This document shows, piece after piece, positions 1 to 64,000 of a stretch of DNA of 64,000 nt. The stretch's first letter is position 1; every line of letters begins with the position of its first letter. Where the stretch lies: positions 99,614 through 163,613 of the forward strand of contig JAYYUJ010000024.1 in NCBI GenBank assembly GCA_036344075.1, read 5' to 3'. Under the pieces are notes generated by a model, which was given only the letters and a program-made list of their open reading frames with translations, was not told where the DNA came from and did no database searches. The translations under genes and the position numbers were made by a program. The stretch is from Pseudomonadota bacterium. GTDB taxonomy: Bacteria > Pseudomonadota > Gammaproteobacteria > Pseudomonadales > UBA7434.

Positions 1-407
1 GCACCTAGTCTCAAGCCTAGCTCGGCTAATTGCTTCAGGGAGAGTTGCAGATCCCAGAGTTGGTTTAGGCCTAGAATTGTGCTAGCGGCATTTGAGCTGC
101 CACCGCCGAGACCACCACCGATAGGAATTCGTTTTTCTAGCTTAATCTCAACCCCGCTCAGTGGCCGATTCGCGTGATTTTGCAGTAATTGTGCGGCCCG
201 AATGACTAAATTATCTCTGTTATCGATATCAGGAAGGGGGTTGATCAACTTAATGTCTGTGCCATTGGTTAGTTCAAGTTCAATCTGATCGCCAAAATCG
301 AGCAGTTGAAAAGCGGTTTGTAAGTTGTGATAACCATCGCTACGTTGACCCGTAATATGCAAAAAAAGATTGATTTTAGCCGGCGCGCAGAGTGTGAGGG
401 TTTTCAT
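1..407 (-). CDS. ispE: 4-diphosphocytidyl-2-C-methyl-D-erythritol kinase, N-terminal 135 codons (3' end lies outside the window)
   Basis: Reverse translation from the ATG at 407-405 gives MKTLTLCAPAKINLFLHITGQRSDGYHNLQTAF...KRIPIGGGLGGGSSNAAS, which carries the GHMP-kinase glycine-rich motif. It is colinear with E. coli IspE by eye. The start overlaps the lolB stop (ATGA), and lolB-ispE synteny is conserved. Confidence 0.9.
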   Translation of the reverse strand, partial: MKTLTLCAPAKINLFLHITGQRSDGYHNLQTAFQLLDFGDQIELELTNGTDIKLINPLPDIDNRDNLVIRAAQLLQNHANRPLSGVEIKLEKRIPIGGGLGGGSSNAASTILGLNQLWDLQLSLKQLAELGLRLG

Positions 408-1048
408 TGTAGTTGCTCGCTACTATCGTTTAATTGCCATTGATGAATAGCTAGCCGCAATTTCATACTTTTATTTCGAGCAATAATTTTTTTCGGGAGT
501 CGATGCTGCAGATTCGGCATATACTCAGGATATTCAAGCTGCCAACCCTGCTGGGTGAAGCCTGTCTTGTCTTTGTTTCTATCGCTATCACTTAATTTGA
601 AAGGCCAATTGGGCGATGGTTGCCCCACCAGCCAAAAGTTTAAGCTGTTCAGTGGCAGAGGTAAATTCGCTTCTTCAGACAGTAGCTGCTCTGCGTTGTT
701 TGATTCAATGCGTCGATTCCCTTGAATGAAGGTTGTCAGTTGCTGCTGTTTGATGACGCGTATTGAGCCAACATTCAATGGGCCAATGAGCTGCAGCGTA
801 AAATCATCGTCTTGCTGCTGCCAAGAAAAACGCAAGACATGGGATTGTAGCAGTGTAGGCTGGTTTTGATCCGGCACTTGTAAGGCTAATTTGCCGTTGA
901 TTTGCCAATCTTTTGGCATGACGTAATGCGTTTTATCTGTGGTGGCCGGTGAATGATTGGCGAGATGCATACAGCCGCTTAAACAAAGAATAGAGACGGT
1001 CATCATTAAGCTGTTGAATAGCGAGACAGGTTTGATCGCGGGATTCAT
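404..1048 (-). CDS. lolB: Outer-membrane lipoprotein LolB
   Basis: Lipobox LCLSGC follows a hydrophobic N-terminus. Position between the TPR gene and ispE matches Pseudomonas. The longest ORF runs to 1084; I prefer the ATG at 1048 (MNPAIKPVSL...) because it gives a normal signal-peptide length. Confidence 0.75.
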   Translation of the reverse strand: MNPAIKPVSLFNSLMMTVSILCLSGCMHLANHSPATTDKTHYVMPKDWQINGKLALQVPDQNQPTLLQSHVLRFSWQQQDDDFTLQLIGPLNVGSIRVIKQQQLTTFIQGNRRIESNNAEQLLSEEANLPLPLNSLNFWLVGQPSPNWPFKLSDSDRNKDKTGFTQQGWQLEYPEYMPNLQHRLPKKIIARNKSMKLRLAIHQWQLNDSSEQLQ

Positions 1049-1083
1049 TCGTATTCTAGTGTGTCGTCGATCTATTGCTTTCA

Positions 1084-2874
1084 CTAGCGAATATCCAGTT
1101 TTTTGATAATGTCATTTGTTTGCGGCATCGGAGTATCAATTTTTTTTAATTGTCTAATTAAACGGCGAGCTTTATATTGATCTCCATTTTGCCAGTAAAC
1201 CTCGATTAAATGCGCTGCAACCTCATCGTCAGGCAATATTTCAAAGGCACGTTCGAGATTCTGAATGGCGGCATGCCAATCGCCTAAATGGTATTGTACC
1301 CAACCAAGACTATCAATGATGGCTCCATCGTTTGGCCGTAAGGTTATCGCTTGGTTGATCAGAGCCAGCGCCTCCTCAAAGCGAGAGCTGTTGTTGGTAA
1401 GCATGTAACCCAACGCATTGAGTGCTACAACATTTTGAGGATCACGATTCAAGACAAAGCGTAAATCCTTCTCAGTCGAAGTGAAGTTATTTAACCGTTC
1501 ACTGAGTAATGCGCGTTCGATACGTAGAATTAAGTTTTCAGGTAACGATATGACGGCTTGACTAAGCACTTTATAAGCCGTGCTAGTTTGGCCGTTAATC
1601 CTTAATAACTCGGCTTCTAGAGCCCAAAATTGCGCTGCCTTGTTAGGTGTTGTTTTCCGTAGCGAGGTTAAATATGCACGGGCTTTTTCGATGTTACCAT
1701 TGCTGGCCTGCAGTTTAACCAGTTGTTTTGTGGCGGGCATAAAGAAAGTGCCGTTGCCGACTTGACGGAAAAAGTGCTCCGCCTCACTTAATTCCTGTTC
1801 CTGTTGGGCGATTCTGCCTAAGTAATAATAGCTGGCATTGATATGCTGCTCGATTATTTGTAGCTGTTCAAAACTTTTTTTAGCTGCCGTTATGTTGCCA
1901 TTTTCAAATGCAATAATAGCATGCGAGTAAAGTAAACTTGCATCGCTGTTATGCGTCTCAAGTAATTGGCTGAACGCTTTCTCTGCAGCAGGTAGGTTAA
2001 ATTGCGATAAAAGCTTGGCTTGATAGTGTTGTAAGGTGAATTGAGCCCCTGTTTTTTTTATTTGCTGTCGAAGATAGTCGGCTGCTTCACTCGGGCCTTT
2101 AAGTTGATGAATTAACTCAGTTGATTTCGTGATCACCTTTGTCACTTGCTGATCATTTTTCGGCAGTTGCGTTAGCAGTTTAAGCGCTTGATCGGCTTGC
2201 TGATTTTTTTGCAGGAGTACAACAAGGCTAAAAGTGAGTTCAAAGTGCTCGGGGTGCTTTTCAACAAGGTCTTGCATGGCGTTGATCAACTGATTTAGTT
2301 GTGTTTCGCCGGCTGCCAAGTTTAATTGATTAAGACGGTTGAAGCTACCTTCATTTTCTGTCTCAAGGTATTTAGCTAAGATGGTTAGACCATGCAGGGC
2401 CTCACCTGATTGAATGAGTAAGTCAGCAAAAATATTACCGGCATTCAGCGCTTCTGGCGAAAGTTGATGCCATAGTTGTGCCGCAGATAAGGCGGCTTTT
2501 TTGTTATTGGCATAGATGGCTAATCGCGTGGCATAGGCAGCAATATCAGGATCTTGGGTCGCATAAGCTTCATGCAGGTATTTGTCAGTAGCTAAACGTA
2601 AGTTCTGATCATAGATGGCGAATTCGGCGATCAGTAAGTTGAGAAGTGTCTGTTCGTCAAAAGGCCGAATCGGTTCATCTTCAGAGCTTATGGCAGGCAC
2701 AATAAGGGCTGCGGGCGATGGTTTTTTATCCACCATTGACTCGGGCTCATTAGGCGTCATTATTGTGCTACAAGCGCTTAGGGTCATGACGAGTATCAAG
2801 CCATAAAGGCTAAACCAGGCTCGTCTGACCCATTGGTCAAATTGGGCGGAGGCTAATGAGCGATTTGTCTGCAT
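1084..2874 (-). CDS. TPR-repeat lipoprotein (PA4667-like protein upstream of lolB)
   Basis: 596 aa with signal peptide and lipobox (LSAC), then many TPR-like A/Y/L-rich helical repeats. The conserved position is divergent from hemA and upstream of lolB. Confidence 0.7.
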   Translation of the reverse strand: MQTNRSLASAQFDQWVRRAWFSLYGLILVMTLSACSTIMTPNEPESMVDKKPSPAALIVPAISSEDEPIRPFDEQTLLNLLIAEFAIYDQNLRLATDKYLHEAYATQDPDIAAYATRLAIYANNKKAALSAAQLWHQLSPEALNAGNIFADLLIQSGEALHGLTILAKYLETENEGSFNRLNQLNLAAGETQLNQLINAMQDLVEKHPEHFELTFSLVVLLQKNQQADQALKLLTQLPKNDQQVTKVITKSTELIHQLKGPSEAADYLRQQIKKTGAQFTLQHYQAKLLSQFNLPAAEKAFSQLLETHNSDASLLYSHAIIAFENGNITAAKKSFEQLQIIEQHINASYYYLGRIAQQEQELSEAEHFFRQVGNGTFFMPATKQLVKLQASNGNIEKARAYLTSLRKTTPNKAAQFWALEAELLRINGQTSTAYKVLSQAVISLPENLILRIERALLSERLNNFTSTEKDLRFVLNRDPQNVVALNALGYMLTNNSSRFEEALALINQAITLRPNDGAIIDSLGWVQYHLGDWHAAIQNLERAFEILPDDEVAAHLIEVYWQNGDQYKARRLIRQLKKIDTPMPQTNDIIKKLDIR

Positions 2875-3244
2875 AGTTTGATCTTTTTTGTCTCGGGCTT
2901 TGCTGATACTGCCCTATTTATGGTTGTCAAAGCACTTATCAAGGCCAATATTCATTTTGTAGACTGACAGCTGTCTAATGAGACAACTAAACGTCAATAA
3001 TCGCATAGAATACCCAACAATCCTAGAACTCGGTTTAAGGTATTTAAAGTATGCACATTCTGGTTTTACATTTGCTAAAATATATCCTTTATGCTGTCGA
3101 AAAGAGTGGTTTTGCAGAATTAGCAATCAATTGCAATGATGTGTACATCTCATATTGGGCAATGATCGCAATGAGTGCCACTCCGTATTTTCCCTTTGGC
3201 GGCAGTCTATTAAGTGGTTTTAGGCTTTGAGCACTGAGTAATCT

Positions 3245-4585
3245 ATGCGGCTATTGGTTATAGGTATCAATCATTCGACAGCGAGTCTTGAGCTGCGTGA
3301 GCGGCTTGCATTTACGCCTGATCAACTCGCGCCTGCATTGCGAAGCTTAAATAATCATCTAAGATCATGTGATGAGTCAGCTAATACTGAGGCGGCTAAA
3401 AGTGAAGCAGTTATTATCTCAACTTGTAACCGCACCGAGTTAGTGATGAGCACCTCATCCTCTCAGCAGTACGTACTTAGCTGGTTGATTGGTATCAAGC
3501 GAATTGATCATGATGATTTTTCTGAACACGTTTATTGTTATGAGACCGAGGATGCTCTTAAGCATTTGATTAAAGTGGCCGGCGGCTTAGATTCGATGAT
3601 TTTAGGTGAGCCTCAGATTTTTGGTCAGATGAAGTCTGCATATGCTGTGTCGCGAGGCGTCTGCGCCATTAATACCGAGTTAGAAGCTGTGTTCCAGCAT
3701 GTTTTTGCTGTGGCGAAAAAAGTTCGTAGTGATACCGCTATTGGTGAAAATCCAGTTTCAGTCGCCTATGCTGCGGTGAGTTTGGCGCAGAGGATTTTTG
3801 CTGATCTTTTATCGGTTTCGGTGTTATTGATTGGTGCCGGTGGTACGATCGAATTAGTTGCTCAACACCTGAAGCAATCCGGCGCTAAAAAATTGGTGGT
3901 AGCAAATCGCACCTTAGATCGGGCTCAAAGTCTCGCTGAGCGATTGGATGCTAAAGCTATTTTGTTGTCTGATGTGCCTGATAATTTAGCCCAGTTTGAT
4001 ATCGTTATAAGTTCTACTGCTAGTCAATTACCTGTACTAGGTAAAGGAGCTGTCGAGTCGGCTTTGAATGATCGAAAGAGACGACCTATGTTGTTGGTTG
4101 ATATTGCTGTGCCACGGGATATAGAAAAAGAAGTTGCTCAACTGTCAGATATTTATTTATACACCGTGGATGATCTGCGCGACATCATTGATCATAATTT
4201 ACGTTTGCGAGAAGCTGAAGTCGATAAGGCTGGGCAAATTATTAATCAAGGTGCCGAAGAGTTTTTGGTTTGGCAGCGGAGTCGAGATGCAACCGATTTA
4301 GTTGTTTCATATCGAGCGGCTATTCAAAACCTCCATGACGATGAATTAAACCGCGCTAAACAATTGCTTGAAAAAGGGAAATCTCCAGAGTTAGCCTTGG
4401 AGTCATTGGCCCATTCATTGATTCAAAAAATCATGCATCAGCCAACGGTTGAGATGCGTAACGCTGCAGGGGTCGACAATCAAGAGCTACTTAATGCTGC
4501 TAAAGTCTTATTCGGCCTCGATGATGAATTTGATAATAAGCGCAATGAAAAAATAGCCATCTGTCAGTCTTATGATAATGATTGA
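3245..4585 (+). CDS. hemA: Glutamyl-tRNA reductase
   Basis: MRLLVIGINHSTASLELRE, active-site region STCNRTE, NADPH-binding LIGAGGTIELV; hemA-prfA-prmC synteny. Confidence 0.95.
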   Translation: MRLLVIGINHSTASLELRERLAFTPDQLAPALRSLNNHLRSCDESANTEAAKSEAVIISTCNRTELVMSTSSSQQYVLSWLIGIKRIDHDDFSEHVYCYETEDALKHLIKVAGGLDSMILGEPQIFGQMKSAYAVSRGVCAINTELEAVFQHVFAVAKKVRSDTAIGENPVSVAYAAVSLAQRIFADLLSVSVLLIGAGGTIELVAQHLKQSGAKKLVVANRTLDRAQSLAERLDAKAILLSDVPDNLAQFDIVISSTASQLPVLGKGAVESALNDRKRRPMLLVDIAVPRDIEKEVAQLSDIYLYTVDDLRDIIDHNLRLREAEVDKAGQIINQGAEEFLVWQRSRDATDLVVSYRAAIQNLHDDELNRAKQLLEKGKSPELALESLAHSLIQKIMHQPTVEMRNAAGVDNQELLNAAKVLFGLDDEFDNKRNEKIAICQSYDND

Positions 4586-4656
4586 TTCGTAATTTAAAAA
4601 TCTTAGCCATTTCTTCGAAACAATTGATTGCTTTATAGATTAAGAGAAAGCCTTAA

Positions 4657-5742
4657 ATGAAAGAGAGTTTACTAACTAAGTTAGACGTGATCAGTGATCG
4701 GTACGGCGAATTAAGTGCTTTATTGAGTGATCAAGAGATTATCTCGGACCAAAAAAAGTTCCGTGCTTTGTCGCAGGAGTATGCTGAAATAGAGCCCGTG
4801 GTAAAGTGTTTCCAAGCTTACCGAAATGCTGAAGCCGATATTGATGAGGCAGAAAGTTTACTGAAGGATGAAGATCCTGATATGCGCGAGATGGCTTCAG
4901 AAGCTATGACGGTGGCCAAGCAGGCGATTGAGATTCTATTGGCTGATCTGCAACGACTACTATTACCGCGCGATCCCAATGATAATAATAATGTGTTTTT
5001 AGAGGTTAGGGCCGGTACTGGGGGTGATGAAGCGGCTATTTTCGCTGGCGATTTATTTCGAATGTATTGCCGTTATGCTGAGGCCCGCGGTTGGAAGGTT
5101 GAGGTGCTAAATGAGCGCGTAGGTGAGCATGGTGGCTATAAAGAAGTGATCTCTCGCGTCATTGGTCAAGAGGTTTATGGTCATTTGAAATTTGAATCTG
5201 GTGCTCATAGAGTTCAGCGAGTGCCTGAAACTGAATCGCAGGGTCGGGTGCACACATCAGCCTGTACGGTAGCGATTATGCCAGAGGCTGATGAGCTCGA
5301 AGAAATTGAAATTAATAAAACCGACTTGCGAATTGATACGTTTCGCTCATCGGGTTCTGGTGGTCAGCATGTCAATAAGACTGACTCGGCGATTCGTATT
5401 ACGCATCTTCCTTCTGGCATAGTGGTTGAATGCCAAGATGAACGCTCGCAGCATAAAAATAAAGCCAGAGCGATGTCGCTGTTACAGGCGCGATTAATGG
5501 ATTCGGCACGCAGTGAAGCCGAGCAAGCGCAAGCCAGTGAGCGAAGAAATTTAGTCGGGAGTGGTGATCGGTCCGAGCGAATTAGAACTTATAATTTTCC
5601 TCAGGGTCGCCTAACTGATCATAGAATTAATTTAACGCTTTATAAATTAAATGAAATTATTGAAGGTCAGCTAGATGAAGTGGTTCAGCCCTTAATTAAT
5701 GAATATCAAGCCGATTTGCTAGCAGAGCTTGGTGGCAGTTAG
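4657..5742 (+). CDS. prfA: Peptide chain release factor 1
   Basis: [14 protein letters not shown] (GGQ motif) and the RF1-type PET-like tripeptide region [12 protein letters not shown]. Confidence 0.95.
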
Positions 5743-5803
5743 TTTTGCTATTTATCGCCACTTGTTAGTGAACAGGGCTACGCTATAATATTAGGAAGCT
5801 AAT

Positions 5804-6652
5804 GTGCGTATCGATCAGTTTATTTACCATAGCAGTCAATTAATTGAGTCTTCCAAAGTCGGTGACAGCGCCCGCCTAGACGCTGAGTTATTATTGGCAC
5901 AAGTGCTAAATAAGTCACGCAGTTATTTCTATTCTCACCCTGAATACTTGCTCAGCGAAGAGCAATTAGAAATGGCACAGTGTTTAGTTGCGTTGCGTTG
6001 TCAAGGTCGTCCGATTGCCTATTTGCAAGGCCAGAAAGAATTCTGGTCGCTGAGGTTGGCAGTGAATGAGGGTGTGCTTATACCGCGACCTGAAACTGAA
6101 ATGTTGGTCGAGTTTGCGTTACGATTAAAGTTGCCTGCCAATGCCAGTGTAGTCGATTTAGGTACTGGCAGTGGTGCCATCGCTTTGGCTTTAGCGAGCG
6201 AAAAAAAATCTTGGCAGATTACCGCCGTAGAATATCTAGATGCTGCATTAAAAGTTGCGAAGCACAATATTGAAACGGCTGCAGGAAAAGATTTTTCTAC
6301 ATTGCATTTGATTCAGGGCAATTGGTTATCAGCATTCGCCGAGCATAGTTTTGATCTTGTTATCGCCAATCCACCTTACATTGATTACCATGACCCCCAC
6401 CTTAAACGAGGTGATGTGCGATTTGAACCCTCGACAGCGCTTGTCAGCAACGAGCAGGGTTTAGCGGATATAAAGTCTATCGTCATACAATCGACTCACT
6501 GTTTGCGACCAGGTGGTTACCTCATTATTGAGCATGGCTATCAACAGTCTCAACAGGTTAAAGAAATATTCAATAACTATGATTTTATTGGTGCGCAAAA
6601 CCACCGTGATTTGTCGGATAATTTTCGTTTTGTGAGTGCAATTAAAAAGTAG
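5804..6652 (+). CDS. prmC: Release-factor glutamine N5-methyltransferase
   Basis: SAM motif VDLGTGSGAIALA and catalytic IANPPY (NPPY); GTG start; directly downstream of prfA. Confidence 0.9.
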   Translation: MRIDQFIYHSSQLIESSKVGDSARLDAELLLAQVLNKSRSYFYSHPEYLLSEEQLEMAQCLVALRCQGRPIAYLQGQKEFWSLRLAVNEGVLIPRPETEMLVEFALRLKLPANASVVDLGTGSGAIALALASEKKSWQITAVEYLDAALKVAKHNIETAAGKDFSTLHLIQGNWLSAFAEHSFDLVIANPPYIDYHDPHLKRGDVRFEPSTALVSNEQGLADIKSIVIQSTHCLRPGGYLIIEHGYQQSQQVKEIFNNYDFIGAQNHRDLSDNFRFVSAIKK

Positions 6653-6695
6653 AGCGCGAGAATTTTTGAGTGGATAGTTCTATATGATTGATTAG

Positions 6696-7130
6696 CTAGT
6701 CAATACTGGCGACATCATTGATAAATCGTTCAACCGCAGCGACTAATTCAGCTAGATTAAAGGGAGCGATGAAGACGGCATTTGCGCCACTTTGAGCAGC
6801 CATTAGAGTGATGTTGTCGGCGGTTAAATTGATTAGTTCAAGAGACTCTTTATTCATCACAGCTATGATGTATAGGCCGTGGAACTGCTCTCGGAGCTCT
6901 TCAATTAATGATAGCCCATCCATATCATTGAGCATTAAATCAACAATAACCACCTGACATTGGTGAGCAATTTCAAGGCATTTTGAAGCGTTTTTTGAAC
7001 TCTGTAAGTGATAGTCATCTGTATCAAGCACTGACTTAAGAATATGCCGTAGCTGATGATTATTGGATGCAAAGGCAAGGTTTATCGGGCTTTTACCTGA
7101 AAGAGTTTTTTCTTTTGGAATATTCATCAA
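6696..7130 (-). CDS. CheY-like receiver-domain protein with degenerate active site (pseudo-receiver)
   Basis: VVIVDLMLNDMDGLSLIEEL matches the beta3 / phospho-Asp region of receivers. The N-terminal acidic pair reads NN, the T/S position reads V/M (YIIAVMN), and the conserved Lys reads Ala (FIAPF). Confidence 0.6.
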   Translation of the reverse strand: MMNIPKEKTLSGKSPINLAFASNNHQLRHILKSVLDTDDYHLQSSKNASKCLEIAHQCQVVIVDLMLNDMDGLSLIEELREQFHGLYIIAVMNKESLELINLTADNITLMAAQSGANAVFIAPFNLAELVAAVERFINDVASID

Positions 7131-7185
7131 TTGGCCCTTTTAAATGATAGAATATTTTAAAGTGAAATGGATGGATCTACAACCT

Positions 7186-9753
7186 TCACAAACTGCTAAG
7201 TTCTTCATTTGATCGATTTTTTTGATCAGATTTTTCATCATCTCCTAATTGTTCGGTAAATCGCTCAAATAATAACTGTAAACTTATTGCGTTTGATTGA
7301 GATTCTAAAGTGACATGGCCGTGATTGTCATGGGTTAAATCAATGACGTTTTGGTTATTACTAGATTTTGTAGGTTGATCATTAGCGGAGGCCAGTATTT
7401 TCTTTAGATTAGCCGGGTCGATATTATCGCTCGGTGTGGTAACCGATAAAACTAAATATTCGCCATTTAACTCACTACCACAACTGGCGCATCTTTTATT
7501 TTCAAAGCGGCGATTCGATAAGGCTAATAATATCTCTCCAGCATCTGACGGGCTATTGCTGTTTGCGGCATTGTCGCGGGCACTGACTAGTAACTGCATC
7601 ACTAAGCGCTGAAATTGCGCTGGTGAAACCATTGCTCGGCCATAGCTATTTTCTATATCAGTATGAAATTTCAACGAGCTTGGTAAGGTCGGTTGAAGCA
7701 TCTGTACCATATCTCTAACTAACGGTTTTAGCTCTACGGCGACTAACTGTTTTTGAGAATTTGATTCAGAAGAGGCTTCTAAAACTAGCGATAAAGCTTT
7801 TTCACTGGCATTAACTACTTGGTTTAGATAGTCAATAACACGTTGCTCGCGACCTGGGTTTTTTTGAGCGATCACCATTTCAGTATAACTAATAATATTT
7901 TTTATAATCGCCTTAAAATCTTGGCCAATAGCGCCGCTGGGTTCAGGTAAGGTTTTAGAGGTTAGACTTTCAGATGTTATTTTACTTATTGATTCGTTTG
8001 AAGTTATCGGTACTGAGTCGAATGCAACCGGTTCTTCAAGAACAAAGCCAAATGATGCTATCGATTCAACCCTGTTTGCGCTATGACTTTTCATTGCAAA
8101 TTTATGCCAATGAATATTCAAGGTTTGGCCATTAATCGTATCGCTATAGGTGAATTGAGCTTCCCCACCCTCGCTGAATAACTGACTGTCATGCTGAATG
8201 ATTTTTTTAAGCGTTAAGCCAGAGAAAATTTCGTCATCACCACGACCAGCGATCACTTCTGCGCGGACATTAAAAACCTCACAAAAGGTTCTATTGACTC
8301 TCTGATAACGTCCTTCAGTATCTTTTTGACAAAAAATAACGGGTGCATCATTAATAGTATCGGTCAGCGTGTCGTGATTTTTGAGCAGTTCTTGGTAGGC
8401 CTGTCTTGCTGCGGTTGCATCAAAAGCCGTCCAAACGACTTGTCTAGAGATGCCAAGATCGCCGCGCATTTTTGTGATAAAGGTATCGAACCAACGTGTT
8501 CCATTAGTTGTTGCGTAGGCAATAGTTTGCTGATGGGTTTTACCAGTATTAAGTGTTTTGTTAATGGCTTCAACATAATTATCAAATGAATCAATGCCAA
8601 ATAGTTCGTTCAGAGTTTGTCCCTGCTGCGCTTCAGGGAAAAAGTGCGTGCTGGAACGATCACCGTTTACCGTTTTAACAATATGGCCTTTATGATCGAG
8701 AATAAGGCACATCATTGGTAGAGATTCAGTAATGTGCTGCCACTCCCTCTCTGGCATCACAGTATTGATTTTCGGAGTGATATTATCGAAACCTGAATAA
8801 GCAGGGCTACTGTTATGGTTTGCCTTTGGTTTTATATCGCCACTCATGCGGATTTGACTGCTGATGCCAATCACCCGACCCTGGCCGTTTTCTTTAATTT
8901 GAATCTCTGAAATGTGAATTGGATAGATTTGCCCTGTAGTTGATTTAATGGTGCAGTGTATTTCTTGAGTAATCGATAAGAAATTTTGAGCGCGTGTTAG
9001 CATAGTATCAAATTGCTTGGCCCCCTCCTCATCTAATAAGGCTAACCATTCTGCTATGGAAAGTATTGCGTCAGGCTCTTCAGCGATAAGGGTACTTTCA
9101 TTCTGGCTAAGATGAATACGATGACTTTCAAGATCAATACTGAGTAAGTGAAGTTGATCACTGGCGGTATTTATCGCGGTGTTCTCAATATCTTGCTTGG
9201 ATGCTTGATGCGGTTCTGAAATTATGGTTTGTTGTTTCGTCCCAGTGGTTCCTACTAGCGGTTGACTATTTGAATTATTTTTCGATTGTGGCCTATTGTT
9301 GATAGTTGAATTGATACCATCCAAATGATGGCTCATAGACTTGAAGTAGCTACTTAGGCGTTTTAGTGAAATTTCAGAACTCAATAAAAAATCTTTAACG
9401 CCAAGAGATGCACACTCTGCTAATTGATTCAGATCATCACTGAGGTATTGTTCATCCAATAGAAGGACGATGGGTTTCAAAAAATCACCCTGGTTGAGCT
9501 GTGCGAGTGTTTCTAATAAACCAGTAAATTGGCCTTTGGCACAATGTCGATCAATTAAAATTAAATCGGCCGATAGGGCGAGATGCGCCTCAGAAAAATG
9601 CGAGTTGATGACGGTTAGATCAACCCTTGCTTCATTGTAGAGAGCAAAGATATATTCGATTAATGCAACCGTGCGGGTATCATCGCTGAGCAATGCCACC
9701 TGCCGAGTTTCACTGCCATGGTTTTCACGCCTTGTTTGAGCGATTGAAGCCAT
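7186..9753 (-). CDS. Multidomain sensor protein: REC-like N-terminus, PAS-like repeats, and a histidine-kinase-like C-terminus with degenerate motifs
   Basis: N-terminus VALLSDD...LILIDRH is REC-like. Two PAS-like segments are visible (LPMMCLILDHKGHIV...; APVIFCQKDTEGRYQRVNRTFCEVF). The H-box-like stretch GAIGQDFKAIIKNIISYTEMV has Gln where the phospho-His is expected. The N-box-like stretch QLLVSARDNA lacks the Asn, and I saw no DxGxG or GxGLG boxes. Confidence 0.6.
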   Translation of the reverse strand: MASIAQTRRENHGSETRQVALLSDDTRTVALIEYIFALYNEARVDLTVINSHFSEAHLALSADLILIDRHCAKGQFTGLLETLAQLNQGDFLKPIVLLLDEQYLSDDLNQLAECASLGVKDFLLSSEISLKRLSSYFKSMSHHLDGINSTINNRPQSKNNSNSQPLVGTTGTKQQTIISEPHQASKQDIENTAINTASDQLHLLSIDLESHRIHLSQNESTLIAEEPDAILSIAEWLALLDEEGAKQFDTMLTRAQNFLSITQEIHCTIKSTTGQIYPIHISEIQIKENGQGRVIGISSQIRMSGDIKPKANHNSSPAYSGFDNITPKINTVMPEREWQHITESLPMMCLILDHKGHIVKTVNGDRSSTHFFPEAQQGQTLNELFGIDSFDNYVEAINKTLNTGKTHQQTIAYATTNGTRWFDTFITKMRGDLGISRQVVWTAFDATAARQAYQELLKNHDTLTDTINDAPVIFCQKDTEGRYQRVNRTFCEVFNVRAEVIAGRGDDEIFSGLTLKKIIQHDSQLFSEGGEAQFTYSDTINGQTLNIHWHKFAMKSHSANRVESIASFGFVLEEPVAFDSVPITSNESISKITSESLTSKTLPEPSGAIGQDFKAIIKNIISYTEMVIAQKNPGREQRVIDYLNQVVNASEKALSLVLEASSESNSQKQLVAVELKPLVRDMVQMLQPTLPSSLKFHTDIENSYGRAMVSPAQFQRLVMQLLVSARDNAANSNSPSDAGEILLALSNRRFENKRCASCGSELNGEYLVLSVTTPSDNIDPANLKKILASANDQPTKSSNNQNVIDLTHDNHGHVTLESQSNAISLQLLFERFTEQLGDDEKSDQKNRSNEELSSL

Positions 9754-10099
9754 AATAACGATCTGCTACCAATATATACAATCAAGATAGGAATTTGCCA
9801 TTCTAGCTTTTTTGTATGCTAATTGACCACCCTGACCAGCCTGATTTTTCAATAATTTAGACAATTTCTTGAAAACAAAGTAAAAAAAACCTAGATTTAC
9901 GCCTTTAGACCGCAATTTGAAGCCACATTGTCTTTAACAAAATCATATAGGGCTTTAAAGGGCGGTTAAATTGTCAATTATGAGCCATTTTAGGGAATCT
10001 TTAGAGAACAGCGGCAATATCGCATACAATGCGCGCAACATATCTCTATCACAATTTCATGAAAAACACGATGATTGTGGTTTTTGACCGTGAATTTAT

Positions 10100-11470
10100 T
10101 TGTTGAGGAAGTATATTTTGTTCCGTAAGTGGTTTGAAAAAAAAGACACAGCATCGTTAGCTGACGACAATTTGCCAGTAACTCAAAGCAACACTCATGC
10201 TGAAATGGCTGACTCTGAGCAACGGCAAGCTAAGAAATCACGACCACGGCGAAAAAAAAAGTTGGCGAAATCGCAATGGTCGTTAGCACAATTTCAAGTC
10301 CCTGAAAAAGAAGGTCAATCACGCTTTCATGATTTAGATTTGCCGCTTTCAATTATGCACGCGATTGCCGATTTGGGTTTTGAATATTGCTCGCCTATTC
10401 AGCAAGCGGTATTGCCCTATACACTTGACGGTTATGATGCGATTGGTAAGGCACAAACCGGTACCGGTAAAACAGCAGCTTTTCTTCTTACGGCCCTAAA
10501 TGATTTGTTGATTAACCCTATTGAAGATGAAAGGTTTATGGCTGAGCCTCGCGTTGTGGTTATTGCGCCGACTCGTGAGCTAGCTATGCAAATTGCGAAG
10601 GATGCACAAGATCTATCAAAATATACTGATCTCAATGTTGAAATGTTGATAGGTGGCGTTGATTATACAGGTCAATTGAAAAGAATACAGTCGCGTATTG
10701 TTGATATTGTGGTTGCTACTCCGGGCCGATTGATTGATTTCTTAACCCGTAATGATCTTAAACTTGATCAAGTTGAAATTTTAGTGATTGATGAAGCCGA
10801 TCGTATGCTTGATATGGGGTTTATTCCTCAAGTAAAGCGTATCGTTAGGGCTTGTCCGGTTAAGCAGAATCGTCAAACCTTGATGTTTAGCGCTACATTT
10901 ACCGACGATGTGCTAAGACTTACTGAGCAGTGGACTATTGATCCAGTTAAGATAGAGGTGGAGCCAGGTCGAGTCGCGGCAGATACAGTGAATCAAAAAG
11001 TCTATATGATTGCGGCTGAGGAAAAATTCACTGTGCTAAAAAATATTTTAAGTTCGGACGAAGTGAGCAGTGCCATTGTCTTTGCTAATCGACGTGATCA
11101 AACTCGCTGGTTATATGAGCGGCTTAGCAAAACTTCAGTGACCTGCGGCATGTTATCTGGCGAAGTTGCTCAGCAAAAAAGGACCTCAACTTTAAAGCGC
11201 TTCAAAGAAGGCAAGATAAAAGTATTGGTTGCTACGGATGTAGCCGGCCGTGGTATCCATGTGAATGGAATCAGTCACGTCATTAATTATAACTTACCAG
11301 AAGATCCTGAAGATTATGTTCATCGTATCGGTCGAACCGGTAGAGCAGGTGAGTCAGGCACATCCATTAGCTTGGCCTGTGAGGATGATGCATTTATGTT
11401 GCTTGATATTGAAGCTACACTGGGTCAAAAGCTCGAATGTAAACAGCCTCCTTCAAGCTATACGGAATAA
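10100..11470 (+). CDS. rhlB: DEAD-box ATP-dependent RNA helicase, RhlB-like
   Basis: Q-motif region FEYCSPIQ, Walker [25 protein letters not shown] (DEAD), [13 protein letters not shown]. The basic N-terminal extension and RFHDLDL resemble Pseudomonas RhlB. The TTG start is uncertain. Confidence 0.8.
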
Positions 11471-11483
11471 GCATCCAAAAAGT

Positions 11484-11954
11484 TTAGCCGCTGATTTGGC
11501 TCTGTAAGTAATTTTCAATGCCAACCGTCTCAATGAGCTTGAGTTGTGTTTCTATCCAATCAACATGTTCTTCCTCGGATTCAAGAATACTCCTTAGTAA
11601 ATCTCGGCTGACAAAATCATTAACATCTTCACAGTAAATTATGGCTTCTTTCAAATCAGGAATAGCAATCATTTCAAGCTTTAAATCACAGGCTAACATT
11701 TCTTGGGTATTTTCCCCAATCATGAGCTGGCCGAGTTTTTGTAAATTGGGTAAACCTTCTAAAAAGAGAATTCGTTCAATCAATTGGTCGGCATGTTTCA
11801 TCTCATCAATGGACTCGTGATACTCATGATCAGCTAATTGCTTAAAGCCCCAATCTTTGTACATGCGGGAGTGCAAAAAGTACTGATTAATCGCAATCAG
11901 CTCATTTGCCAGGATCTGGTTGAGGTGTGAAATGACATTAGCATTGCCTTGCAT
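11484..11954 (-). CDS. bfr: Bacterioferritin
   Basis: [28 protein letters not shown]...[10 protein letters not shown] (heme-ligand Met region). A strong SD (AAGGAGAG) precedes the ATG at 11954; the longest ORF extends to 11987. Confidence 0.9.
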
Positions 11955-12082
11955 GTTACTCTCCTTGATGGATGTAATAAGTGGCAATTTTGGGGATCAA
12001 TGAGGGTTATGTCAAGATAAGTTATTGATTTATATAGTATTAATGAGAATGAGAGCGTTTTTCAATATGATAACTATTGACT

Positions 12083-12286
12083 TCAAGCGGCATAAAAATG
12101 TGGGTTGTTGTTCGGTTCTTTCTCGAAAACGGCTTCTTTTAACATTTTATTGGCCACTTCGAGACAGCATCCGCAATTAGTGCCTAATGATAGATTTTGT
12201 TGTAACGCACGCAGGCTATCAGCACCGCGGTGAATGGCTTGATCAATTTCGCTTTCTGTAATCCTGTTGCAAAGACAAATGTACAT
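12083..12286 (-). CDS. bfd: Bacterioferritin-associated ferredoxin
   Basis: MYICLCNRITESEI...NCGCC gives the four-Cys [2Fe-2S] BFD pattern. 67 aa, adjacent to bfr. Confidence 0.85.
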   Translation of the reverse strand: MYICLCNRITESEIDQAIHRGADSLRALQQNLSLGTNCGCCLEVANKMLKEAVFEKEPNNNPHFYAA

Positions 12287-12336
12287 TGTTTTGGCTTAAA
12301 TTCAATTGAGGTAAGTGGCAAGGATTATTATACACT

Positions 12337-12355
12337 ACTAACGCTAATCATTACC
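12337..12355. promoter_or_regulatory. Putative Fur box upstream of bfd
   Basis: ACTAACGCTAATCATTACC matches 14/19 positions of the GATAATGATAATCATTATC consensus by hand count and lies about 50-70 nt upstream of the bfd start. bfd is Fur-repressed in pseudomonads. Confidence 0.5.
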
Positions 12356-12436
12356 AATTGCAGATGGGTTTTATTAACAGAGGGTAAAGTTTCTTGATCG
12401 TATGGGTAAAAAAGTTTATTTAATTAGTCACTTAGC

Positions 12437-13099
12437 TCATTTATTTGGAGCAGGAGGTGGCCAACCACCCAAGGCTTTCCAGCGGTTAACTATGTAACAG
12501 AATAAGTCGGCAGTTTTTTCTGTGTCATAACGAGCCTTATGAGCATCCTCATTATCAAAGGGAATACCAGCTTCGAAGCAGGCTTTAGCGAGAACGGTTT
12601 GTCCTAGAGCTAAACCGGCTAAAGAAGCGGTATCGAAACTAGAAAAAGGGTGAAAAGGGCTGCGCTTAATTTCACAGCGTTCAGTGGCGGCATTCAAAAA
12701 ACTCTGATCAAAGGCCGCATTATGGGCAACAATAATGGCGCGCTTACAGCTCATCTTTTTCATTGCTTTGCGGATATGGCCGAATAAGTCGGTCAAAACC
12801 TCTGTTTCAGCTAATGATGGGCGCAGTGGATGGTCGGGTTTAATGCCCGTGAATTCCAGCGAGGCAGGTTCAATATTAGCCCCCTCAAAGGGTTTGACAT
12901 GATAACTATAAGTATCGCCAGGATAGACGTTACCAGTGTCATCCATGTGGATAATCGTTGCGGCAATTTCTAGCATTGCATCGGTGCTGGCATTAAAGCC
13001 GCCGGTTTCAATATCAATGACAACAGGTAAGTAGCCGCGAAATCTGTGTTCCATTGTATGCATATTTTTTGGTTCTTGGTGACTAATCTCGTTACTCAC
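12437..13099 (-). CDS. rnt: Ribonuclease T
   Basis: [41 protein letters not shown] (DEDDh exonuclease motifs). Near-colinear with E. coli Rnt. Overlaps the pyrC stop by 8 nt. Confidence 0.92.
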
Positions 13100-14141
13100 T
13101 CTGTGTTAACCGCCATAAAATATTCTGTCCAGCGCGAAGCGGAATCAATTGATCGTCAGCCATTGATAACTGTGAGGGGACTTGCCAGTTTAATTTTTCT
13201 AGAGTAATGGTGCCGGTGTTGCGTGGTAGTCGATAAAAGTCAGGACCGTAAAAGCTTGCGAACCCTTCTAGTTTGTCTAGTGCATTCATTCCCTCAAATG
13301 CTTCTGCATATAATTCAATTGCTGCATGTGCTGTATAAGCACCTGCACAGCCACAAGCACTTTCTTTATTGTTTTGGGTATGCGGAGCTGAATCGGTTCC
13401 AAGAAAGAATTTTTTATTACCACTGGTAGCGGCTTCAAGCAAAGCCTGTTGGTGACTTTGCCGTTTCAATATGGGTAGACAGTAATAATGGGGCCGAATA
13501 CCGCCGGCAAGCATATCGTTGCGATTATAAAGCAGGTGATGTGCAGTAATGGTAGCGACAATATTGTCGCTGCTGGTTTTAACAAATTCAACGGCTTGTT
13601 CTGTTGTGATATGTTCAAACACGATACGTAATGACGGAAAATCACTGACAACTTGTTCTAGTATCGTTTCAATAAAAAGCGCTTCGCGATCAAAAATATC
13701 AACATCGCTATGTGTCACTTCGCCGTGAATGGCCAATACCATGCCGGTTTTTTGCATGGCTTCAAGCGCGGGGTAGATTTTTTTGATATTAGTCACGCCG
13801 CTATCAGAGTTAGTCGTGGCACCGGCTGGGTAAAGCTTTGCCGCATACACTAAGCCAGATACTTGTGCCGCTTCTATGGTGGCTGCCGTGGTTAGATCCG
13901 TGAGATATAGCACCATTAAGGGATCAAGCGATAGATTATCATCAACTGCTGCGATAATACGATTACGGTAGTCTATAGCCTCTACAGCATTGGTGACGGG
14001 CGGCACAAGATTAGGCATCACAATAACGCGGTTAAATTGTTTGGCCGCATCGTTTGCGGTGCGACTTAATGCATCGCCATCTCTAAGGTGGATATGCCAA
14101 TCGTCGGGTTGAGTGAGCGTTAGAGTAGTCTCTGAAGTCAT
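13092..14141 (-). CDS. pyrC: Dihydroorotase (class II, homodimeric type)
   Basis: [31 protein letters not shown] motifs. Confidence 0.92.
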
Positions 14142-14388
14142 TGCTTGCCTGTATTTAAAAGAAATATAACATATTTCACGGTTATGAGAACAGAGAAAAT
14201 ATCCTCATGCCAGCATCAATGACGATTGTAGACTAAAATTGATAGACAATGTGATTAACAAGGCGAGTCACTTGAAAAATTAATTACTCAAGTGGCTGTC
14301 ACTAAGATTCACAATAACGCCGTTAGCGCCATCGAAGTTAATGATCTCATTCCTGCAGCACGGCAGACGAGTGTTTAGGAGAATATGT

Positions 14389-15282
14389 ATGCAACGATTT
14401 AAAATGTTTTACTGGCTAATTTTAGGCTTTTTTGTCAATACCGTTCAGGCAAATCAATACCAAGCCGCTATGGATCAGTCGCGATGGTTAGTGACAAGTC
14501 ATCTATTATCTTGTCATATGATTCAGGAAATTCCCGGTTTCGGGCGTGCGTATTTTGAACAGCCGGCAGGTGAATCGCTGCAGTTTTACTTGGCCAGTCA
14601 CCAGCATGCCATGTCAGAGGGTAAGGCATCACTGCGATCGTTAGCACCGGTTTGGAATCCTACTATTGAGGGGCGAGAGTTTGGTCTGATTGACGTGCAG
14701 TCGGGGTCTAGGCCTATTCAGTTAGGGTCTGAACTGTCCTTGCAACTATTAAACGAACTTTATGTTGGTCGCGTGCCTCAGTTTCTTCGTCGCGCGAAGG
14801 GCACACATAAGGCTGATGTACCAGAGACCGTTGAGGTGGTGCTGTCGGCGGTGAACTTTCGAAGCTCATTTGCTAGCTACCAACAATGCTTAGAACAGCT
14901 AATGCCAGTGAGCTTGTCTGAATTGAGTTTTTCAAGTCTACATTTCTTATCCAATGAATCGGTTTTGAATGAGGCTTCACTGGCGTGGTTGACCACCTTG
15001 GTTGAGTTTATTAAGCGTGACGATCAATTGGAGTCTGTCTTTATCGATGGTTATACCGATGACACTCACTCAGCCCGATACAACCGTGTATTATCGAAAA
15101 GACGTGCCGAAGCTGTGCAAGACTTTTTACTTCAGCAGGGAGTCAGTGCCGACCTTATTCTACTTCGGTTTCACGGTGAGCGGTTTCCTATCGCGAGCAA
15201 TGAAAGCCCCCAGGGACGTGAGCAAAACCGCCGAGTGACGATTCAATTGCAACGTCAGTCCCCCAGATTGGCTCAACGCTAG
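14389..15282 (+). CDS. motY: Flagellar stator-associated protein MotY (OmpA-like C-terminal domain)
   Basis: Signal peptide MQRFKMFYWLILGFFVNTVQA. C-terminal OmpA/MotB peptidoglycan-binding motifs GYTDDTHSARYNRVLSKRRAEAV...NRRV. The position between pyrC and argG matches P. aeruginosa motY. AGGAG lies before the ATG at 14389; the longest ORF starts at 14341. Confidence 0.7.
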   Translation: MQRFKMFYWLILGFFVNTVQANQYQAAMDQSRWLVTSHLLSCHMIQEIPGFGRAYFEQPAGESLQFYLASHQHAMSEGKASLRSLAPVWNPTIEGREFGLIDVQSGSRPIQLGSELSLQLLNELYVGRVPQFLRRAKGTHKADVPETVEVVLSAVNFRSSFASYQQCLEQLMPVSLSELSFSSLHFLSNESVLNEASLAWLTTLVEFIKRDDQLESVFIDGYTDDTHSARYNRVLSKRRAEAVQDFLLQQGVSADLILLRFHGERFPIASNESPQGREQNRRVTIQLQRQSPRLAQR

Positions 15283-15468
15283 GGCAGAAATCAGCAAATT
15301 GTGTAATTAATGGCGTTCTAGGTCCTCTATCTGGTGTTAGCCGCATCGATTTTTCGATAGACTTACGTTTTATTTAAATACCATGGTCGAAAGTCTAATT
15401 CGGTAAAATAGCGATCAGGCAAAATGGCCGCTTGTCAGGTTCTATTTTTAAGGCGATGAAGTAGCACT

Positions 15469-16683
15469 ATGAGTGATATTAAAAAAGTAGTTTTGGCGTA
15501 TTCCGGTGGACTCGATACTTCGGTAATCGTGAAATGGTTACAAGAAACCTATCATTGTGAAGTAGTGACGTTTACCGCGGATATAGGGCAAGGTGAGGAG
15601 GTCGAGCCGGCCAGATCGAAAGCCCAGGCGCTAGGCGTAAAAGAAATTTATATCGATGATATGCGTGAAGAGTATGTGCGCGATTATGTTTTTCCTATGT
15701 TTCGAGCTAACGCCATTTATGAGGGCGAGTATTTATTAGGAACGTCGATTGCCCGCCCTTTGATTGCTAAGCGGATGATTGATATTGCCAATGAAACCGG
15801 TGCTGATGCGATTTCACACGGAGCAACAGGCAAAGGTAATGATCAAGTACGATTTGAACTCGGTGCTTACGCGCTCAAGCCGGGTGTTAAGGTAATAGCG
15901 CCTTGGCGAGAGTGGGATCTTAACTCGCGCGATAAGCTTTTGAGTTACTGTGAACAACACAATATACCTGTTGAAATGAAGCGCGGTAAAAAATCGCCTT
16001 ACTCAATGGATGCTAATTTACTGCATATTTCTTATGAGGGCGGCAATTTAGAAGATCCTTGGTCGCCCGCTGAAGATGATATGTGGCGTTGGTCTGTGGC
16101 ACCAGAAGACGCACCTGATACGCCAACGTATCTTGAACTTAGTTATCAACAAGGTGATATTATCGCAATTGATGGAGTGGCAAAAACCCCTGCAGAAGTT
16201 TTAACTGAATTGAATGCGGTTGGTGGTGCGAATGGTATTGGCCGATTGGATATTGTCGAAAATCGTTACGTGGGGATGAAGTCTAGAGGTTGTTATGAAA
16301 CACCCGGCGGGACTATCATGATGCGCGCTCACCGCGCGATTGAATCGATTACGCTAGATCGAGAAGTCGCCCATTTAAAGGATGAGTTGATGCCGCGTTA
16401 TGCGTCATTAATTTATAACGGTTACTGGTGGTCACCGGAACGAAAAATGTTACAAACTGCGATTGATGAGTCACAGCAATGTGTTAATGGTGTGGTACGA
16501 TTAAAGTTATATAAAGGTAATGTTATTATCGAAGGGCGCAAGTCGGATGACAGTCTATTTGATGAGGCAATAGCCACCTTTGATGACGATGATGGCGCTT
16601 ATAACCAACAAGATGCTGAAGGGTTTATTAAGTTGAACGCACTTAGAATGCGAATTGCATCGAATAAAGGTCGAGAATTATAA
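15469..16683 (+). CDS. argG: Argininosuccinate synthase
   Basis: [13 protein letters not shown] (PP-loop), [33 protein letters not shown]. Confidence 0.95.
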
Positions 16684-16704
16684 GAATTTTTATTGATGTT
16701 AAAA

Positions 16705-16740
16705 AACCGGTAAAGGGTTAACTCCTTGCCGGTTTTTTTT
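16705..16740. terminator. Rho-independent terminator, probably bidirectional (argG on +, HAD gene on -)
   Basis: AACCGGTAAAGG / CCTTGCCGGTT hairpin (one G-U pair, one bulge), flanked by an A6 tract upstream and a T8 tract downstream. Confidence 0.8.
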
Positions 16741-16813
16741 GTAGTTTACGTTGCAGTGTCCGTCGATGTATGCCAAGAGATCGAGTCGTTGCCGAGATGT
16801 TACCGTTATCATC
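16718..16813 (-). pseudogene. Remnant of the C-terminal Fis-type HTH of a RegA/ActR/RoxR-like response regulator (31 codons, no start codon)
   Basis: The reverse frame reads (TAG stop) DDNGNISATTRSLGIHRRTLQRKLQKKPARS*. This matches the ...NVSETARRLNMHRRTLQRILAKR.P type C-terminus. No receiver domain precedes it; the HAD gene stop is at 16893. Confidence 0.55.
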
Positions 16814-16892
16814 CTACGCTTTTGCGTTATAATTAAGCACTATTAAAGGTAATGCACCCACGTAAGAATAAATAAACTGTATACAGTGACGA

Positions 16893-17528
16893 TTATCGAT
16901 TTGTAAGTGCTATTTTTAGATCAGCAATGGTTTTTTCTTCGTCTTCGGTTACTAGCAAGCCATCGATACCTAAGGCTTCGGCAGCAATTAAATTGCCTTC
17001 AAAATCGTCTAAGAATAACACTTCATTTGGCTTAACATTGGCGCGTTCTAGCGCTATTTGATAAATTTTGGGGTCCGGTTTACGCACACCTTCTTCGCAA
17101 GAGTCGACAATATGGTCGAAAATTTCGCTCGTAGGAATGAGATTGCGCCATCCTTCGCCAAATTCTTTGACATTATTGGTTACGCAGACGGTCGTGAATC
17201 CTGCGGGGCGAAGGGTTAAAGCATAGTCGGCGAGTTTTTCTCTAACGCCGCCTTTGCTGCCCATTGAAGCGAATACTTCATAGATATCAGCCTCAAAACC
17301 TTTAGTGGCGCCTAGTTCGATAATCAATTGGCGGGCTTGTTCGAGGGTAATTTCTCCTCTTTCCATGCGGTGCCAAGGATGATCGCCATCAACCCCATAC
17401 TGGCCGAGGAGTGTCTCAGCAAACAGATCAGCATCGGTGCCTTGTTGAATGGCAAAATCAGTAATGGCATGAAACGGAGAAGCGGTAAATACACCGCCAA
17501 AATCAAAAAAAATTGCTTGATAAGACAT
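16893..17528 (-). CDS. HAD-superfamily hydrolase, subfamily IA (epoxide-hydrolase N-terminal-domain-like phosphatase type)
   Basis: Motif I variant AIFFDFGGVF, VCVTNN, K..P, and LFLDDFEGNL (motif IV). Confidence 0.7.
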   Translation of the reverse strand: MSYQAIFFDFGGVFTASPFHAITDFAIQQGTDADLFAETLLGQYGVDGDHPWHRMERGEITLEQARQLIIELGATKGFEADIYEVFASMGSKGGVREKLADYALTLRPAGFTTVCVTNNVKEFGEGWRNLIPTSEIFDHIVDSCEEGVRKPDPKIYQIALERANVKPNEVLFLDDFEGNLIAAEALGIDGLLVTEDEEKTIADLKIALTNR

Positions 17529-17631
17529 AATTAAATTAACTCTTAAAGGTAAAAAATTATTACAGGCTATTCTAATCTAAGCTTCTATCCCGATTATATT
17601 GATAGCTGATTAATTTTATTAAGCATAACTT

Positions 17632-17652
17632 AAATGAGAATAGATTGCATTT
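17632..17652. promoter_or_regulatory. Possible Fur-box-like element upstream of the Fe3+ ABC transporter operon
   Basis: AAATGAGAATAGATTGCATTT contains an AATGAGAAT half-site typical of Fur boxes. Overall the match to the 19-mer consensus is weak (about 10/16 over the core) and needs a 1-nt shift. It sits about 80 nt upstream of the start codon. Confidence 0.3.
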
Positions 17653-17733
17653 CAGCATTAAAAATGCTCCAATTATTGCCCGCTCTTATTTCACTTTGTC
17701 TTCGTAATCAGCAGAAATTCTCAGAGAGATAAC

Positions 17734-18807
17734 ATGAAAACTGATCAATTAAAAACCAGATTTAGATCTTTACTTGCCACCATACTGGCTGGGTTGTTAG
17801 CGGCCTGTAGTGCTGAACAAGAATTGGAAGAGGCTACTCAAGCGGCGACTGCAGATAGTTTATCAGACCCTATTGTCGTTTATTCCTCGCGGAAGCAGCA
17901 TCTCATTCAACCTGTTTTTGAGCAGTTTACTCAGCAGACTGGTATTGCGGTGGAATATACCACTGACAAGGCCGGCGTTTTAATTGAGCGAATCAAGACC
18001 GAGGGTCAGAACACACCTGCTGACCTGTTAGTTACTGTCGATGCAGGTAACTTAGGGTATGCTGCGGCTGAAGGCATCTTTCAAGCCATTAACTCTGCCG
18101 TTATTAATGACACGGTTGCGCCGCATTTGCGCGATGAACAGGACTTATGGACCGGTTTATCACTGCGAGCTAGAACCATTGTTTACAGTACTGAGCGTGT
18201 TAAGCCAGAAGATTTATCCACTTATCAAGCCTTGGGAGAGTCACAGTGGCAAGGGCGACTCTGTTTACGAACGTCAAAAAAAGTCTATAACCAGTCATTA
18301 GTTGCGATGCTTATCGCCGAGCAAGGCGAAGTTAAGGCCGAGCAAACCGTGGCGGCTTGGATAGCTAATTTAGCGATTGATCCGACTTCCAACGACACCA
18401 AGGTCATGCAGGCAATTGAAGCCGGTCAGTGCGATGTGGGCATTGTGAATACTTATTACTTTGGTCGATTAGAAGCTAAAAATCCTGACCTACCCTTAGC
18501 TTTATTTTGGCCGAATCAGTCGGTAGCCGACAATTCTGGCGTGCATGTGAACGTGTCTGGCGCTGGCATTTTGAAGTACAGTAAAAATCCTGCTCAAGCG
18601 CGCCGTTTACTCGATTGGTTGGTATCAGAGCAGGCCCAAGCTTTGTTTGCAGGGTTAAATAAAGAGTACCCGGTCATTAGTCGTGGCGCGATTGATCGTC
18701 AGGTGAGTGCTTGGGGTGCATTTAAGCAAAGCCCATTACCGCTGAGCAAAGCCTTCCAATTGCAGCCCGCGGCGGTCAAGTTAATGGATCGTGTAGGCTA
18801 TCAATAG
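17734..18807 (+). CDS. Fe3+ ABC transporter periplasmic substrate-binding lipoprotein (FbpA/AfuA/HitA-like)
   Basis: Lipobox LLAACS; VVYSSRKQHLIQPVFEQFTQQTGIAVEY and GIVNTYYFGR resemble ferric-binding proteins. Followed by a fused double permease and an ATPase. Confidence 0.75.
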   Translation: MKTDQLKTRFRSLLATILAGLLAACSAEQELEEATQAATADSLSDPIVVYSSRKQHLIQPVFEQFTQQTGIAVEYTTDKAGVLIERIKTEGQNTPADLLVTVDAGNLGYAAAEGIFQAINSAVINDTVAPHLRDEQDLWTGLSLRARTIVYSTERVKPEDLSTYQALGESQWQGRLCLRTSKKVYNQSLVAMLIAEQGEVKAEQTVAAWIANLAIDPTSNDTKVMQAIEAGQCDVGIVNTYYFGRLEAKNPDLPLALFWPNQSVADNSGVHVNVSGAGILKYSKNPAQARRLLDWLVSEQAQALFAGLNKEYPVISRGAIDRQVSAWGAFKQSPLPLSKAFQLQPAAVKLMDRVGYQ

Positions 18808-18868
18808 TGGCTGAAATAGTGGTTGAAAAGGCACAGGTCTTTCCGGTCAAGATCTGCTAAAGTGCGGT

Positions 18869-20476
18869 ATGGTTTATTTTAAACGATTTAGTATTTGGCA
18901 GTTATTTCTTGTGCTCATGTCACTGCCAACAACGCTAGCCTTGGTTGGCGTTCTCACCGCGTGGTTAGATATTGATCTGGCCGTATTCGGTCATTTATTC
19001 GAATTCGTGATTCCCAACGCAGTGCTGAATACTCTTGGGCTAGTACTGTGTGTGGCTATTGTAACATCGCTTATTGCAGTGATCAGCGCCTGGTTAACGA
19101 CTGTTTGTGATTTTCCCGGCCGTGCTTTCTTTTCGTGGGCATTAATTTTGCCGATGGCTATTCCCGGCTATGTCATGGCTTTTGCATTAGTGGGAGCGTT
19201 AGAGTACACCGGTTCATTCCAAACTTATTTACGTGAATCAATAAGCAGTTCGCTGATATTACCTGATGTCTATTCTTTTGGCGGGGTTGTGTTAGCGCTG
19301 AGTCTGACATTATATCCTTATACCTATCTGTTAGTGAGAAATGCGTTTCAAACTCAGGGTAAGCAGAGTTTAGAAGTAGGGCAGTCTTTGGGCTTATCAG
19401 TTCGTCAAAGCTTTTGGAGAGTCAGTTTGCCGCAGGCTAGACCTTGGATTGTTGGCGGCAGCTTATTGGTCATGATGGAAACGCTGGCTGACTTTGGCAC
19501 AGTGGCGGTGTTTAATTACGATACCTTGACCACGACTATTTATAAATCTTGGTTCAGTTTATTTTCATTTCAATCAGCTTTGCAAATTGCCTCGTTATTA
19601 TTATTGTTTGTGATTGTGGTTAGCTTATTAGAAAGGCAGAGTCGGCACAAGCAGCGCTTTACTAACGCGCGCAATGCTGTCCAAGCTCGATCGCGCATTC
19701 TATTACCATCACTGCAGGCTTATTTAGCCTGTGCTTTTTGTGGTGTTATTTTTTTTATAGGCTTCTTGCTACCGATTGGTCAATTACTGCTGTGGGCTAT
19801 TCCGCATTTGAGTTCAGGGTTAACGGACCAATTTTGGCGTTATATGCTGGGCTCGTTCAGTTTGTCACTATTGGCAATGACGATTATCACTGCATTTGCA
19901 TTGCTACTAGCTTTTGCTGCCCGCACGCAGAACAGTTACTTGGCCAATTGGTCAGTTAAAATCAGTACTCTAGGTTATGCCTTGCCGGGGACGGTATTAG
20001 CCGTTGGCCTACTAGCACCGATTGCCGCGATAGACCATTATCTGGCGAGACTTGGCTTTGCTGCGCCTATTCTGCAAGGCAGTATAGTGGTCATGTTATT
20101 GGCTTATAGTGTGCGGTTTATGGCGGTTGCCTTTTCACCGATTGAAAATAATTTATTGCGCGTCACGCCTTCGATTGATGCCGCATCGAGAAGTTTGTCG
20201 GTTTCGGGTCTTAGTATGCTTTGGCGGGTACATTTTCCTATGATCAGAGTTGGCGTATTGACGGCGATGGTTTTGGTATTTGTTGATGTGATGAAAGAAC
20301 TGCCCATTACCTTAATGACACGACCGTTTGGTTTTAATACCTTGGCGGTAAGAATTTATGAGTTAAGTTCAGAAGGTTTATGGCAGCGGGCTGCTTTGCC
20401 AGCTTTAGCTATCGTGTTAGTAGGTTTAATTCCAGTGGTGATTCTGATTCTGCGGGCTGATAAAGTACAACAGTAA
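18869..20476 (+). CDS. Fe3+ ABC transporter permease (fused two-domain FbpB/HitB type)
   Basis: 535 aa, about 12 TM helices, two EAA-like loops (QSLGLS...; SRSLSVSG...). Confidence 0.75.
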   Translation: MVYFKRFSIWQLFLVLMSLPTTLALVGVLTAWLDIDLAVFGHLFEFVIPNAVLNTLGLVLCVAIVTSLIAVISAWLTTVCDFPGRAFFSWALILPMAIPGYVMAFALVGALEYTGSFQTYLRESISSSLILPDVYSFGGVVLALSLTLYPYTYLLVRNAFQTQGKQSLEVGQSLGLSVRQSFWRVSLPQARPWIVGGSLLVMMETLADFGTVAVFNYDTLTTTIYKSWFSLFSFQSALQIASLLLLFVIVVSLLERQSRHKQRFTNARNAVQARSRILLPSLQAYLACAFCGVIFFIGFLLPIGQLLLWAIPHLSSGLTDQFWRYMLGSFSLSLLAMTIITAFALLLAFAARTQNSYLANWSVKISTLGYALPGTVLAVGLLAPIAAIDHYLARLGFAAPILQGSIVVMLLAYSVRFMAVAFSPIENNLLRVTPSIDAASRSLSVSGLSMLWRVHFPMIRVGVLTAMVLVFVDVMKELPITLMTRPFGFNTLAVRIYELSSEGLWQRAALPALAIVLVGLIPVVILILRADKVQQ

Positions 20477-20537
20477 TATTATGCTGTGAATTACCAATAG
20501 TTAGGTGTGCAAGCGTCGAAGTGATTGGACAAACAAT

Positions 20538-21602
20538 ATGAGCACTGAAGTAGAGCATTATCTTAGTTTGAATGAGGTCAGTATTGCTTATGATAGCAAG
20601 CAAGTGCTAAGCGGCATCAGTTTTTCCTTACAGCGAGGGGAGATTGGTTGCTTATTAGGGCCCAGTGGTTGTGGCAAGACTAGCCTGCTGCGTGCGATAG
20701 GTGGTTTTGAGCCTCTGAGCGGAGGCCGTATCACGCTTAACAATGAGGTTATTAGCCAGATGCAATACACATTAGCGCCAGAGCAGCGTCAAATTGGCAT
20801 GGTGTTTCAAGATTATGCCCTGTTTCCCCATTTAACCGTCATTGAAAACGTGAAATTTGGTCTGCATGGCTTGTCTCAGTCGGAGTCTGACACGCGATCA
20901 TTATACTTGCTCGAACAGATTGGCCTAATGGATAAAAAGGCAGTGATGCCGCATGAATTATCAGGCGGCGAGCAGCAACGCGTGGCATTGGCGAGGGCTT
21001 TGGCGCCACAACCAAAATTATTATTATTGGATGAACCATTTTCAAATTTAGATGTTGAGTTAAGAGAGTCTTTGGGTGAGCAGGTGAGAGCTCTTCTTAA
21101 GCAGACACAGACCACTGCGATCATGGTGACGCATGATCAACATGAAGCATTTGCCATGGCTGATTCGATTGGTGTGCTTAATGATGGCGCTTTATTGCAG
21201 TGGGACAGTGCCTACGCGATTTATCATCAGCCAATTAATGCCTTTGTCGCTGATTTTGTTGGTCAAGGCGTGATGCTAAACGGTGAAATGGTATCGACGA
21301 CGGAAGTTCAAACTACCTTGGGTTGCTTTGAGCGAAAATCGATAGCGGCTACTATTGATAATATTCAGCCCGGTGACCGAGTAAAAGTCTTGATTAGGCC
21401 TGATGATATTATTCATCAAGACAGTAGCGAGTTAACAGCAAAAGTCGTTGCGCGACATTTTCGCGGCGCAGAATTTTTATATCATTTAGAGCTTGATAAT
21501 CATGAGCGGGTATTAGCCTTAGTGCCGAGCCACCACGATCATGCTATCAACGAGAAGATAGGCATTCGGCTTGAAATAGACCACGTTGTAGTTTTCAAAT
21601 AA
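20538..21602 (+). CDS. Fe3+ ABC transporter ATP-binding protein (FbpC-like)
   Basis: GPSGCGKTS (Walker A), LSGGEQQRVALARAL, LLLDEPFSNLD, and a TOBE-like C-terminus. I prefer the ATG at 20538 over the GTG at 20505. Confidence 0.85.
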   Translation: MSTEVEHYLSLNEVSIAYDSKQVLSGISFSLQRGEIGCLLGPSGCGKTSLLRAIGGFEPLSGGRITLNNEVISQMQYTLAPEQRQIGMVFQDYALFPHLTVIENVKFGLHGLSQSESDTRSLYLLEQIGLMDKKAVMPHELSGGEQQRVALARALAPQPKLLLLDEPFSNLDVELRESLGEQVRALLKQTQTTAIMVTHDQHEAFAMADSIGVLNDGALLQWDSAYAIYHQPINAFVADFVGQGVMLNGEMVSTTEVQTTLGCFERKSIAATIDNIQPGDRVKVLIRPDDIIHQDSSELTAKVVARHFRGAEFLYHLELDNHERVLALVPSHHDHAINEKIGIRLEIDHVVVFK

Positions 21603-21608
21603 CACACC

Positions 21609-22109
21609 TTATTTACCTTTTAAAATTTTCATCTCACCAGTGGTATGAAAACCGGTTTGTGTGATATCACTGATCAGCCAATGGTGAGGGCCAGCAGTTT
21701 TATTGCGAACTAATTGGCAGCAATACTCGCCCCAAAAATCAAACAATAAATGACTTTCTTGCTCAACACCCGCATGCATGACGCGGCCGTAAAAGCGGCA
21801 GCTCGCATGATCATTATCGGCTTCCGTCCCAATCGAAATTCTAAGATTGCTGAATAAGTGCTGACTAGGCCCACAGCCGTCGAGATTGCTTCGAATCATG
21901 GCAATAAGATCATCGCAGCCTGATCCTTTGACGTAGCCGCCATAACTGTATTGAACATTCGGTTTAAAAATTGGTACCAGCAATTCCCACTGTCGATAGT
22001 CTAGCGCTGTAGCGTATTGAAAAACCATTTCACTGATATGCTCTTTATCTCGCATATGGCCGATAAATAACTCGTTATGTGACGTTTCCATGCTCGCCTC
22101 TTTGATCAA
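21609..22109 (-). CDS. NTF2-like / SnoaL_4-type protein, function unknown
   Basis: ISEMVFQYATALDYRQWELLVPIF resembles the N-terminal helix pattern of SnoaL_4 / NTF2-fold proteins. Confidence 0.5.
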   Translation of the reverse strand: MIKEASMETSHNELFIGHMRDKEHISEMVFQYATALDYRQWELLVPIFKPNVQYSYGGYVKGSGCDDLIAMIRSNLDGCGPSQHLFSNLRISIGTEADNDHASCRFYGRVMHAGVEQESHLLFDFWGEYCCQLVRNKTAGPHHWLISDITQTGFHTTGEMKILKGK

Positions 22110-22212
22110 TTATTAAGGAAATTACAGGTCTATTTTAAACGCTATCGACTGAGTTTATTATTGACAGCCTTTAATGTCTTAACCGTGTATCAACCTTATT
22201 TGGGAGTTACTG

Positions 22213-23031
22213 ATGGAAATTGCGCCGCTAATCACTGCCAATCAGGAAACTTATCGAGAGGCATACGGTGAATGGGCCTTGGTGACGGGTGCGGCAGAAG
22301 GAATTGGGGCGGAGTTTGCCACACAGTTAGCGGCCCAAGGCCTCAATATTGTCTTGGCTGATATACAGCTTGAAAAAGCCCAGCAACACGCCTTGGATCT
22401 TGCTCAGCAATACGGTGTAAAAACTGTAGCGGTTGAATGTGATTTATCGCAACCCAGCTTCATCGATCAACTGTTAGAGCAAACCGCAGATTTAGCGATT
22501 GGCTTTTTAATCTGCTGTGCCGGTATTGGTGCCACCGGCGCGTTCAGTGATACACCATTAGAAGCGATGCATAAAGCCATACAAGTTAACTGCATGGCGA
22601 CGGTGACACTCTGCCATCACTTTAGTCCCGCGATGCTTGAACGTCATCGCGGTGCCATCATTATTGTGGCCTCTAATTCAGCCTATGCAGGTGCGCCTTA
22701 TATTGCTAATTATGCGGCAACAAAAGCGTATGATTTATCACTGGCAGAAGCACTATGGTATGAATTTAAGCCGTTAGGGATCGATGTTTTGGGTTTTTCG
22801 CCGCAGGGTACCAATACCCCAGGCATGCGAAGGGGAATGCCGTCTTTGTCAGAGGGTGAGGCTCCTGAGGGAATCATGTTGGCGGATGAAGCCGTTCGGT
22901 TTGCGCTAGGCCAACTGGGAAAAATCGCCAGTATCCGGCCAGATCTCCCAGAAGAATACAGTCTTGCTAGGCAAGAGGTCACCTCGACAGCCGGTGATTT
23001 CACCCGCACCTTAGCCGTTCATAAGGGTTAA
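22213..23031 (+). CDS. Short-chain dehydrogenase/reductase (SDR)
   Basis: ALVTGAAEGIGAEFA (TGxxxGxG), ASNSAY...YAATKAY (YxxxK). Confidence 0.8.
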   Translation: MEIAPLITANQETYREAYGEWALVTGAAEGIGAEFATQLAAQGLNIVLADIQLEKAQQHALDLAQQYGVKTVAVECDLSQPSFIDQLLEQTADLAIGFLICCAGIGATGAFSDTPLEAMHKAIQVNCMATVTLCHHFSPAMLERHRGAIIIVASNSAYAGAPYIANYAATKAYDLSLAEALWYEFKPLGIDVLGFSPQGTNTPGMRRGMPSLSEGEAPEGIMLADEAVRFALGQLGKIASIRPDLPEEYSLARQEVTSTAGDFTRTLAVHKG

Positions 23032-23041
23032 GGCGTGATGA

Positions 23042-23578
23042 TTAAACGACTTCCGCATCGACACAGGCAGCGGGGTTAATATAGGCTTGGTAACAAAAAG
23101 CAATCGTTGCGATCAACCCCCAGCTTAAACCAATTACCACACCTATATCGAGAATACCTCGCCATGGTTGGGGGATAAGCTGAAAAAATAAAATAAACAA
23201 AACGATCATGACGGTTAGTAAAACTGAGGTGATAATTCTTTTTCTTGGTGCGGCAAAGAATCCCATACAAAATAATGGCGCCAGTAAGGTGGTTAACATA
23301 TTGGCTTGATGATGCAGGTAAACCAGCCTTGCTGCCACTCGAGGGGAGTAGCCTTTTTGAAACCCCTTGTAGCCTTCTGAATAGGCCATAAATACACTAT
23401 TTACAATTAAGGCAAGCCAATGCAAGGCAGAAAAAGAATAATTAAATGAATCGATAGCAATCGCCGTCAGTTTTATGAGCGCAATGACCAATATGGCAAT
23501 AAAACCAGTGAAGCCCCAAAAACTGGCCAGCCAGCCCAATCGGTTGGTGGTGTGAATATGATCGAGGGATAATGCCAT
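23042..23578 (-). CDS. Hypothetical integral membrane protein (about 5 TM helices)
   Basis: Hydrophobic segments throughout and no motif I recognise. The longest ORF starts at the GTG at 23656, but the ATG at 23578 (MALSLDHIHT) is more plausible. Neither start has a clear SD. Confidence 0.45.
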   Translation of the reverse strand: MALSLDHIHTTNRLGWLASFWGFTGFIAILVIALIKLTAIAIDSFNYSFSALHWLALIVNSVFMAYSEGYKGFQKGYSPRVAARLVYLHHQANMLTTLLAPLFCMGFFAAPRKRIITSVLLTVMIVLFILFFQLIPQPWRGILDIGVVIGLSWGLIATIAFCYQAYINPAACVDAEVV

Positions 23579-23818
23579 AGTGAAATTTTCTTGCCTGTAC
23601 TGTCGAAAGAAGAGTGAACGTAGTATTTTACTGATGACGACTCGGGTCTGGATCACTGCTAAGGTTAATTATGCCATTGAAGTTCGGTCTATCAATCGAA
23701 TGGTTACGGTATTAATTAATGCTATGCGGACAATTATTGATAACTGGCCCAACATAGAAGAATGACTCGCTGTTGTCTTGTTGGATGATTTTCAGGCGGC
23801 TACTTCCAGGTAGGTATA

Positions 23819-24244
23819 TCAGTCAATCAGTATCAGCAACCAAGTCATAGTAGCTAAGATAATGGCGACAAAAACCGCGGCTGAACCGATGTCTTTTGCT
23901 TGCTTGGATAGGTCATGATACTTCATGCCTACGCGGTCGACAGTCGCCTCGATGGCAGAATTCAATAATTCAGCGATGAGAACTAAGGCAATAGTGAATG
24001 ATAATAATAAACCTTCAATGAGCGTATCCGCTATCCACCAAGCTGCGGGCAATGCAAATAGCATTAAAAACGATTGGACTCGAAAGGCTTCTTCCTTTTT
24101 AAAGGCAAAGCGCAGGCCAGATATGGAATTTTTTGTCGCTCGTATTAAACGTCTTTTAAGTAGGCCTAAGAGCGTTGTATCCCTGGTAGTGTGAGTAGCA
24201 GGTTGATCTGTGGCAGGTATATTTTTTGGCGCATCATTAGGCAT
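23819..24244 (-). CDS. dgkA: Diacylglycerol kinase (prokaryotic DgkA family)
   Basis: EEAFRVQ, IAELLNSAIEATVDR, and three TM helices; about 120-aa core with an N-terminal extension. Confidence 0.85.
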   Translation of the reverse strand: MPNDAPKNIPATDQPATHTTRDTTLLGLLKRRLIRATKNSISGLRFAFKKEEAFRVQSFLMLFALPAAWWIADTLIEGLLLSFTIALVLIAELLNSAIEATVDRVGMKYHDLSKQAKDIGSAAVFVAIILATMTWLLILID

Positions 24245-24338
24245 AAGATCACCGTTTATTGTATTGAAGAATGTAAGTATCCACTATTTGATTGAGTAAT
24301 TCTTAGCAGTGGCGCCAACCCAATAATAGGCGCATCGT

Positions 24339-25877
24339 TTAATGCACACCATGCATGGCTTTGCGTAATGTCGGCGTCAGTAATAATAAGCCCACACCGA
24401 TGCCCATACTCATTAAACCAATCGTGTGATAGACCGAGATGGTCGCGACAACATCGATGCTATTTGCGGCGCCGGCTGTTGAGCTGCCGGTTAATGCGCT
24501 AATCCAGCCCGCCACATAATTCCCCATCGCTGAAAATAAAAACCAAGTGCCCATCAGCATGCCCACAATGCGCGTGGTACTCAATTTAGTCACCATAGAA
24601 AGCCCGACGGGACTCAGGCACAGTTCGGCTAATGTCAGCATTAAGTAGATAAAGATCAGCCAAAAAAAGTGCCTGCCAGGCTGATCGCCAAGGCTTAAAC
24701 CCCAAGCAAAGATCACATAACCTAGGCCGATTAATAACATGGCAATAGCAAATTTAGCCGGTGTCGATGGTTCCATTTTATGTTGTGCTAACTTAACCCA
24801 TAGCCAAGCCATCGCAGGGGCTAATAACACAATAAAGAGAGGGTTGAGTAACTGAACTTGTGAGGCCAAGACATTTACGCCCAATACTGAACGATCAAAT
24901 TGTTGATCGGCTAGCAAGGTTAAGCTAGCTGCCTGCTGTTCGAACAAGGCCCAGAAAATGGCCTGTGTAGCTATTAAGAAACAGGCGACAAACAAGCGGT
25001 CACGTTCCTGTGGGCTGCACTGGGTCATGCTGTAATAAAGAATAATGCCGATCATTAACAATCCTGATATTCCCAGTACTTGGCCGACCAAACTTTGGTA
25101 TTGAATCAATACCCAACTGATGCCGACTAATGCAATGCCAGCTAAATAAATGGCGTACTCTTTATTGATGCCAGCAAAGGCGATCTCTTTGAGTCGTGCA
25201 GGGTTTTGAGGCTCGGCTCTCCCATCCAATAATTGTTGGCCGGCTAAAAATACTAATAGACCAAACAGCATGCCAATGCCTGCCAGACCAAATCCGAAAT
25301 GCCAGCCATGCACTTCGCCGATATAACCGACTAATGCCGTTGCCACTAAAGAACCGAGATTGATGCCCATATAAAAAATAGAAAAGCCGCCATCGCGGCG
25401 CGGGTCGTTAGGCCCGTAAAGTGCGCCGACAATAGTTGAAATATTGGCTTTTAAAAAGCCTACACCGGTAATGATTAACGCCAAGGCGAGGAAGAATAAA
25501 TCGATGAAGGGTTCATCGCGAACCACTACGCCGTTATCAACGAATGCGGCCGAACCGTGAAAGCCCATCAGCGCATGCCCACAGACCAAGAGAATTGCAC
25601 CGTAGGTTACCGCTTTTCTAGCCCCAAGGTAGCGATCAGCTAAGAAACCGCCAATGATGGGCATCATATAGACAAGGCCGGCGTAGGCGCCGTAAATAAA
25701 ACTGGCTTCTTGGGTGCTGTATAAATGGTATTTAACCAAATACAACACCAAAATAGTCCGCATACCGTAATAGGAAAAACGCTCCCACATCTCGGTTAAA
25801 AAGCAGATCGTCAGCCCAATAGGGTGGCCTAAAAATGTCCGCTGCTGTGAGCCGGAGTAAAGGTCGACTGAAGCCAT
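24339..25877 (-). CDS. Proton-dependent oligopeptide transporter (POT/PTR2 family, DtpT-like)
   Basis: FLTEMWERFSYYGMRTILVLYL (ExxERFxYY signature), GGFLADRYLG, about 14 TM helices. Confidence 0.85.
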   Translation of the reverse strand: MASVDLYSGSQQRTFLGHPIGLTICFLTEMWERFSYYGMRTILVLYLVKYHLYSTQEASFIYGAYAGLVYMMPIIGGFLADRYLGARKAVTYGAILLVCGHALMGFHGSAAFVDNGVVVRDEPFIDLFFLALALIITGVGFLKANISTIVGALYGPNDPRRDGGFSIFYMGINLGSLVATALVGYIGEVHGWHFGFGLAGIGMLFGLLVFLAGQQLLDGRAEPQNPARLKEIAFAGINKEYAIYLAGIALVGISWVLIQYQSLVGQVLGISGLLMIGIILYYSMTQCSPQERDRLFVACFLIATQAIFWALFEQQAASLTLLADQQFDRSVLGVNVLASQVQLLNPLFIVLLAPAMAWLWVKLAQHKMEPSTPAKFAIAMLLIGLGYVIFAWGLSLGDQPGRHFFWLIFIYLMLTLAELCLSPVGLSMVTKLSTTRIVGMLMGTWFLFSAMGNYVAGWISALTGSSTAGAANSIDVVATISVYHTIGLMSMGIGVGLLLLTPTLRKAMHGVH

Positions 25878-26140
25878 AAATACTGATTCCCTTGCTGTAG
25901 AGGTATTATTATTAAATAGTGAGCTTACTATAAGTGTAAATTTCTTGTGGATAAAAGACCATGGTTGACGGCAGTAAATGGTAAAATAGGCGAATAATAC
26001 GATTTATGGCACAAATGCTTCCCCCGTCAATTGGCGCTAACAGCGGCCTGACAAATGTGTATAATCGCTTTTTTTTCGGTTTAGCTCATCTAACCGTTGC
26101 GTTAACCGCCCAATTATCCCGGCTTATTCAGGAACTTCGC

Positions 26141-27727
26141 ATGTCAGATGCTAATTTTACCAAGGCGGTCGAACAGCGACGGACCTTTGCGATTATCTCT
26201 CACCCCGATGCGGGTAAAACCACGATCACTGAAAAGCTGTTACTTCTGGGTCAGTTAATCCAGGTGGCGGGCTCGGTGAAGGGCAAAAAAGCCGATCGTC
26301 ATGCAACGTCTGACTGGATGACCATGGAGCAAGAGCGGGGCATTTCGGTCACTTCTTCGGTGATGCAATTTCCTTATAAAGAGCGGGTCGTTAACCTGCT
26401 TGATACGCCGGGCCATGAAGATTTTTCGGAAGATACCTACCGCACATTAACGGCAGTTGATTCTGCTTTAATGGTGGTTGATGGGGCAAAGGGTGTCGAA
26501 GCGAGAACCATTAAATTGATGGAAGTGTGTCGCTTACGCGATACGCCAATCTTAAGCTTCGTCAATAAGATGGACCGCGATATTCGTGATCCTATTGATC
26601 TGTTAGATGAAATCGAAGAGGTGTTGGGTATTGCCGCGGCGCCGATCAATTGGCCGATCGGCATGGGTAAAGAATTTAAGGGCGTTTATAATTTATATAC
26701 CGATACGATACACGTATTTGAACAAGGCAGTAATTTTGTGATTGCCGAGGATGTGCAAATTGCGGGTTTGCAATCAGAGCAGGCTAAGGCGCTACTGGGT
26801 GTATATCATGAAGACTTTGTTGATGAGATAGAATTAGTCCGCGGTGCCAGCCATGAGTTTGATCATCAAGCGTACCTTGAGGGCGAATTAACACCGGTTT
26901 TCTTCGGTACTGCGCTAGCGAATTTTGGTGTGCGAGAAATGCTGGATGGCTTTGTTGAGTGGGCACCTTCTCCAATCGCACGGGCCACAGCAGATCGACA
27001 GGTTGACCCGTTAGAAGAAAAATTCAGCGGTTTCATTTTTAAGATACAGGCAAATATGGATCCTAAGCATCGAGATCGGGTCGCGTTTATGCGTATCTGT
27101 TCTGGGGCTTATACTAAGGGTTTAAAAATGCGGCATGTGCGTTTAGCCAAAGATGTAAAGATTGCCGATGCTGTGACCTTTAAAGCGGGTGAGCGCGAAG
27201 CGGTTGAAGAAGCTTTGTCGGGCGATATTATTGGTTTACATAATCACGGTACGATTCAAATTGGCGATACCTTTACCCAAGGTGAAAGTTTGAAATTTAC
27301 AGGTATACCGCACTTTGCACCTGAGCTCTTTAAACGAGTACGCTTAAAAGACCCGCTCAAAATGAAAGCTTTGCAAAAAGGCTTGCAGCAATTAGCCGAA
27401 GAAGGATCGACGCAGGTGTTCATGCCTATCTCAAATAATGATTTAATCGTTGGCGCTGTCGGTAATCTGCAATTTGAAGTAGTTGCTTATCGATTAAAGG
27501 ATGAGTACAAAGTGGAATGCATTTACGAACCAGTGAACGTGTACACGGCGCATTGGGTAGAATGTGACGATACGAAAATTCTGGAAGAGTTTAAGCGCAA
27601 GCAGGCTGACAATCTTGCGATCGATGGGGGTGGTCACTTAAGTTACCTTGCGCCTACGCGGGTCAACTTATCGCTGAGCCAAGAGCGTTGGCCGGATATT
27701 CAATTTCGCTCGACTCGCGAGCACTAA
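26141..27727 (+). CDS. prfC: Peptide chain release factor 3
   Basis: [31 protein letters not shown] GTPase motifs. I prefer the ATG at 26141 with an AGGA upstream; the 45-codon upstream extension in the ORF track has no RF3 counterpart. Confidence 0.93.
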
Positions 27728-28998
27728 TTAATTTCTAACAGCTTGTCGATGAATTGGCGCTGTTTTTGTTGCTCTTGATCGCCGAGTGAACGAACGTTAT
27801 AAATTGAAACGGGATTTTTTTTGCCACGGATTTTAATGGTTTTATGATTATCCACCGTCATATCATGTTGTTTTGCCAATGCATCATGACACTCTTCTTG
27901 GATAATGACTTGTTGAGCTTGCGCCTCATTGCAGAGGCGAGAGGCGAGGTTCACCGAATCACCCACCACGGTATATTCCAATCGATCTTTTGAGCCAAGC
28001 AATCCAGCCAGCATTTCACCGCTATTAATGCCAATGCGTAATTGTACGGCAAATAAACCTTTCTTTAGTCGTTCGATATTTAATTCCTCAGTGATTTTTT
28101 GCATCAGCAACGCGCAAGCCACCGCGTGGTAGGCGTGTTGTTGGTCCTTTTTTGCCGTACCAAAAACCAGCATCACGCAGTCGCCTAAGAATTTATCCAC
28201 CGTACCATGATAGTACTTGGCACAGGCCGTATAGTAGCCAAAATATTCATTCAGTAGCTCGCTGACCTCACCCGGTGAGAGCTTCTCAGACATTTGTGTA
28301 AAGCCAACAATGTCAGCGAATAGGGCCGTGGCTTGGATATTTTCGCCTTTAAAATTAACATCATCGAGTTCATCGATGACTTTATTAGCGATATTGGGAT
28401 CAAGCAGTTTAGCCAGTACGCGTTCAAGTTCGGTCTTGCGAGATAAGCCCCTGCCCATTCGATTTAAATTTTCAATCAATTGACCGAGCTCATCATCTCG
28501 ACGCTTCGGAATTACCGATAAATCACCTTTATTCATGTTGGCGGCGGCATTCGTTATGGTTTTCAGCGGTTCGGTAATACGCCTGCTCATAAAGAAAATA
28601 ACCGTGCTTAGGCTGATCGATAGCCCTAAAAACACAAGGTATAGATCGTTAGTTGAAAAATCTTGCTTGGTGGCAAAGACTGTGACTAACCCCAGACCAA
28701 GGACTAACGGAAAACTAAAATAGCAGGCAACTCGGTACTCAATCGGAATATTGTAGCGAATAGCCAGCAGCGAAGCTTTTTGGGAGGTTGATTTGACGTC
28801 GGCAGAGCCGGTGTGTTCACTGCGACGTTCATTCGTTCTGTGTTCGTCTAGTCGCTCTTTGCGACGTTCGAAACGACGCTCGCCTGACGGGTCGACAGAG
28901 CGGTGGGCCATCGGCTCGCGATCGGAGGCGCGTCGTTGATATTGCGGTTGTTGTTCCAAAGCAGAGTTCCACAGCCAGTGAGAGAGTAGATACCTCAA
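27724..28998 (-). CDS. Membrane-anchored class III adenylate cyclase with HAMP domain (class IIIb-like residue set)
   Basis: [12 protein letters not shown] and [12 protein letters not shown] carry the two metal Asp residues. The Lys in KFLGD plus the Thr in [13 protein letters not shown] give a K/T substrate pair with N and R for the transition state. Two TM helices are joined by about a 10-aa loop and followed by a HAMP-like region. The N-terminal 80 aa are Arg/Glu-rich. Confidence 0.8.
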
Positions 28999-29132
28999 GA
29001 ATGCTATTAGTCTAGTTGATATATCGTGCTTTGCTGGATTTTGTCGAACGCTAAAGTCGTGATTAGTAGCTATTTTCGCAACAGGATAGCTATTATTGTC
29101 TATTTATCTCAATGACTTATAGATTTTTGGGT

Positions 29133-30593
29133 CTAAGAGGAGCAACTCACGCTGATGCGCTTGCCCCAGTCTGGCGGTGGTTTAGCGTAGTCTTCATACT
29201 GCGTTTGTTCTGCAAATGGTTGACTCAATACAGTCGCTAAACGCTCCAGCTCAGTATAATCGCCTTGTTCTGCTTGACTAATCGCCTGCTGAGCCAAGTA
29301 ATTGCGCAAGATATATTTTGGGTTCACGGCATGCATGGCGCTTTGTCTTTCGGTATCCGTGCGGGATTCTTTTTTGAGTCGCTGTTGATAACGTGTCAGC
29401 CATTGATCAAAGCCGTCTCGGTTGATAAAGCTGTCCCTTAATGGATGTCGTCGATCATCGGTCGCGACGGTGCTGAGTTGCCTAAAGGTCTGACAAAAAT
29501 CAGCCTTTGAGTCTTGCATTAACTGTAGCAGTTCACTGACCAGGGTTTGGTCTTCATCGTGCGCCTCAAGCCAGCCAAGTTTGGCTCGCATCTGAGCAGA
29601 GTAGCTAGCAATTATATGGGACTGGTAGTGATCGAGTCCTGTTTTGATTTGTTCCTCGCTGATCAGTGATGACAGTGCTTGGCCCAGCGCATGCAGATTC
29701 CATAAGCCAATACTGGGTTGTGCATCGAAGGCATAGCGACCAGAGTGATCGGAGTGATTGCAAATAAAACCGGCATCATAGTCGTCTAAAAAGCCGAAGG
29801 GGCCAAAGTCAAAGGTGTCGCCTATAATCGACATATTATCGGTATTCATTACACCATGAGCAAAGCCGAAGGCCTGCCATTGCGCAATCATTAACGCGGT
29901 TCTTTCGACCACTTGTTCAAAAAAATTTGCATAGCGCTGGTCGGCAGCTTGGTTGGCCAGAGAAGGGTAATAGTGCTCAATACAGAAATCGGCTAATTGT
30001 CTCACCTGTGGGTATTGTTGAGTGTGGTGGAAATATTCAAAGCTACCAAAGCGGATATGGCTCTTAGCCACTCTCACCAGCATCGCAGCAGGTTCTTGTT
30101 GTTCACGCCAGACCGATAATTCACCTCTGGTCAGGCATAGCGAACGGGTCGACGCAATACCTAAGGCATGCAAGGCTTCGCCGGCAAGATACTCGCGGAT
30201 ACTGGAACGCAAAACGGCTCGCCCATCGCCCATCCGTGAGTAGGGTGTGGGGCCTGCACCCTTTAAATGAAGGTCATAACGACCGTCAGTCGTGGCTATT
30301 TCGCCCAGCAGTAAGCCGCGGCCATCGCCCAGTTGGCTAACATAATGGCCAAATTGATGGCCAGCATAGACCATGGCTAATGGCCGGCTGGAGGGTAATG
30401 CTTGTGCGCCACTAAAGGCGGCTAAAAAACGGTCGGCTTGCTGACCAAATAAATCCAACTGTAAATCTTGCGCTAAGCTGGCATTGCGAATCACCCAGTG
30501 CGGATTAGCTATCGCTGTGGCTTGGACAGCAGAAGAAAATTTATCGCCTAAGTTAGAGAAGTGGTCTTCTAGATTGGGAATCGGATGCGTCAT
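29133..30593 (-). CDS. selO: Protein adenylyltransferase SelO (YdiU/UPF0061)
   Basis: YAGHQFG, GDGRA, HGVMNTDNMSI, and the typical C-terminal ...SCSS end. Confidence 0.9.
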   Translation of the reverse strand: MTHPIPNLEDHFSNLGDKFSSAVQATAIANPHWVIRNASLAQDLQLDLFGQQADRFLAAFSGAQALPSSRPLAMVYAGHQFGHYVSQLGDGRGLLLGEIATTDGRYDLHLKGAGPTPYSRMGDGRAVLRSSIREYLAGEALHALGIASTRSLCLTRGELSVWREQQEPAAMLVRVAKSHIRFGSFEYFHHTQQYPQVRQLADFCIEHYYPSLANQAADQRYANFFEQVVERTALMIAQWQAFGFAHGVMNTDNMSIIGDTFDFGPFGFLDDYDAGFICNHSDHSGRYAFDAQPSIGLWNLHALGQALSSLISEEQIKTGLDHYQSHIIASYSAQMRAKLGWLEAHDEDQTLVSELLQLMQDSKADFCQTFRQLSTVATDDRRHPLRDSFINRDGFDQWLTRYQQRLKKESRTDTERQSAMHAVNPKYILRNYLAQQAISQAEQGDYTELERLATVLSQPFAEQTQYEDYAKPPPDWGKRISVSCSS

Positions 30594-30600
30594 TACCGGT

Positions 30601-32316
30601 CTATTTAATTCGGCTGAGTATCTGATCTAAGGCTGAGGTTAAATCAATATCTTCATTTTCTGAGGTGGTTCTAGCGCGATATTCCAGTACATTGTTTTCG
30701 ATTCCCTTATCGCCAATCACAACGCGATGTGGAATTCCAATTAATTCCATGTCGGCAAATTTAACGCCGGGGCGCTCATTACGGTCATCCATAAGGACAT
30801 CAATATTATGGCTCATTAATTGCTCGTAGAGCTGTTCGGTTAGCGCTTTAACACGTGCTGACTTTTGCATATTAATGGGTATCAGTACCAGTTGAAAAGG
30901 TGCAATAGCGGCTGGCCAGACAATGCCACCCGCATCATGGTTTTGTTCAATGGTGGCGGCCATGACTCGTGAAACACCGATACCGTAACAGCCCATTTCT
31001 AATATTTGCGCCTTACCTTGCTCATTCAACACGGTGGCATTCAGTGCGGTACTGTATTTTTTGCCCAGTTGAAAAATATGGCCGACTTCGATGCCGCGTT
31101 TAATTAACAATGTCCCGTTACCATCAGGGCTTGGGTCGCCCTCAACCACACAGCGAATATCGGCGACTTGGCTTGCGGTTGCGTCACGGTTCCAACTGGC
31201 CCCATGGTAATGTTGACCGTTTTGATTTGCACCGCATACGAAATGACTCATCGCCGCTGCAGAGTGATCAACGATGATAGGTAAATCCAGTTTTACAGGC
31301 CCAATAGAACCGGCTGCGCAGTTAACTTCAGCTTGAATCTCGTCATCGCTCGCCAGTGTTAATGGATTGGCCACTAACGGCAGTTTTTCTGCTTTTAATT
31401 CATTTAATTGATGGTCGCCGCGAACAACTAAGGCCACTAAGGATTTAGGACTATTCTGATCGGCATGGACTAAGAGTGTTTTAATGATCTGCTTGGGCTC
31501 AATCTGTAGTTGTTCAGCAACCTCAGTAATCGTTTGACTCTTAGGTGTATCGATAAGCGTTAACACTTGGTTTTCAGTCGTGGCCTCAGCGATAGGCGCT
31601 ATTGCCTCAGCTAATTCGACATTAGCGGCATAGTCACTTTTGTCACTGAAGGCAATGCTGTCTTCGCCTGACTCTGCCAGCACGTGAAATTCATGGCTGG
31701 CGTTACCGCCGATCGAGCCTGTGTCCGCTAAAACAGCGCGAAAATTTAAACCAATAGCGCTAAAAATCGAGGAATACGTGTCGTACATGTGTTGATAAGT
31801 TTGCGCTAGGCAAGCTTGGTCAACATGAAAAGAGTAAGCGTCCTTCATAATAAATTCACGGGCTCGCATGACGCCAAAACGGGGCCGAATTTCATCGCGA
31901 AATTTTGTTTGAATTTGGTAAATGTTAGTCGGTAATTGTTTATAACTTTGTAATTCATTGCGGACTAAGTCGGTAATGACTTCTTCATGGGTGGGGCCAA
32001 GACAAAATTCACGTTGATGTCGGTCATGAATTCGCAACAATTCGGCGCCGTATTGGTCCCATCGCTCAGACTCCTGCCATAACTCCGCGGGTTGAACCAC
32101 AGGCATCAGCACTTCTTGTGCGCCGGCACGGTCCATTTCTTGACGAACAATGGCTTCTATTTTTCGCAGTACTTTCAGCCCTAGCGGTAGCCATGTATAA
32201 AGACCAGAGGTTAATTTACGAATCATCCCTGCTCGAAGCATTAATTGATGGCTAATCACCTCGGCATCGGCGGGTGTTTCTTTTAAAGTTGATAATAAAA
32301 TCTGGCTGGAACGCAT
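30601..32316 (-). CDS. proS: Prolyl-tRNA synthetase (bacterial type with INS editing domain)
   Basis: [44 protein letters not shown], and class II motifs. Confidence 0.95.
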
Positions 32317-32371
32317 AGTATTTTTCGCTTGAGGCTGGCTTCCTATAAAAAGCCTAATTGTTAGGGGGTTT

Positions 32372-32410
32372 AAAAAAACAAAAACCGGGGCTGGAAGACC
32401 AAACCCCGGT
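32372..32410 (-). terminator. Rho-independent terminator downstream of the HU-like gene
   Basis: On the minus strand: ACCGGGG-13 nt loop-CCCCGGT followed by TTTTGTTTTTTT. Confidence 0.8.
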
Positions 32411-32475
32411 GTCTGGCTAGTGCTTTGATAGTATCATCGCTCTGGCCTAACAAGCGTCAAAGATGCTGTAGCGAC

Positions 32476-32877
32476 TTACACTGCCATTTCTTTGAGCTTT
32501 TTCAATGGGCGAACTTTTACTGAGATGCTGGCTGGCTTAGCCGCAACATCCATGAAAGTGCCTGGATTGAAAGGATTGGGTACATTTTTACGTGCTGGAC
32601 GCTTAGGCTTTTTCACAGTTGTAATTTTAAGCATGCCAGGCAAAACGAACTCACCGCAGGCTCGTTTTTTAATGTGACGCTCGATTAATGAAGATAGCTC
32701 ATCAATAACGGCGCCCACGTCTTTACGACTAAGGTCCGTTGACTCTGCAATTTCAGTTAAAATTTGGGTTTTGCTATAGCGTGAAGTAATAGCTTTGCCA
32801 GAAGTTTTCGCTGGTGTTTTCTTTGGCGCGGCCTTTTTAGCCGTACGTTTTTTAGCAGCAGTTTTTTTAGCAGCCAT
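32476..32877 (-). CDS. HU/IHF-fold DNA-binding protein with an N-terminal histone-H1-like Lys/Ala/Pro tail
   Basis: The N-terminus MAAKKTAAKKRTAKKAAPKKTPAKTSGKA is followed by an HU-like core (KTQILTEIAESTDLSRKDVGAVIDEL...FVLPGMLKITTVKK..RPARKNVPNPFNPGT...VKVRPLKKLK). Confidence 0.7.
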   Translation of the reverse strand: MAAKKTAAKKRTAKKAAPKKTPAKTSGKAITSRYSKTQILTEIAESTDLSRKDVGAVIDELSSLIERHIKKRACGEFVLPGMLKITTVKKPKRPARKNVPNPFNPGTFMDVAAKPASISVKVRPLKKLKEMAV

Positions 32878-33347
32878 GTTATGTCCTCAGTTATCAATAA
32901 AAGCTTACTCAAATATCCAGCTTATGCTGGGTGAATTGTTTCTTGCTCTGATTCAAGATTGAATAATAATGCCTATCTTCACAGGATTTATTGCTCTAAA
33001 AAACATCGTTGAATAAAAGTATTAAAACAATGGATATATATATAACCAAAACTGTAAACGCTGGCAAATAAAAAATGCTGCATTTTTAGGGTTTTTTTCG
33101 CATTTTATTCAATTTATAAAAAGGGTATTACCCTTCAAAAGAAGATTCTTTTGCTTGGACAAAAACGCGCAATTCAGTTTTATGAGCTAAAAAATCTTAT
33201 TCTCTAGCTTGCCAGCCTAGATTTTAAGGTTATCCGTTCCTCCCAAGAGGTGTGATATTGTTTAAAAAGAACTTCCTGTGCGAGTAGGCGCTAACCCATT
33301 AAGCAAATTAAATCAGCTTTTTTGCTGTAGCATTGCTGTTTTCTTGG

Positions 33348-33377
33348 TTTAAAACCGCCTCAAATATAGAGTATAAT
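33348..33377 (+). promoter_or_regulatory. Candidate sigma70 promoter for the zinc-ribbon gene / aspS
   Basis: TTTAAA-18 nt-TATAAT (perfect -10 at 33372-33377) about 125 nt upstream of the ATG at 33502. The -35 is weak. Confidence 0.3.
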
Positions 33378-33501
33378 GCCGCGCTTTAATCATTCGGCGA
33401 TAGTTTTGCTTGAGTGCGCTGACCAAACATTTGCTTAAAATGCCGATAGCTTTAATGATGATTAAAGCTGGTTTTTGTTTGATTTGGAGTTTTTACCGGT
33501 T

Positions 33502-33810
33502 ATGCCTATTTATGAATATGAATGCGAAGCTTGCGGCCATCAATTCGAGGCATTGCAAAAAATGTCTGCGGCCCCTTTGCTTCGATGTCCTGTTTGCGAT
33601 AAGGACAGTTTGAAAAAGTTAATTTCAGCGGCGGCGTTCAAATTAAAAGGGAGCGGCTGGTACGAGACTGATTTTAAAAATAAAGGGGGTGCTGCAGCGC
33701 CATCGACACAAACGGGATCGAATAAAGGGGATGCTGCAGCGCCATCGACACAAACGGCATCCAATACAGCTGCGGCACCTAGCGGAGCGAGTAGCCAAAG
33801 TACCGAATAA
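33502..33810 (+). CDS. FmdB-family zinc-ribbon protein with a low-complexity repeat tail
   Basis: MPIYEYECEACGHQFEALQ...RCPVCDKDSLKKLISAAAFKLKGSGWY gives CxxC...CxxC. I prefer the ATG at 33502; the track ORF starts at 33475. Confidence 0.8.
   Translation: MPIYEYECEACGHQFEALQKMSAAPLLRCPVCDKDSLKKLISAAAFKLKGSGWYETDFKNKGGAAAPSTQTGSNKGDAAAPSTQTASNTAAAPSGASSQSTE
33679..33762 (+). repeat. Two tandem copies of a 42-bp (14-codon) unit inside the zinc-ribbon gene tail
   Basis: AATAAAGGGG-NN-GCTGCAGCGCCATCGACACAAACGG occurs at 33679-33715 and again at 33721-33757, encoding NKGGAAAPSTQTGS / NKGDAAAPSTQTAS. Confidence 0.85.
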
Positions 33811-33946
33811 ATAGATTGATAAATACGCTACTGAGTAGTGGCCGTTGATTGTTTGTCAAATGAGATAATACTGTAGCGAGCTGCTTGAGTATAACGCCGG
33901 CAGTCAGCTTTTACAGCGAAATACAGTTAATGATATCGAGGTTGTT

Positions 33947-35764
33947 TTGACTGATTCAAAAAACAACGCTGGCATTGGTCAGCAAAGAAGCCATTATTGT
34001 GGTCAAGTCGCATTGCCAGAGGTTGATAGTGAAGTCTCTCTGTTCGGTTGGGTTGATCGACGGCGAGACCATGGTGGTGTCATATTTATTGATTTACGTG
34101 ATCGCGAAGGCATTGTGCAGGTGGTATTTGATCCTGATGCAGGTGAGCACTTTGTTTTAGCCGATAAGGTCCGCAGTGAATATGTATTGCATGTTCAAGG
34201 CGTTGTTCGCGCACGTTCGGCTGAAACTATTAACGGTGACATGGCAACCGGTCAAATTGAGGTCTACGCTCGAACGCTAGATATCTTAAATCAGGCTGAA
34301 ACACCACCATTTCAGCTCGATAAGTTCACTGATGTTGGCGAGGATGTTCGACTAAAGTACCGTTACTTGGATTTACGCCGCAATGATATGCAGCAAAAAC
34401 TCCGTCTTCGTTCGCAAGTGTCGGCTAATATTCGCCGTTTTTTGGACGAAAATGGCTTTCTTGATATAGAAACTCCTATCTTAACGCGTGCTACGCCAGA
34501 GGGTGCTCGCGATTATTTAGTGCCGAGCCGAACCCACGAGGGCAAATTTTTTGCCCTGCCTCAGTCGCCACAACTATTTAAACAGTTATTAATGGTGTCG
34601 GGATTCGATCGTTATTATCAAATTGCGAAATGTTTTCGCGATGAAGATTTGCGTGCTGACCGTCAACCTGAGTTCACCCAAATAGATATTGAAACTACCT
34701 TTATGTCTGAGTCAGAAATTATGGCCATGACCGAGCAGTTAGTAACTAAGCTGTTTGCCGAGGTACTAGGCGTTACGTTTGAATCATTTCCCACCATGCC
34801 TTATGCCGAGGCGATGCGGGTTTATGGAAGTGACAAGCCCGATCTCCGTATCCCGTTAAAATTGGTTGATGTTAATGACTTGATGGCCAGTGTTGAATTT
34901 AAGGTCTTTAATGGGCCTGCTAATGATCCCGATGGGCGAGTAGCTGCATTAAAAGTGCCTGGCGGTGGCGCGATTAGTCGAAAAGACATTGATGGTTACA
35001 CCAAGTTTGTCAGTATCTATGGTGCGAAAGGTTTGGCCTGGGTCAAAGTTAATAATCGTTCAGCCGGTCTGGAGGGTTTGCAGTCGCCTATCTTGAAATT
35101 TATGCCAGATCATACGGTTATGACATTAATGGATCGGCTCGAAGCAGCTGATGGCGATATTATTTTCTTTGGCGCCGATAAAACCACCATTGTCAATGAA
35201 GCGCTGGGTGCTTTGCGATGTAAATTGGGCGAGGACTTAAATCTTTATACCTGTGAATGGGCGCCACTTTGGGTTGTTGATTTCCCAATGTTCGAAAAGA
35301 ATGACAAGGGCCAATGGACGGCATTGCATCATCCTTTTACAGCCCCTTCGTGCAGTCCTGAGGCACTCGAAGAAGATCCTGGTTCGGCCTTATCTCAGGC
35401 CTTTGATATGGTCTTAAATGGCACTGAATTGGGTGGCGGTTCGATTCGTATTCACCGAGCTGACATGCAGTCAGCAGTATTCCGCCTACTCTCGATCACT
35501 GCTGAAGAGGCACAAGAGAAATTTGGTTTCTTACTCGATGCGTTGAAATATGGTGCGCCGCCGCACGGTGGTTTGGCCTTTGGACTTGATCGCTTGGTGA
35601 TGCTAATGAGTGGGGCAAGCTCTATTCGCGATGTCATTGCCTTTCCAAAGACACAATCCGCGGCTTGTGTTATGACTGAAGCACCTGGTGCTGTCGATAA
35701 CCAGCAGTTACGCGAATTAAACATTAAATTGCGTCAAATAGAAGTGCCGCTCCAGTCTGATTAG
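33947..35764 (+). CDS. aspS: Aspartyl-tRNA synthetase
   Basis: HYCGQV...[46 protein letters not shown], and GGLAFGLDR. The TTG start gives a 14-aa N-terminal extension over E. coli AspS, so the start is uncertain. Confidence 0.93.
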
Positions 35765-36234
35765 CTGCCAAGACCTGTTGCGGCATTCTATCAATCGCTG
35801 AATAAGTCCTGCTGATTTTAATTTTAGCTGTGAACTGAGACTCACTTTTGCGCTTGCACTGTGATTAGCATAGCTTTTCTCCATCAGGCTTATTTTTTCA
35901 AACCAGCGTTTTTGGTCAGTTCAGCGTATTCTGGTGGTGCTGGCTATCGATGAGCATATATTTTTTAAAAAGGTGTTTAAGATAGCTCAATTTAACTTCA
36001 GTATGAGTCTGATTTCTGTTTCGCTATGGCATCAGGGGGCAGATCTACTCTCTTCAATGAACGCTGATATGTTAGCGGTCATCTCTTTTTTCTTTTATAA
36101 CGACTAATCATCAGATCTTCAGTACAAATCCCTGCCAGCGGGGTATAATCTTATGGAATTGTGCGGTAGGCCGATCACTCGATAAACTATCGCGCGGGTT
36201 AGATTGTTTATATTATGACGATGAGTGACCACTT

Positions 36235-36720
36235 TTGAGCATCATTTTAGGTGTCGACCCAGGATCACGGATTACTGGTTACGGCCTTATTCAAGTTGAA
36301 AAAACCCAAGTAAGTTATGTGGCCAGTGGTTGTATTCGCATGCCTACTGATGATTTGCCTGTGCGATTATTGACGATCTATCAAAATATCGGCGAGCTGA
36401 TTCGGCAGTATGAGCCTCGTCAAGCGGCTATCGAACAGGTCTTCGTTGGAAAAAGTGTCAGTTCGGCTTTGAAGCTCGGTCATGCGCGGGGCGCGGCTAT
36501 TCTCGCTATTGCTGAGGCAGGCTTGCCTTTGGGAGAGTACGCTCCAAGGACGATAAAGCAGGCAGTTGCTGGAACCGGTGCCGCTGACAAAGAGCAGGTA
36601 CAGGCAATGGTGGTTCGTTTATTAGGCTTGAATCGAAGGCCATCGGCCGATGCGGCCGATGCTTTAGCAGTAGCACTTTGCCACAGTTACAGTGATAATC
36701 CCTATGGAGCGTTGCGTTAA
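36235..36720 (+). CDS. ruvC: Holliday junction resolvase RuvC
   Basis: (M)SIILGVDPGSRITGYG, EQVFVGKS, ADAADALAVALCH; TTG start. Confidence 0.9.
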   Translation: MSIILGVDPGSRITGYGLIQVEKTQVSYVASGCIRMPTDDLPVRLLTIYQNIGELIRQYEPRQAAIEQVFVGKSVSSALKLGHARGAAILAIAEAGLPLGEYAPRTIKQAVAGTGAADKEQVQAMVVRLLGLNRRPSADAADALAVALCHSYSDNPYGALR

Positions 36721-36771
36721 ACGATTCAGAACCCCAAAAAATTAATGGCAGTGAGAGTCAATCATATAACC

Positions 36772-37386
36772 ATGATCAGTTATTTAGTTGGACAGTTAGT
36801 CGAAAAATCCACCCCGTGGCTGGTGATTGAGGTCAATGGCGTCGGTTATGATGTACAGGCATCGTTAAACACTTTTACTGACTTGCCGGCGTTGGGTGCA
36901 GAAATTAAACTGCTAACACATTTTGTTGTACGTGAAGATGCTCAACTTTTGTACGGTTTTGCTGACCAGTCTGAACGACAATTATTTCGTACTTTGATCA
37001 AAATTAATGGTGTGGGTCCTAAATTGGCGTTGGCTATTTTATCGGGCATGGATGCAGCGGCTTTTAGTCACTGTATTATCGCCTCTGATGTTGCCTCATT
37101 GACGCGCCTGCCAGGCGTCGGTAAAAAGACGGCTGAACGTCTAATTGTTGAAATGAAAGACCGCTTAAAGGAATGGCACGTAGATTTACCCGCCGAACAG
37201 ATCGGCGGTGTGGGCAGTACATCTACATCACAGTCTTTGATTTTAGCTGAGGCAGAAACGGCTCTTATTGCTTTAGGCTATAAACCGGTCGAGGCGAGTA
37301 AGTCTCTAGCCAAGCTTGATTTTAGTGAAATTGACAGCAGTGAAGCAGCCATTCGAGCAGCTTTAAAAACTATGTTAAAGCGTTAG
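36772..37386 (+). CDS. ruvA: Holliday junction branch-migration complex subunit RuvA
   Basis: MISYLVGQLVEKS...THFVVREDAQLLYGF...INGVGPKLALAILSG...LPGVGKKTAERLIVEMKDR. The start is chosen by alignment with E. coli RuvA; the track ORF starts at 36745. Confidence 0.92.
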   Translation: MISYLVGQLVEKSTPWLVIEVNGVGYDVQASLNTFTDLPALGAEIKLLTHFVVREDAQLLYGFADQSERQLFRTLIKINGVGPKLALAILSGMDAAAFSHCIIASDVASLTRLPGVGKKTAERLIVEMKDRLKEWHVDLPAEQIGGVGSTSTSQSLILAEAETALIALGYKPVEASKSLAKLDFSEIDSSEAAIRAALKTMLKR

Positions 37387-37399
37387 TTTAGGATAAATC

Positions 37400-38413
37400 A
37401 TGATAGAAGCTGATCGATTAGTTACCGGTGATGCGGCGACAGAGGAACAACAACATGACCGCGCGCTACGGCCCAAGTTGCTAGCTGATTATATTGGTCA
37501 GCAAGTGGTTCGATCTCAAATGGAGATTTTTATTGCCGCCGCCCGAAACAGGCAAGAGGCTTTAGATCACAGTTTGATTTTTGGTCCACCTGGCCTTGGA
37601 AAAACGACATTGGCGCACATTATTGCCAATGAATTAGGCGTAACCCTGCATTCAACTTCAGGCCCAGTGTTAGAGCGGCCGGGTGATTTAGCCGCCATGC
37701 TGACTAACTTAACGAAAGATGATGTGTTGTTTATCGATGAGATACATCGTTTGAGTCCAGTTGTAGAAGAAGTCTTGTATCCGGCTATGGAAGATTACCA
37801 ATTGGATATTATGATTGGTGAGGGGCCTTCCGCAAGGTCGATAAAATTGGATTTGCCTCCGTTTACTTTGATAGGAGCAACAACCCGAGCGGGTTCATTA
37901 ACTTCGCCGCTTCGTGATCGATTTGGTATTGTTCAACGACTTGAGTTTTATAGTTTGGATGATTTGAGCCAAATTATTATGCGAGCTGCTGACTTATTGG
38001 CCGTGACAATCGAAGGCGCTGGAGCCGCTGAAATTGCTAGTCGTTCACGCGGTACGCCACGTATTGCCAATCGCTTACTGCGTCGGGTTAGGGATTTCGC
38101 CGACGTCAAATATGACGGCCTTGTGACCCAGCAAGTAGCCGAACAGGCACTCGATATTTTAAATATTGACCCTCTAGGTTTCGATCATATGGACCGACGG
38201 TTGATGCTATGTATTATCGAGAATTTTGATGGTGGTCCGGTGGGCGTTGATAACTTAGCGGCAGCGATTAGCGAAGAGCGTGGCACCATAGAGGATGTAT
38301 TAGAGCCTTTTTTGATTCAGCAGGGCTTCATTCAGCGAACCCTACGAGGCCGTATTGCGACCCGTCATGCCTATGAGCATTTTAAAATAACACCGCCGCA
38401 GCGCGAACAATAG
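37400..38413 (+). CDS. ruvB: Holliday junction DNA helicase RuvB
   Basis: [47 protein letters not shown]. Confidence 0.95.
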
Positions 38414-38414
38414 T

Positions 38415-38846
38415 GTGGAATTGATGTCAAACAATCAGCCCTCAGCCTTATCATCAACAACTATTGATGTGCGTGTTTATATAGAGGATACCGATGCTGG
38501 CGGCATTGTTTTTTATGTTAATTATTTAAAGTATATGGAGCGGGCGCGAACCGAGTTTATGCGTCAGTTAGGTTTTGGTAAGGCGGCTATATTCGCCGAT
38601 CAGTTAATGTTTGTTGTGCACTCCTTAACGATCAATTATCGAGCGCCAGCGGTATTAGATGATTACTTATCAATTTCAGCTGTGGTCAAAAAAAGTAGCA
38701 AGGTGGCGGTGATATTTGAACAGCAAGTCTATCGTGATAACCAATTGCTGTGCGAAGCTGAAGTAAAAGTAGCTTGTGTCGATCGCGACACTCAGCAGCC
38801 GGCAGTAATGCCACAGTCACTTATTAAGCAGATAATGCCCCATTAA
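38415..38846 (+). CDS. ybgC: Tol-Pal-associated acyl-CoA thioesterase YbgC (4HBT hot-dog fold)
   Basis: VRVYIEDTDAGGIVFYVNYLKYMERARTEFMRQLG; position between ruvB and tolQ. The start is GTG 38415 or ATG 38424. Confidence 0.85.
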   Translation: MELMSNNQPSALSSTTIDVRVYIEDTDAGGIVFYVNYLKYMERARTEFMRQLGFGKAAIFADQLMFVVHSLTINYRAPAVLDDYLSISAVVKKSSKVAVIFEQQVYRDNQLLCEAEVKVACVDRDTQQPAVMPQSLIKQIMPH

Positions 38847-38879
38847 AAATCAAGTATAAGTAATAGTAGGAGTTGTTTT

Positions 38880-39587
38880 GTGGCTGAGCCATTATCCCTT
38901 TGGAGTCTTATATCACAAGCCAGTGTGCTTGTTCAGTTAGTCATGTTGGGCTTAGTGCTGGCCTCTATTTCCTCATGGGTGATGATTTTTCAACGGTTGG
39001 CGGTTTTTAGACAAGCTGAGGCCGAACTGCTTGCTTTTGAAGAGGAGTTTTGGTCTGGTGTTGATTTAGGCCAATTGTATCGATCGGGCACTATGCGTGC
39101 CGAGTCGGAAGAAATTGGCGGTGTTGAGGCAATTTTTCGCGCTGGGTTTAAAGAGTTTTCTCGCTTGAGACAGCAGGAAAATATTGATTCAGAGGTTATT
39201 TTGAGTGGCGCAGAGCGTGCTATGCGCGTGTCGTTAGCGCGAGAAGAAGAATACTTAGAAAAGCATTTACCCTTTTTAGCGAACGTGGGTTCGGCCAGTC
39301 CCTATGTTGGCTTGTTTGGCACGGTTTGGGGTGTTATGGGCTCTTTTCGCGGTTTAGCAAATGCACATCAAGCCACATTAGCGGCCGTAGCGCCAGGTAT
39401 TTCTGAGGCATTAATCGCAACCGCAATGGGTTTATTTGCCGCAATACCGGCAGTGATTGCTTACAATCGTTTCGCCGCCAGAGTGGATATGCTTATCAGT
39501 CGTTATGAAACCTTTTCTGATGAATTTTCGAGTATTTTGCATCGTCAAGTGCATACCGTTATGGCGCAAAAACACATAACTGAATAG
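38880..39587 (+). CDS. tolQ: Tol-Pal system protein TolQ
   Basis: MotA/TolQ/ExbB motifs (ASPYVGLFGTVWGVM, GISEALIATAMGLFAAIPAVIAYN); GTG start preceded by TAGGAG. Confidence 0.92.
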   Translation: MAEPLSLWSLISQASVLVQLVMLGLVLASISSWVMIFQRLAVFRQAEAELLAFEEEFWSGVDLGQLYRSGTMRAESEEIGGVEAIFRAGFKEFSRLRQQENIDSEVILSGAERAMRVSLAREEEYLEKHLPFLANVGSASPYVGLFGTVWGVMGSFRGLANAHQATLAAVAPGISEALIATAMGLFAAIPAVIAYNRFAARVDMLISRYETFSDEFSSILHRQVHTVMAQKHITE

Positions 39588-39599
39588 GGCGATTACTTT

Positions 39600-40019
39600 A
39601 TGGGTCGAAGAAAAAATAAGCGCAAGATAATAGCTGAGATTAATGCCGTCCCCTACATCGATGTTACCTTAGTGCTATTAATTGTGTTTATGGTTACAGC
39701 GCCATTATTAATGCAAGGTGTTGATGTTGATCTCCCACAGGCACCATCTGCCCCTCTTGATGACACGCCTAATGAGCCGTTAATTGTTTCGATAAAAGCC
39801 GATGGCACTTTATATCTTAATTTAGGTGCTGCGCCTGATAAGTCTATTCCTGTTGACTTACTTGAGCAACGAGTTACGAAGGTGATCAAGCAGTCACCCG
39901 CAACCCCAGTCTTGATTTGGGGGGATAAAAATATTCCATATGGCGAGGTGGTGGGGTTAATGACTCTTCTTCAGTCGGCGGGGGCAAGTTCAGTTGGCCT
40001 TGTCACAGAGACGCCTTAA
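39600..40019 (+). CDS. tolR: Tol-Pal system protein TolR
   Basis: INAVPYIDVTLVLLIVFMVTAP (ExbD/TolR TM with conserved Asp). Confidence 0.9.
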   Translation: MGRRKNKRKIIAEINAVPYIDVTLVLLIVFMVTAPLLMQGVDVDLPQAPSAPLDDTPNEPLIVSIKADGTLYLNLGAAPDKSIPVDLLEQRVTKVIKQSPATPVLIWGDKNIPYGEVVGLMTLLQSAGASSVGLVTETP

Positions 40020-40063
40020 TGAGCCAATGATGTTGTTGACCAACGGACGATTATGGACCCGCA

Positions 40064-40768
40064 ATGGTTGATTTAAACGCTTATCGATTACCGTTACTGT
40101 TAGCCGTACTCTTGCACTTCGGCGTGGTTGCGCTGTGGACCATAGGTTGGACGCCAGAATCTTCTAAGGTGGCTGTGAGCGCCAAAATCAAAGCCATCGA
40201 TGCGCGTTTAGTGTCCGTGCAAGACTTGCCAAAGCCAAAAGCTCAACTAAAAGCTAAGCCAAAGCCAAAGCCAAAGCCAAAGCCAAAGGCTAAACCCATA
40301 ACTGAACCCTTAAAGCCTCAGTGGCTAGAGTCTGAATCGCTAAAACCTAAACTGTCAGAACCTAAGCCTAATAAGGTCACTCGAACGGCTAAGCAACTTG
40401 CGTCAGAGGAGGCTTTAATGGCATCGATGTCTGCTGAATCAAAGGCTGATATCAACAAAGATCAGCATTCACTGGTCGCTCGATATATTGGCATGATTCA
40501 TCAGCAAATGCAGCAACGCTGGAAATTGCCACCTAGCGCAAGGCGCGACATGGTGTGTGAGGTTAAGATTCGCTTATCGGCCTCAGGCCGTGTAGTTGCT
40601 GTTACTCTTGCATCAAGTAGTGGTAATGATGCCTTTGACCAGTCGAGTTTACTCGCCGTAAAAAAAGCAGGTGATTTTCGTTTTATAAAGAATTTGCCCG
40701 CAGCAATATTTGACGAACATTTTCGTGAGGTTACATTTCGTTTTTCAGCAGAGGATTTACGTTTGTGA
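40064..40768 (+). CDS. tolA: Tol-Pal system protein TolA (short form, 234 aa)
   Basis: N-terminal TM, Lys/Pro-rich linker ([14 protein letters not shown]), and a TonB/TolA-like C-terminal domain. Position between tolR and tolB. Confidence 0.8.
40256..40285 (+). repeat. Perfect (AAGCCA)x5 hexanucleotide repeat encoding (KP)n in the TolA linker
   Basis: Five uninterrupted AAGCCA units counted directly, with imperfect units (AAAGCTAAG, AAGGCTAAA) on both flanks. Confidence 0.9.
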
Positions 40769-42051
40769 TAGTTAATTTTCGATTCTACTTTTTTTTGGTA
40801 GTAATCCTTTTTTCAGGGTTAAGCTCAGCTGATTTGGTTGTTGAAGTCACTGACTGGGTCAAAGAACCCACCAAAATTGCGATCGTGCCTTTTCAGAATA
40901 AGGGACGCGCAGTTCAGCAAGATATTGCTGCGGTGATAGAGGCTGATTTAACGCGCAGCGGACAGTTTTCTGTACTCGATCGCGATGACATGCTTAGTTC
41001 TCCCAGTCATGCCGATGAAGTACATTTTCGTGATTGGCGAGCCTTAGGTGTCGATTATTTGTTGATTGGTCGGTCCGAAAACCGCCGTAATAAAATGGCC
41101 GTCAAATACATCTTGTTTGACGTGCATACGCAGCGCAAGTTATTGGCGGATGAAGTACGTGGTGGACGTGATGCTGAAAGAGCAATAGCGCATGAATTAA
41201 GTGATGCGGTATTTAAAAAATTGACTGGCATAAGAGGTGCATTTTCGACTCGTATGCTCTACGTGTCGGTTCAACGGAGTGAGCTAGGAGTGTCGAGTTA
41301 CCGTTTAATTTTAGCAGATGCTGATGGTGCGAATGCGCGTGAAATTTTACGTAGTGCAGAACCTATTTTATCGCCGGCATGGTCTGCCGATGGCAAGCAG
41401 ATCGCTTATGTTTCATTTGAAACCCAGCGTCCAGCCATTTATCAACAAGTCATTGCGACCGGTCAGCGTAAGAAATTAACTAATTTTCCAGGCCTCAATA
41501 GTGCACCTGCATGGTCACCCGACGGCAAGCATATGGCCATGGTGTTATCGAAAGACGGAAACCCCGATATTTACCTAATGAATTTAGCCACTGCTAAATT
41601 ACAAAAAATCACTCATCATTCCGCCATTGACACCGAACCTAGCTGGTTTCCGGATGGACAATCGTTGATTTTCACCTCTGATCGCGGCGGTAAGCCGCAG
41701 ATTTATCATTTTACGCTTGCTGATAAGAAGGTGAAGCGATTAACGTTCAAAGGGCGTTACAACGCGAGAGCAAGCGTAATGCCTGACGGTAAGAGTATGG
41801 TGATGATTCATGGTGACGAGCAAGGTTACCATATTGCTTGGCAGGAATTAGCAACAGGTCGGTTACTTATTTTAACCAGTTCATCGCTGGATGAATCACC
41901 TAGTATTGCACCTAACGGCACCATGCTGTTATACGCGACCAAGTATGCGGGGCGTGGTGTGTTAGCCGCTGTTTCGCTTGATGGGGGTATTAAGTTTCGT
42001 TTGCCGTCGCCATCGAGCGATGTAAGAGAGCCTGCTTGGTCACCGTATTGA
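40765..42051 (+). CDS. tolB: Tol-Pal system beta-propeller protein TolB
   Basis: Repeated P.WSPDG motifs ([43 protein letters not shown]). The GTG start overlaps the tolA stop (GTGA). Confidence 0.92.
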
Positions 42052-42224
42052 TGCAAAGTCGGCGATCTGTATCACTGCTCTGTTAAAGTCAAATTATCTT
42101 TGTCATATGATTTCGAAAATTTTTAATTTTGGGCTCAAAACGGTATTGCATGCATGCTGAATGGTTATACAATAATAGTATATGGTGGTTTTTCTTTTTT
42201 TACTTCTATGGTGGGTGATAAGCA

Positions 42225-42731
42225 ATGATGATCAAAAAATATATTTCTTTATTTTTTTTAATGAGTCTTTTGTCAGCATGTGCGACAACTGATCAGCAAG
42301 ATGCTAGTGCGACTGACAATGCGGCTAATGCTACTAGTAGTACTTCGACTGCAGTTAGTTCCGGAGTCGATTCGGCAAGTGCTCTTGAGGTTTCAGTTGA
42401 ACCAGTGGTTCAATTAGAAAATGTCTTTTATTTTGATTATGATCAAGCGTCTCTGGGTAGCGATGTGCGGGCTTCGCTCGATGCACAAGCTGCTGCACTT
42501 CGTAACAGCAATGTTGCTATAGTGCTCGAGGGTCATGCTGATGAACGCGGTTCGCGAGAATATAATTTAGCACTTGGTGAAAGACGTGCAAAAGCGGTTG
42601 CTGACTATCTCGCTATTCAAGGGATTTCTCGTTCTCGAATAGAAGTGGTTAGCTTTGGTGAGGAGCGCCCCGTCGCTTTGCGTAGCAATAGTGAAGATTA
42701 TGCATTGAATCGTCGCGTTGAGCTAAAATAA
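42225..42731 (+). CDS. pal: Peptidoglycan-associated lipoprotein Pal
   Basis: Lipobox LLSAC; OmpA-like LEGHADERGSREYNLALGERRA...NRRVEL. Confidence 0.93.
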   Translation: MMIKKYISLFFLMSLLSACATTDQQDASATDNAANATSSTSTAVSSGVDSASALEVSVEPVVQLENVFYFDYDQASLGSDVRASLDAQAAALRNSNVAIVLEGHADERGSREYNLALGERRAKAVADYLAIQGISRSRIEVVSFGEERPVALRSNSEDYALNRRVELK

Positions 42732-42831
42732 TCCATTAAAGCAATCGTTAGCTCAGCTTGCTGATGCCGATAAATGTAATAGCAATTTTTGCTTGAACGG
42801 AGTGGCTGAGTTCTGAAGACAGGATGCGGCG

Positions 42832-43728
42832 ATGAGAAATACCACGATTAACAGCGCTGGCCAATTAGCAAGCGTTCTTTTCATACTGTTATCACTAGGG
42901 CCAAGCTATATGTTTGCTTTGGGTCAGGTTGAAGTCGTTGAAGCTGAGTCAATGATTGTTCCTGCTGAGCGATACCCAAGGGACGGGTATTTTGATGCCC
43001 AACCTGATCAGCAGAGCAAAGCCCGGATTTTTGGTGATGCGACACCCACTGCAGTTTCCTCTATCGCTTCGGATGCAGACATACTTTTGCAACTTCAATC
43101 TTTGCAGGCCGAATTACGACAGTTACGTGGTTTAATAGAAGAGCAGCGTCATGAAATTGAAATGCTCGATCGAAAGCGTATTGATGATTACCTCGATCTA
43201 GATCATCGATTGAGTGTGGTTAACCAATCACAGGTTGAGGCTAAACCCGCGCCCGATAAAGAAGGGCTTAATTTTTCATTTGTTCCTATGGTCACAGCTC
43301 AAGCAACAGTCAATACGCTTGATCAAGCAGAAATGCCGCTTTCATTCGAGGAAGAGTCAAAGCAAGCTTACCGCGAATCTTACCAGTTAGTTAAAGACCG
43401 AGAGTTTGAGCAGGCGCAGGCTTCATTGGCGAGCTTTATTAAGCGTTATCCTAGTTCAAGTTATATACCGAACGCTTATTTTTGGTTGGGTGAGTTGCAG
43501 TACCTTGCGATGGAATTACCTTTATCTCGCGATTCTTTTTTGTCGTTAATAGAGCAATACCCAAAGCATAAGAAAGTGGCTGATGCGAAGTTTAAGTTAG
43601 GTAAAGTGTACCATCAGTTAGGTCAAGAAGCTAAGGCTAGAATTACGCTCGAATCCGTTCTTAGCGATCATGCTGGGAGTACGGCTGCCAATCCTGCACG
43701 CGAGTACTTAAACAGTAATTTGCGCTAA
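42832..43728 (+). CDS. cpoB: Cell-division coordinator CpoB (YbgF)
   Basis: Signal peptide, coiled-coil ([23 protein letters not shown]), and C-terminal TPR ([19 protein letters not shown]...KFKLGKVY). Position after pal. Confidence 0.88.
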
Positions 43729-43751
43729 TTATTGATTTAAAGACTACAATA

Positions 43752-43889
43752 ATGGCGCCATTTAAGCCCGTCTCTGTTGATTATCAAGCCAATGAAAGCG
43801 GTCAAGCCTGTGGGAAATGCGATAGTTGTTGGTTGCGTGCCGAAGGTTTTGAAGCTGCAGGGGTAGTTGATCCGACGCATTATTATTAA
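43752..43889 (+). pseudogene. queC: C-terminal remnant of queC (7-cyano-7-deazaguanine synthase), 45 codons
   Basis: The translation [45 protein letters not shown] carries the QueC C-terminal zinc-Cys cluster and tail (CG.CDSC.LR..GF..AG..DPT.Y). It begins 24 nt after the cpoB stop, so the roughly 180 N-terminal codons (PP-loop) and queE, which occupy this slot in pseudomonads, are absent. Confidence 0.7.
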
Positions 43890-44080
43890 AAAATACCGAG
43901 AATCTCTTTTTTCTAATAAATTTTTTTATTTACTAGAAAAAAGTCTTGTATTTTGTAGTTTGGTCGTTAATATAGCCACCTTCCTAGACGCATGTGATGC
44001 AATGAATTTGTGTTTTTCGGCACTTACCCTAAGTCAATTTCATTGAAATATGGTCATTATGTAGGTTTAAAAACAGTTCG

Positions 44081-44156
44081 GGGTCGTTAGCTCAGTTGGT
44101 AGAGCAGTTGGCTTTTAATCAATTGGTCGCTGGTTCGAACCCAGCACGACCCACCA
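44081..44156 (+). tRNA. tRNA-Lys (anticodon UUU)
   Basis: GGGTCGTTAGCTCAGTTGGTAGAGCAGTTGGCTTTTAATCAATTGGTCGCTGGTTCGAACCCAGCACGACCCACCA. The 7-bp acceptor stem GGGTCGT/ACGACCC, anticodon loop CTTTTAA, T-loop GGTTCGAA and encoded CCA are all present. Nearly identical to E. coli lysT. Confidence 0.97.
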
Positions 44157-44683
44157 ATTCCTTCATTTTCAGTCAATCTTCCCCTTTGATTGTTTCTTTG
44201 GCAATTCAAGTGTTTGGTGTGAACGTTCTTTTACGGTCAGATTCTAAAGAATCTATTGCTCTAACGATTTATTAGAATGCCTTTCAAATATAGATCAAAA
44301 ATTATACATCTCTAATGAGCAGTAACAACTAGCAAAAAATAATATGCGCGATCATTGTGTCAAAGCAGCTCGAATGATGATGTTTCTAATTAAAATTTTT
44401 GTGACGATATGTCTTTGAATTCGGTCTATGTAAACACTGGTATTAATCATCATGCACCAATATTTGCCGTTTATATTCCCACCATGGTATTTCCCCAACA
44501 GTGTTGCTGCTAATGATTAGCGATTTCTAATTTGAAATTGGACTACTAGTAGCCGTGGGTTTGAGCTATGTTTTTCACTACCTAACTAATGAGCAGGCGT
44601 AGCGTATTAAAAATTTTCTTTTTAGCGTCGCTGACATGCGGTATCATACATTAACTTAAATTCATTTCTTTGGAGATTTCTTA

Positions 44684-46804
44684 ATGGCATCAACAGAAAG
44701 CCAAGCTTCTGTGGGTAGTGAAGCTGCAAAGTCCGTCAATATTGGTTGGGTTTTGCGTGATATGATGCAGTCAACGGGTGTTTGGACCTTTGATCAGGCA
44801 GCATTAAGCCTGATGGTCAAACAAGCGCTGGCGGTGGGTTTCTCTAGTTTAGAAATTGGCGGTGGTCAGAGCTATCAAATTGCCTTAGAGCACGGTTTTA
44901 ATCCCTATCAAGTTATTCGAAATGCTAAGTGTGTTATTGATGCTGAGGGCGCTCGCTTGCCCCTGCAGATACTTATGCGTGGTGCAAATCAATTAGGCTT
45001 TCAACATTATGCTACCGATGTTCAGCAAAAAAGTATTGATTTGTTAGTGGATGCTGGCGGTGATAGCGAAAAAAATAATACCCTGATTATTCGCAACTTT
45101 GATGCTTTAAATGACGCTGAAAATCTTCGTTTCTCTATTTCATACATGGTGAAAAAAGATCAGCAGGCCGCTGCGGCTAATGCACTCGCGAACAGTAAAG
45201 GCCAACCGGCTTTAGCAAAGCGTGTGCATGTGCAAGCTGCCTTGTCCTATGTTCAGCCAGCGAATAACTCTAGCACAGCTTGCTACAGCAGCACTTACTA
45301 CGTCAATTATGCCAAAAAACTAATTGCTATCGCCGAGCAGGCCGGCGGCGGTTTGGACTCATTATGTATTAAAGACATGAGTGGCCAGCTGACACCCGCT
45401 TTGGCATTAGATTTAATCCCAGCACTTAAATCATTGGGCCTACCCGTTTATTTGCACTGTCATAGCACCGACGAAGCGCGTGCACTCGGTGTTCAGACGG
45501 TTGCGATTGAGGCTGGGATTAGTGGTATTGAAGTCGCTGTTGAGCCACTAGCAGGCGGCGCTTCGCATCACGATGTTGAAAATATCTGCTACTTAAAAGG
45601 CGTGATACCTACCAATGTCAAAGCGATTAAGGCCCTAAAAGCTAATCTTGCTGAGATTTTTGGTCCGCGTGCGCAGAGCCGACGAGACGCGGCCATTCCC
45701 TTGGTGACGTTAAAAAAATTGGTTAGCTTGGGAATTCCAGGCGGTGCTATTCCCTTTATTGTGAAAGACTTGCAGGCCAACGTCTGCGGTATGTTCGGGG
45801 TTGATCTCGACGAGGCACTGGTTTTATTTGAAGATGAATTACGCAGGATTCAAAGCCAATTAGGTTTTGTTCCTTTAGTGACACCCACCGCTGATATCAT
45901 TGCAAAGCAGACCATTAAAAGTTTGGGTAATCGTCAGCGTACGGCTGCTTATCAATTGGTTGATCCCAGATTCTGCCGTTTGGTACTCGGCCATTATGGC
46001 CAAGTGGTTAATCACGCAACAGATGAGCGGGTCGATGTGGCTGTTGAATTAATAGAAGAGGTTAAGCGGTATTGCGCCGCCATTGAGCAAGACGCCGACG
46101 GCTTTCGCAGCAAGGCAGGTCGTATTTTTCCCGAGCCCATTGTGCTGGCTGAACATCCTGCTTCGATTGCCATCGATCATGATGTTGCTGGGGTCGAAGA
46201 ATATGTCGGCGACTTATTCTCACGTTATCCACAATCCTGTGAAAATTTTGGTACGGTTCAAGAATGCTTGATGATGCATATTATGCGCCCAGCCGGTAAA
46301 ACGGATCGTTTATTGACAAAAAATATTTTACAGCCAACCGAAGAGCGCTTACGATTTATTCTTAATCAGACCTTGCATTTACTTCCGGGTAAGGACATAC
46401 CTGAATCGCGTCAGGCAGCCGCCGATGAGTTGACTGATGAGTTCTTGTTGGCAGCCTTGGGTGATTACGACGGTATTGTTAACAGCATTAAAGATTTAGT
46501 GCTTAACGGCGACAAAGAAAGTATTCGTCTGCGCATCAATCAACGAATGATTGAGGTCATAGATCCTATTTGTCAAACTAATGACGATGCACGCAAAAAT
46601 CGCTATTACATTGAAAGGCGTTTTGTCGGCCTTTTTGCAGGTGCTGTGTTTTGGGACTTACAGCGAATTTGTCGACGTACAGGGGCAGATTCACGCGCCT
46701 CGCTCGATGAGATGAGGGCCCGTAAGCTCGATCGTATTATCTCTACAACCCTCAAGCGTCGCCGTCGAGAAGGTGTGGGTCAGGCGCAAGATTTCCTCTC
46801 TTAA
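44684..46804 (+). CDS. PYC/OadA-type carboxyltransferase-domain protein with no biotinyl domain and a ~250-aa C-terminal region of unknown type
   Basis: By-eye alignment to the oxaloacetate decarboxylase alpha / pyruvate carboxylase CT domain: VLRDMMQS (RDAHQS), LEIGGG, LQILMRGANQLGFQHYATDV (LLRGQNLLGYRHY.DDV), IRNFDALND, CIKDMSG (carbamyl-Lys), LHCHST (HxH), and GFVPLVTPTADIIAKQ (PLVTPTSQIVG in the PYC_OADA domain). I found no AMKM/EAMKM biotin motif anywhere. Confidence 0.7.
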   Translation: MASTESQASVGSEAAKSVNIGWVLRDMMQSTGVWTFDQAALSLMVKQALAVGFSSLEIGGGQSYQIALEHGFNPYQVIRNAKCVIDAEGARLPLQILMRGANQLGFQHYATDVQQKSIDLLVDAGGDSEKNNTLIIRNFDALNDAENLRFSISYMVKKDQQAAAANALANSKGQPALAKRVHVQAALSYVQPANNSSTACYSSTYYVNYAKKLIAIAEQAGGGLDSLCIKDMSGQLTPALALDLIPALKSLGLPVYLHCHSTDEARALGVQTVAIEAGISGIEVAVEPLAGGASHHDVENICYLKGVIPTNVKAIKALKANLAEIFGPRAQSRRDAAIPLVTLKKLVSLGIPGGAIPFIVKDLQANVCGMFGVDLDEALVLFEDELRRIQSQLGFVPLVTPTADIIAKQTIKSLGNRQRTAAYQLVDPRFCRLVLGHYGQVVNHATDERVDVAVELIEEVKRYCAAIEQDADGFRSKAGRIFPEPIVLAEHPASIAIDHDVAGVEEYVGDLFSRYPQSCENFGTVQECLMMHIMRPAGKTDRLLTKNILQPTEERLRFILNQTLHLLPGKDIPESRQAAADELTDEFLLAALGDYDGIVNSIKDLVLNGDKESIRLRINQRMIEVIDPICQTNDDARKNRYYIERRFVGLFAGAVFWDLQRICRRTGADSRASLDEMRARKLDRIISTTLKRRRREGVGQAQDFLS

Positions 46805-46946
46805 TGAGTTTCATCTATACAAGCCTGCCAATTTACTGACTCTCTGGGTATATTTGCTGTAATGTGACTAGCAGCTGATTTCGCTTAAGCTATTTCTAAC
46901 TGTTTACTTTTCACCTTGCGTTAGGCTAATAATAAGGTCAGTCGCT

Positions 46947-49067
46947 ATGCAAACAAAAAAAACTTTTTGTTCTATTTGTTCTGCCTTTTGTGGATTTGAG
47001 GCTGAGGTAGAAGATAACCATATACTCTCTTTTCGTCCTGATACTAACCATCCGTTGAGTGAAGGCTTTAGCTGTACTAAAGGCCGGCAATTCCCCAATC
47101 TGTTAAAAACGAAAAATCGCTTGGTTAAGACGCTAAAACGGCAGGGCAAGGATTTCGTTCAACTAAAAAAAAGCGAAGCTTTAGATCAGATTTCCACGCG
47201 ATTAATGGCTATTAAAGACCAATATGGCCCTGAATCAATTGCTCTGTTTTCGGGTAACGGTGTGCAGTTTAAGGGGGCGACAGTCCCGGTGTTTCATGCG
47301 TGGCTGAATGCGCTTGGCTCGCACAATATGTTTAGCACAATGACAATTGATCAGCCGGCAAAAATCATTGCTACTGGTCGACACGGAGTGTGGGCGGGCG
47401 GCGTCCAGTCGTTTGAATCCTCGGACGTGGCAATATTGGTCGGCAACAATGTGGTCGTATCGAGTTTAAATCAGTTGAGCGGTCCACCGGGTTGGCGGCC
47501 TAAATCGATTAAGCAAGCGAAAAAGCGTGGTTTAAAACTCATAGTTATTGACCCGCGGTTGACCGAAACGGCACAACTTGCAGATCTTCATTTGGCGATT
47601 AGACCAGGGCAAGATGCCGTTTTATTAGCGGGCATGATTCGCCTGCTGATTCAGAAATCACTTTATGATCATGATTTTTGCCAGCAATACACTGATGACT
47701 TTGCCGCGCTTAAAGCGCAGGTTGAACCTTATGATCTTACCTTTGTGGCTCAGCAGTCAGGTGTTGAGGCAGCGCTAATTGAGCAAGCAGTTGATCTGTT
47801 TGGCGGCCAAAAACGTGGCTGTGTATCCAGTGGTACAGGGCCTGATATGGGGCCGCACCCTAATTTATCAGAACACTTGATCTGTGCCATGAATACCATA
47901 TGTGGTCGACATAATCGTGCTGGTGATAAGGTTAACACTTCTTTATTAACCCCAAATATGCCGCTGATGGAAGCGGTGATACCTTGGGATTGTCTTCCGC
48001 CAACACTTAATCTTCATACAAATAATCGACGATCTCGGATTGCTGACGCGAGGCAGGTGTATCAAGAGATGCCTAGCTCAACTTTAGCTGATGAAATTTT
48101 GACACCAGGTAAGGGGCAAATTAAAGCCTTAATCGTAATTGGCGGAAACCCCATGTTATCGTTACCAGACAAGGCCAAAATTAAAAAAGCCTTAAGTGCG
48201 CTTGACCTATTGATCTGTATTGACGTAAGGCGCACCGATACCACGGCATTGGCTGATTATATCTTGCCAGCCAGTTATGGCTTAGAACGGCCCGAAATCA
48301 CTAGCTATGCCGATTTTGTATTTGATAAACCTTTTCACCAGTTTGCCGAAAAACTCATCGAACCGCCTGGTGATGCGACTGAAGAGTGGATTTATCTTGC
48401 CGAGCTAGCTAAACGAATGGGCTTAGTGCTTGACTTGCCTGGAGGCCAAGTCGATAGTCAGCATTCGAATGAAGACTTTATTGGTCTGTTAGAGAAACTG
48501 TATCCTGCCGAGACAACTAAAGTGCCGATTGCCGAGATTGCGAGTCATCGTGGCGGCAAACTATATGAAGAATTTTCTAATGTGACTGTTATACCTGCTA
48601 TTGAAGGTATGGATGATAAATTTCAGCTAATGCCTGAGGGAGTGGCGCAGGAATTTGCGGTATTGGCGAAAACATTAGCGGATCAAGACAGTCGTGATGA
48701 TCGTTTTTTATTGATTTGCCGACGAAATAAATATGTTTACAATTCAATGTGTCATGAATTACCGAAGTCGGTCACCAGTAATCCTGTATACATGCATCCC
48801 GATGATATTCTCTCTGTCGGTGCAGAAGTGGGCGATAGGGTAGCGTTAGAATCTGATTTTGGAAAAATAATCGCTATGTTGTCTGCCGACGTGACCTTGC
48901 GGCGAGGCGTAGTTGCCAGTTCGCATAATTTTGGCGATGATAGCAATGGTCAAAATAATGAAAATTTTGCTTCGGTATCGGAATTGTTAAGTATGGAAAA
49001 CAGTAATGACAATTATGCCCGAATGCCGATAATGACAGCGGTACCTATTACGGTTGTTAGAGCTTAG
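46947..49067 (+). CDS. Cytoplasmic molybdopterin (Mo/W-bisPGD, MopB-superfamily) oxidoreductase with N-terminal [4Fe-4S] motif, FdhF-like architecture
   Basis: C8-x2-C11-x3-C15...C43-T-K-G cluster motif; colinear by eye with E. coli FdhF (715 aa). The C-terminal molybdopterin-binding barrel reads VYMHPDDILSVGAEVGDRVALESDFGKI. No Tat or Sec signal. Confidence 0.8.
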   Translation: MQTKKTFCSICSAFCGFEAEVEDNHILSFRPDTNHPLSEGFSCTKGRQFPNLLKTKNRLVKTLKRQGKDFVQLKKSEALDQISTRLMAIKDQYGPESIALFSGNGVQFKGATVPVFHAWLNALGSHNMFSTMTIDQPAKIIATGRHGVWAGGVQSFESSDVAILVGNNVVVSSLNQLSGPPGWRPKSIKQAKKRGLKLIVIDPRLTETAQLADLHLAIRPGQDAVLLAGMIRLLIQKSLYDHDFCQQYTDDFAALKAQVEPYDLTFVAQQSGVEAALIEQAVDLFGGQKRGCVSSGTGPDMGPHPNLSEHLICAMNTICGRHNRAGDKVNTSLLTPNMPLMEAVIPWDCLPPTLNLHTNNRRSRIADARQVYQEMPSSTLADEILTPGKGQIKALIVIGGNPMLSLPDKAKIKKALSALDLLICIDVRRTDTTALADYILPASYGLERPEITSYADFVFDKPFHQFAEKLIEPPGDATEEWIYLAELAKRMGLVLDLPGGQVDSQHSNEDFIGLLEKLYPAETTKVPIAEIASHRGGKLYEEFSNVTVIPAIEGMDDKFQLMPEGVAQEFAVLAKTLADQDSRDDRFLLICRRNKYVYNSMCHELPKSVTSNPVYMHPDDILSVGAEVGDRVALESDFGKIIAMLSADVTLRRGVVASSHNFGDDSNGQNNENFASVSELLSMENSNDNYARMPIMTAVPITVVRA

Positions 49068-49112
49068 ACGGCAAAAATAAAACTTCACTGACTGGGAATT
49101 GGAGACCGATCG

Positions 49113-49481
49113 ATGAGCGACAAAAGTCAAGCACAAATCCTTTTAGAACGCTATTGGGAAGAGGCCAGCAATCAAGGCAACTATGAGTTGGTACGTGAAT
49201 TGTGTGCCGATCCAATTATTCGTCATGATGTTGATGGTGGCGTGACAAAGTTAAGCCATGATGAACAAATTGCACGAGTAAAAATGGGCGTTGAAGATTT
49301 TGGTGTGCATATTGATCGTATCATTACCCATGCTGATGACACTTATGTGACATCTATTTGGGAGACTAAATCAGCTAAAGATGAAAATATGAATCTTTGC
49401 GGAATTGAAGTATTTAAAGTTGAAAATGGCCGTTTAGCCCATTGTTGGAATGCGCCTTACGGTAAAGGAAAGTGGGGATAA
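49113..49481 (+). CDS. SnoaL-like (NTF2-fold) small protein
   Basis: 122 aa; LLERYWEEASNQGNYELVRELCADPIIRHD...VENGRLAHCWN has the pattern of SnoaL/ester-cyclase-like proteins. GGAG lies 8 nt before the ATG, 45 nt after the Mo-enzyme stop. Confidence 0.55.
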   Translation: MSDKSQAQILLERYWEEASNQGNYELVRELCADPIIRHDVDGGVTKLSHDEQIARVKMGVEDFGVHIDRIITHADDTYVTSIWETKSAKDENMNLCGIEVFKVENGRLAHCWNAPYGKGKWG

Positions 49482-49532
49482 GGTATATAAGTAAGTATTT
49501 ACTTTTATATTATTCACTTATTTGTCTGGATT

Positions 49533-50552
49533 CTATTGCTTGTCAAGTGCTGAAATTAATTTTGTATTATCCAGCATTCGATTAGAAAATCCCCACTCAT
49601 TATCGTACCAAGCCAAAACTTTAACGGTATCACCAATGACTTTAGTCTGTGTTGCATCAAAAATTGAAGAGGCTGGATTGTGATTAAAATCTGTAGAAAC
49701 TAAAGGGAGATGGTTCACTGTAAGAATTTGGCTCATTTCATTTTCTGCAGCCCCAACCAAAAAATTGTTTACTTCATGCACAGTGGTACTTTTTTCAGCT
49801 GAAAATGTAAAGTCTATAAGAGATGTATTTATTACAGGTACCCTAACTGATAATCCATCCAGTTTTCCATTTAGTTCAGGTATAACCTCACCTATGGCGC
49901 TAGCTGCCCCTGTTTTTGTTGGAATCATTGATTGACTAGCTGATCTGGCACGTCTTAAGTCTGTATGGTAAACATCGGTTAAAACTTGATCGTTTGTATA
50001 AGCATGAATTGTCGTAGCGAGGCCTGAATTAATCCCTACCGTTTTATTTAAAACATGGGCTAAAGGTGCAAGGCAATTCGTCGTGCATGACGCGTTAGAG
50101 ATTATTCTATGGTCAGGGGTTAAAATGTGATCGTTTACGCCAAAAACTATAGTTGCGTCCGAATTAGTCGCAGGCGCAGATATAAGCACACGTTTCGCGC
50201 CTGCTTTGAGATGTTTTTCAGCATGCAGTCGACTTGTAAAATGCCCTGTGCATTCAAGGACTAGGTCGACGTTCATTTCAGACCAAGGGAGTTGGTAGGG
50301 TATCCTTTCAGATAGAATAGCGATCTTATCGCCATTAACGACTAAATCATTGTTTTTTAGAGTAACTTCTCCGGCGAAGCGACCATGTGCCGTATCATAC
50401 TGCATAAGATGGGCGTTAATTTCCGCATCGCCAAGATCGTTAACAGCAATAATCTTATATGGCAGTGATTCGCCTGAATTCAATCGCTCATAGTAAGCCC
50501 TGAGTATATTTCTACCGATACGACCAAAACCATTAATAGCAACTCGAAACAT
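49533..50552 (-). CDS. gap: Type I glyceraldehyde-3-phosphate dehydrogenase (GapB/Epd-like subgroup)
   Basis: [24 protein letters not shown] (catalytic Cys), [12 protein letters not shown]. Confidence 0.88.
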
Positions 50553-50673
50553 TTTTTCTCTCCACTGGTATTCTTAACCGAGCCATTCTGACGGGTAGAC
50601 AATTAAATTCTGCGGTACTAGAAGTGGTGGTGCTCGCCTAAATGTGAATGACATGGTGCGGTAACATTTCTAG

Positions 50674-50688
50674 GGTAATAAAATTACA
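50674..50688. promoter_or_regulatory. HexR-type operator palindrome 1 (gGTAAT-AAA-ATTACa)
   Basis: GGTAATAAAATTACA lies in the hexR-gap intergenic region, upstream of gap. It resembles the TGTAAT-N3-ATTACA operator described for gammaproteobacterial HexR. Confidence 0.6.
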
Positions 50689-50724
50689 TATATCGGTGTA
50701 CCTGTCCATTTATATAGCTATAAA

Positions 50725-50739
50725 TGTAATAAAATTACG
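50725..50739. promoter_or_regulatory. HexR-type operator palindrome 2 (TGTAAT-AAA-ATTACg)
   Basis: TGTAATAAAATTACG lies 51 bp from site 1. It shares the same 13-bp core GTAATAAAATTAC. Confidence 0.6.
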
Positions 50740-50819
50740 ATAAAAGTTGATTATTTGCTCATTTTCAGTAGTTTATATGTTTTAAGGTGTTCTGAGACGG
50801 CTATTATCGAGTTTAATAA

Positions 50820-51665
50820 CTAATTTTCTTTGGTGGTTTTTGTATTAGAGACGCTGCGTTTAACATCGATTAAATGAGAATAAAACTCATTTCCCATTTT
50901 TAACGCAGTGCCCGCGACAAGAATATCAATCAGTGAAAGCTGAGCGATGCGTGACGTCATCGGCGTATAAGTATCGGTATCCTCATCATTACCAACTTCG
51001 AGTACCTGCTGGCAATATTGTGCTAGCGGTGAGCCTTGACTGGTTAAGCCAAGAATATGAGCGCCGCTCTTAACGGCTAATTCTGCAGCCTCAATAATGA
51101 TACGTGTGCGACCCGTGTAAGAGATAAATACGGCAACATCTTCCTGATTAAGATTAGTTGCAGCAATACGTTGATTAAGCGCATCGACATGGGCGACCAC
51201 CGGTTTCTTAAATCGCATGAATTTATGTTGAGCATCAATGGCAACAGAACCCGATGCGCCGTGACCAAAAAAATAAATCGCACGGGCGGCGGTTAAAGCG
51301 GTGACGGCAGCCGTGATCGAGCTGATATCGCAAACATTTTGTGCCATAGTTAGACTGGCATGGGTAGAGTCAAAAACTTTGCTCACAACTTCGCTTAAGT
51401 TGTCGTCAAAATTGATGGTGCGACTAATCTTACCTCGACCACTGGCTAATTCACCGGCTAATTTAACTTTAAAATCAGGGTAACCTTTACAGCCTAACGC
51501 TCGGCAAAGACGATTGACCGTTGGCTCACTTACTTTAGCGCGTCTTGCTAGTTCAGCAATCGGTAAACTGACAGCGGCTTGCGGATCTTCGAGAATCTTA
51601 ATCGCAACAAAGCGGGCTGTTTTACTGAGTTGATCATGCTGATTTAGTTGGTGTAATAAGCTCAT
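50820..51665 (-). CDS. hexR: RpiR/MurR-family transcriptional regulator, HexR-like (HTH + SIS domain)
   Basis: N-terminal HTH_6 (IAELARRAKVSEPTVNRLCRALGCKGYPDFK) and a SIS domain (IYFFGHGASGSVA). Adjacent to gap and the palindromes above. Confidence 0.7.
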   Translation of the reverse strand: MSLLHQLNQHDQLSKTARFVAIKILEDPQAAVSLPIAELARRAKVSEPTVNRLCRALGCKGYPDFKVKLAGELASGRGKISRTINFDDNLSEVVSKVFDSTHASLTMAQNVCDISSITAAVTALTAARAIYFFGHGASGSVAIDAQHKFMRFKKPVVAHVDALNQRIAATNLNQEDVAVFISYTGRTRIIIEAAELAVKSGAHILGLTSQGSPLAQYCQQVLEVGNDEDTDTYTPMTSRIAQLSLIDILVAGTALKMGNEFYSHLIDVKRSVSNTKTTKEN

Positions 51666-51781
51666 AACGGTTTAATTCCTTAAACGAACCTCTATGCTAA
51701 CCTAAACTTCTTACGGGTACTAGCGCATGATTTGCACTGTTTGCTAGTTCGGTATTGCTTCTAACCAGATGTCAATCTTTG

Positions 51782-53269
51782 CTACTCGGTCCGTGAAAGT
51801 GAATCAATCAAGCCAAGTTGATTGATATGGGCTTGCTTGCCAACTAAATTGCTGGCCAATGACTGAGCGATATGATCGGCATTTACGCTGTAACTGACGC
51901 TTCGCTGACCTTCAGGATACTGGCTGATAATAACCAGTTTTTGTGGTTGGTTTTTTTCAAATAAAACCGTGGCAGCAATAATTTCAACAGTGCCTGCTTT
52001 TGGCTCGATAAGTTCAAGTGCTTGTTGTTGTTCGTTTAGCTCATCAGTCACGTCATCGAAGATAAAGGGATTACGGTAACCGGCTGATGACCAGATGCCG
52101 TAACCTTGTTTGGTAAACATGCCGCTTACGCAACTGGCGATCGCGTAACTGCCTGGATTTTGACGAAGTAGCTGCGCCAATTTAACGGTGGCTTGTAAGC
52201 AGTAATTGTTTAACGGACCGCCGCCATAGGGCATGGCACCTGTAACGGTTAAATCTCTATCTTTAGGAATATTTAAGGCTTGTATATTTAAGTTAACAGC
52301 CGATGGGAAGCAGCTATAAAGATCAATAAAGTCTATCTCTTCAATCGTCAAGCCAGCAATATTTAAGGCACGTTGCCCCGCCATTTCTGCCGCTCTTGAC
52401 TTACCCAAATTTGGCCGCTGTGAAACATTAATAATTTGATTCGATTCAGTGCTAGCTAAGGGAAATATCCACTGTGATTCAGGAATACCGTATTCGCGTG
52501 CCTTGCTTACTGAGCAAAACAACAGGGCACAAGCTTGATCAACATTCCATTGGCTGTTGTGATGCTTTGCATAGGGAAACGCCAGCATGGCATTTTTATC
52601 ACCAGCATTACGAATATTCTCAGCAGTTAATGCGGACTCGGCCCAACCGTCAGGGTTACTAGCAGCGATTTCACTAAAGCGAGCGTAATGCGAGGCAATA
52701 TTGTCGCGATGTTGATCCATGCTAATACCTTGTTGATGACAAATAGCACTTTCGATCAAGGCATAATAACCAACCGGCATACCTAAGCCAGCCTTCGACT
52801 CAATTTCAGACCACAGTTCGGCTTCGGGTTGTAAAAAGGAATCGGGCTGGCTGTTATGTTGCTTTGTCTCGCTGGCTTCGACATTTTGAATCATCGCTTG
52901 TAATTGTCGGTACTTAGCCTCGCCGCCCACAACTAAAGCAACTTCAATATCGCTAGCGGCAATTTTTTTGCAAGCTTGGCCTAAGTTAGTTTGTTGAAGA
53001 ATGCCAAAGTCACAAAATTCGGTAACGGCATCATTTGCGCCTATCGCCTCGGCAATCAATGCCGCTGGATTGGTATACTGCCACATACCCTTGGGCACAC
53101 AAATATGATCGATTTGCTTTGCTATAGTAGGCGCTTGACTATCTTTTAACGCAGCGTTAACCGCATCAATCATTAGGGTGATAGGTTCTTTAGCTTTCGG
53201 AATGTTGATTTGCTTTTGCTGAACGGCGGCGACTGCCACTAAAACAGGTGCATTATTGGGTGGGTTCAT
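51782..53269 (-). CDS. Thiolase-like protein, TLP1 / SCP-x-like type, with an extra ~100-aa C-terminal domain
   Basis: 495 aa with a thiolase-fold pattern (IDFIDLYSCFPSAV, GAMPYGGGPLNNY) and no classical biosynthetic-thiolase Cys-His-Cys spacing that I can verify. The extended C-terminus is as described for TLP1-type proteins. Confidence 0.55.
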   Translation of the reverse strand: MNPPNNAPVLVAVAAVQQKQINIPKAKEPITLMIDAVNAALKDSQAPTIAKQIDHICVPKGMWQYTNPAALIAEAIGANDAVTEFCDFGILQQTNLGQACKKIAASDIEVALVVGGEAKYRQLQAMIQNVEASETKQHNSQPDSFLQPEAELWSEIESKAGLGMPVGYYALIESAICHQQGISMDQHRDNIASHYARFSEIAASNPDGWAESALTAENIRNAGDKNAMLAFPYAKHHNSQWNVDQACALLFCSVSKAREYGIPESQWIFPLASTESNQIINVSQRPNLGKSRAAEMAGQRALNIAGLTIEEIDFIDLYSCFPSAVNLNIQALNIPKDRDLTVTGAMPYGGGPLNNYCLQATVKLAQLLRQNPGSYAIASCVSGMFTKQGYGIWSSAGYRNPFIFDDVTDELNEQQQALELIEPKAGTVEIIAATVLFEKNQPQKLVIISQYPEGQRSVSYSVNADHIAQSLASNLVGKQAHINQLGLIDSLSRTE

Positions 53270-53320
53270 AAATTAATTGCTCATGGTTGTGGCTAAAATA
53301 CATTAACTTTAGATTATGGT

Positions 53321-54925
53321 TTATTGTGTTGGCCAATAACTATCACGAAGCTTTTTTCTTTGCACTTTACCAGCTTGGCTGCGTGGTAGTTCAGAAATAA
53401 AATCAATCGAACGAGGTATTTTTTGTTTAGCTAGATGCTTTGCGGTAAATTCAATGAGTTGCTCAGTCAACTCTGCCGAGGCAATCGTACCGGACTTAAG
53501 CTGTATAACGGCTTTAACTTCTTCGCCCCACTCAACGTTTGGTACGCCTATGCAAGCTGCATCTGCAACTGCATCATGCTTGATAAGAATATTATCAATT
53601 TCTTGAGGGTATATATTAACGCCACCACTGATGATGACCTCGGCGCTTCTTCCGGTTAAAAATAAAAAGCCATCTTCATCAAGATAGCCGATGTCACCGG
53701 CAGTAAAGTAGCCATTTTTGATAGCGCTTTCAGTTTTAGTCGGGTCTTTATAATAATTAAATTGGCTATTGGGTGGGTTGATTAAAAATAACTGGCCAGG
53801 CGTTGATCCTTCAACGGCCTGTCCATCATCATCTAAAATGCGAATTTGATCAGGACCGGGTTTGCCCACCGTGCCGGGCTTAGCAAGCCAATCCTGTGGA
53901 CTGACAATTGTGCCAGGTCCCTCGGTGCCGGCAAACATCTCCCAAATGATCGGGCCAAACCAGTCGAGCATTGCTTGCTTAGTTTCTATTGCGCAAGGTG
54001 CTGCACCATGAATGATAAATTTAAGAGAGCTGACGTCATACTGATCTTTGATAGATTGATCGAGTTTTAGCATTCGAACAAACATGGTTGGAACAAAAAA
54101 TGCGTGCGATATTTTATACTGCTCAATTAGTTTCAGCGTTTCCTCTGGATCCCATTTATCCATTAGCACGATACCTATGCCGGAGGTTAACGGGGTGGTC
54201 ATGCACAAATTAAACGGTCCTGAATGATACATCGGTCCCGGTGTTAATGCTTGGTCGAGTCCGGACTCTGTGTCGAATTGAAAAACGGCCGTTAATATTG
54301 CTTGCATATCTGCTGCTTTTGAGGGGTCAGGTTGTTCGCGGTAAACGCCTTTCGGTTTGCCAGTTGTTCCTGAAGTATAAAGCATGGTGTTTCCTAATAC
54401 TGGCTGACTAATATTGTCAGTATTTTCCTTTTTAAGCGTATTCCACTGATCAAATTTTTCGATCTTACCACCAATGGAAACTTTGACGATAAGCTGCTGA
54501 CTATGTTGTGCCGCAATAATGGCCGCTTGTTTGACTCTAGCGTCAGCAAATAAAGCTTTCGCGTCGCAGTTATCAATAATATAGGCGGCCTCTTCAGGTG
54601 CGAGATGCCAGTTGACAGGCGTTAAGCGAGCCCCTATTCGATGACAGGCAAACCGCACAGCAACAAATTCAATACGGTTGCTGCAAAGCAGTGCAACCGC
54701 GTCGCCTTCAGCAATGCCAGCACGTAATAAACGGTGGGCAATTTGATTGGTGAGTTGGTTGAGTTTCTTAAAGCTGATTTTTTCTGAACCAAAGGTAATG
54801 GCAATTCGATCAGGTGTTAATGCGGCAACAGCGGCAATTTCCATACCCACATGGGCATTGGCTTTCGCTGCTTCAAAGACACCTTTTCCATGATTATCCT
54901 GCAAAGGATTGAACGGTTTTGACAT
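53321..54925 (-). CDS. Acyl-CoA synthetase (AMP-forming, ANL superfamily)
   Basis: LYTSGTTGKPKGV (AMP-binding P-loop), GTEG, YFTAGDIGYLDEDGFLFLTGR, GKVQRKKL. Confidence 0.88.
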   Translation of the reverse strand: MSKPFNPLQDNHGKGVFEAAKANAHVGMEIAAVAALTPDRIAITFGSEKISFKKLNQLTNQIAHRLLRAGIAEGDAVALLCSNRIEFVAVRFACHRIGARLTPVNWHLAPEEAAYIIDNCDAKALFADARVKQAAIIAAQHSQQLIVKVSIGGKIEKFDQWNTLKKENTDNISQPVLGNTMLYTSGTTGKPKGVYREQPDPSKAADMQAILTAVFQFDTESGLDQALTPGPMYHSGPFNLCMTTPLTSGIGIVLMDKWDPEETLKLIEQYKISHAFFVPTMFVRMLKLDQSIKDQYDVSSLKFIIHGAAPCAIETKQAMLDWFGPIIWEMFAGTEGPGTIVSPQDWLAKPGTVGKPGPDQIRILDDDGQAVEGSTPGQLFLINPPNSQFNYYKDPTKTESAIKNGYFTAGDIGYLDEDGFLFLTGRSAEVIISGGVNIYPQEIDNILIKHDAVADAACIGVPNVEWGEEVKAVIQLKSGTIASAELTEQLIEFTAKHLAKQKIPRSIDFISELPRSQAGKVQRKKLRDSYWPTQ

Positions 54926-54954
54926 AAAAATACCTTGAGGCTGAGGTAGCTTTG

Positions 54955-55761
54955 TTACTTGCCTTTAAAATTGGGTTGACGTTTTTCTTTAAATGCTTTG
55001 TTTCCTTCGCGTGCATCTTGCGATAGTGTTGTTAGAGCTGACTGTTCCATTTCATAATGAAACGCATCCTCCCAATTCATGGTATGACTGGCTAATGCTG
55101 TTCTCTTAATAGCCTGCGTTGCAAGTGGGGCGAGAGCAGCTATTTGAGCAGCGGTTTGCTCAGCACGTTGCTGTAATTGATCCGCTGGACAGATTTCGCT
55201 AATTAGCCCAAACTCGAGTGCCTGCTGGGCATTAATGGGCTCACCGCAGAGTAATATTTTCATTGCATGTGCCCAAGGTAGCTGCCTTGCTAGGCGAACC
55301 GTTGATCCACCACCAGGAATTAGCCCAAGTTTAGGCTCGGGCAAGCCAAAAGTGGCATGTTCAGCCGCAATTCTGACATCAGTTGCTTGAAGAATTTCGC
55401 AACCACCGCCCAACGCGCGACCATTAACAGCAGCTAAGATAGGCTTATCAAATGGCGAGTGTTTGAGTAAGGTTTTATCCACTATTTCAGGATCGGCTAA
55501 TAATTTTTCTTCAATTTCATTTTCGGGTTTTTTAGTCCCCATCCAAATAGGGATTACGCTACTTAAGTCGCCACCACAACAAAAGTCAACGTCACCTGCT
55601 GCTGTTAATACCGCCACGCGGATATGATCATCGTCTTTAATTTCTTGCCAAGCTTCAGACAGGTCGACAAATATTTCTGCATTCAAAGTATTTTTAGCCT
55701 CAGGCCGATTCAATGTTAACCATGCGACGTGCTCTTTTTTTTCAAACAATAATGCGGCCAC
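54955..55761 (-). CDS. Enoyl-CoA hydratase/isomerase (crotonase family)
   Basis: VAWLTLNRPEAKN, FCCGGDL, AAVNGRALGGGCEI, and GLPEPKLGLIPGGGST (oxyanion hole and catalytic Glu region). Confidence 0.85.
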   Translation of the reverse strand: MAALLFEKKEHVAWLTLNRPEAKNTLNAEIFVDLSEAWQEIKDDDHIRVAVLTAAGDVDFCCGGDLSSVIPIWMGTKKPENEIEEKLLADPEIVDKTLLKHSPFDKPILAAVNGRALGGGCEILQATDVRIAAEHATFGLPEPKLGLIPGGGSTVRLARQLPWAHAMKILLCGEPINAQQALEFGLISEICPADQLQQRAEQTAAQIAALAPLATQAIKRTALASHTMNWEDAFHYEMEQSALTTLSQDAREGNKAFKEKRQPNFKGK

Positions 55762-55800
55762 GAATGTTTCCTTTTTCAGTATTAGAATCGATTTTTTTGC

Positions 55801-56595
55801 TTAGTCAAAAGCTCCAGGCATTTGCATATTTAAAGCATTTAAGCCACCGTTAACGGCGATCACGTCGCCAGTCAAATAAGCTGAGGCAGGCGAAGCTAAA
55901 TATAGAGCGCAGGCCGATATATCCTCCACTTCACCCAGTCTTGCCATGGGTGTTAAGCGAACCATATTGGTTTCAACTTCTGCCGTTAAAACGCTTTCAA
56001 GTGCTTGTGTTTTAGTTGAGCCAACCCCAATCGCATTGACACGAATCTTAGGTGCAAATTCCTGTGCTAATTCTTTCGTTAAAAAACTTAACGAAGATTT
56101 CGCTACGCCATAGGCTGCAAATTGGGAGCAAGGCTCTTTGCCCGCTACGGAAGAAATATTAATGATAGACCCTTCGCCTGCCGTTTCAACCATTTTGGGA
56201 ATCGCTAGTTGTGAGCAAACAAAAGCACTAGTCACATTAAAGCGAAAGTTACCTTCAAATTCTTTTACCGATGTTTTTAATGTGGGTTTAGGTGGTGTAC
56301 CGCCGCCCGCATTGTTGACTAGAATATCAATTCTGCCAAAGGTCTCAACAGCTGAGTTAATGAGATTTTCGCAGTCCTCAGCAACCATAACATCTAATTT
56401 TACAATTTTTGCTCGGCGCCCCATCGCTTCTATTTCGCTCGCAACGGATTCTAGCTCGCTGATGGTTCTAGCGCCGATAACTACATCTGCGCCTGCTTCG
56501 GCAAAGGCTTTTGCACAGGCAGCCCCAATGCCGCGACCTGCACCGGTTACAACTGCTACTTTTCCATCAAGACGAAATTTATCTAAAATGCTCAT
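55801..56595 (-). CDS. SDR oxidoreductase (FabG / 3-hydroxyacyl-CoA dehydrogenase-like)
   Basis: VAVVTGAGRGIGAACA, NNAG, SSVAG...YGVAKSS (S-Y-K triad). Confidence 0.85.
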   Translation of the reverse strand: MSILDKFRLDGKVAVVTGAGRGIGAACAKAFAEAGADVVIGARTISELESVASEIEAMGRRAKIVKLDVMVAEDCENLINSAVETFGRIDILVNNAGGGTPPKPTLKTSVKEFEGNFRFNVTSAFVCSQLAIPKMVETAGEGSIINISSVAGKEPCSQFAAYGVAKSSLSFLTKELAQEFAPKIRVNAIGVGSTKTQALESVLTAEVETNMVRLTPMARLGEVEDISACALYLASPASAYLTGDVIAVNGGLNALNMQMPGAFD

Positions 56596-56862
56596 ATTTT
56601 AATCCTAAGGTTTTTTTGTTGGATTTATCATTGGCAAACTCAGAGCGAATTATAACTCGACCTGCCGTCAGGGTAGCCATTACAAATCCATTCAGTTCAG
56701 TCTAGCCTATGACCTTTTTATCCACTGAGATCAACGAGAAATGGTTTGTTCAACCCTTTGCTTAGTTTAAGTGGTATCGATAGCGCTTGCGAAGCACCAC
56801 TTTGCCTGTGTTACAATTAACTCTCTTTTATTAACTCGCTGATTTGCGTAAATAATTTACCC

Positions 56863-57972
56863 ATGACGGAATCTTCTTATCAAACTGCTGATATAGGTAA
56901 GTCGCAAGCACTGAAGCTTTGTAGCACAGTTGATGCGTACTCTGGTAGCGCGGAAGATATTGTTAAGCGTCACTTATACGAGCCTGCGCCTCAAGCTTAT
57001 ACAGAGACACAGTACCAGCGTGCCAGTGAAAAGATAAAAGCAATGCTTGAGCGAGAAAATGCCGCCATCATTGCTCATTACTATACCGACCCGCTAATTC
57101 AACGCTTGGCTGAAGAGACCGGTGGCGTGGTTTCTGACTCATTAGAGATGGCGCGATTTGGTGCTAATCATCCGGCCGATAATTTAATTGTCGCAGGGGT
57201 TAAATTTATGGGCGAGACAGCAAAAATTCTTAGCCCAGAGAAAAGAGTATTCATGCCAACCCTAGAGGCCACCTGCTCTCTCGATTTGGGTTGTCCAATT
57301 GAGCCGTTCTCAGCTTTCTGTGATGAGCATCCCGATCGAACGGTTGTGGTGTATGCTAATACTTCGGCAGCAGTAAAAGCGCGCGCCGATTGGGTTGTCA
57401 CTTCAAGCATCGCTTTAGAGGTGGTTGATTTTTTAGATGCAGAGGGCCAAAAGGTCATTTGGGCGCCGGATAAACATCTAGGTGCCTATGTGCAGAAACA
57501 CACAGGTGCCGACATATTGTTATGGGACAGCGCGTGCATTGTGCATGATGAATTTAAAGCGAAGGGTATTCAAGATTTAAAAGCTGTCTATCCTGAAGCT
57601 GCTGTGTTAGCGCATCCAGAATCGCCGGAGTCTGTATTGGCTCTAGCTGATAGTGTTGGTTCCACCACGCAAATTATTCGCGCTGCAGAAAAACTGCCGC
57701 ACGAGAAGTTTATTGTTGCGACTGATCAAGGCATCTTTTATAAATTATCACAATTAGTGCCAGATAAACAGTTCTTAATTGCCCCTACTGGTGGCGCTGG
57801 CGCAAGCTGTAAGAGTTGCGCGAACTGCCCTTGGATGGCAATGAATAATTTAGATAACTTAGCCAGTAGTCTAACACAAGAGGGTAACGAGATATTTGTT
57901 GACTTGCAATTGGCCCAGCAGGCGTTAACACCGTTGCAGCGGATGCTTGACTTTGTGAAGACACAAAATTAA
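56863..57972 (+). CDS. nadA: Quinolinate synthase
   Basis: [32 protein letters not shown] with Cys ligands in [14 protein letters not shown] and CANCPWM. Confidence 0.93.
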
Positions 57973-57981
57973 TTCTTTACC

Positions 57982-59520
57982 TTAGAAAGATCCTGCTTGC
58001 TCCTCTAGTTTTCTAATAAACGACAATCGATGTTTTATTTTTGCTGATCGCTGAAAATCTTTTTGGCTTAGGTGTAAAGCCTGCCGGTAATGCATTTTAG
58101 CTTTAGTCAGATTTCCACGTAGAAGAAAAAATTCAGCTCTTGATTGATGTAAGCCGTTTATATTGCCCGCTAGTCCTTGACTTTCTGCCAGCGCGTACCA
58201 GATATCAGCTTGCGCTGGTCTTGTTTTTGCTAAACTGCTTAAGACTTTTTGGGCCTCTGTAGCGTTATTGTTTTTAAGCAAAATCTCGGCTAACTGCATG
58301 CTAATAGCGTAATTGTTAGGTGTAAGATCACTGAGTTCCCGCAGTCGATTTTCAGCAACCTTGGTTTTACCTAAGCCGCTATCAATGGCAATATCTAAGA
58401 GGCTGTAAGTGATTTTTCTCGGTATTTTCTCTAACAGCGGCGCTAAAGTCTTTCTGGCTTTATGCCATTGCTGGTCACGTTGATAAGCGAATGCCAGCCC
58501 ATAGCGTGCTGCTTGAGCATAGAGGGCTTCGGAAGATGAGTTTTGAATCGGTTGTTTGGAATGAAACTTTTCGAGTTGCGATAAGAAATGAGTAATACTA
58601 TTTTTATTCGATGATTGTGCGAGTACATAGGCGCGAGCCTTTATCAGCAAGTAATTCAAATGCAGTTTACTGGCTGAGGAATTGTATTGTCTGGCGCGAT
58701 TTCTGGCATCAGCTATGCGTGATTCAGTAATGGGGTGTGTGAGTAAAAATTCAGGCGTTTTGTTACCATACAGTCGCGATATATTTAGCATTTGCTTGAA
58801 CATTGCTGCTGCCGAGTTAGCCGAGTAGCCTGCATTGACTAAGGTCATCATGCCGATTCGATCAGCCTCTTTTTCATGCATACGGCTGTAGCGTAACTTT
58901 GCATCCAGTGCAGCAGCTTGTGAACCAACAATTGCTGCTTGAGCTGCATCACTTTCGCTGGCAATAGCCAGTGCGATGCCAGCCAGCATGCCGGCGAGTG
59001 TAGTCAGGTTTGTGCCTTTCGCGGCTTCGACGCTACGACTAAAATGGCGCTGTGAAAGATGAGCCAATTCATGGCTGAGTACTGAGGCGAGTTGCCCCTC
59101 TGTCTCGGCGTAAAGTAAAAGGCCGCTGTTAACACCAACTACTCCGCCGGGTACAGCAAATGCATTGATATTTGGATTTTTTACAACCACTAAATGCAGG
59201 TCTTTGTCTTTCAGTTGGCTGTAACTGGCCAATTTAAATAATAGATTTTCTAAGTATTCAAAAATAATCGGATCGGATTCAAGCATCACGCTGCCACGAA
59301 ATGATTTGAGCCAAGCTTGCCCCAGCGCTTTTTCATCTTGGGCTGACATTAGCCCTGCCGAACTGTTTCCTAGTTCAGGTAATACAATCGCTTCATTTGC
59401 TTGGCTATAGACTGACAGTAGCACGATCAGCTTACCGATCAGCTTGAGCGTTTTCTTCAGCAACATTCGATACAAACGAAGGCATTGCGGCAATTGAATC
59501 GACTTTAGTTGGTAAATCAT
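57982..59520 (-). CDS. bepA: M48-family periplasmic metalloprotease with TPR domain (BepA/YfgC-like)
   Basis: HELAHLSQRH (HExxH), EKEADRIG, and C-terminal TPR repeats. Divergent from perM as in E. coli. The true start may be the internal MLLKKTLKL at 59466. Confidence 0.82.
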   Translation of the reverse strand: MIYQLKSIQLPQCLRLYRMLLKKTLKLIGKLIVLLSVYSQANEAIVLPELGNSSAGLMSAQDEKALGQAWLKSFRGSVMLESDPIIFEYLENLLFKLASYSQLKDKDLHLVVVKNPNINAFAVPGGVVGVNSGLLLYAETEGQLASVLSHELAHLSQRHFSRSVEAAKGTNLTTLAGMLAGIALAIASESDAAQAAIVGSQAAALDAKLRYSRMHEKEADRIGMMTLVNAGYSANSAAAMFKQMLNISRLYGNKTPEFLLTHPITESRIADARNRARQYNSSASKLHLNYLLIKARAYVLAQSSNKNSITHFLSQLEKFHSKQPIQNSSSEALYAQAARYGLAFAYQRDQQWHKARKTLAPLLEKIPRKITYSLLDIAIDSGLGKTKVAENRLRELSDLTPNNYAISMQLAEILLKNNNATEAQKVLSSLAKTRPAQADIWYALAESQGLAGNINGLHQSRAEFFLLRGNLTKAKMHYRQALHLSQKDFQRSAKIKHRLSFIRKLEEQAGSF

Positions 59521-59842
59521 TGGTGTAAACCGGTTATCCTCATGAGGTAGTTGCTGTGCCTGCTTTGTGTTGGGGGTATTATTGGCTTAAATATCAATTT
59601 ATATGCGTATTAATTATAAAACTAACCTCTTTCAGTGAGCTTATGTTAGCAAATGATGCAGTATTTACTGGCTATCATATGGTAAAAACCCGTGTTTTGT
59701 TTATACAATTCCACCTCTCAGGTTTTTTTTGAATGGTTTGTTGATAGTTTAGAGTGCAATATGCAGCTTTGTTCCCTCTTAACCCTATTAATACTAGATT
59801 ATAGCTGTATCAATATTCCGTTCACCAAGGATAAATAATGTT

Positions 59843-60910
59843 ATGTTGCATGTATTAAAAAAATGGTACGAACGGCATTTATATGATGAGCAAGCGGTTG
59901 TTTTATTGTTGTTACTCTTATTATTAAGCGCCATTATTATCTTTTTTGGTGGCATCTTGGCTCCCGTCATTGCAGCACTGGTGTTGGCTTTTTTACTTCA
60001 AGGTGTGGTGGTTCAACTCGAGCGATTCAATTGTCCTCATCTTTTGGCGGTGAGTTTAAGTTCAGCTTTTTTGGTGTTTTTATTGATTATTGGTTTAATT
60101 ATTGTCCTACCACTGGCGCTGGATCAATTGACCAATTTGGTTCAAGAACTCCCTAATTTTATTGCTGTTTTGCAGGAGAAATTGGTGCTGCTGCCTGAAA
60201 TATATCCAACGTTGATTTCTGGGGCGCAAGTGCAAGAGTGGACAGAGCTACTAAATCGCGAATTAGGCGGGCTTGGTCAGTCAGTTCTTTCCTTTTCAGT
60301 GTCAAAGATCCCGAATTTGTTTAGTTTTATGATCTACCTGGTGTTAGTGCCTATTCTGGTATTTTTCTTTCTCAAGGATCGCATCGTTTTAATGTCTTGG
60401 TTTGCAAATAAACTGCCCGCTGAACGGCCGTTATTGAGTTCTATTTGGCAAGAAATGAACGCTCAGATGGCCAATTATGTGCGTGGCAAGGCGATCGAAA
60501 TATTCATTATCAGTGTTACTTCTTATGCGGTCTTTGCCGGTTTTGGCCTTAATTATGCGGCTTTGCTGGCCATTTTAGTCGGATTATCTGTAGTTGTTCC
60601 TTATATTGGTGCTTTTTTGGTCACGTTACCAGTGTTGTTGGTTGCCTTGCTTCAGTGGGGATGGGGAAGTGAGGTCATGTGGTTAATGACGGCTTACCTC
60701 ATTATTCAAGGTCTCGATGGTAACGCCTTGGTGCCACTTTTATTCTCTGAAGCGGTTAATTTGCATCCGGTCGCTATTTTGTTGGCTATTTTATTCTTTG
60801 GCGGTTTGTGGGGGCTTTGGGGAGTCTTTTTTGCGATTCCATTGGCAACTTTAATAAAGGCTGTGCTCAATGCATGGCCCAGTAATCTGCAAACTCCAGC
60901 CGTTGATTAG
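59843..60910 (+). CDS. perM: AI-2E family transporter (PerM/YfgO-like permease)
   Basis: About 8 TM helices, conserved GLSVVVPYIGAFL and IQGLDGNALVPLLFSEAVNLHP. Confidence 0.8.
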   Translation: MLHVLKKWYERHLYDEQAVVLLLLLLLLSAIIIFFGGILAPVIAALVLAFLLQGVVVQLERFNCPHLLAVSLSSAFLVFLLIIGLIIVLPLALDQLTNLVQELPNFIAVLQEKLVLLPEIYPTLISGAQVQEWTELLNRELGGLGQSVLSFSVSKIPNLFSFMIYLVLVPILVFFFLKDRIVLMSWFANKLPAERPLLSSIWQEMNAQMANYVRGKAIEIFIISVTSYAVFAGFGLNYAALLAILVGLSVVVPYIGAFLVTLPVLLVALLQWGWGSEVMWLMTAYLIIQGLDGNALVPLLFSEAVNLHPVAILLAILFFGGLWGLWGVFFAIPLATLIKAVLNAWPSNLQTPAVD

Positions 60911-61141
60911 GTGTGCTAGGTGATTCAAACCCCCTGAGGAGCGCTAATCCGCATGACTTAATAAAAAGTTTCAGTTGTCTAGAAATCATCTTACTAGCTA
61001 TTCAACTTTCTGCCTATTTCTATAATTACTCCAAGATAATTATTATTCGCTGCCCTGACACCACTCGAAAAGTGTTGAATATTTAATCTAACTAGTTGAT
61101 TTATTGACTAATTCAGTTGATTTTACCGGTTTGGTTGAAAT

Positions 61142-61161
61142 ATTAAGACAATTGTCTTAAT
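61142..61161. promoter_or_regulatory. Perfect 20-bp palindrome upstream of aceE (candidate operator)
   Basis: ATTAAGACAATTGTCTTAAT is exactly self-complementary. It ends 22 bp upstream of the candidate -35. Confidence 0.5.
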
Positions 61162-61183
61162 TGGGCTAGATACTCCTACAGAG

Positions 61184-61212
61184 TTGACCTAAACTATTTG
61201 CATTAACATTAT
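61184..61212 (+). promoter_or_regulatory. Candidate sigma70 promoter of aceE
   Basis: TTGACC-17 nt-CATTAT, about 135 nt upstream of the aceE ATG. Confidence 0.4.
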
Positions 61213-61345
61213 TATGGTCACATACAACTATCTCATTTTCATAATCGATTAATCAAAGCCGTGTCATTGCATTACCTAGGCCATTTGCTCATGAGCCGTT
61301 GAAAAAATCGAATAACTTCAAAGCGACAGTTAAGGACGTACCGAT

Positions 61346-64000
61346 ATGCACGACAACGATAAAGACCCATCAGAAACCCAGGAATGGTTAGATTCTATTG
61401 AGTCCGTTATCCATCACAGTGGGCGTGACAGAGCTGCTTTTTTACTTCAGCAACTGTTGGATCGTGCGGTCGATGCTGATATTACTATGCCACCAGCGAT
61501 CACCACCCCTTATCGAAACACCATCTTACCAGTCAATGAGAAATTAATGCCCGGAGATTTATTTATGGAGCGAAGAATTCGCTCACTCACTCGCTGGAAT
61601 GCATTAGCCATGGTCATGCGTGCTAATGACAACAATGAGGGTTTAGGTGGCCATATTTCTAGCTTTTCTTCAGCGGCGACGCTGTACGATGTTGGCTATA
61701 ACTATTTTTTTCGAGGTGCCGATGATCAGCAAGAGGGTGATCTCATATATTACCAAGGTCACATTTCGCCTGGCATTTATGCTCGCTCTTATTTAGAGGG
61801 CCGCTTAACTGAGGAGCAACTGGATAATTTTCGACGTGAAGTGGACGGCAATGGCTTATCCTCATACCCCCACCCGTGGTTGATGCCTGATTATTGGCAG
61901 TTCCCAACGGTATCGATGGGCTTGGGGCCGATACAGGCTATTTATCAAGCTCATGTTATGAAGTATCTCGATAAACGTGAGTTAGCGCATCGTGAAAATC
62001 GAAAAGTATGGTGCTTCTTAGGTGATGGTGAGTGTGACGAGCCAGAATCGTTAGGTTCTATCGCTATGGCGGGTCGTGAGTCACTTGATAATTTGATTTT
62101 TGTGATTAACTGTAATTTACAACGTTTAGATGGCCCTGTTCGTGGTAACGGTAAAATTGTCCAAGAGTTAGAGGGCGTTTTTCGGGGCGCAGGTTGGAAT
62201 GTCATCAAGGTGCTTTGGGGCCGCCGCTGGGATCCTTTGTTAGAGCGAGATAAAACCGGTTTGTTACAGCAGCGAATGAACGAGGTTCGCGATGGTGAAC
62301 TACAAAATTATAAATTTAATGGTGGCGCTTATACCCGCGCGCATTTCTTTGGTAAGTACCCAGAGTTATTGGAGTTAGTCAAAGATTTATCTGATGACGA
62401 CATTATGAATCTCAATCGTGGCGGTCATGACCCCTACAAAGTTTATGCCGCGTATTCACAAGCGGTTGAACACACCGGACAGCCAACCGTTATTCTTGCG
62501 CAGACCGTTAAGGGCTATGGTACGGGCGAAGCGGGCGAGGCAAATAACGAAACACACTCACTAAAAAAATTAGATACCCAGAGTTTAAAACAGTTTCGAG
62601 ATCGTTTTAATATTCCACTATCAGACAAAGAGCTTGAGACGGTTCCTTATTATCGACCTTCGCCTGACAGTCCAGAAATGACTTATATGCGTGAGCGACG
62701 AGAAAAATTAGGGGGGTATATTCCTCGCCGAAGAGTCAGTTTCGATCAATTAGATACGCCCGCATTGGATACGTTTTCTGCACAATTAAAAGGTTCCGGT
62801 AAGCGTGAAATTTCTAGCACGATGGCTTTTGTACGTATTCTTTCAAGCTTGGTCAAAGATAAAAGTATTGGCAAGCGAGTTGTGCCTATTGTCCCAGACG
62901 AAGCGAGAACTTTCGGTATGGAAGGCATGTTTAGGCAGTTGGGGATTTATTCATCACAAGGCCAGCTTTATACGCCACACGATGCTGGCGGCATTATGTA
63001 TTATAAGGAAGATGAGAAAGGTCAGATTTTAGAAGAGGGGATTAACGAAAGTGGTGCGATGTCGGCGTGGTTGGCGGCGGCAACATCATACAGCACCAAC
63101 AATACACCCTTGGTTCCGTTTTATATTTTTTATTCGATGTTTGGTTTTCAACGTGTGGGTGACTTGGCTTGGGCCGCTGGCGATAGTCAAGCGCGAGGAT
63201 TTTTAATTGGCGCCACATCGGGACGAACTACGTTGAACGGTGAAGGCTTACAGCACCAAGACGGCCACAGCCATCTTATGGCATCGACCATTCCGAATTG
63301 TGTCTCTTACGATCCTACATATGCCTTCGAGATGGCGGTTATTATTCAGGATGGTCTGGATCGTATGTACCATAAGCAAGAAAACAAGTTTTATTACATT
63401 ACCGCGATGAATGAAAATTATAGTCATCCCGAAATGCCCGTGGGTGTTGAGCAGGGCATTATTAGAGGTATTTATCGCCTAATAGAGAATAATTTCAAAA
63501 GTGATAATCGCGTTCAGTTAATGGGCTCAGGGACTATTTTACGCGAGGTTGAGGCGGCGGTAGCGTTGCTTAATGATGACTGGTCGGTAGCTGCTGACGT
63601 ATGGAGTATCACCAGTGCCAATGAATTGCGGCGCGACGGTTTGGCTTGCCAGCGTTGGAATATGTTGCATCCTGAAGAAACACCTAAAGTGCCTTATATT
63701 ACTGAGCAACTTAAAGACACAGAAGGCCCTTTCATTGCCGCAACGGATTACATGAAGTTGTATGCCGATCAATTACGGCCCTATGTGCCGGGTCGATTAA
63801 ATGTTTTAGGTACAGATGGTTTTGGCCGCAGTGATACCCGAGCGAAATTGCGACATTTCTTTGAAGTGAATCGTTATTTTATTGTTATTTCAGCGTTGTC
63901 AGCCTTAGTTGATGAAGGAAAGCTAGATCCTTCGGTCATTAAGCAAGGGTTGAAAAAATACGGAATCTCTCCGGATAAAATTGATCCGACAACGGTATGA
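61346..64000 (+). CDS. aceE: Pyruvate dehydrogenase E1 component (homodimeric type)
   Basis: 884 aa: TQEWLDSIESVI..., GGHISSFSSAATLY, GDGECDEPES, NCNLQRLDGPVRGN. The stop codon TGA is at 63998-64000. Confidence 0.95.
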   Translation: MHDNDKDPSETQEWLDSIESVIHHSGRDRAAFLLQQLLDRAVDADITMPPAITTPYRNTILPVNEKLMPGDLFMERRIRSLTRWNALAMVMRANDNNEGLGGHISSFSSAATLYDVGYNYFFRGADDQQEGDLIYYQGHISPGIYARSYLEGRLTEEQLDNFRREVDGNGLSSYPHPWLMPDYWQFPTVSMGLGPIQAIYQAHVMKYLDKRELAHRENRKVWCFLGDGECDEPESLGSIAMAGRESLDNLIFVINCNLQRLDGPVRGNGKIVQELEGVFRGAGWNVIKVLWGRRWDPLLERDKTGLLQQRMNEVRDGELQNYKFNGGAYTRAHFFGKYPELLELVKDLSDDDIMNLNRGGHDPYKVYAAYSQAVEHTGQPTVILAQTVKGYGTGEAGEANNETHSLKKLDTQSLKQFRDRFNIPLSDKELETVPYYRPSPDSPEMTYMRERREKLGGYIPRRRVSFDQLDTPALDTFSAQLKGSGKREISSTMAFVRILSSLVKDKSIGKRVVPIVPDEARTFGMEGMFRQLGIYSSQGQLYTPHDAGGIMYYKEDEKGQILEEGINESGAMSAWLAAATSYSTNNTPLVPFYIFYSMFGFQRVGDLAWAAGDSQARGFLIGATSGRTTLNGEGLQHQDGHSHLMASTIPNCVSYDPTYAFEMAVIIQDGLDRMYHKQENKFYYITAMNENYSHPEMPVGVEQGIIRGIYRLIENNFKSDNRVQLMGSGTILREVEAAVALLNDDWSVAADVWSITSANELRRDGLACQRWNMLHPEETPKVPYITEQLKDTEGPFIAATDYMKLYADQLRPYVPGRLNVLGTDGFGRSDTRAKLRHFFEVNRYFIVISALSALVDEGKLDPSVIKQGLKKYGISPDKIDPTTV

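Follow-up and report, generated by a model that had tools for sequence, protein, structure and literature searches.

Three tandem open reading frames (ORFs) on the plus strand, here called g1, g2 and g3, make up the locus studied in the window (the whole 64,000-nucleotide stretch of DNA that was analysed). These genes and the features that flank them are listed below in positions of the window.

44081-44156: tRNA-Lys(UUU), upstream of g1
44157..44683, plus strand: AT-rich leader of 527 bp, from tRNA-Lys to g1
44684..46804, plus strand: g1, 706 aa, PYC/OadA/5S-type carboxyltransferase-fold protein
46805..46946, plus strand: g1-g2 intergenic spacer, 142 nt
46947..49067, plus strand: g2, 706 aa, soluble enzyme of the Mo/W-bis(pyranopterin guanine dinucleotide) type, [4Fe-4S] site at the N terminus
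49113..49481, plus strand: g3, 122 aa, NTF2/SnoaL_2-fold protein
49533..50552, minus strand: gap, type I GAPDH gene in convergent orientation to the trio (Pfam; NCBIfam TIGR01534, 406.8 against a cutoff of 367.2)
50674-50688 and 50725-50739, strand not given: two HexR-box-like palindromes upstream of gap
50820..51665, minus strand: hexR, RpiR/SIS regulator (NCBIfam HexR NF008451, 308.9 against a cutoff of 296)

The ORF coordinates are exactly those of the original prediction, with 142 nt separating g1 from g2 and 45 nt separating g2 from g3, and the leader that it described as AT-rich has a GC content of 34.2%, as compared to 43.9% for the whole 64-kb window. Each gene also has the ribosome-binding sequence claimed for it, in the form of GGAG/AAGG Shine-Dalgarno-like motifs 8–13 nt 5′ of each ATG. 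The tRNA-Lys upstream of the leader is kept in relatives (blastn), and it was the sole match in an Rfam scan of positions 43600–51000, which returned no Moco or other riboswitch. The ORFs scanned from 27.7 to 64 kb (110 aa or longer) included no genes for biotin carboxylase, Biotin_lipoyl proteins, ferredoxin, flavoprotein or cytochrome, in agreement with the earlier statement that neither biotin-dependent partners (biotin carboxylase, BCCP) nor electron-transfer subunits are encoded nearby.

No terminator-like hairpin was found in the g1-g2 or g2-g3 spacer of the window, and because of this, co-transcription of the trio in this strain is possible as a prediction from sequence. The g1-g2 spacer folds more weakly than shuffled sequence (z = +1.59) and contains a weak promoter-like element, CTGCCA-18-TATATT, at 46825–46854, together with a TATATTTGCTGTAATGTG block that is conserved among near relatives only. 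The two palindromes before gap each have one mismatch to TGTAATNNNATTACA and are the only HexR sites with at most one mismatch in the 64 kb. Control of g1 by HexR was considered and rejected: the best site in the leader has at least three mismatches, which is chance level, and the good sites belong to gap.

The product of g1 descends from biotin-dependent carboxyltransferases (CT) of the pyruvate carboxylase, oxaloacetate decarboxylase alpha or transcarboxylase 5S type. Pfam returned no family for it at E≤1e-3, but NCBIfam recognised it as an OadA/PycB/5S-type carboxyltransferase at 155–158 bits, and sequence search of the PDB matched 2nx9 (2.7e-31) and 5ks8 (6e-29). The AlphaFold model (pLDDT 91.7) found 5ks8, 1rqb and 2nx9 at the top of a Foldseek search, with E of about 1e-21 and a TM score of 0.84 normalised to 2nx9, the OadA CT domain. 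With Vibrio cholerae OadA (2nx9), PycB (5ks8) and transcarboxylase 5S (1rqb) it shares a TIM barrel and C-terminal funnel (residues ∼18–455), as well as the Asp, carbamylatable Lys and His-x-His metal ligands, an Arg/Gln/Arg site for the 2-oxo-acid, and the VTPT motif including its Thr. Asp26, Lys230, His258 and His260 align to the Zn ligands D17, K178, H207 and H209 of 2nx9; the counterpart of Lys230 is carbamylated in these relatives. The metal/2-oxo-acid site is complete (Asp26, Lys230, His258, His260, Arg25, Gln29, Arg99 and Thr400), and in 50 homologues Lys230, His258, His260, Gln29 and Arg99 are invariant while Arg25 and Asp26 are conserved in at least 90%.

Unlike these enzymes, to which its identity is only 20–23%, g1 has neither an association nor a biotinyl domain and carries instead a family-specific, all-helical C-terminal domain of about 250 aa (residues ∼456–706), the 251 aa of which had six matches in 1.84e9 representative proteins, all in the same family. 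The claim that g1 is a carboxyltransferase devoid of a biotin carrier was borne out, as neither a Biotin_lipoyl domain nor an MKM/MKL-type biotinylation motif was detected in it. It also differs from OadA and PycB in not being encoded with beta/gamma pump subunits or with biotin carboxylase. Two family-invariant changes, GY to GF106 and VTPTS(Q/K) to VTPTA403-D404 (Phe for Tyr, and Ala-Asp for Ser-Gln/Lys), fall in motifs that, from PC structures, we take to line the biotin pocket in PC/OadA. These observations bear on whether g1 could be an ordinary biotin-dependent CT subunit of a variant two-subunit pyruvate carboxylase or oxaloacetate decarboxylase, with carboxybiotin delivered by a BCCP/biotin carboxylase whose gene lies elsewhere. 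Although the intact fold, funnel and metal/pyruvate-binding residues would suit such a role, we regard it as very unlikely, given the lack of a BCCP domain or motif in cis or among the neighbouring ORFs, the presumed biotin-pocket substitutions, the absence of a BC/BCCP neighbour at any solitary homologue examined, and NCBIfam scores that fall far under every equivalog cutoff for OadA, PycB and 5S (oadA, 155 bits vs a cutoff of 756.5; PycB, 144–158 vs cutoffs of 402–734). More probably, g1 is an autonomous unit and a biotin-independent 2-oxo-acid enzyme. Judging from its conserved residues, it would most likely work by itself, making or consuming a pyruvate-type enolate in a reaction that depends on a metal and not on biotin, and our leading guess is a decarboxylase or lyase acting on oxaloacetate or a related 2-oxo-dicarboxylate.

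The assignment of g2 as a cytoplasmic, single-subunit Mo-bisPGD enzyme held up, with matches above the cutoffs to PF00384 Molybdopterin (116.9), PF01568 Molydop_binding (40.0) and PF04879 Molybdop_Fe4S4 (49.2), and no twin-arginine motif in the protein. Like acetylene hydratase (Pelobacter acetylenicus, 2e7z) and the FdhF-type formate dehydrogenases (1aa6, 7qv7, 9t1s), g2 is a single soluble bisPGD subunit of ∼700 aa that has an N-terminal Cx2Cx3C...C [4Fe-4S] site followed by a conserved Lys (C8, C11, C15, C43 and K45, all invariant in the family), and that has neither a Tat signal nor a dedicated partner gene. Also invariant in the family is D135-Q136, within a TIDQPAK motif, which aligns to the Sec/Cys-His of formate dehydrogenases (F420-FDH and Methylobacterium FDH), whereas against acetylene hydratase and HDCR FdhF the ligand position can be aligned only to within 0–2 residues. 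The invariant Asp is predicted to occupy the metal-ligand position.

In the PDB, g2 best matches acetylene hydratase (2e7z, with a profile E-value of 4e-72) and formate dehydrogenases of the FdhF type, and a relative with 48% identity in Halioglobus japonicus is named ‘Acetylene hydratase’, so that g2 might be taken for an orthologue of a known enzyme (acetylene hydratase, formate dehydrogenase H or assimilatory nitrate reductase). We consider this extremely improbable. In acetylene hydratase, W is coordinated by a Cys, and the catalytic Asp13 comes directly after the second cluster Cys; g2 has Asp or Thr, not Cys, at the ligand position, and its Cys11 is followed by Ser12 (S, T or Q among family members) rather than by the catalytic Asp. 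Formate dehydrogenase is contradicted by the Asp135-Gln136 pair in place of Sec/Cys-His, and all equivalog cutoffs are missed by a wide margin (Fdh-alpha TIGR01591, 225 vs 666; NasC, 171 vs 1100). Over 1000 proteins fall into the g2 family at E<1e-40, with sequences from Nocardioides, Mycobacterium, Halieaceae, Oceanicoccus, Binatia and Acidimicrobiia, and the family is currently mis-named in some databases. The lack of a partner gene is the normal state of this family and is not peculiar to the present locus; g2 would use general cellular redox carriers or carry out non-redox chemistry.

The third protein, g3, is small and has the NTF2 fold, as had been proposed, and is either an enzyme or a binding protein. 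It matches SnoaL_2 in Pfam with 29.0 bits (cutoff, 27) and falls under the 28.4 cutoff of SnoaL PF07366 with 23.2. Its model (pLDDT 94.4) predicts the alpha+beta cone fold of the SnoaL_2/NTF2 superfamily, which includes SnoaL-type cyclases, ketosteroid isomerase and limonene epoxide hydrolase. All 388 Foldseek matches in the PDB at E≤1e-3 are NTF2-like, with identities of at most 22%, and they are generic (NTF2-like, SnoaL-like, ketosteroid-isomerase or LEH-type) and give no functional pointer. Unlike the solved members, g3 has its own invariant set (CADPIxRHD, HDEQIAR, CGIEVF and CWN-PY), and its family, with relatives in Acidimicrobiales, Myxococcota and Halieaceae-like gammaproteobacteria, shows 56–98% identity between phyla and 22 invariant positions.

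No pathway has been assigned to the family of any of the three proteins, and a literature search on the gene combination found no characterised pathway or paper, in line with the earlier statement that no known pathway joins them; searches on biotin-independent CT-domain enzymes, AH-like Mo enzymes and Rv0197 likewise returned nothing relevant. The further proposal, that the trio forms one undescribed system, is weak, and comparison with other genomes partly yielded the result that the proposal had named as its own refutation. The trio is kept together with gap and hexR in four lineages of one narrow gammaproteobacterial clade, namely the window, L102 (g1 97% identical), L095 (90%) and L001 (67%), but arrangements with g1 and g2, with g1 only, with g2 only and with g3 only occur as well. 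Loci L091/L092 have g1 and g2 and lack g3, and in at least eight loci (L085-87 and L096-L100) g1 stands alone, 36–50 nt from the gap of a gap-hexR pair, an interval too short for g2 or g3. At all clade loci gap adjoins g1, g2 or g3.

Outside the clade each family was found by itself, in a handful of contexts sampled per family, where solitary means by local neighbourhood. Relatives of g1 at 54–59% identity occur alone in three unrelated contexts, and in Verrucomicrobia and a further contig set, where the relatives are 30–35% identical, the gene is likewise solitary. A scan of species-representative genomes with the g1 family alignment, for which the back-translated motifs were generic, returned among the matches listed ordinary OadA/PycB genes, from Firmicutes and other groups, as well as L005-L008, four relatives from Verrucomicrobia; two of the four served for the Verrucomicrobial context comparison. 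Both g1 and g3 are absent from four sampled contexts of g2 relatives outside the clade. Sulfotransferase genes were seen near relatives of g2 and g3, and we take this as probable coincidence.

Relative to the window, the identities of g1 and g2 run in parallel (97/96, 90/86, 71/68 and 67/64%), and because they track each other, the sequences indicate that the two genes were vertically co-inherited and then lost in some lineages. In an NJ tree of g1 (without support values), the g1-only group and the g1+g2 lineage are sisters and branch from within the trio lineages, and L001, which has the trio, is basal. Because the g1+g2 and g1-only lineages nest inside the trio clade in this way, the tree suggests that loss within the clade was stepwise. 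In this history g2 and g3 would have been inherited with g1 in one clade and then shed, g3 first and g2 afterwards, while g1 persisted.

We therefore lean toward reading the locus as three orphan genes with independent distributions, whose juxtaposition is restricted to one lineage, and not as an obligate three-component system. On this view g1 is best seen as autonomous and g2 with g3 as dispensable accessory genes. Since g1 persists after the loss of g2 and g3, and g2 after the loss of g3, g1 would need neither of the others and g2 would not need g3. It is unlikely, by comparison, that g1-g2-g3 is a true operon for one new pathway, in which a biotin-independent (de)carboxylation by g1 would be combined with a Mo-dependent, possibly non-redox step by g2 and an NTF2-type isomerase or cyclase step by g3. 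The single strand, the short intervals and the lack of a terminator are what such an operon would show, the order g1-g2(-g3) is held in four lineages down to 64–67% identity, close g2 orthologues (at least 64% identity) had g1 immediately upstream in every context seen, and with all three families uncharacterised nothing contradicts a shared substrate. However, the flanking gap-hexR pair is equally syntenic, so that descent accounts for the conserved gene order; in L091 and L001 the g1-g2 interval contains GC-rich hairpins; the clade includes nested variants that have g1 but lack g2 and g3, or have g1 and g2 but lack g3; and each family is otherwise solitary in the sampled contexts. Cooperation of the three within this clade after all appears distinctly unlikely: the biotin-independent, CT-derived g1 would make or consume a 2-oxo-acid or enolate, the Asp-ligated Mo (or W) enzyme g2 would hydrate, hydroxylate or reduce it, and the NTF2 protein g3 would isomerise it, the g1-only lineages then representing decay to a residual g1 function.

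Unlikely, too, is a division into two units, with g1 autonomous and g2 and g3 forming a small functional pair (a Mo enzyme and an NTF2 helper or second enzyme) that lies downstream by chance. The interval of just 45 nt, the position of g3 after g2 in the window, L095, L102 and L001, and the overlap between the phyla with g3 relatives and those with g2 relatives are consistent with a pair, but L091/L092 keep g2 without g3, no g3 homologue was found within 8 kb of the g2 relatives L093, L094 and L106-L109, and a g3 homologue with 66% identity in an Acidimicrobiales genome (L110) lies beside an RPE65-type oxygenase, with no Mo enzyme near. Two observations run counter to simple juxtaposition. The g1-g2 order is held down to about 65% protein identity, which some functional coupling in the clade would explain, and the window has no terminator between g1, g2 and g3.

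The trio is not a conserved system, so we would not place it among candidate new pathways unless transcript or genetic data were to speak for it; g1 and g2 remain useful leads individually. The natural loss series, from the trio through g1+g2 to g1, provides ready-made comparators. The g2 protein is a lead into a large, widespread and unstudied clade of soluble Mo/W enzymes, in which a predicted Asp at the metal-ligand position of a scaffold like that of FDH and acetylene hydratase is an unusual combination. The g1 family is very rare, and in it the CT scaffold seems to have been turned into a stand-alone enzyme, which would bear on how the DRE-TIM/carboxyltransferase fold can work without biotin.

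A literature search found no paper on the combination of g1 (a PYC/OadA/5S-type carboxyltransferase-fold gene), g2 (a Mo/W-bisPGD enzyme gene) and g3 (an NTF2/SnoaL_2 gene), which the original prediction took for the operon of one undescribed metabolic system. The genes are real and the prediction is partly supported, but a new pathway is unsupported, as the trio is broken up in some relatives. On balance we favor reading the three as orphan genes that can be separated, rather than as an obligate system; that they form a genuine pathway specific to the clade is improbable.

44684-46804, + strand: g1, ORF of 706 aa
46947-49067, + strand: g2, ORF of 706 aa
49113-49481, + strand: g3, ORF of 122 aa
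44081-44156: tRNA-Lys(UUU)

The predicted layout was borne out: the ORFs share a strand, with spacers of 142 nt (g1-g2) and 45 nt (g2-g3), a GGAG/AAGG motif 5' of all three start codons, and a 527-bp AT-rich leader after the tRNA (34% GC versus 44% in the window). The expected absence of biotin carboxylase, BCCP, ferredoxin, flavoprotein and cytochrome also held among ORFs of at least 110 aa from 27.7 to 64 kb. Because neither spacer contains a terminator-like hairpin and promoter-like sites in the region, including a weak one at 46825-46854, occur only at chance level, co-transcription of the trio in the window strain is possible. The g1-g2 spacer folds more poorly than shuffled sequence, and a search for a riboswitch found none. 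GC-rich hairpins absent from the window lie in the equivalent spacer of two relatives' loci, L091 (∼7895-7960) and L001 (∼10180-10200) (GCGCGCAC...GTGCGCGC and GGTGGCC..GGCCACC), and might represent REP-like elements or terminators. Apart from two palindromes (50674-50688 and 50725-50739), each one mismatch from TGTAATNNNATTACA, no site in the 64 kb comes within one mismatch of the HexR box; the two lie between hexR (an RpiR/SIS regulator gene) and gap (a type I GAPDH gene convergent with the trio), on the upstream side of gap rather than of g1.

The prediction would fall if the trio did not stay together in related genomes, and this refutation applies in part: adjacency is kept in some relatives and lost in others.

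Arrangement of the genes in the clade, from tblastn and called genes (g1 identity to the window in brackets)
g1-g2-g3, then gap-hexR: window, L102 (97%), L095 (90%), L001 (67%)
g1-g2, then gap-hexR, no g3: L091/L092 (71%)
g1 alone before gap-hexR, g1-gap distance just 36-50 nt: L085-87, L096-L100 (73-74%)

The g1-only loci come from several independent metagenomes. Compared with the window, g1 and g2 diverge in step (97/96, 90/86, 71/68 and 67/64% identity), which indicates vertical inheritance of the pair. A neighbor-joining tree of g1 (without support values) pairs the g1-only group with the g1+g2 lineage as sisters and places both inside trio-bearing lineages, with L001 basal. The most parsimonious history is stepwise loss from an ancestral trio, in which g3 would have gone first and g2 next, with g1 kept throughout.

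The surrounding gene order, tolB-pal-cpoB-(queE-queC)-tRNA-Lys-...-g1...gap-hexR-...-nadA-M48 peptidase, is the same in L085, a related marine genome. A deletion in the window genome (site 43729-44080) has removed queE and the greater part of queC, leaving at 43782-43883 the last ∼34 codons of queC, 76% identical to residues 201-234 of L085 QueC; two loci with 94-95% g1 identity (L103 and L104) carry about 1287 additional bases exactly at this point. As the flanking alignments overlap by 7 nt, the deletion may have been microhomology-mediated. The GAPDH protein (49533-50552, − strand) is only 77-78% identical to those of L102 and L095 while g3 (95-98%) and hexR (92-96%), which flank it, are near-identical, suggesting allele replacement or recombination limited to gap. 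The hexR-nadA interval looks like a variable island, since the window has four lipid-type genes there (51782-56595, − strand: thiolase-like PRK08257, acyl-CoA synthetase, enoyl-CoA hydratase and SDR) and L085 a multihaem/TPR protein gene.

Outside the clade, the three families are independent, judging from the neighborhoods sampled. Relatives of g1 at 54-59% identity occupy three unrelated neighborhoods, one in Glaciecola sp. SC05, and more distant ones are solitary too. Where g2 relatives were sampled, in Nocardioides, Halieaceae and two further genomes, neither g1 nor g3 occurs within 8 kb of them, and an Acidimicrobiales g3 relative (66% identity) adjoins an RPE65-type oxygenase gene and a second SnoaL gene. 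Sulfotransfer_3 genes lie no more than a few kb from the Nocardioides and Halieaceae g2 relatives (L093 2251-5490; JGI contig of P0097) and from the Acidimicrobiales g3 relative (L110 4892-6028), and in L106-L109 APH-type kinase genes (PF01636) either immediately precede g2 relatives or lie close to them; these neighbors may reflect chance.

The identification of g1 as a carboxyltransferase-fold protein was upheld, although no Pfam family matched at E≤1e-3 and NCBIfam matches to OadA/PycB/5S were weak (155-158 bits versus cutoffs of 402-756). Among PDB sequences it matched OadA 2nx9 at 2.7e-31, and its AlphaFold model (pLDDT 91.7) matched the OadA CT domain in Foldseek (E about 1e-21, TM 0.84 normalized to target length). 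D26, K230, H258 and H260 align with the 2nx9 Zn ligands (the last three invariant and D26 at least 90% conserved among 50 homologues), and with R25, Q29, R99 and a VTPT motif, all residues defining the catalytic center of PYC/OadA/5S carboxyltransferases are kept. As predicted, neither a biotinyl domain nor an MKM-type motif was found; what is established for g1 is a carboxyltransferase fold whose metal/2-oxo-acid site is intact and which lacks a carrier domain. Two motifs differ family-wide from PC/OadA, GY to GF106 and VTPTS(Q/K) to VTPTA403-D404; both line the biotin pocket in PC/OadA, and the functional meaning of the changes is a lead only. Residues ∼456-706 are modeled with confidence as an all-helical domain; used as the sole query against 1.84 billion representative proteins, it gave only six matches, all from the same family. 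That family is a small one, with some 43 clusters at 52-97% identity and some 20 more at 28-35%; sources that name its members call them "hypothetical protein" or, less strictly, "oxaloacetate decarboxylase alpha". Tentatively, g1 would act alone and biotin-independently, stabilizing a pyruvate-type enolate, most simply as a decarboxylase/lyase of oxaloacetate or a related 2-oxo-dicarboxylate, and the helical domain would possibly replace the carrier at the funnel.

Pfam confirmed the three Mo-bisPGD domains of g2, which carries a Cx2Cx3C...C cluster motif and conserved Lys45 and lacks a twin-arginine signal; it is a soluble Mo/W enzyme. In 3 of the 5 alignments examined, Asp135-Gln136 of its invariant TIDQPAK motif falls where formate dehydrogenases have their Sec/Cys-His pair; against acetylene hydratase and HDCR FdhF there is an ambiguity of 0-2 residues. 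The Asp is a probable metal ligand. Unlike acetylene hydratase, g2 has no Asp after the second cluster Cys. It falls below every NCBIfam equivalog cutoff and belongs to a large family (>1000 proteins at E<1e-40), with relatives at 40-57% identity in Nocardioides, Mycobacterium, Halieaceae, Oceanicoccus, Binatia and Acidimicrobiia, a Mo-enzyme clade so far unstudied. Because sampled members outside the gammaproteobacterial clade lack a dedicated partner gene, g2 may use general redox carriers or non-redox chemistry.

The SnoaL_2 assignment of g3 was likewise confirmed by Pfam, and its predicted structure is a confident NTF2 cone. Conservation in the family is unusually high: members from gammaproteobacteria, Myxococcota and Acidimicrobiales are 56-98% identical and share 22 invariant residues, with the invariant motifs CADPIxRHD, HDEQIAR, CGIEVF and CWN-PY in the family alignment, A5. 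The L001 g3 (12396-12764) is 88% identical to that of the window, versus 56-70% for L001 g1, g2, gap and hexR.

None of the three passed a named-enzyme equivalog test; all belong to uncharacterized subfamilies of known superfamilies. Taken singly, g1 is a novel variation on the carboxyltransferase scheme, and g2 represents an unstudied Mo-enzyme clade.

Follow-up and report, generated by a model that had tools for sequence, protein, structure and literature searches.

A stand-alone carboxyltransferase homologue with a rebuilt biotin pocket and a helical C-terminal domain, possibly a biotin-independent 2-oxoacid decarboxylase or lyase, in a marine gammaproteobacterial genus

To our knowledge, in all characterized carboxyltransferases (CTs) of the pyruvate carboxylase (PC), OadA, and transcarboxylase 5S lineage, biotin is the donor or the acceptor of the CO2 that is moved. 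The biotin carrier (BCCP) need not be part of the same polypeptide; E. faecalis OadA is a CT without a BCCP in cis, and so is the 5S protein of P. shermanii, which uses a separate 1.3S carrier and 12S. The known oxaloacetate decarboxylases that work without biotin are soluble enzymes of unrelated folds, namely, the FAH-type enzymes, the malic-enzyme-derived CitM, and the PEP-mutase/ICL-type PA4872. In the DmpG-type 4-hydroxy-2-oxovalerate aldolases, a helical communication domain is joined to a DRE-TIM barrel, and the enzyme is paired with an aldehyde dehydrogenase. They share the Asp/His/His metal site of the CTs, and we know of none that has the carbamylated lysine and the threonine of the CT subgroup. 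A review of oxaloacetate decarboxylases lists four types, and a biotin-free derivative of the CT fold is not among them (PMC8100219).

Here we describe a protein, P0001, that has the CT catalytic machinery in a rebuilt setting. It is encoded in the window, by which we mean the whole 64,000-nucleotide stretch of DNA that was analyzed, as follows.

44684..46804, + strand: whole open reading frame of P0001, 706 amino acids plus stop (from the ORF call, orthologues, and dN/dS)
44672..44675, + strand: Shine-Dalgarno-like GGAG, 8 nt upstream of the ATG at 44684 (read from the sequence)

The open reading frame is a real gene. Orthologues were found at 53 to 97% identity, and dN/dS values of 0.02 to 0.13 indicate strong purifying selection on both domains of the protein (0.08 to 0.13 for the CT domain and 0.02 to 0.04 for the C-terminal tail). 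A screen of the 5' leader for riboswitches and known RNAs gave only a tRNA-Lys, and promoter and terminator scans around the gene scored no higher than shuffled sequences.

The first-pass annotation had read the protein as a CT homologue, and structural comparison agrees.

44723..46345, + strand: CT domain, TIM barrel plus funnel subdomain, residues 14 to 554 (AF2 model, VIA-align)

An AF2 model (pLDDT 91.4, pTM 0.88) was aligned by VIA-align with V. cholerae OadA (2nx9), the CT of the Na+-translocating oxaloacetate decarboxylase, at Z 38.4 and an rmsd of 2.9 over 444 residues with 26% identity, covering residues 13 to 551 of the model. The PCs of R. etli (RePC, 536..1001), S. aureus (SaPC, 559..1027), and human (HsPC) all matched at Z about 37, M. 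flagellatus PycB (MfPC, 5ks8) likewise fell at about 37 to 38, and P. shermanii 5S (1rqb) gave Z 37.9. As modeled, residues 14 to 554 thus form a complete PC/OadA/5S-type CT domain (DRE-TIM superfamily; PF00682 plus PF02436). Insertions absent from OadA account for about 90 of these residues. Profile searches place the protein far from the named families. The NCBIfam OadA/PycB/5S models match it at an E value of 1e-46, with scores far under their cutoffs (155 bits versus a cutoff of 756 for the OadA model; 158 versus 402 for the best NCBIfam match). In Pfam, PF02436 reached 18.9 bits versus a cutoff of 27, and PF00682 gave no match to P0001.

The residues that bind metal and substrate in the known enzymes were located by alignment with V. 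cholerae OadA (VcOadA), counted residue by residue on the printed alignment, and with RePC. Conservation was counted over 46 sequences of the P0001 family versus 8 canonical proteins.

44753..44773, + strand: LRDMMQS, residues 24 to 30, with R25, D26 (metal ligand), Q29, and S30 (aligned to VcOadA and RePC)
45368..45388, + strand: IKDMSGQ, residues 229 to 235, with K230 and Q235 (aligned to VcOadA Lys178)
45452..45469, + strand: LHCHST, residues 257 to 262, with the metal ligands H258 and H260 (aligned to VcOadA)
45878..45895, + strand: VTPTAD, residues 399 to 404, with T400, A403, and D404 equivalent to RePC T882, S885, and K886 (motif alignment, 2qf7 numbering)

LRDMMQS aligns with LRDAHQS of VcOadA, so that D26 corresponds to Asp17, and with R548, D549, and Q552 of RePC. 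H258 and H260 correspond to VcOadA His207 and His209, and R99, predicted to bind pyruvate, to RePC R621; the RePC residues K718, H747, and H749 have equivalents as well. K230 corresponds to Lys178 of VcOadA, the lysine that is carbamylated in OadA, PC, and 5S (PMC2881705), and T400 to RePC Thr882, which has been termed "catalytically essential" (PMC5895798). R25, D26, Q29, S30, R99, K230, H258, H260, and T400 are each present in 46 of 46 family members. Judged from these alignments, the putative metal site (Asp, a predicted carbamyl-Lys, and His-x-His), the pyruvate-binding R25, Q29, and R99, and the predicted catalytic threonine are all invariant, and the Asp, Lys, and HxH ligands named in the first-pass annotation do line up with the OadA/PC metal site. 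The near-invariance that it ascribed to the histidine of RDAHQS, which is Met28 in P0001, did not hold up; Met28 says little, because biotin-bearing relatives carry Phe or Trp at the same position. A separate candidate for the catalytic threonine, in a PGG(M/Q)x(T/S)N loop in which P0001 has Pro357, was rejected, since the 2qf7 numbering puts T882 in KVTPSSK and thus at T400.

The surroundings of this site are another matter.

44858..44878, + strand: GGGQSYQ, residues 59 to 65, with Q62 and Q65 (counted on alignments)

Q62 takes the place of the alanine in the WGGATFD motif (A610 of HsPC, A49 of MfPC, and A59 of 5S) in all 46 family members, whereas all 8 canonical proteins have Ala. A403 is found in 43 of 46 family members at the position of RePC S885, which is Ser in 8 of 8 canonical proteins, and D404 in 46 of 46 at the position of RePC K886, which is Gln or Lys in all 8 canonical proteins (Gln in VcOadA). 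F106 replaces a tyrosine (RePC Y628), and Q65 stands in place of RePC D590. The Q62, A403, and D404 changes had not been remarked on in the first-pass annotation. Also specific to the family are Q235 (43 of 46), several polar residues, and two arginines that have become invariant in it, R333 and R429. The biotin pocket thus appears to be rebuilt (Q62, A403, D404, and F106) throughout a distinct clade. Substitution of threonine for the pocket alanine (A49T/A610T) disturbs the binding of biotin and leaves the enzyme inactive (PMC5059739), and we infer by homology to this mutant phenotype that Gln62 would exclude biotin. Wild-type 5S has Ala59, according to the entry for its A59T variant (1s3h), and P0066, a CT-only protein without a biotin domain, retains both the pocket Ala and Ser.

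The C-terminal end of P0001 is likewise unlike that of the known enzymes.

46346..46801, + strand: all-helical C-terminal domain, residues 555 to 706, without a fold match (DSSP on the model)

An unrecognized tail of about 250 residues had been proposed; the lack of any known match stands, and the length becomes about 150 residues, because in the structural alignment the CT fold extends as far as about residue 554. PCs continue past RePC residue 1001 or so, the equivalent of P0001 residue 555, into a PT/BT domain. In P0001 the DSSP assignment shows helices only, with the motifs ERRF and FWDLQRxCRRTG and a KRRRREG end. A wide VIA-align search for a known fold gave a best Z of 6.4 over 74 residues, to the PNPase helical domain, which is helical-bundle noise, and Foldseek with the tail returned nothing at an E value of ≤0.001 (best, ≥0.6). 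phmmer against 1.8 billion representatives recovered only the family of P0001 itself, and an ESM Atlas feature match, scoring 0.76, led only to a cluster of the tail's own kind. The absence of a biotin domain and of an AMKM motif, claimed in the first-pass annotation, was borne out. Pfam gave no biotinyl or lipoyl domain in P0001 at an E value of ≤1, a scan of nine family members found no biotin domain, and no (A/E)MKM motif occurred in a biotinyl-domain context, nor at all in the tails of the close family. A biotinyl domain hidden in the tail was rejected on the Pfam search and on the all-helical model, with which the flattened β-barrel of such a domain is incompatible, and the structural and Foldseek searches gave none either. 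In distant subfamilies the active-site signature is conserved and the tail is not, and for this reason a role of the tail in assembly or capping is most likely, and one in catalysis less so.

The clade of P0001 is rare and has no name; most of its carriers are bacteria of marine and saline settings, and it splits from the canonical biotin-bearing CTs with 100% SH-aLRT support. Cultured carriers include Rubritalea marina DSM 17716, Oceaniferula spumae NT6N, and "Glaciecola" sp. XM2/SC05. Shorter matches to the family are fragments at contig ends or one broken copy, and no fused or longer forms were found, which is weak evidence. Across 46 loci from several phyla there are no conserved neighbors, and in none is a BC or BCCP gene linked to the family gene; a Mo-enzyme/SnoaL pair lies downstream in some lineages of the genus only. 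At the P0001 locus itself, the earlier observation that no BCCP gene lies nearby proved correct. A genome-wide search for accB-like genes gave two BCCPs. One is accB, adjoining accC, and the other is on a 964-amino-acid PCC alpha (a divergent BC-BCCP) that lies beside PCC beta, mcm, and meaB. Partnership of P0001 with the 964-amino-acid protein is rather improbable, as this protein occurs in 20 of 21 genomes of the genus, including genomes without the P0001 gene. The crotonase-type CT of the genome is PCC beta, and neither linkage to nor correlation with the P0001 gene was seen. A search for OadB (PF03977) in the genome, which is 97% complete, found none, and some relatives carry a true OadA-OadB pair separately, alongside a P0001-type gene.

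P0001 and VcOadA thus have in common the fold, the metal site, the threonine of VTP, and two substrate motifs (RD..QS and LLRG.N), but P0001 lacks both the association domain and the BCCP. Compared with PC, it lacks the BC, PT/BT, and BCCP domains. The lack of a cis BCCP, which had been taken as unusual, is not so by itself, because 5S also lacks one; unlike P0001, 5S retains its pocket Ala and Ser and has its carrier.

Given a retained metal site and threonine, a refilled biotin pocket, and a new end domain, the probable role of the protein is biotin-free chemistry on oxaloacetate or pyruvate. Our main reading, to which we give a probability of roughly 0.45, is that P0001 is a soluble, stand-alone enzyme of a CT clade that no longer depends on biotin, and that it functions as a biotin-independent, metal-dependent decarboxylase or lyase of oxaloacetate or another 2-oxoacid. 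A pyruvate- or oxaloacetate-type 2-oxoacid would bind on the metal, and a metal-stabilized pyruvate enolate would form. Because there is no carboxyl carrier, the simplest reaction would be decarboxylation, without biotin, of oxaloacetate or a related β-keto or 4-substituted 2-oxoacid. The enolate would then be protonated by T400, with the proton possibly relayed from solvent by D404. Such metal-dependent decarboxylation via an enolate resembles that of the biotin-independent oxaloacetate decarboxylases of other folds. The full retention of T400 counts against a biotin-free reading, as the catalytic threonine is known for shuttling protons to biotin and back. Moreover, the genome has PckA and malic enzyme for C4-to-C3 flux, so that the need for a further oxaloacetate decarboxylase is not obvious.

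A different pyruvate-enolate lyase is unlikely, though it accounts for several features; examples would be a pyruvate aldolase of the class II type and a C-C lyase with a 4-substituted 2-oxoacid as its substrate. The pocket formed by Q62, Q235, R333, R429, and D404 would then hold, in place of CO2, the second fragment, which is probably anionic, and the family-specific invariant arginines and polar residues fit such a role. The DmpG-type aldolases, with their shared metal site, are the next-best structural match (1nvm, Z 26.6 over 320 residues), although this lies well under the CT matches. P0001 keeps the carbamyl-Lys and Thr positions of the CT subgroup, which argues against an aldolase of that type, and at the 46 loci no dehydrogenase, other aldehyde-handling partner, or pathway gene is conserved nearby.

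The remaining catalytic alternatives draw on the central metabolism of the organism. Searches of the genome found no PEP carboxylase (Ppc), PC, or isocitrate lyase. Of the 21 genus genomes compared, the P0001 gene without Ppc occurs in 17, Ppc without the gene in 3, both in none, and neither in 1 (G003). Isocitrate lyase is missing in G000 and G017. On a tree of AspS plus PckA, the lineages without the gene are nested separately among carriers with supports of 0.98 to 0.99, so the gene and Ppc were swapped at least twice independently within the genus. Complementarity does not extend to a general rule. Outside the genus, 5 of 5 carriers tested have both genes, among them the two "Glaciecola" strains, whose copies are 58% identical.

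One could take the gaps in the genome and the exclusion of Ppc as signs that P0001 is the CT part of a split pyruvate carboxylase or transcarboxylase, receiving carboxybiotin in trans from the BCCP of AccB or PCC alpha, much as 5S works with a separate carrier; the retained catalytic threonine would be expected. This is rather improbable. P0001 has Gln62 where even Thr blocks biotin, and Ala in place of the Ser that contacts biotin, whereas canonical CTs without a cis BCCP (P0066 and 5S) retain both the pocket Ala and the Ser. PCC alpha is present irrespective of the gene, and no locus has a linked BC or BCCP gene.

The exclusion within the genus could point instead to a carboxylating role. 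P0001 would then be a biotin-independent anaplerotic carboxylase on the PC CT scaffold that has replaced PEP carboxylase in this marine gammaproteobacterial genus, acting, for example, on PEP and bicarbonate, with phosphate or bicarbonate held in the former biotin pocket. The repeated swaps, the lack of isocitrate lyase in G000 and G017, and the gain of R333 and R429 speak for this idea, which we nevertheless consider improbable. The five carriers tested outside the genus have Ppc, G003 lacks both genes, the G006 genome is only 78% complete, the contrasts are few, and the pattern fits equally a C4-to-C3 drain in lineages that do not need Ppc. We also know of no PEP-using enzyme with the CT fold. 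Finally, a noncatalytic pseudoenzyme or regulator that keeps the CT fold, which the lack of pathway context and of a known function for the helical tail and Arg-rich end would allow, is highly improbable, as none of the catalytic and metal-binding residues varies from phylum to phylum and the CT domain is under the purifying selection given above.

Members of the family are currently annotated as "hypothetical protein" or "oxaloacetate decarboxylase alpha subunit." The latter label is applied wrongly, and metabolic reconstructions are led astray by it in marine Cellvibrionales, Verrucomicrobia, and related groups. The mutual exclusion of the gene and Ppc within the genus offers a concrete hypothesis that is open to a complementation test. 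If the biotin-independent reading is true, the CT scaffold would have been reused for biotin-free chemistry, with its catalytic machinery kept, its biotin pocket filled, and no carrier, and the PEP-pyruvate-oxaloacetate node would gain either an oxaloacetate decarboxylase of a fifth type or a lyase or carboxylase that is new.

The gene under study encodes P0001, whose carboxyltransferase (CT) domain is complete, its catalytic core being intact:

44684-46804, + strand: CT-homologue ORF, 706 aa

The NCBIfam PycB, OadA, and 5S models match residues 23 to 455 with E values of 1e-46 to 1e-33, scores that lie far under the cut-offs (158 bits versus 402), and Pfam returned PF02436 only below threshold. 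An AlphaFold2 model built from 42 family sequences (pLDDT 91.4, pTM 0.88) was compared with known structures using VIA-align. The whole CT fold, barrel plus funnel, covers model residues 14 to 554, with a Z score of 38.4 to the Vibrio cholerae OadA CT (2nx9; rmsd 2.9, 444 aligned residues) and of about 37 to the pyruvate carboxylases (PC) of Rhizobium etli (RePC, 536 to 1001), S. aureus, and human (HsPC, 559 to 1027). The first-pass annotation had described an unexplained tail of ∼250 aa, but since the CT fold reaches residue 554, that tail shrinks to ∼150 aa (555 to 706), and residues 456 to 554 are CT domain with insertions.

The motifs LRDMMQS, IKDMSG, and LHCHST, aligned by phmmer against PDB sequences, match those of OadA, PycB, and 5S. 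Counting along the 2nx9 alignment, D26 corresponds to Asp17, K230 to Lys178, and H258/H260 to His207/His209, and the motifs were therefore read correctly at the outset. Lys178 of V. cholerae OadA is the carbamylated lysine (PMC2881705). The His of RDAHQS had also been stressed, and it deserves no weight, since several biotin-bearing relatives have Phe or Trp there. Residue numbering was anchored on PDB alignments, which identify the KVTPSSK Thr as RePC T882, with S885 and K886 after it, and place RePC R621 and Y628 within LLRxxNxxGY and HsPC A610 at the Ala of WGGATFD.

Active-site conservation over 46 genomic family sequences (position; P0001 residue; count)
Pyruvate binding (RePC R548, Q552, R621); R25, Q29, R99; 46/46 each
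Metal site; D26, K230, H258, H260; 46/46 each
Motif Ser (RD..QS); S30; 46/46
Catalytic Thr (T882); T400; 46/46
A610 position; Q62; 46/46
Y628 position; F106; 46/46
S885 position; A403; 43/46
K886 position; D404; 46/46

Thr882 of RePC is catalytically essential (PMC5895798). The biotin pocket, by contrast with the core, has been rebuilt. In the M. flagellatus PC, A49T is the equivalent of the disease mutation A610T and lies within the CT active site, where it impairs biotin binding and abolishes activity (PMC5059739); by the alignment with its PycB (5ks8), A49 is Gln62 in P0001. Seven further residues (T31, Y209, E283, R333, G350, P357, and R429) are family invariant and occur in none of the eight biotin-type CT sequences used for comparison. 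We predict that P0001 would form a metal-bound pyruvate enolate without biotin, and the simplest predicted activity is that of a soluble oxaloacetate or 2-oxoacid decarboxylase or lyase. Dedicated oxaloacetate decarboxylases are divided into four kinds in one review, and a biotin-free CT derivative like P0001 is not among them (PMC8100219). A lyase of the pyruvate aldolase type can also be considered, but we regard it as doubtful.

P0001 has no biotin carrier in cis or nearby. Pfam gave no Biotin_lipoyl match at an E value of ≤1, and the tail bears a new end domain, predicted to be purely helical (pLDDT 85 when modelled alone). Its best structural match among 48,161 chains, a Z score of 6.4 over 74 residues, is noise for helical bundles. 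Foldseek found nothing at an E value of ≤0.001, and phmmer against 1.8 billion representatives retrieved the protein's own family alone, all of which bears out the initial view that the tail lacks a biotinyl domain.

A GGAG lies 8 nt 5' of the ATG, as read in the sequence. Upstream stand tolQRA-tolB-pal-cpoB and a tRNA gene, and an oxidoreductase pair follows:

44081-44156: tRNA-Lys(UUU), between cpoB and the CT-homologue gene
46947-49481: molybdopterin oxidoreductase and a 122-aa gene (SnoaL-like by the first-pass annotation), directly 3' of the CT-homologue gene

The oxidoreductase is FdhF-like (706 aa; 225 bits versus a 666-bit cut-off), and the 142-bp gap preceding the pair has no terminator-like site. 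Only certain lineages of the genus carry the pair behind the CT-homologue gene (the source-genome clade, as well as G019 and G012); others share these tol-pal and gap flanks but lack it. No neighbor is conserved across 46 loci. Gene content from the tRNA to nadA (56863-57972) varies among close relatives.

The window corresponds to C24:99614-163613 of the source genome (G000; 2.3 Mb, 97% complete), which yielded no second PYC_OADA-type gene and no OadB. The genome's biotin carrier (BCCP) domains are found only on AccB, at an accB-accC locus, and on a very divergent biotin carboxylase (BC) fusion with weak Pfam BC scores:

C46:11043-13934 of G000 (L103:5044-7938): 964-aa BC-BCCP

Usual propionyl-CoA carboxylase (PCC) alpha subunits have ∼660 aa, making this protein about 300 residues longer. 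A normal PCC beta subunit lies on one side of it and methylmalonyl-CoA mutase/MeaB on the other, and it occurs in 20 of the 21 genomes of the genus, including those without the CT-homologue gene. That P0001 is a CT served in trans by one of these two carriers is conceivable and, given the rebuilt pocket, quite unlikely. One relative, G008, has a true OadAB pump whose oadB (G008:C1:153100-154336) is broken by one in-frame TGA, which may reflect a pseudogene or a sequencing error.

The PEP-pyruvate-oxaloacetate node of G000 looks minimal. PckA (C43:77311-78705) and one malic enzyme (on C18) are present, and no PEP carboxylase (Ppc; PF00311, PF14010), PC, or isocitrate lyase was found in this 97% complete genome. 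Such a node leaves room for a biotin-free anaplerotic carboxylase, a role that we consider improbable for P0001.

The P0001 family is a distinct, conserved, and rare clade, its architecture being common to about 60 protein clusters and 73 genomic loci. The close group (53 to 97% identity) comprises Cellvibrionales/Pseudomonadales MAGs and two strains labelled Glaciecola. Distant groups (28 to 35% identity, 605 to 964 aa) come from marine Verrucomicrobiales (Rubritalea, Oceaniferula, and Akkermansiaceae), Thiomargarita, Thiohalocapsa, an alphaproteobacterial MAG, flavobacterial MAGs, and others. Members are named "hypothetical protein" or "oxaloacetate decarboxylase alpha subunit" in databases. 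A quick maximum likelihood tree split 22 family sequences from the eight biotin-type CTs by a branch with 100% SH-aLRT support, and none of nine members scanned had a biotin domain. The helical tail is present in nearly all members and is not alignable across subfamilies; no longer fused forms were found, short matches being fragments. Three of these (P0074, P0080, and P0083; 79 to 95% identity) belong to one close homolog on one 87,159-bp ENA contig, which suggests a frameshifted or broken gene copy in that assembly. Against three close orthologs, dN/dS was 0.08 to 0.13 for the CT domain and 0.02 to 0.04 for the tail; these low values in both domains indicate that the gene is functional, and that P0001 is a pseudoenzyme is very improbable.

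Within the genus, the CT-homologue gene and Ppc never occur together (0/21 genomes): 17 genomes have the former alone, three have Ppc alone (G006, G014, and G016), and G003 has neither, a pattern with few contrasts in which G006 is only 78% complete. In a two-gene AspS+PckA tree with midpoint rooting, the lineages lacking the gene were nested separately among carriers (supports of 0.98 to 0.99), and the identity ranking of the CT-homologue gene agrees with that of AspS. Together, these observations point to a vertically inherited gene that was lost at least three times, on two of these occasions in lineages carrying Ppc. Outside the genus, all five carriers tested also have Ppc. Two readings fit the pattern within the genus: P0001 and Ppc may overlap in function, or the PEP-pyruvate-oxaloacetate node may face opposite flux demands.
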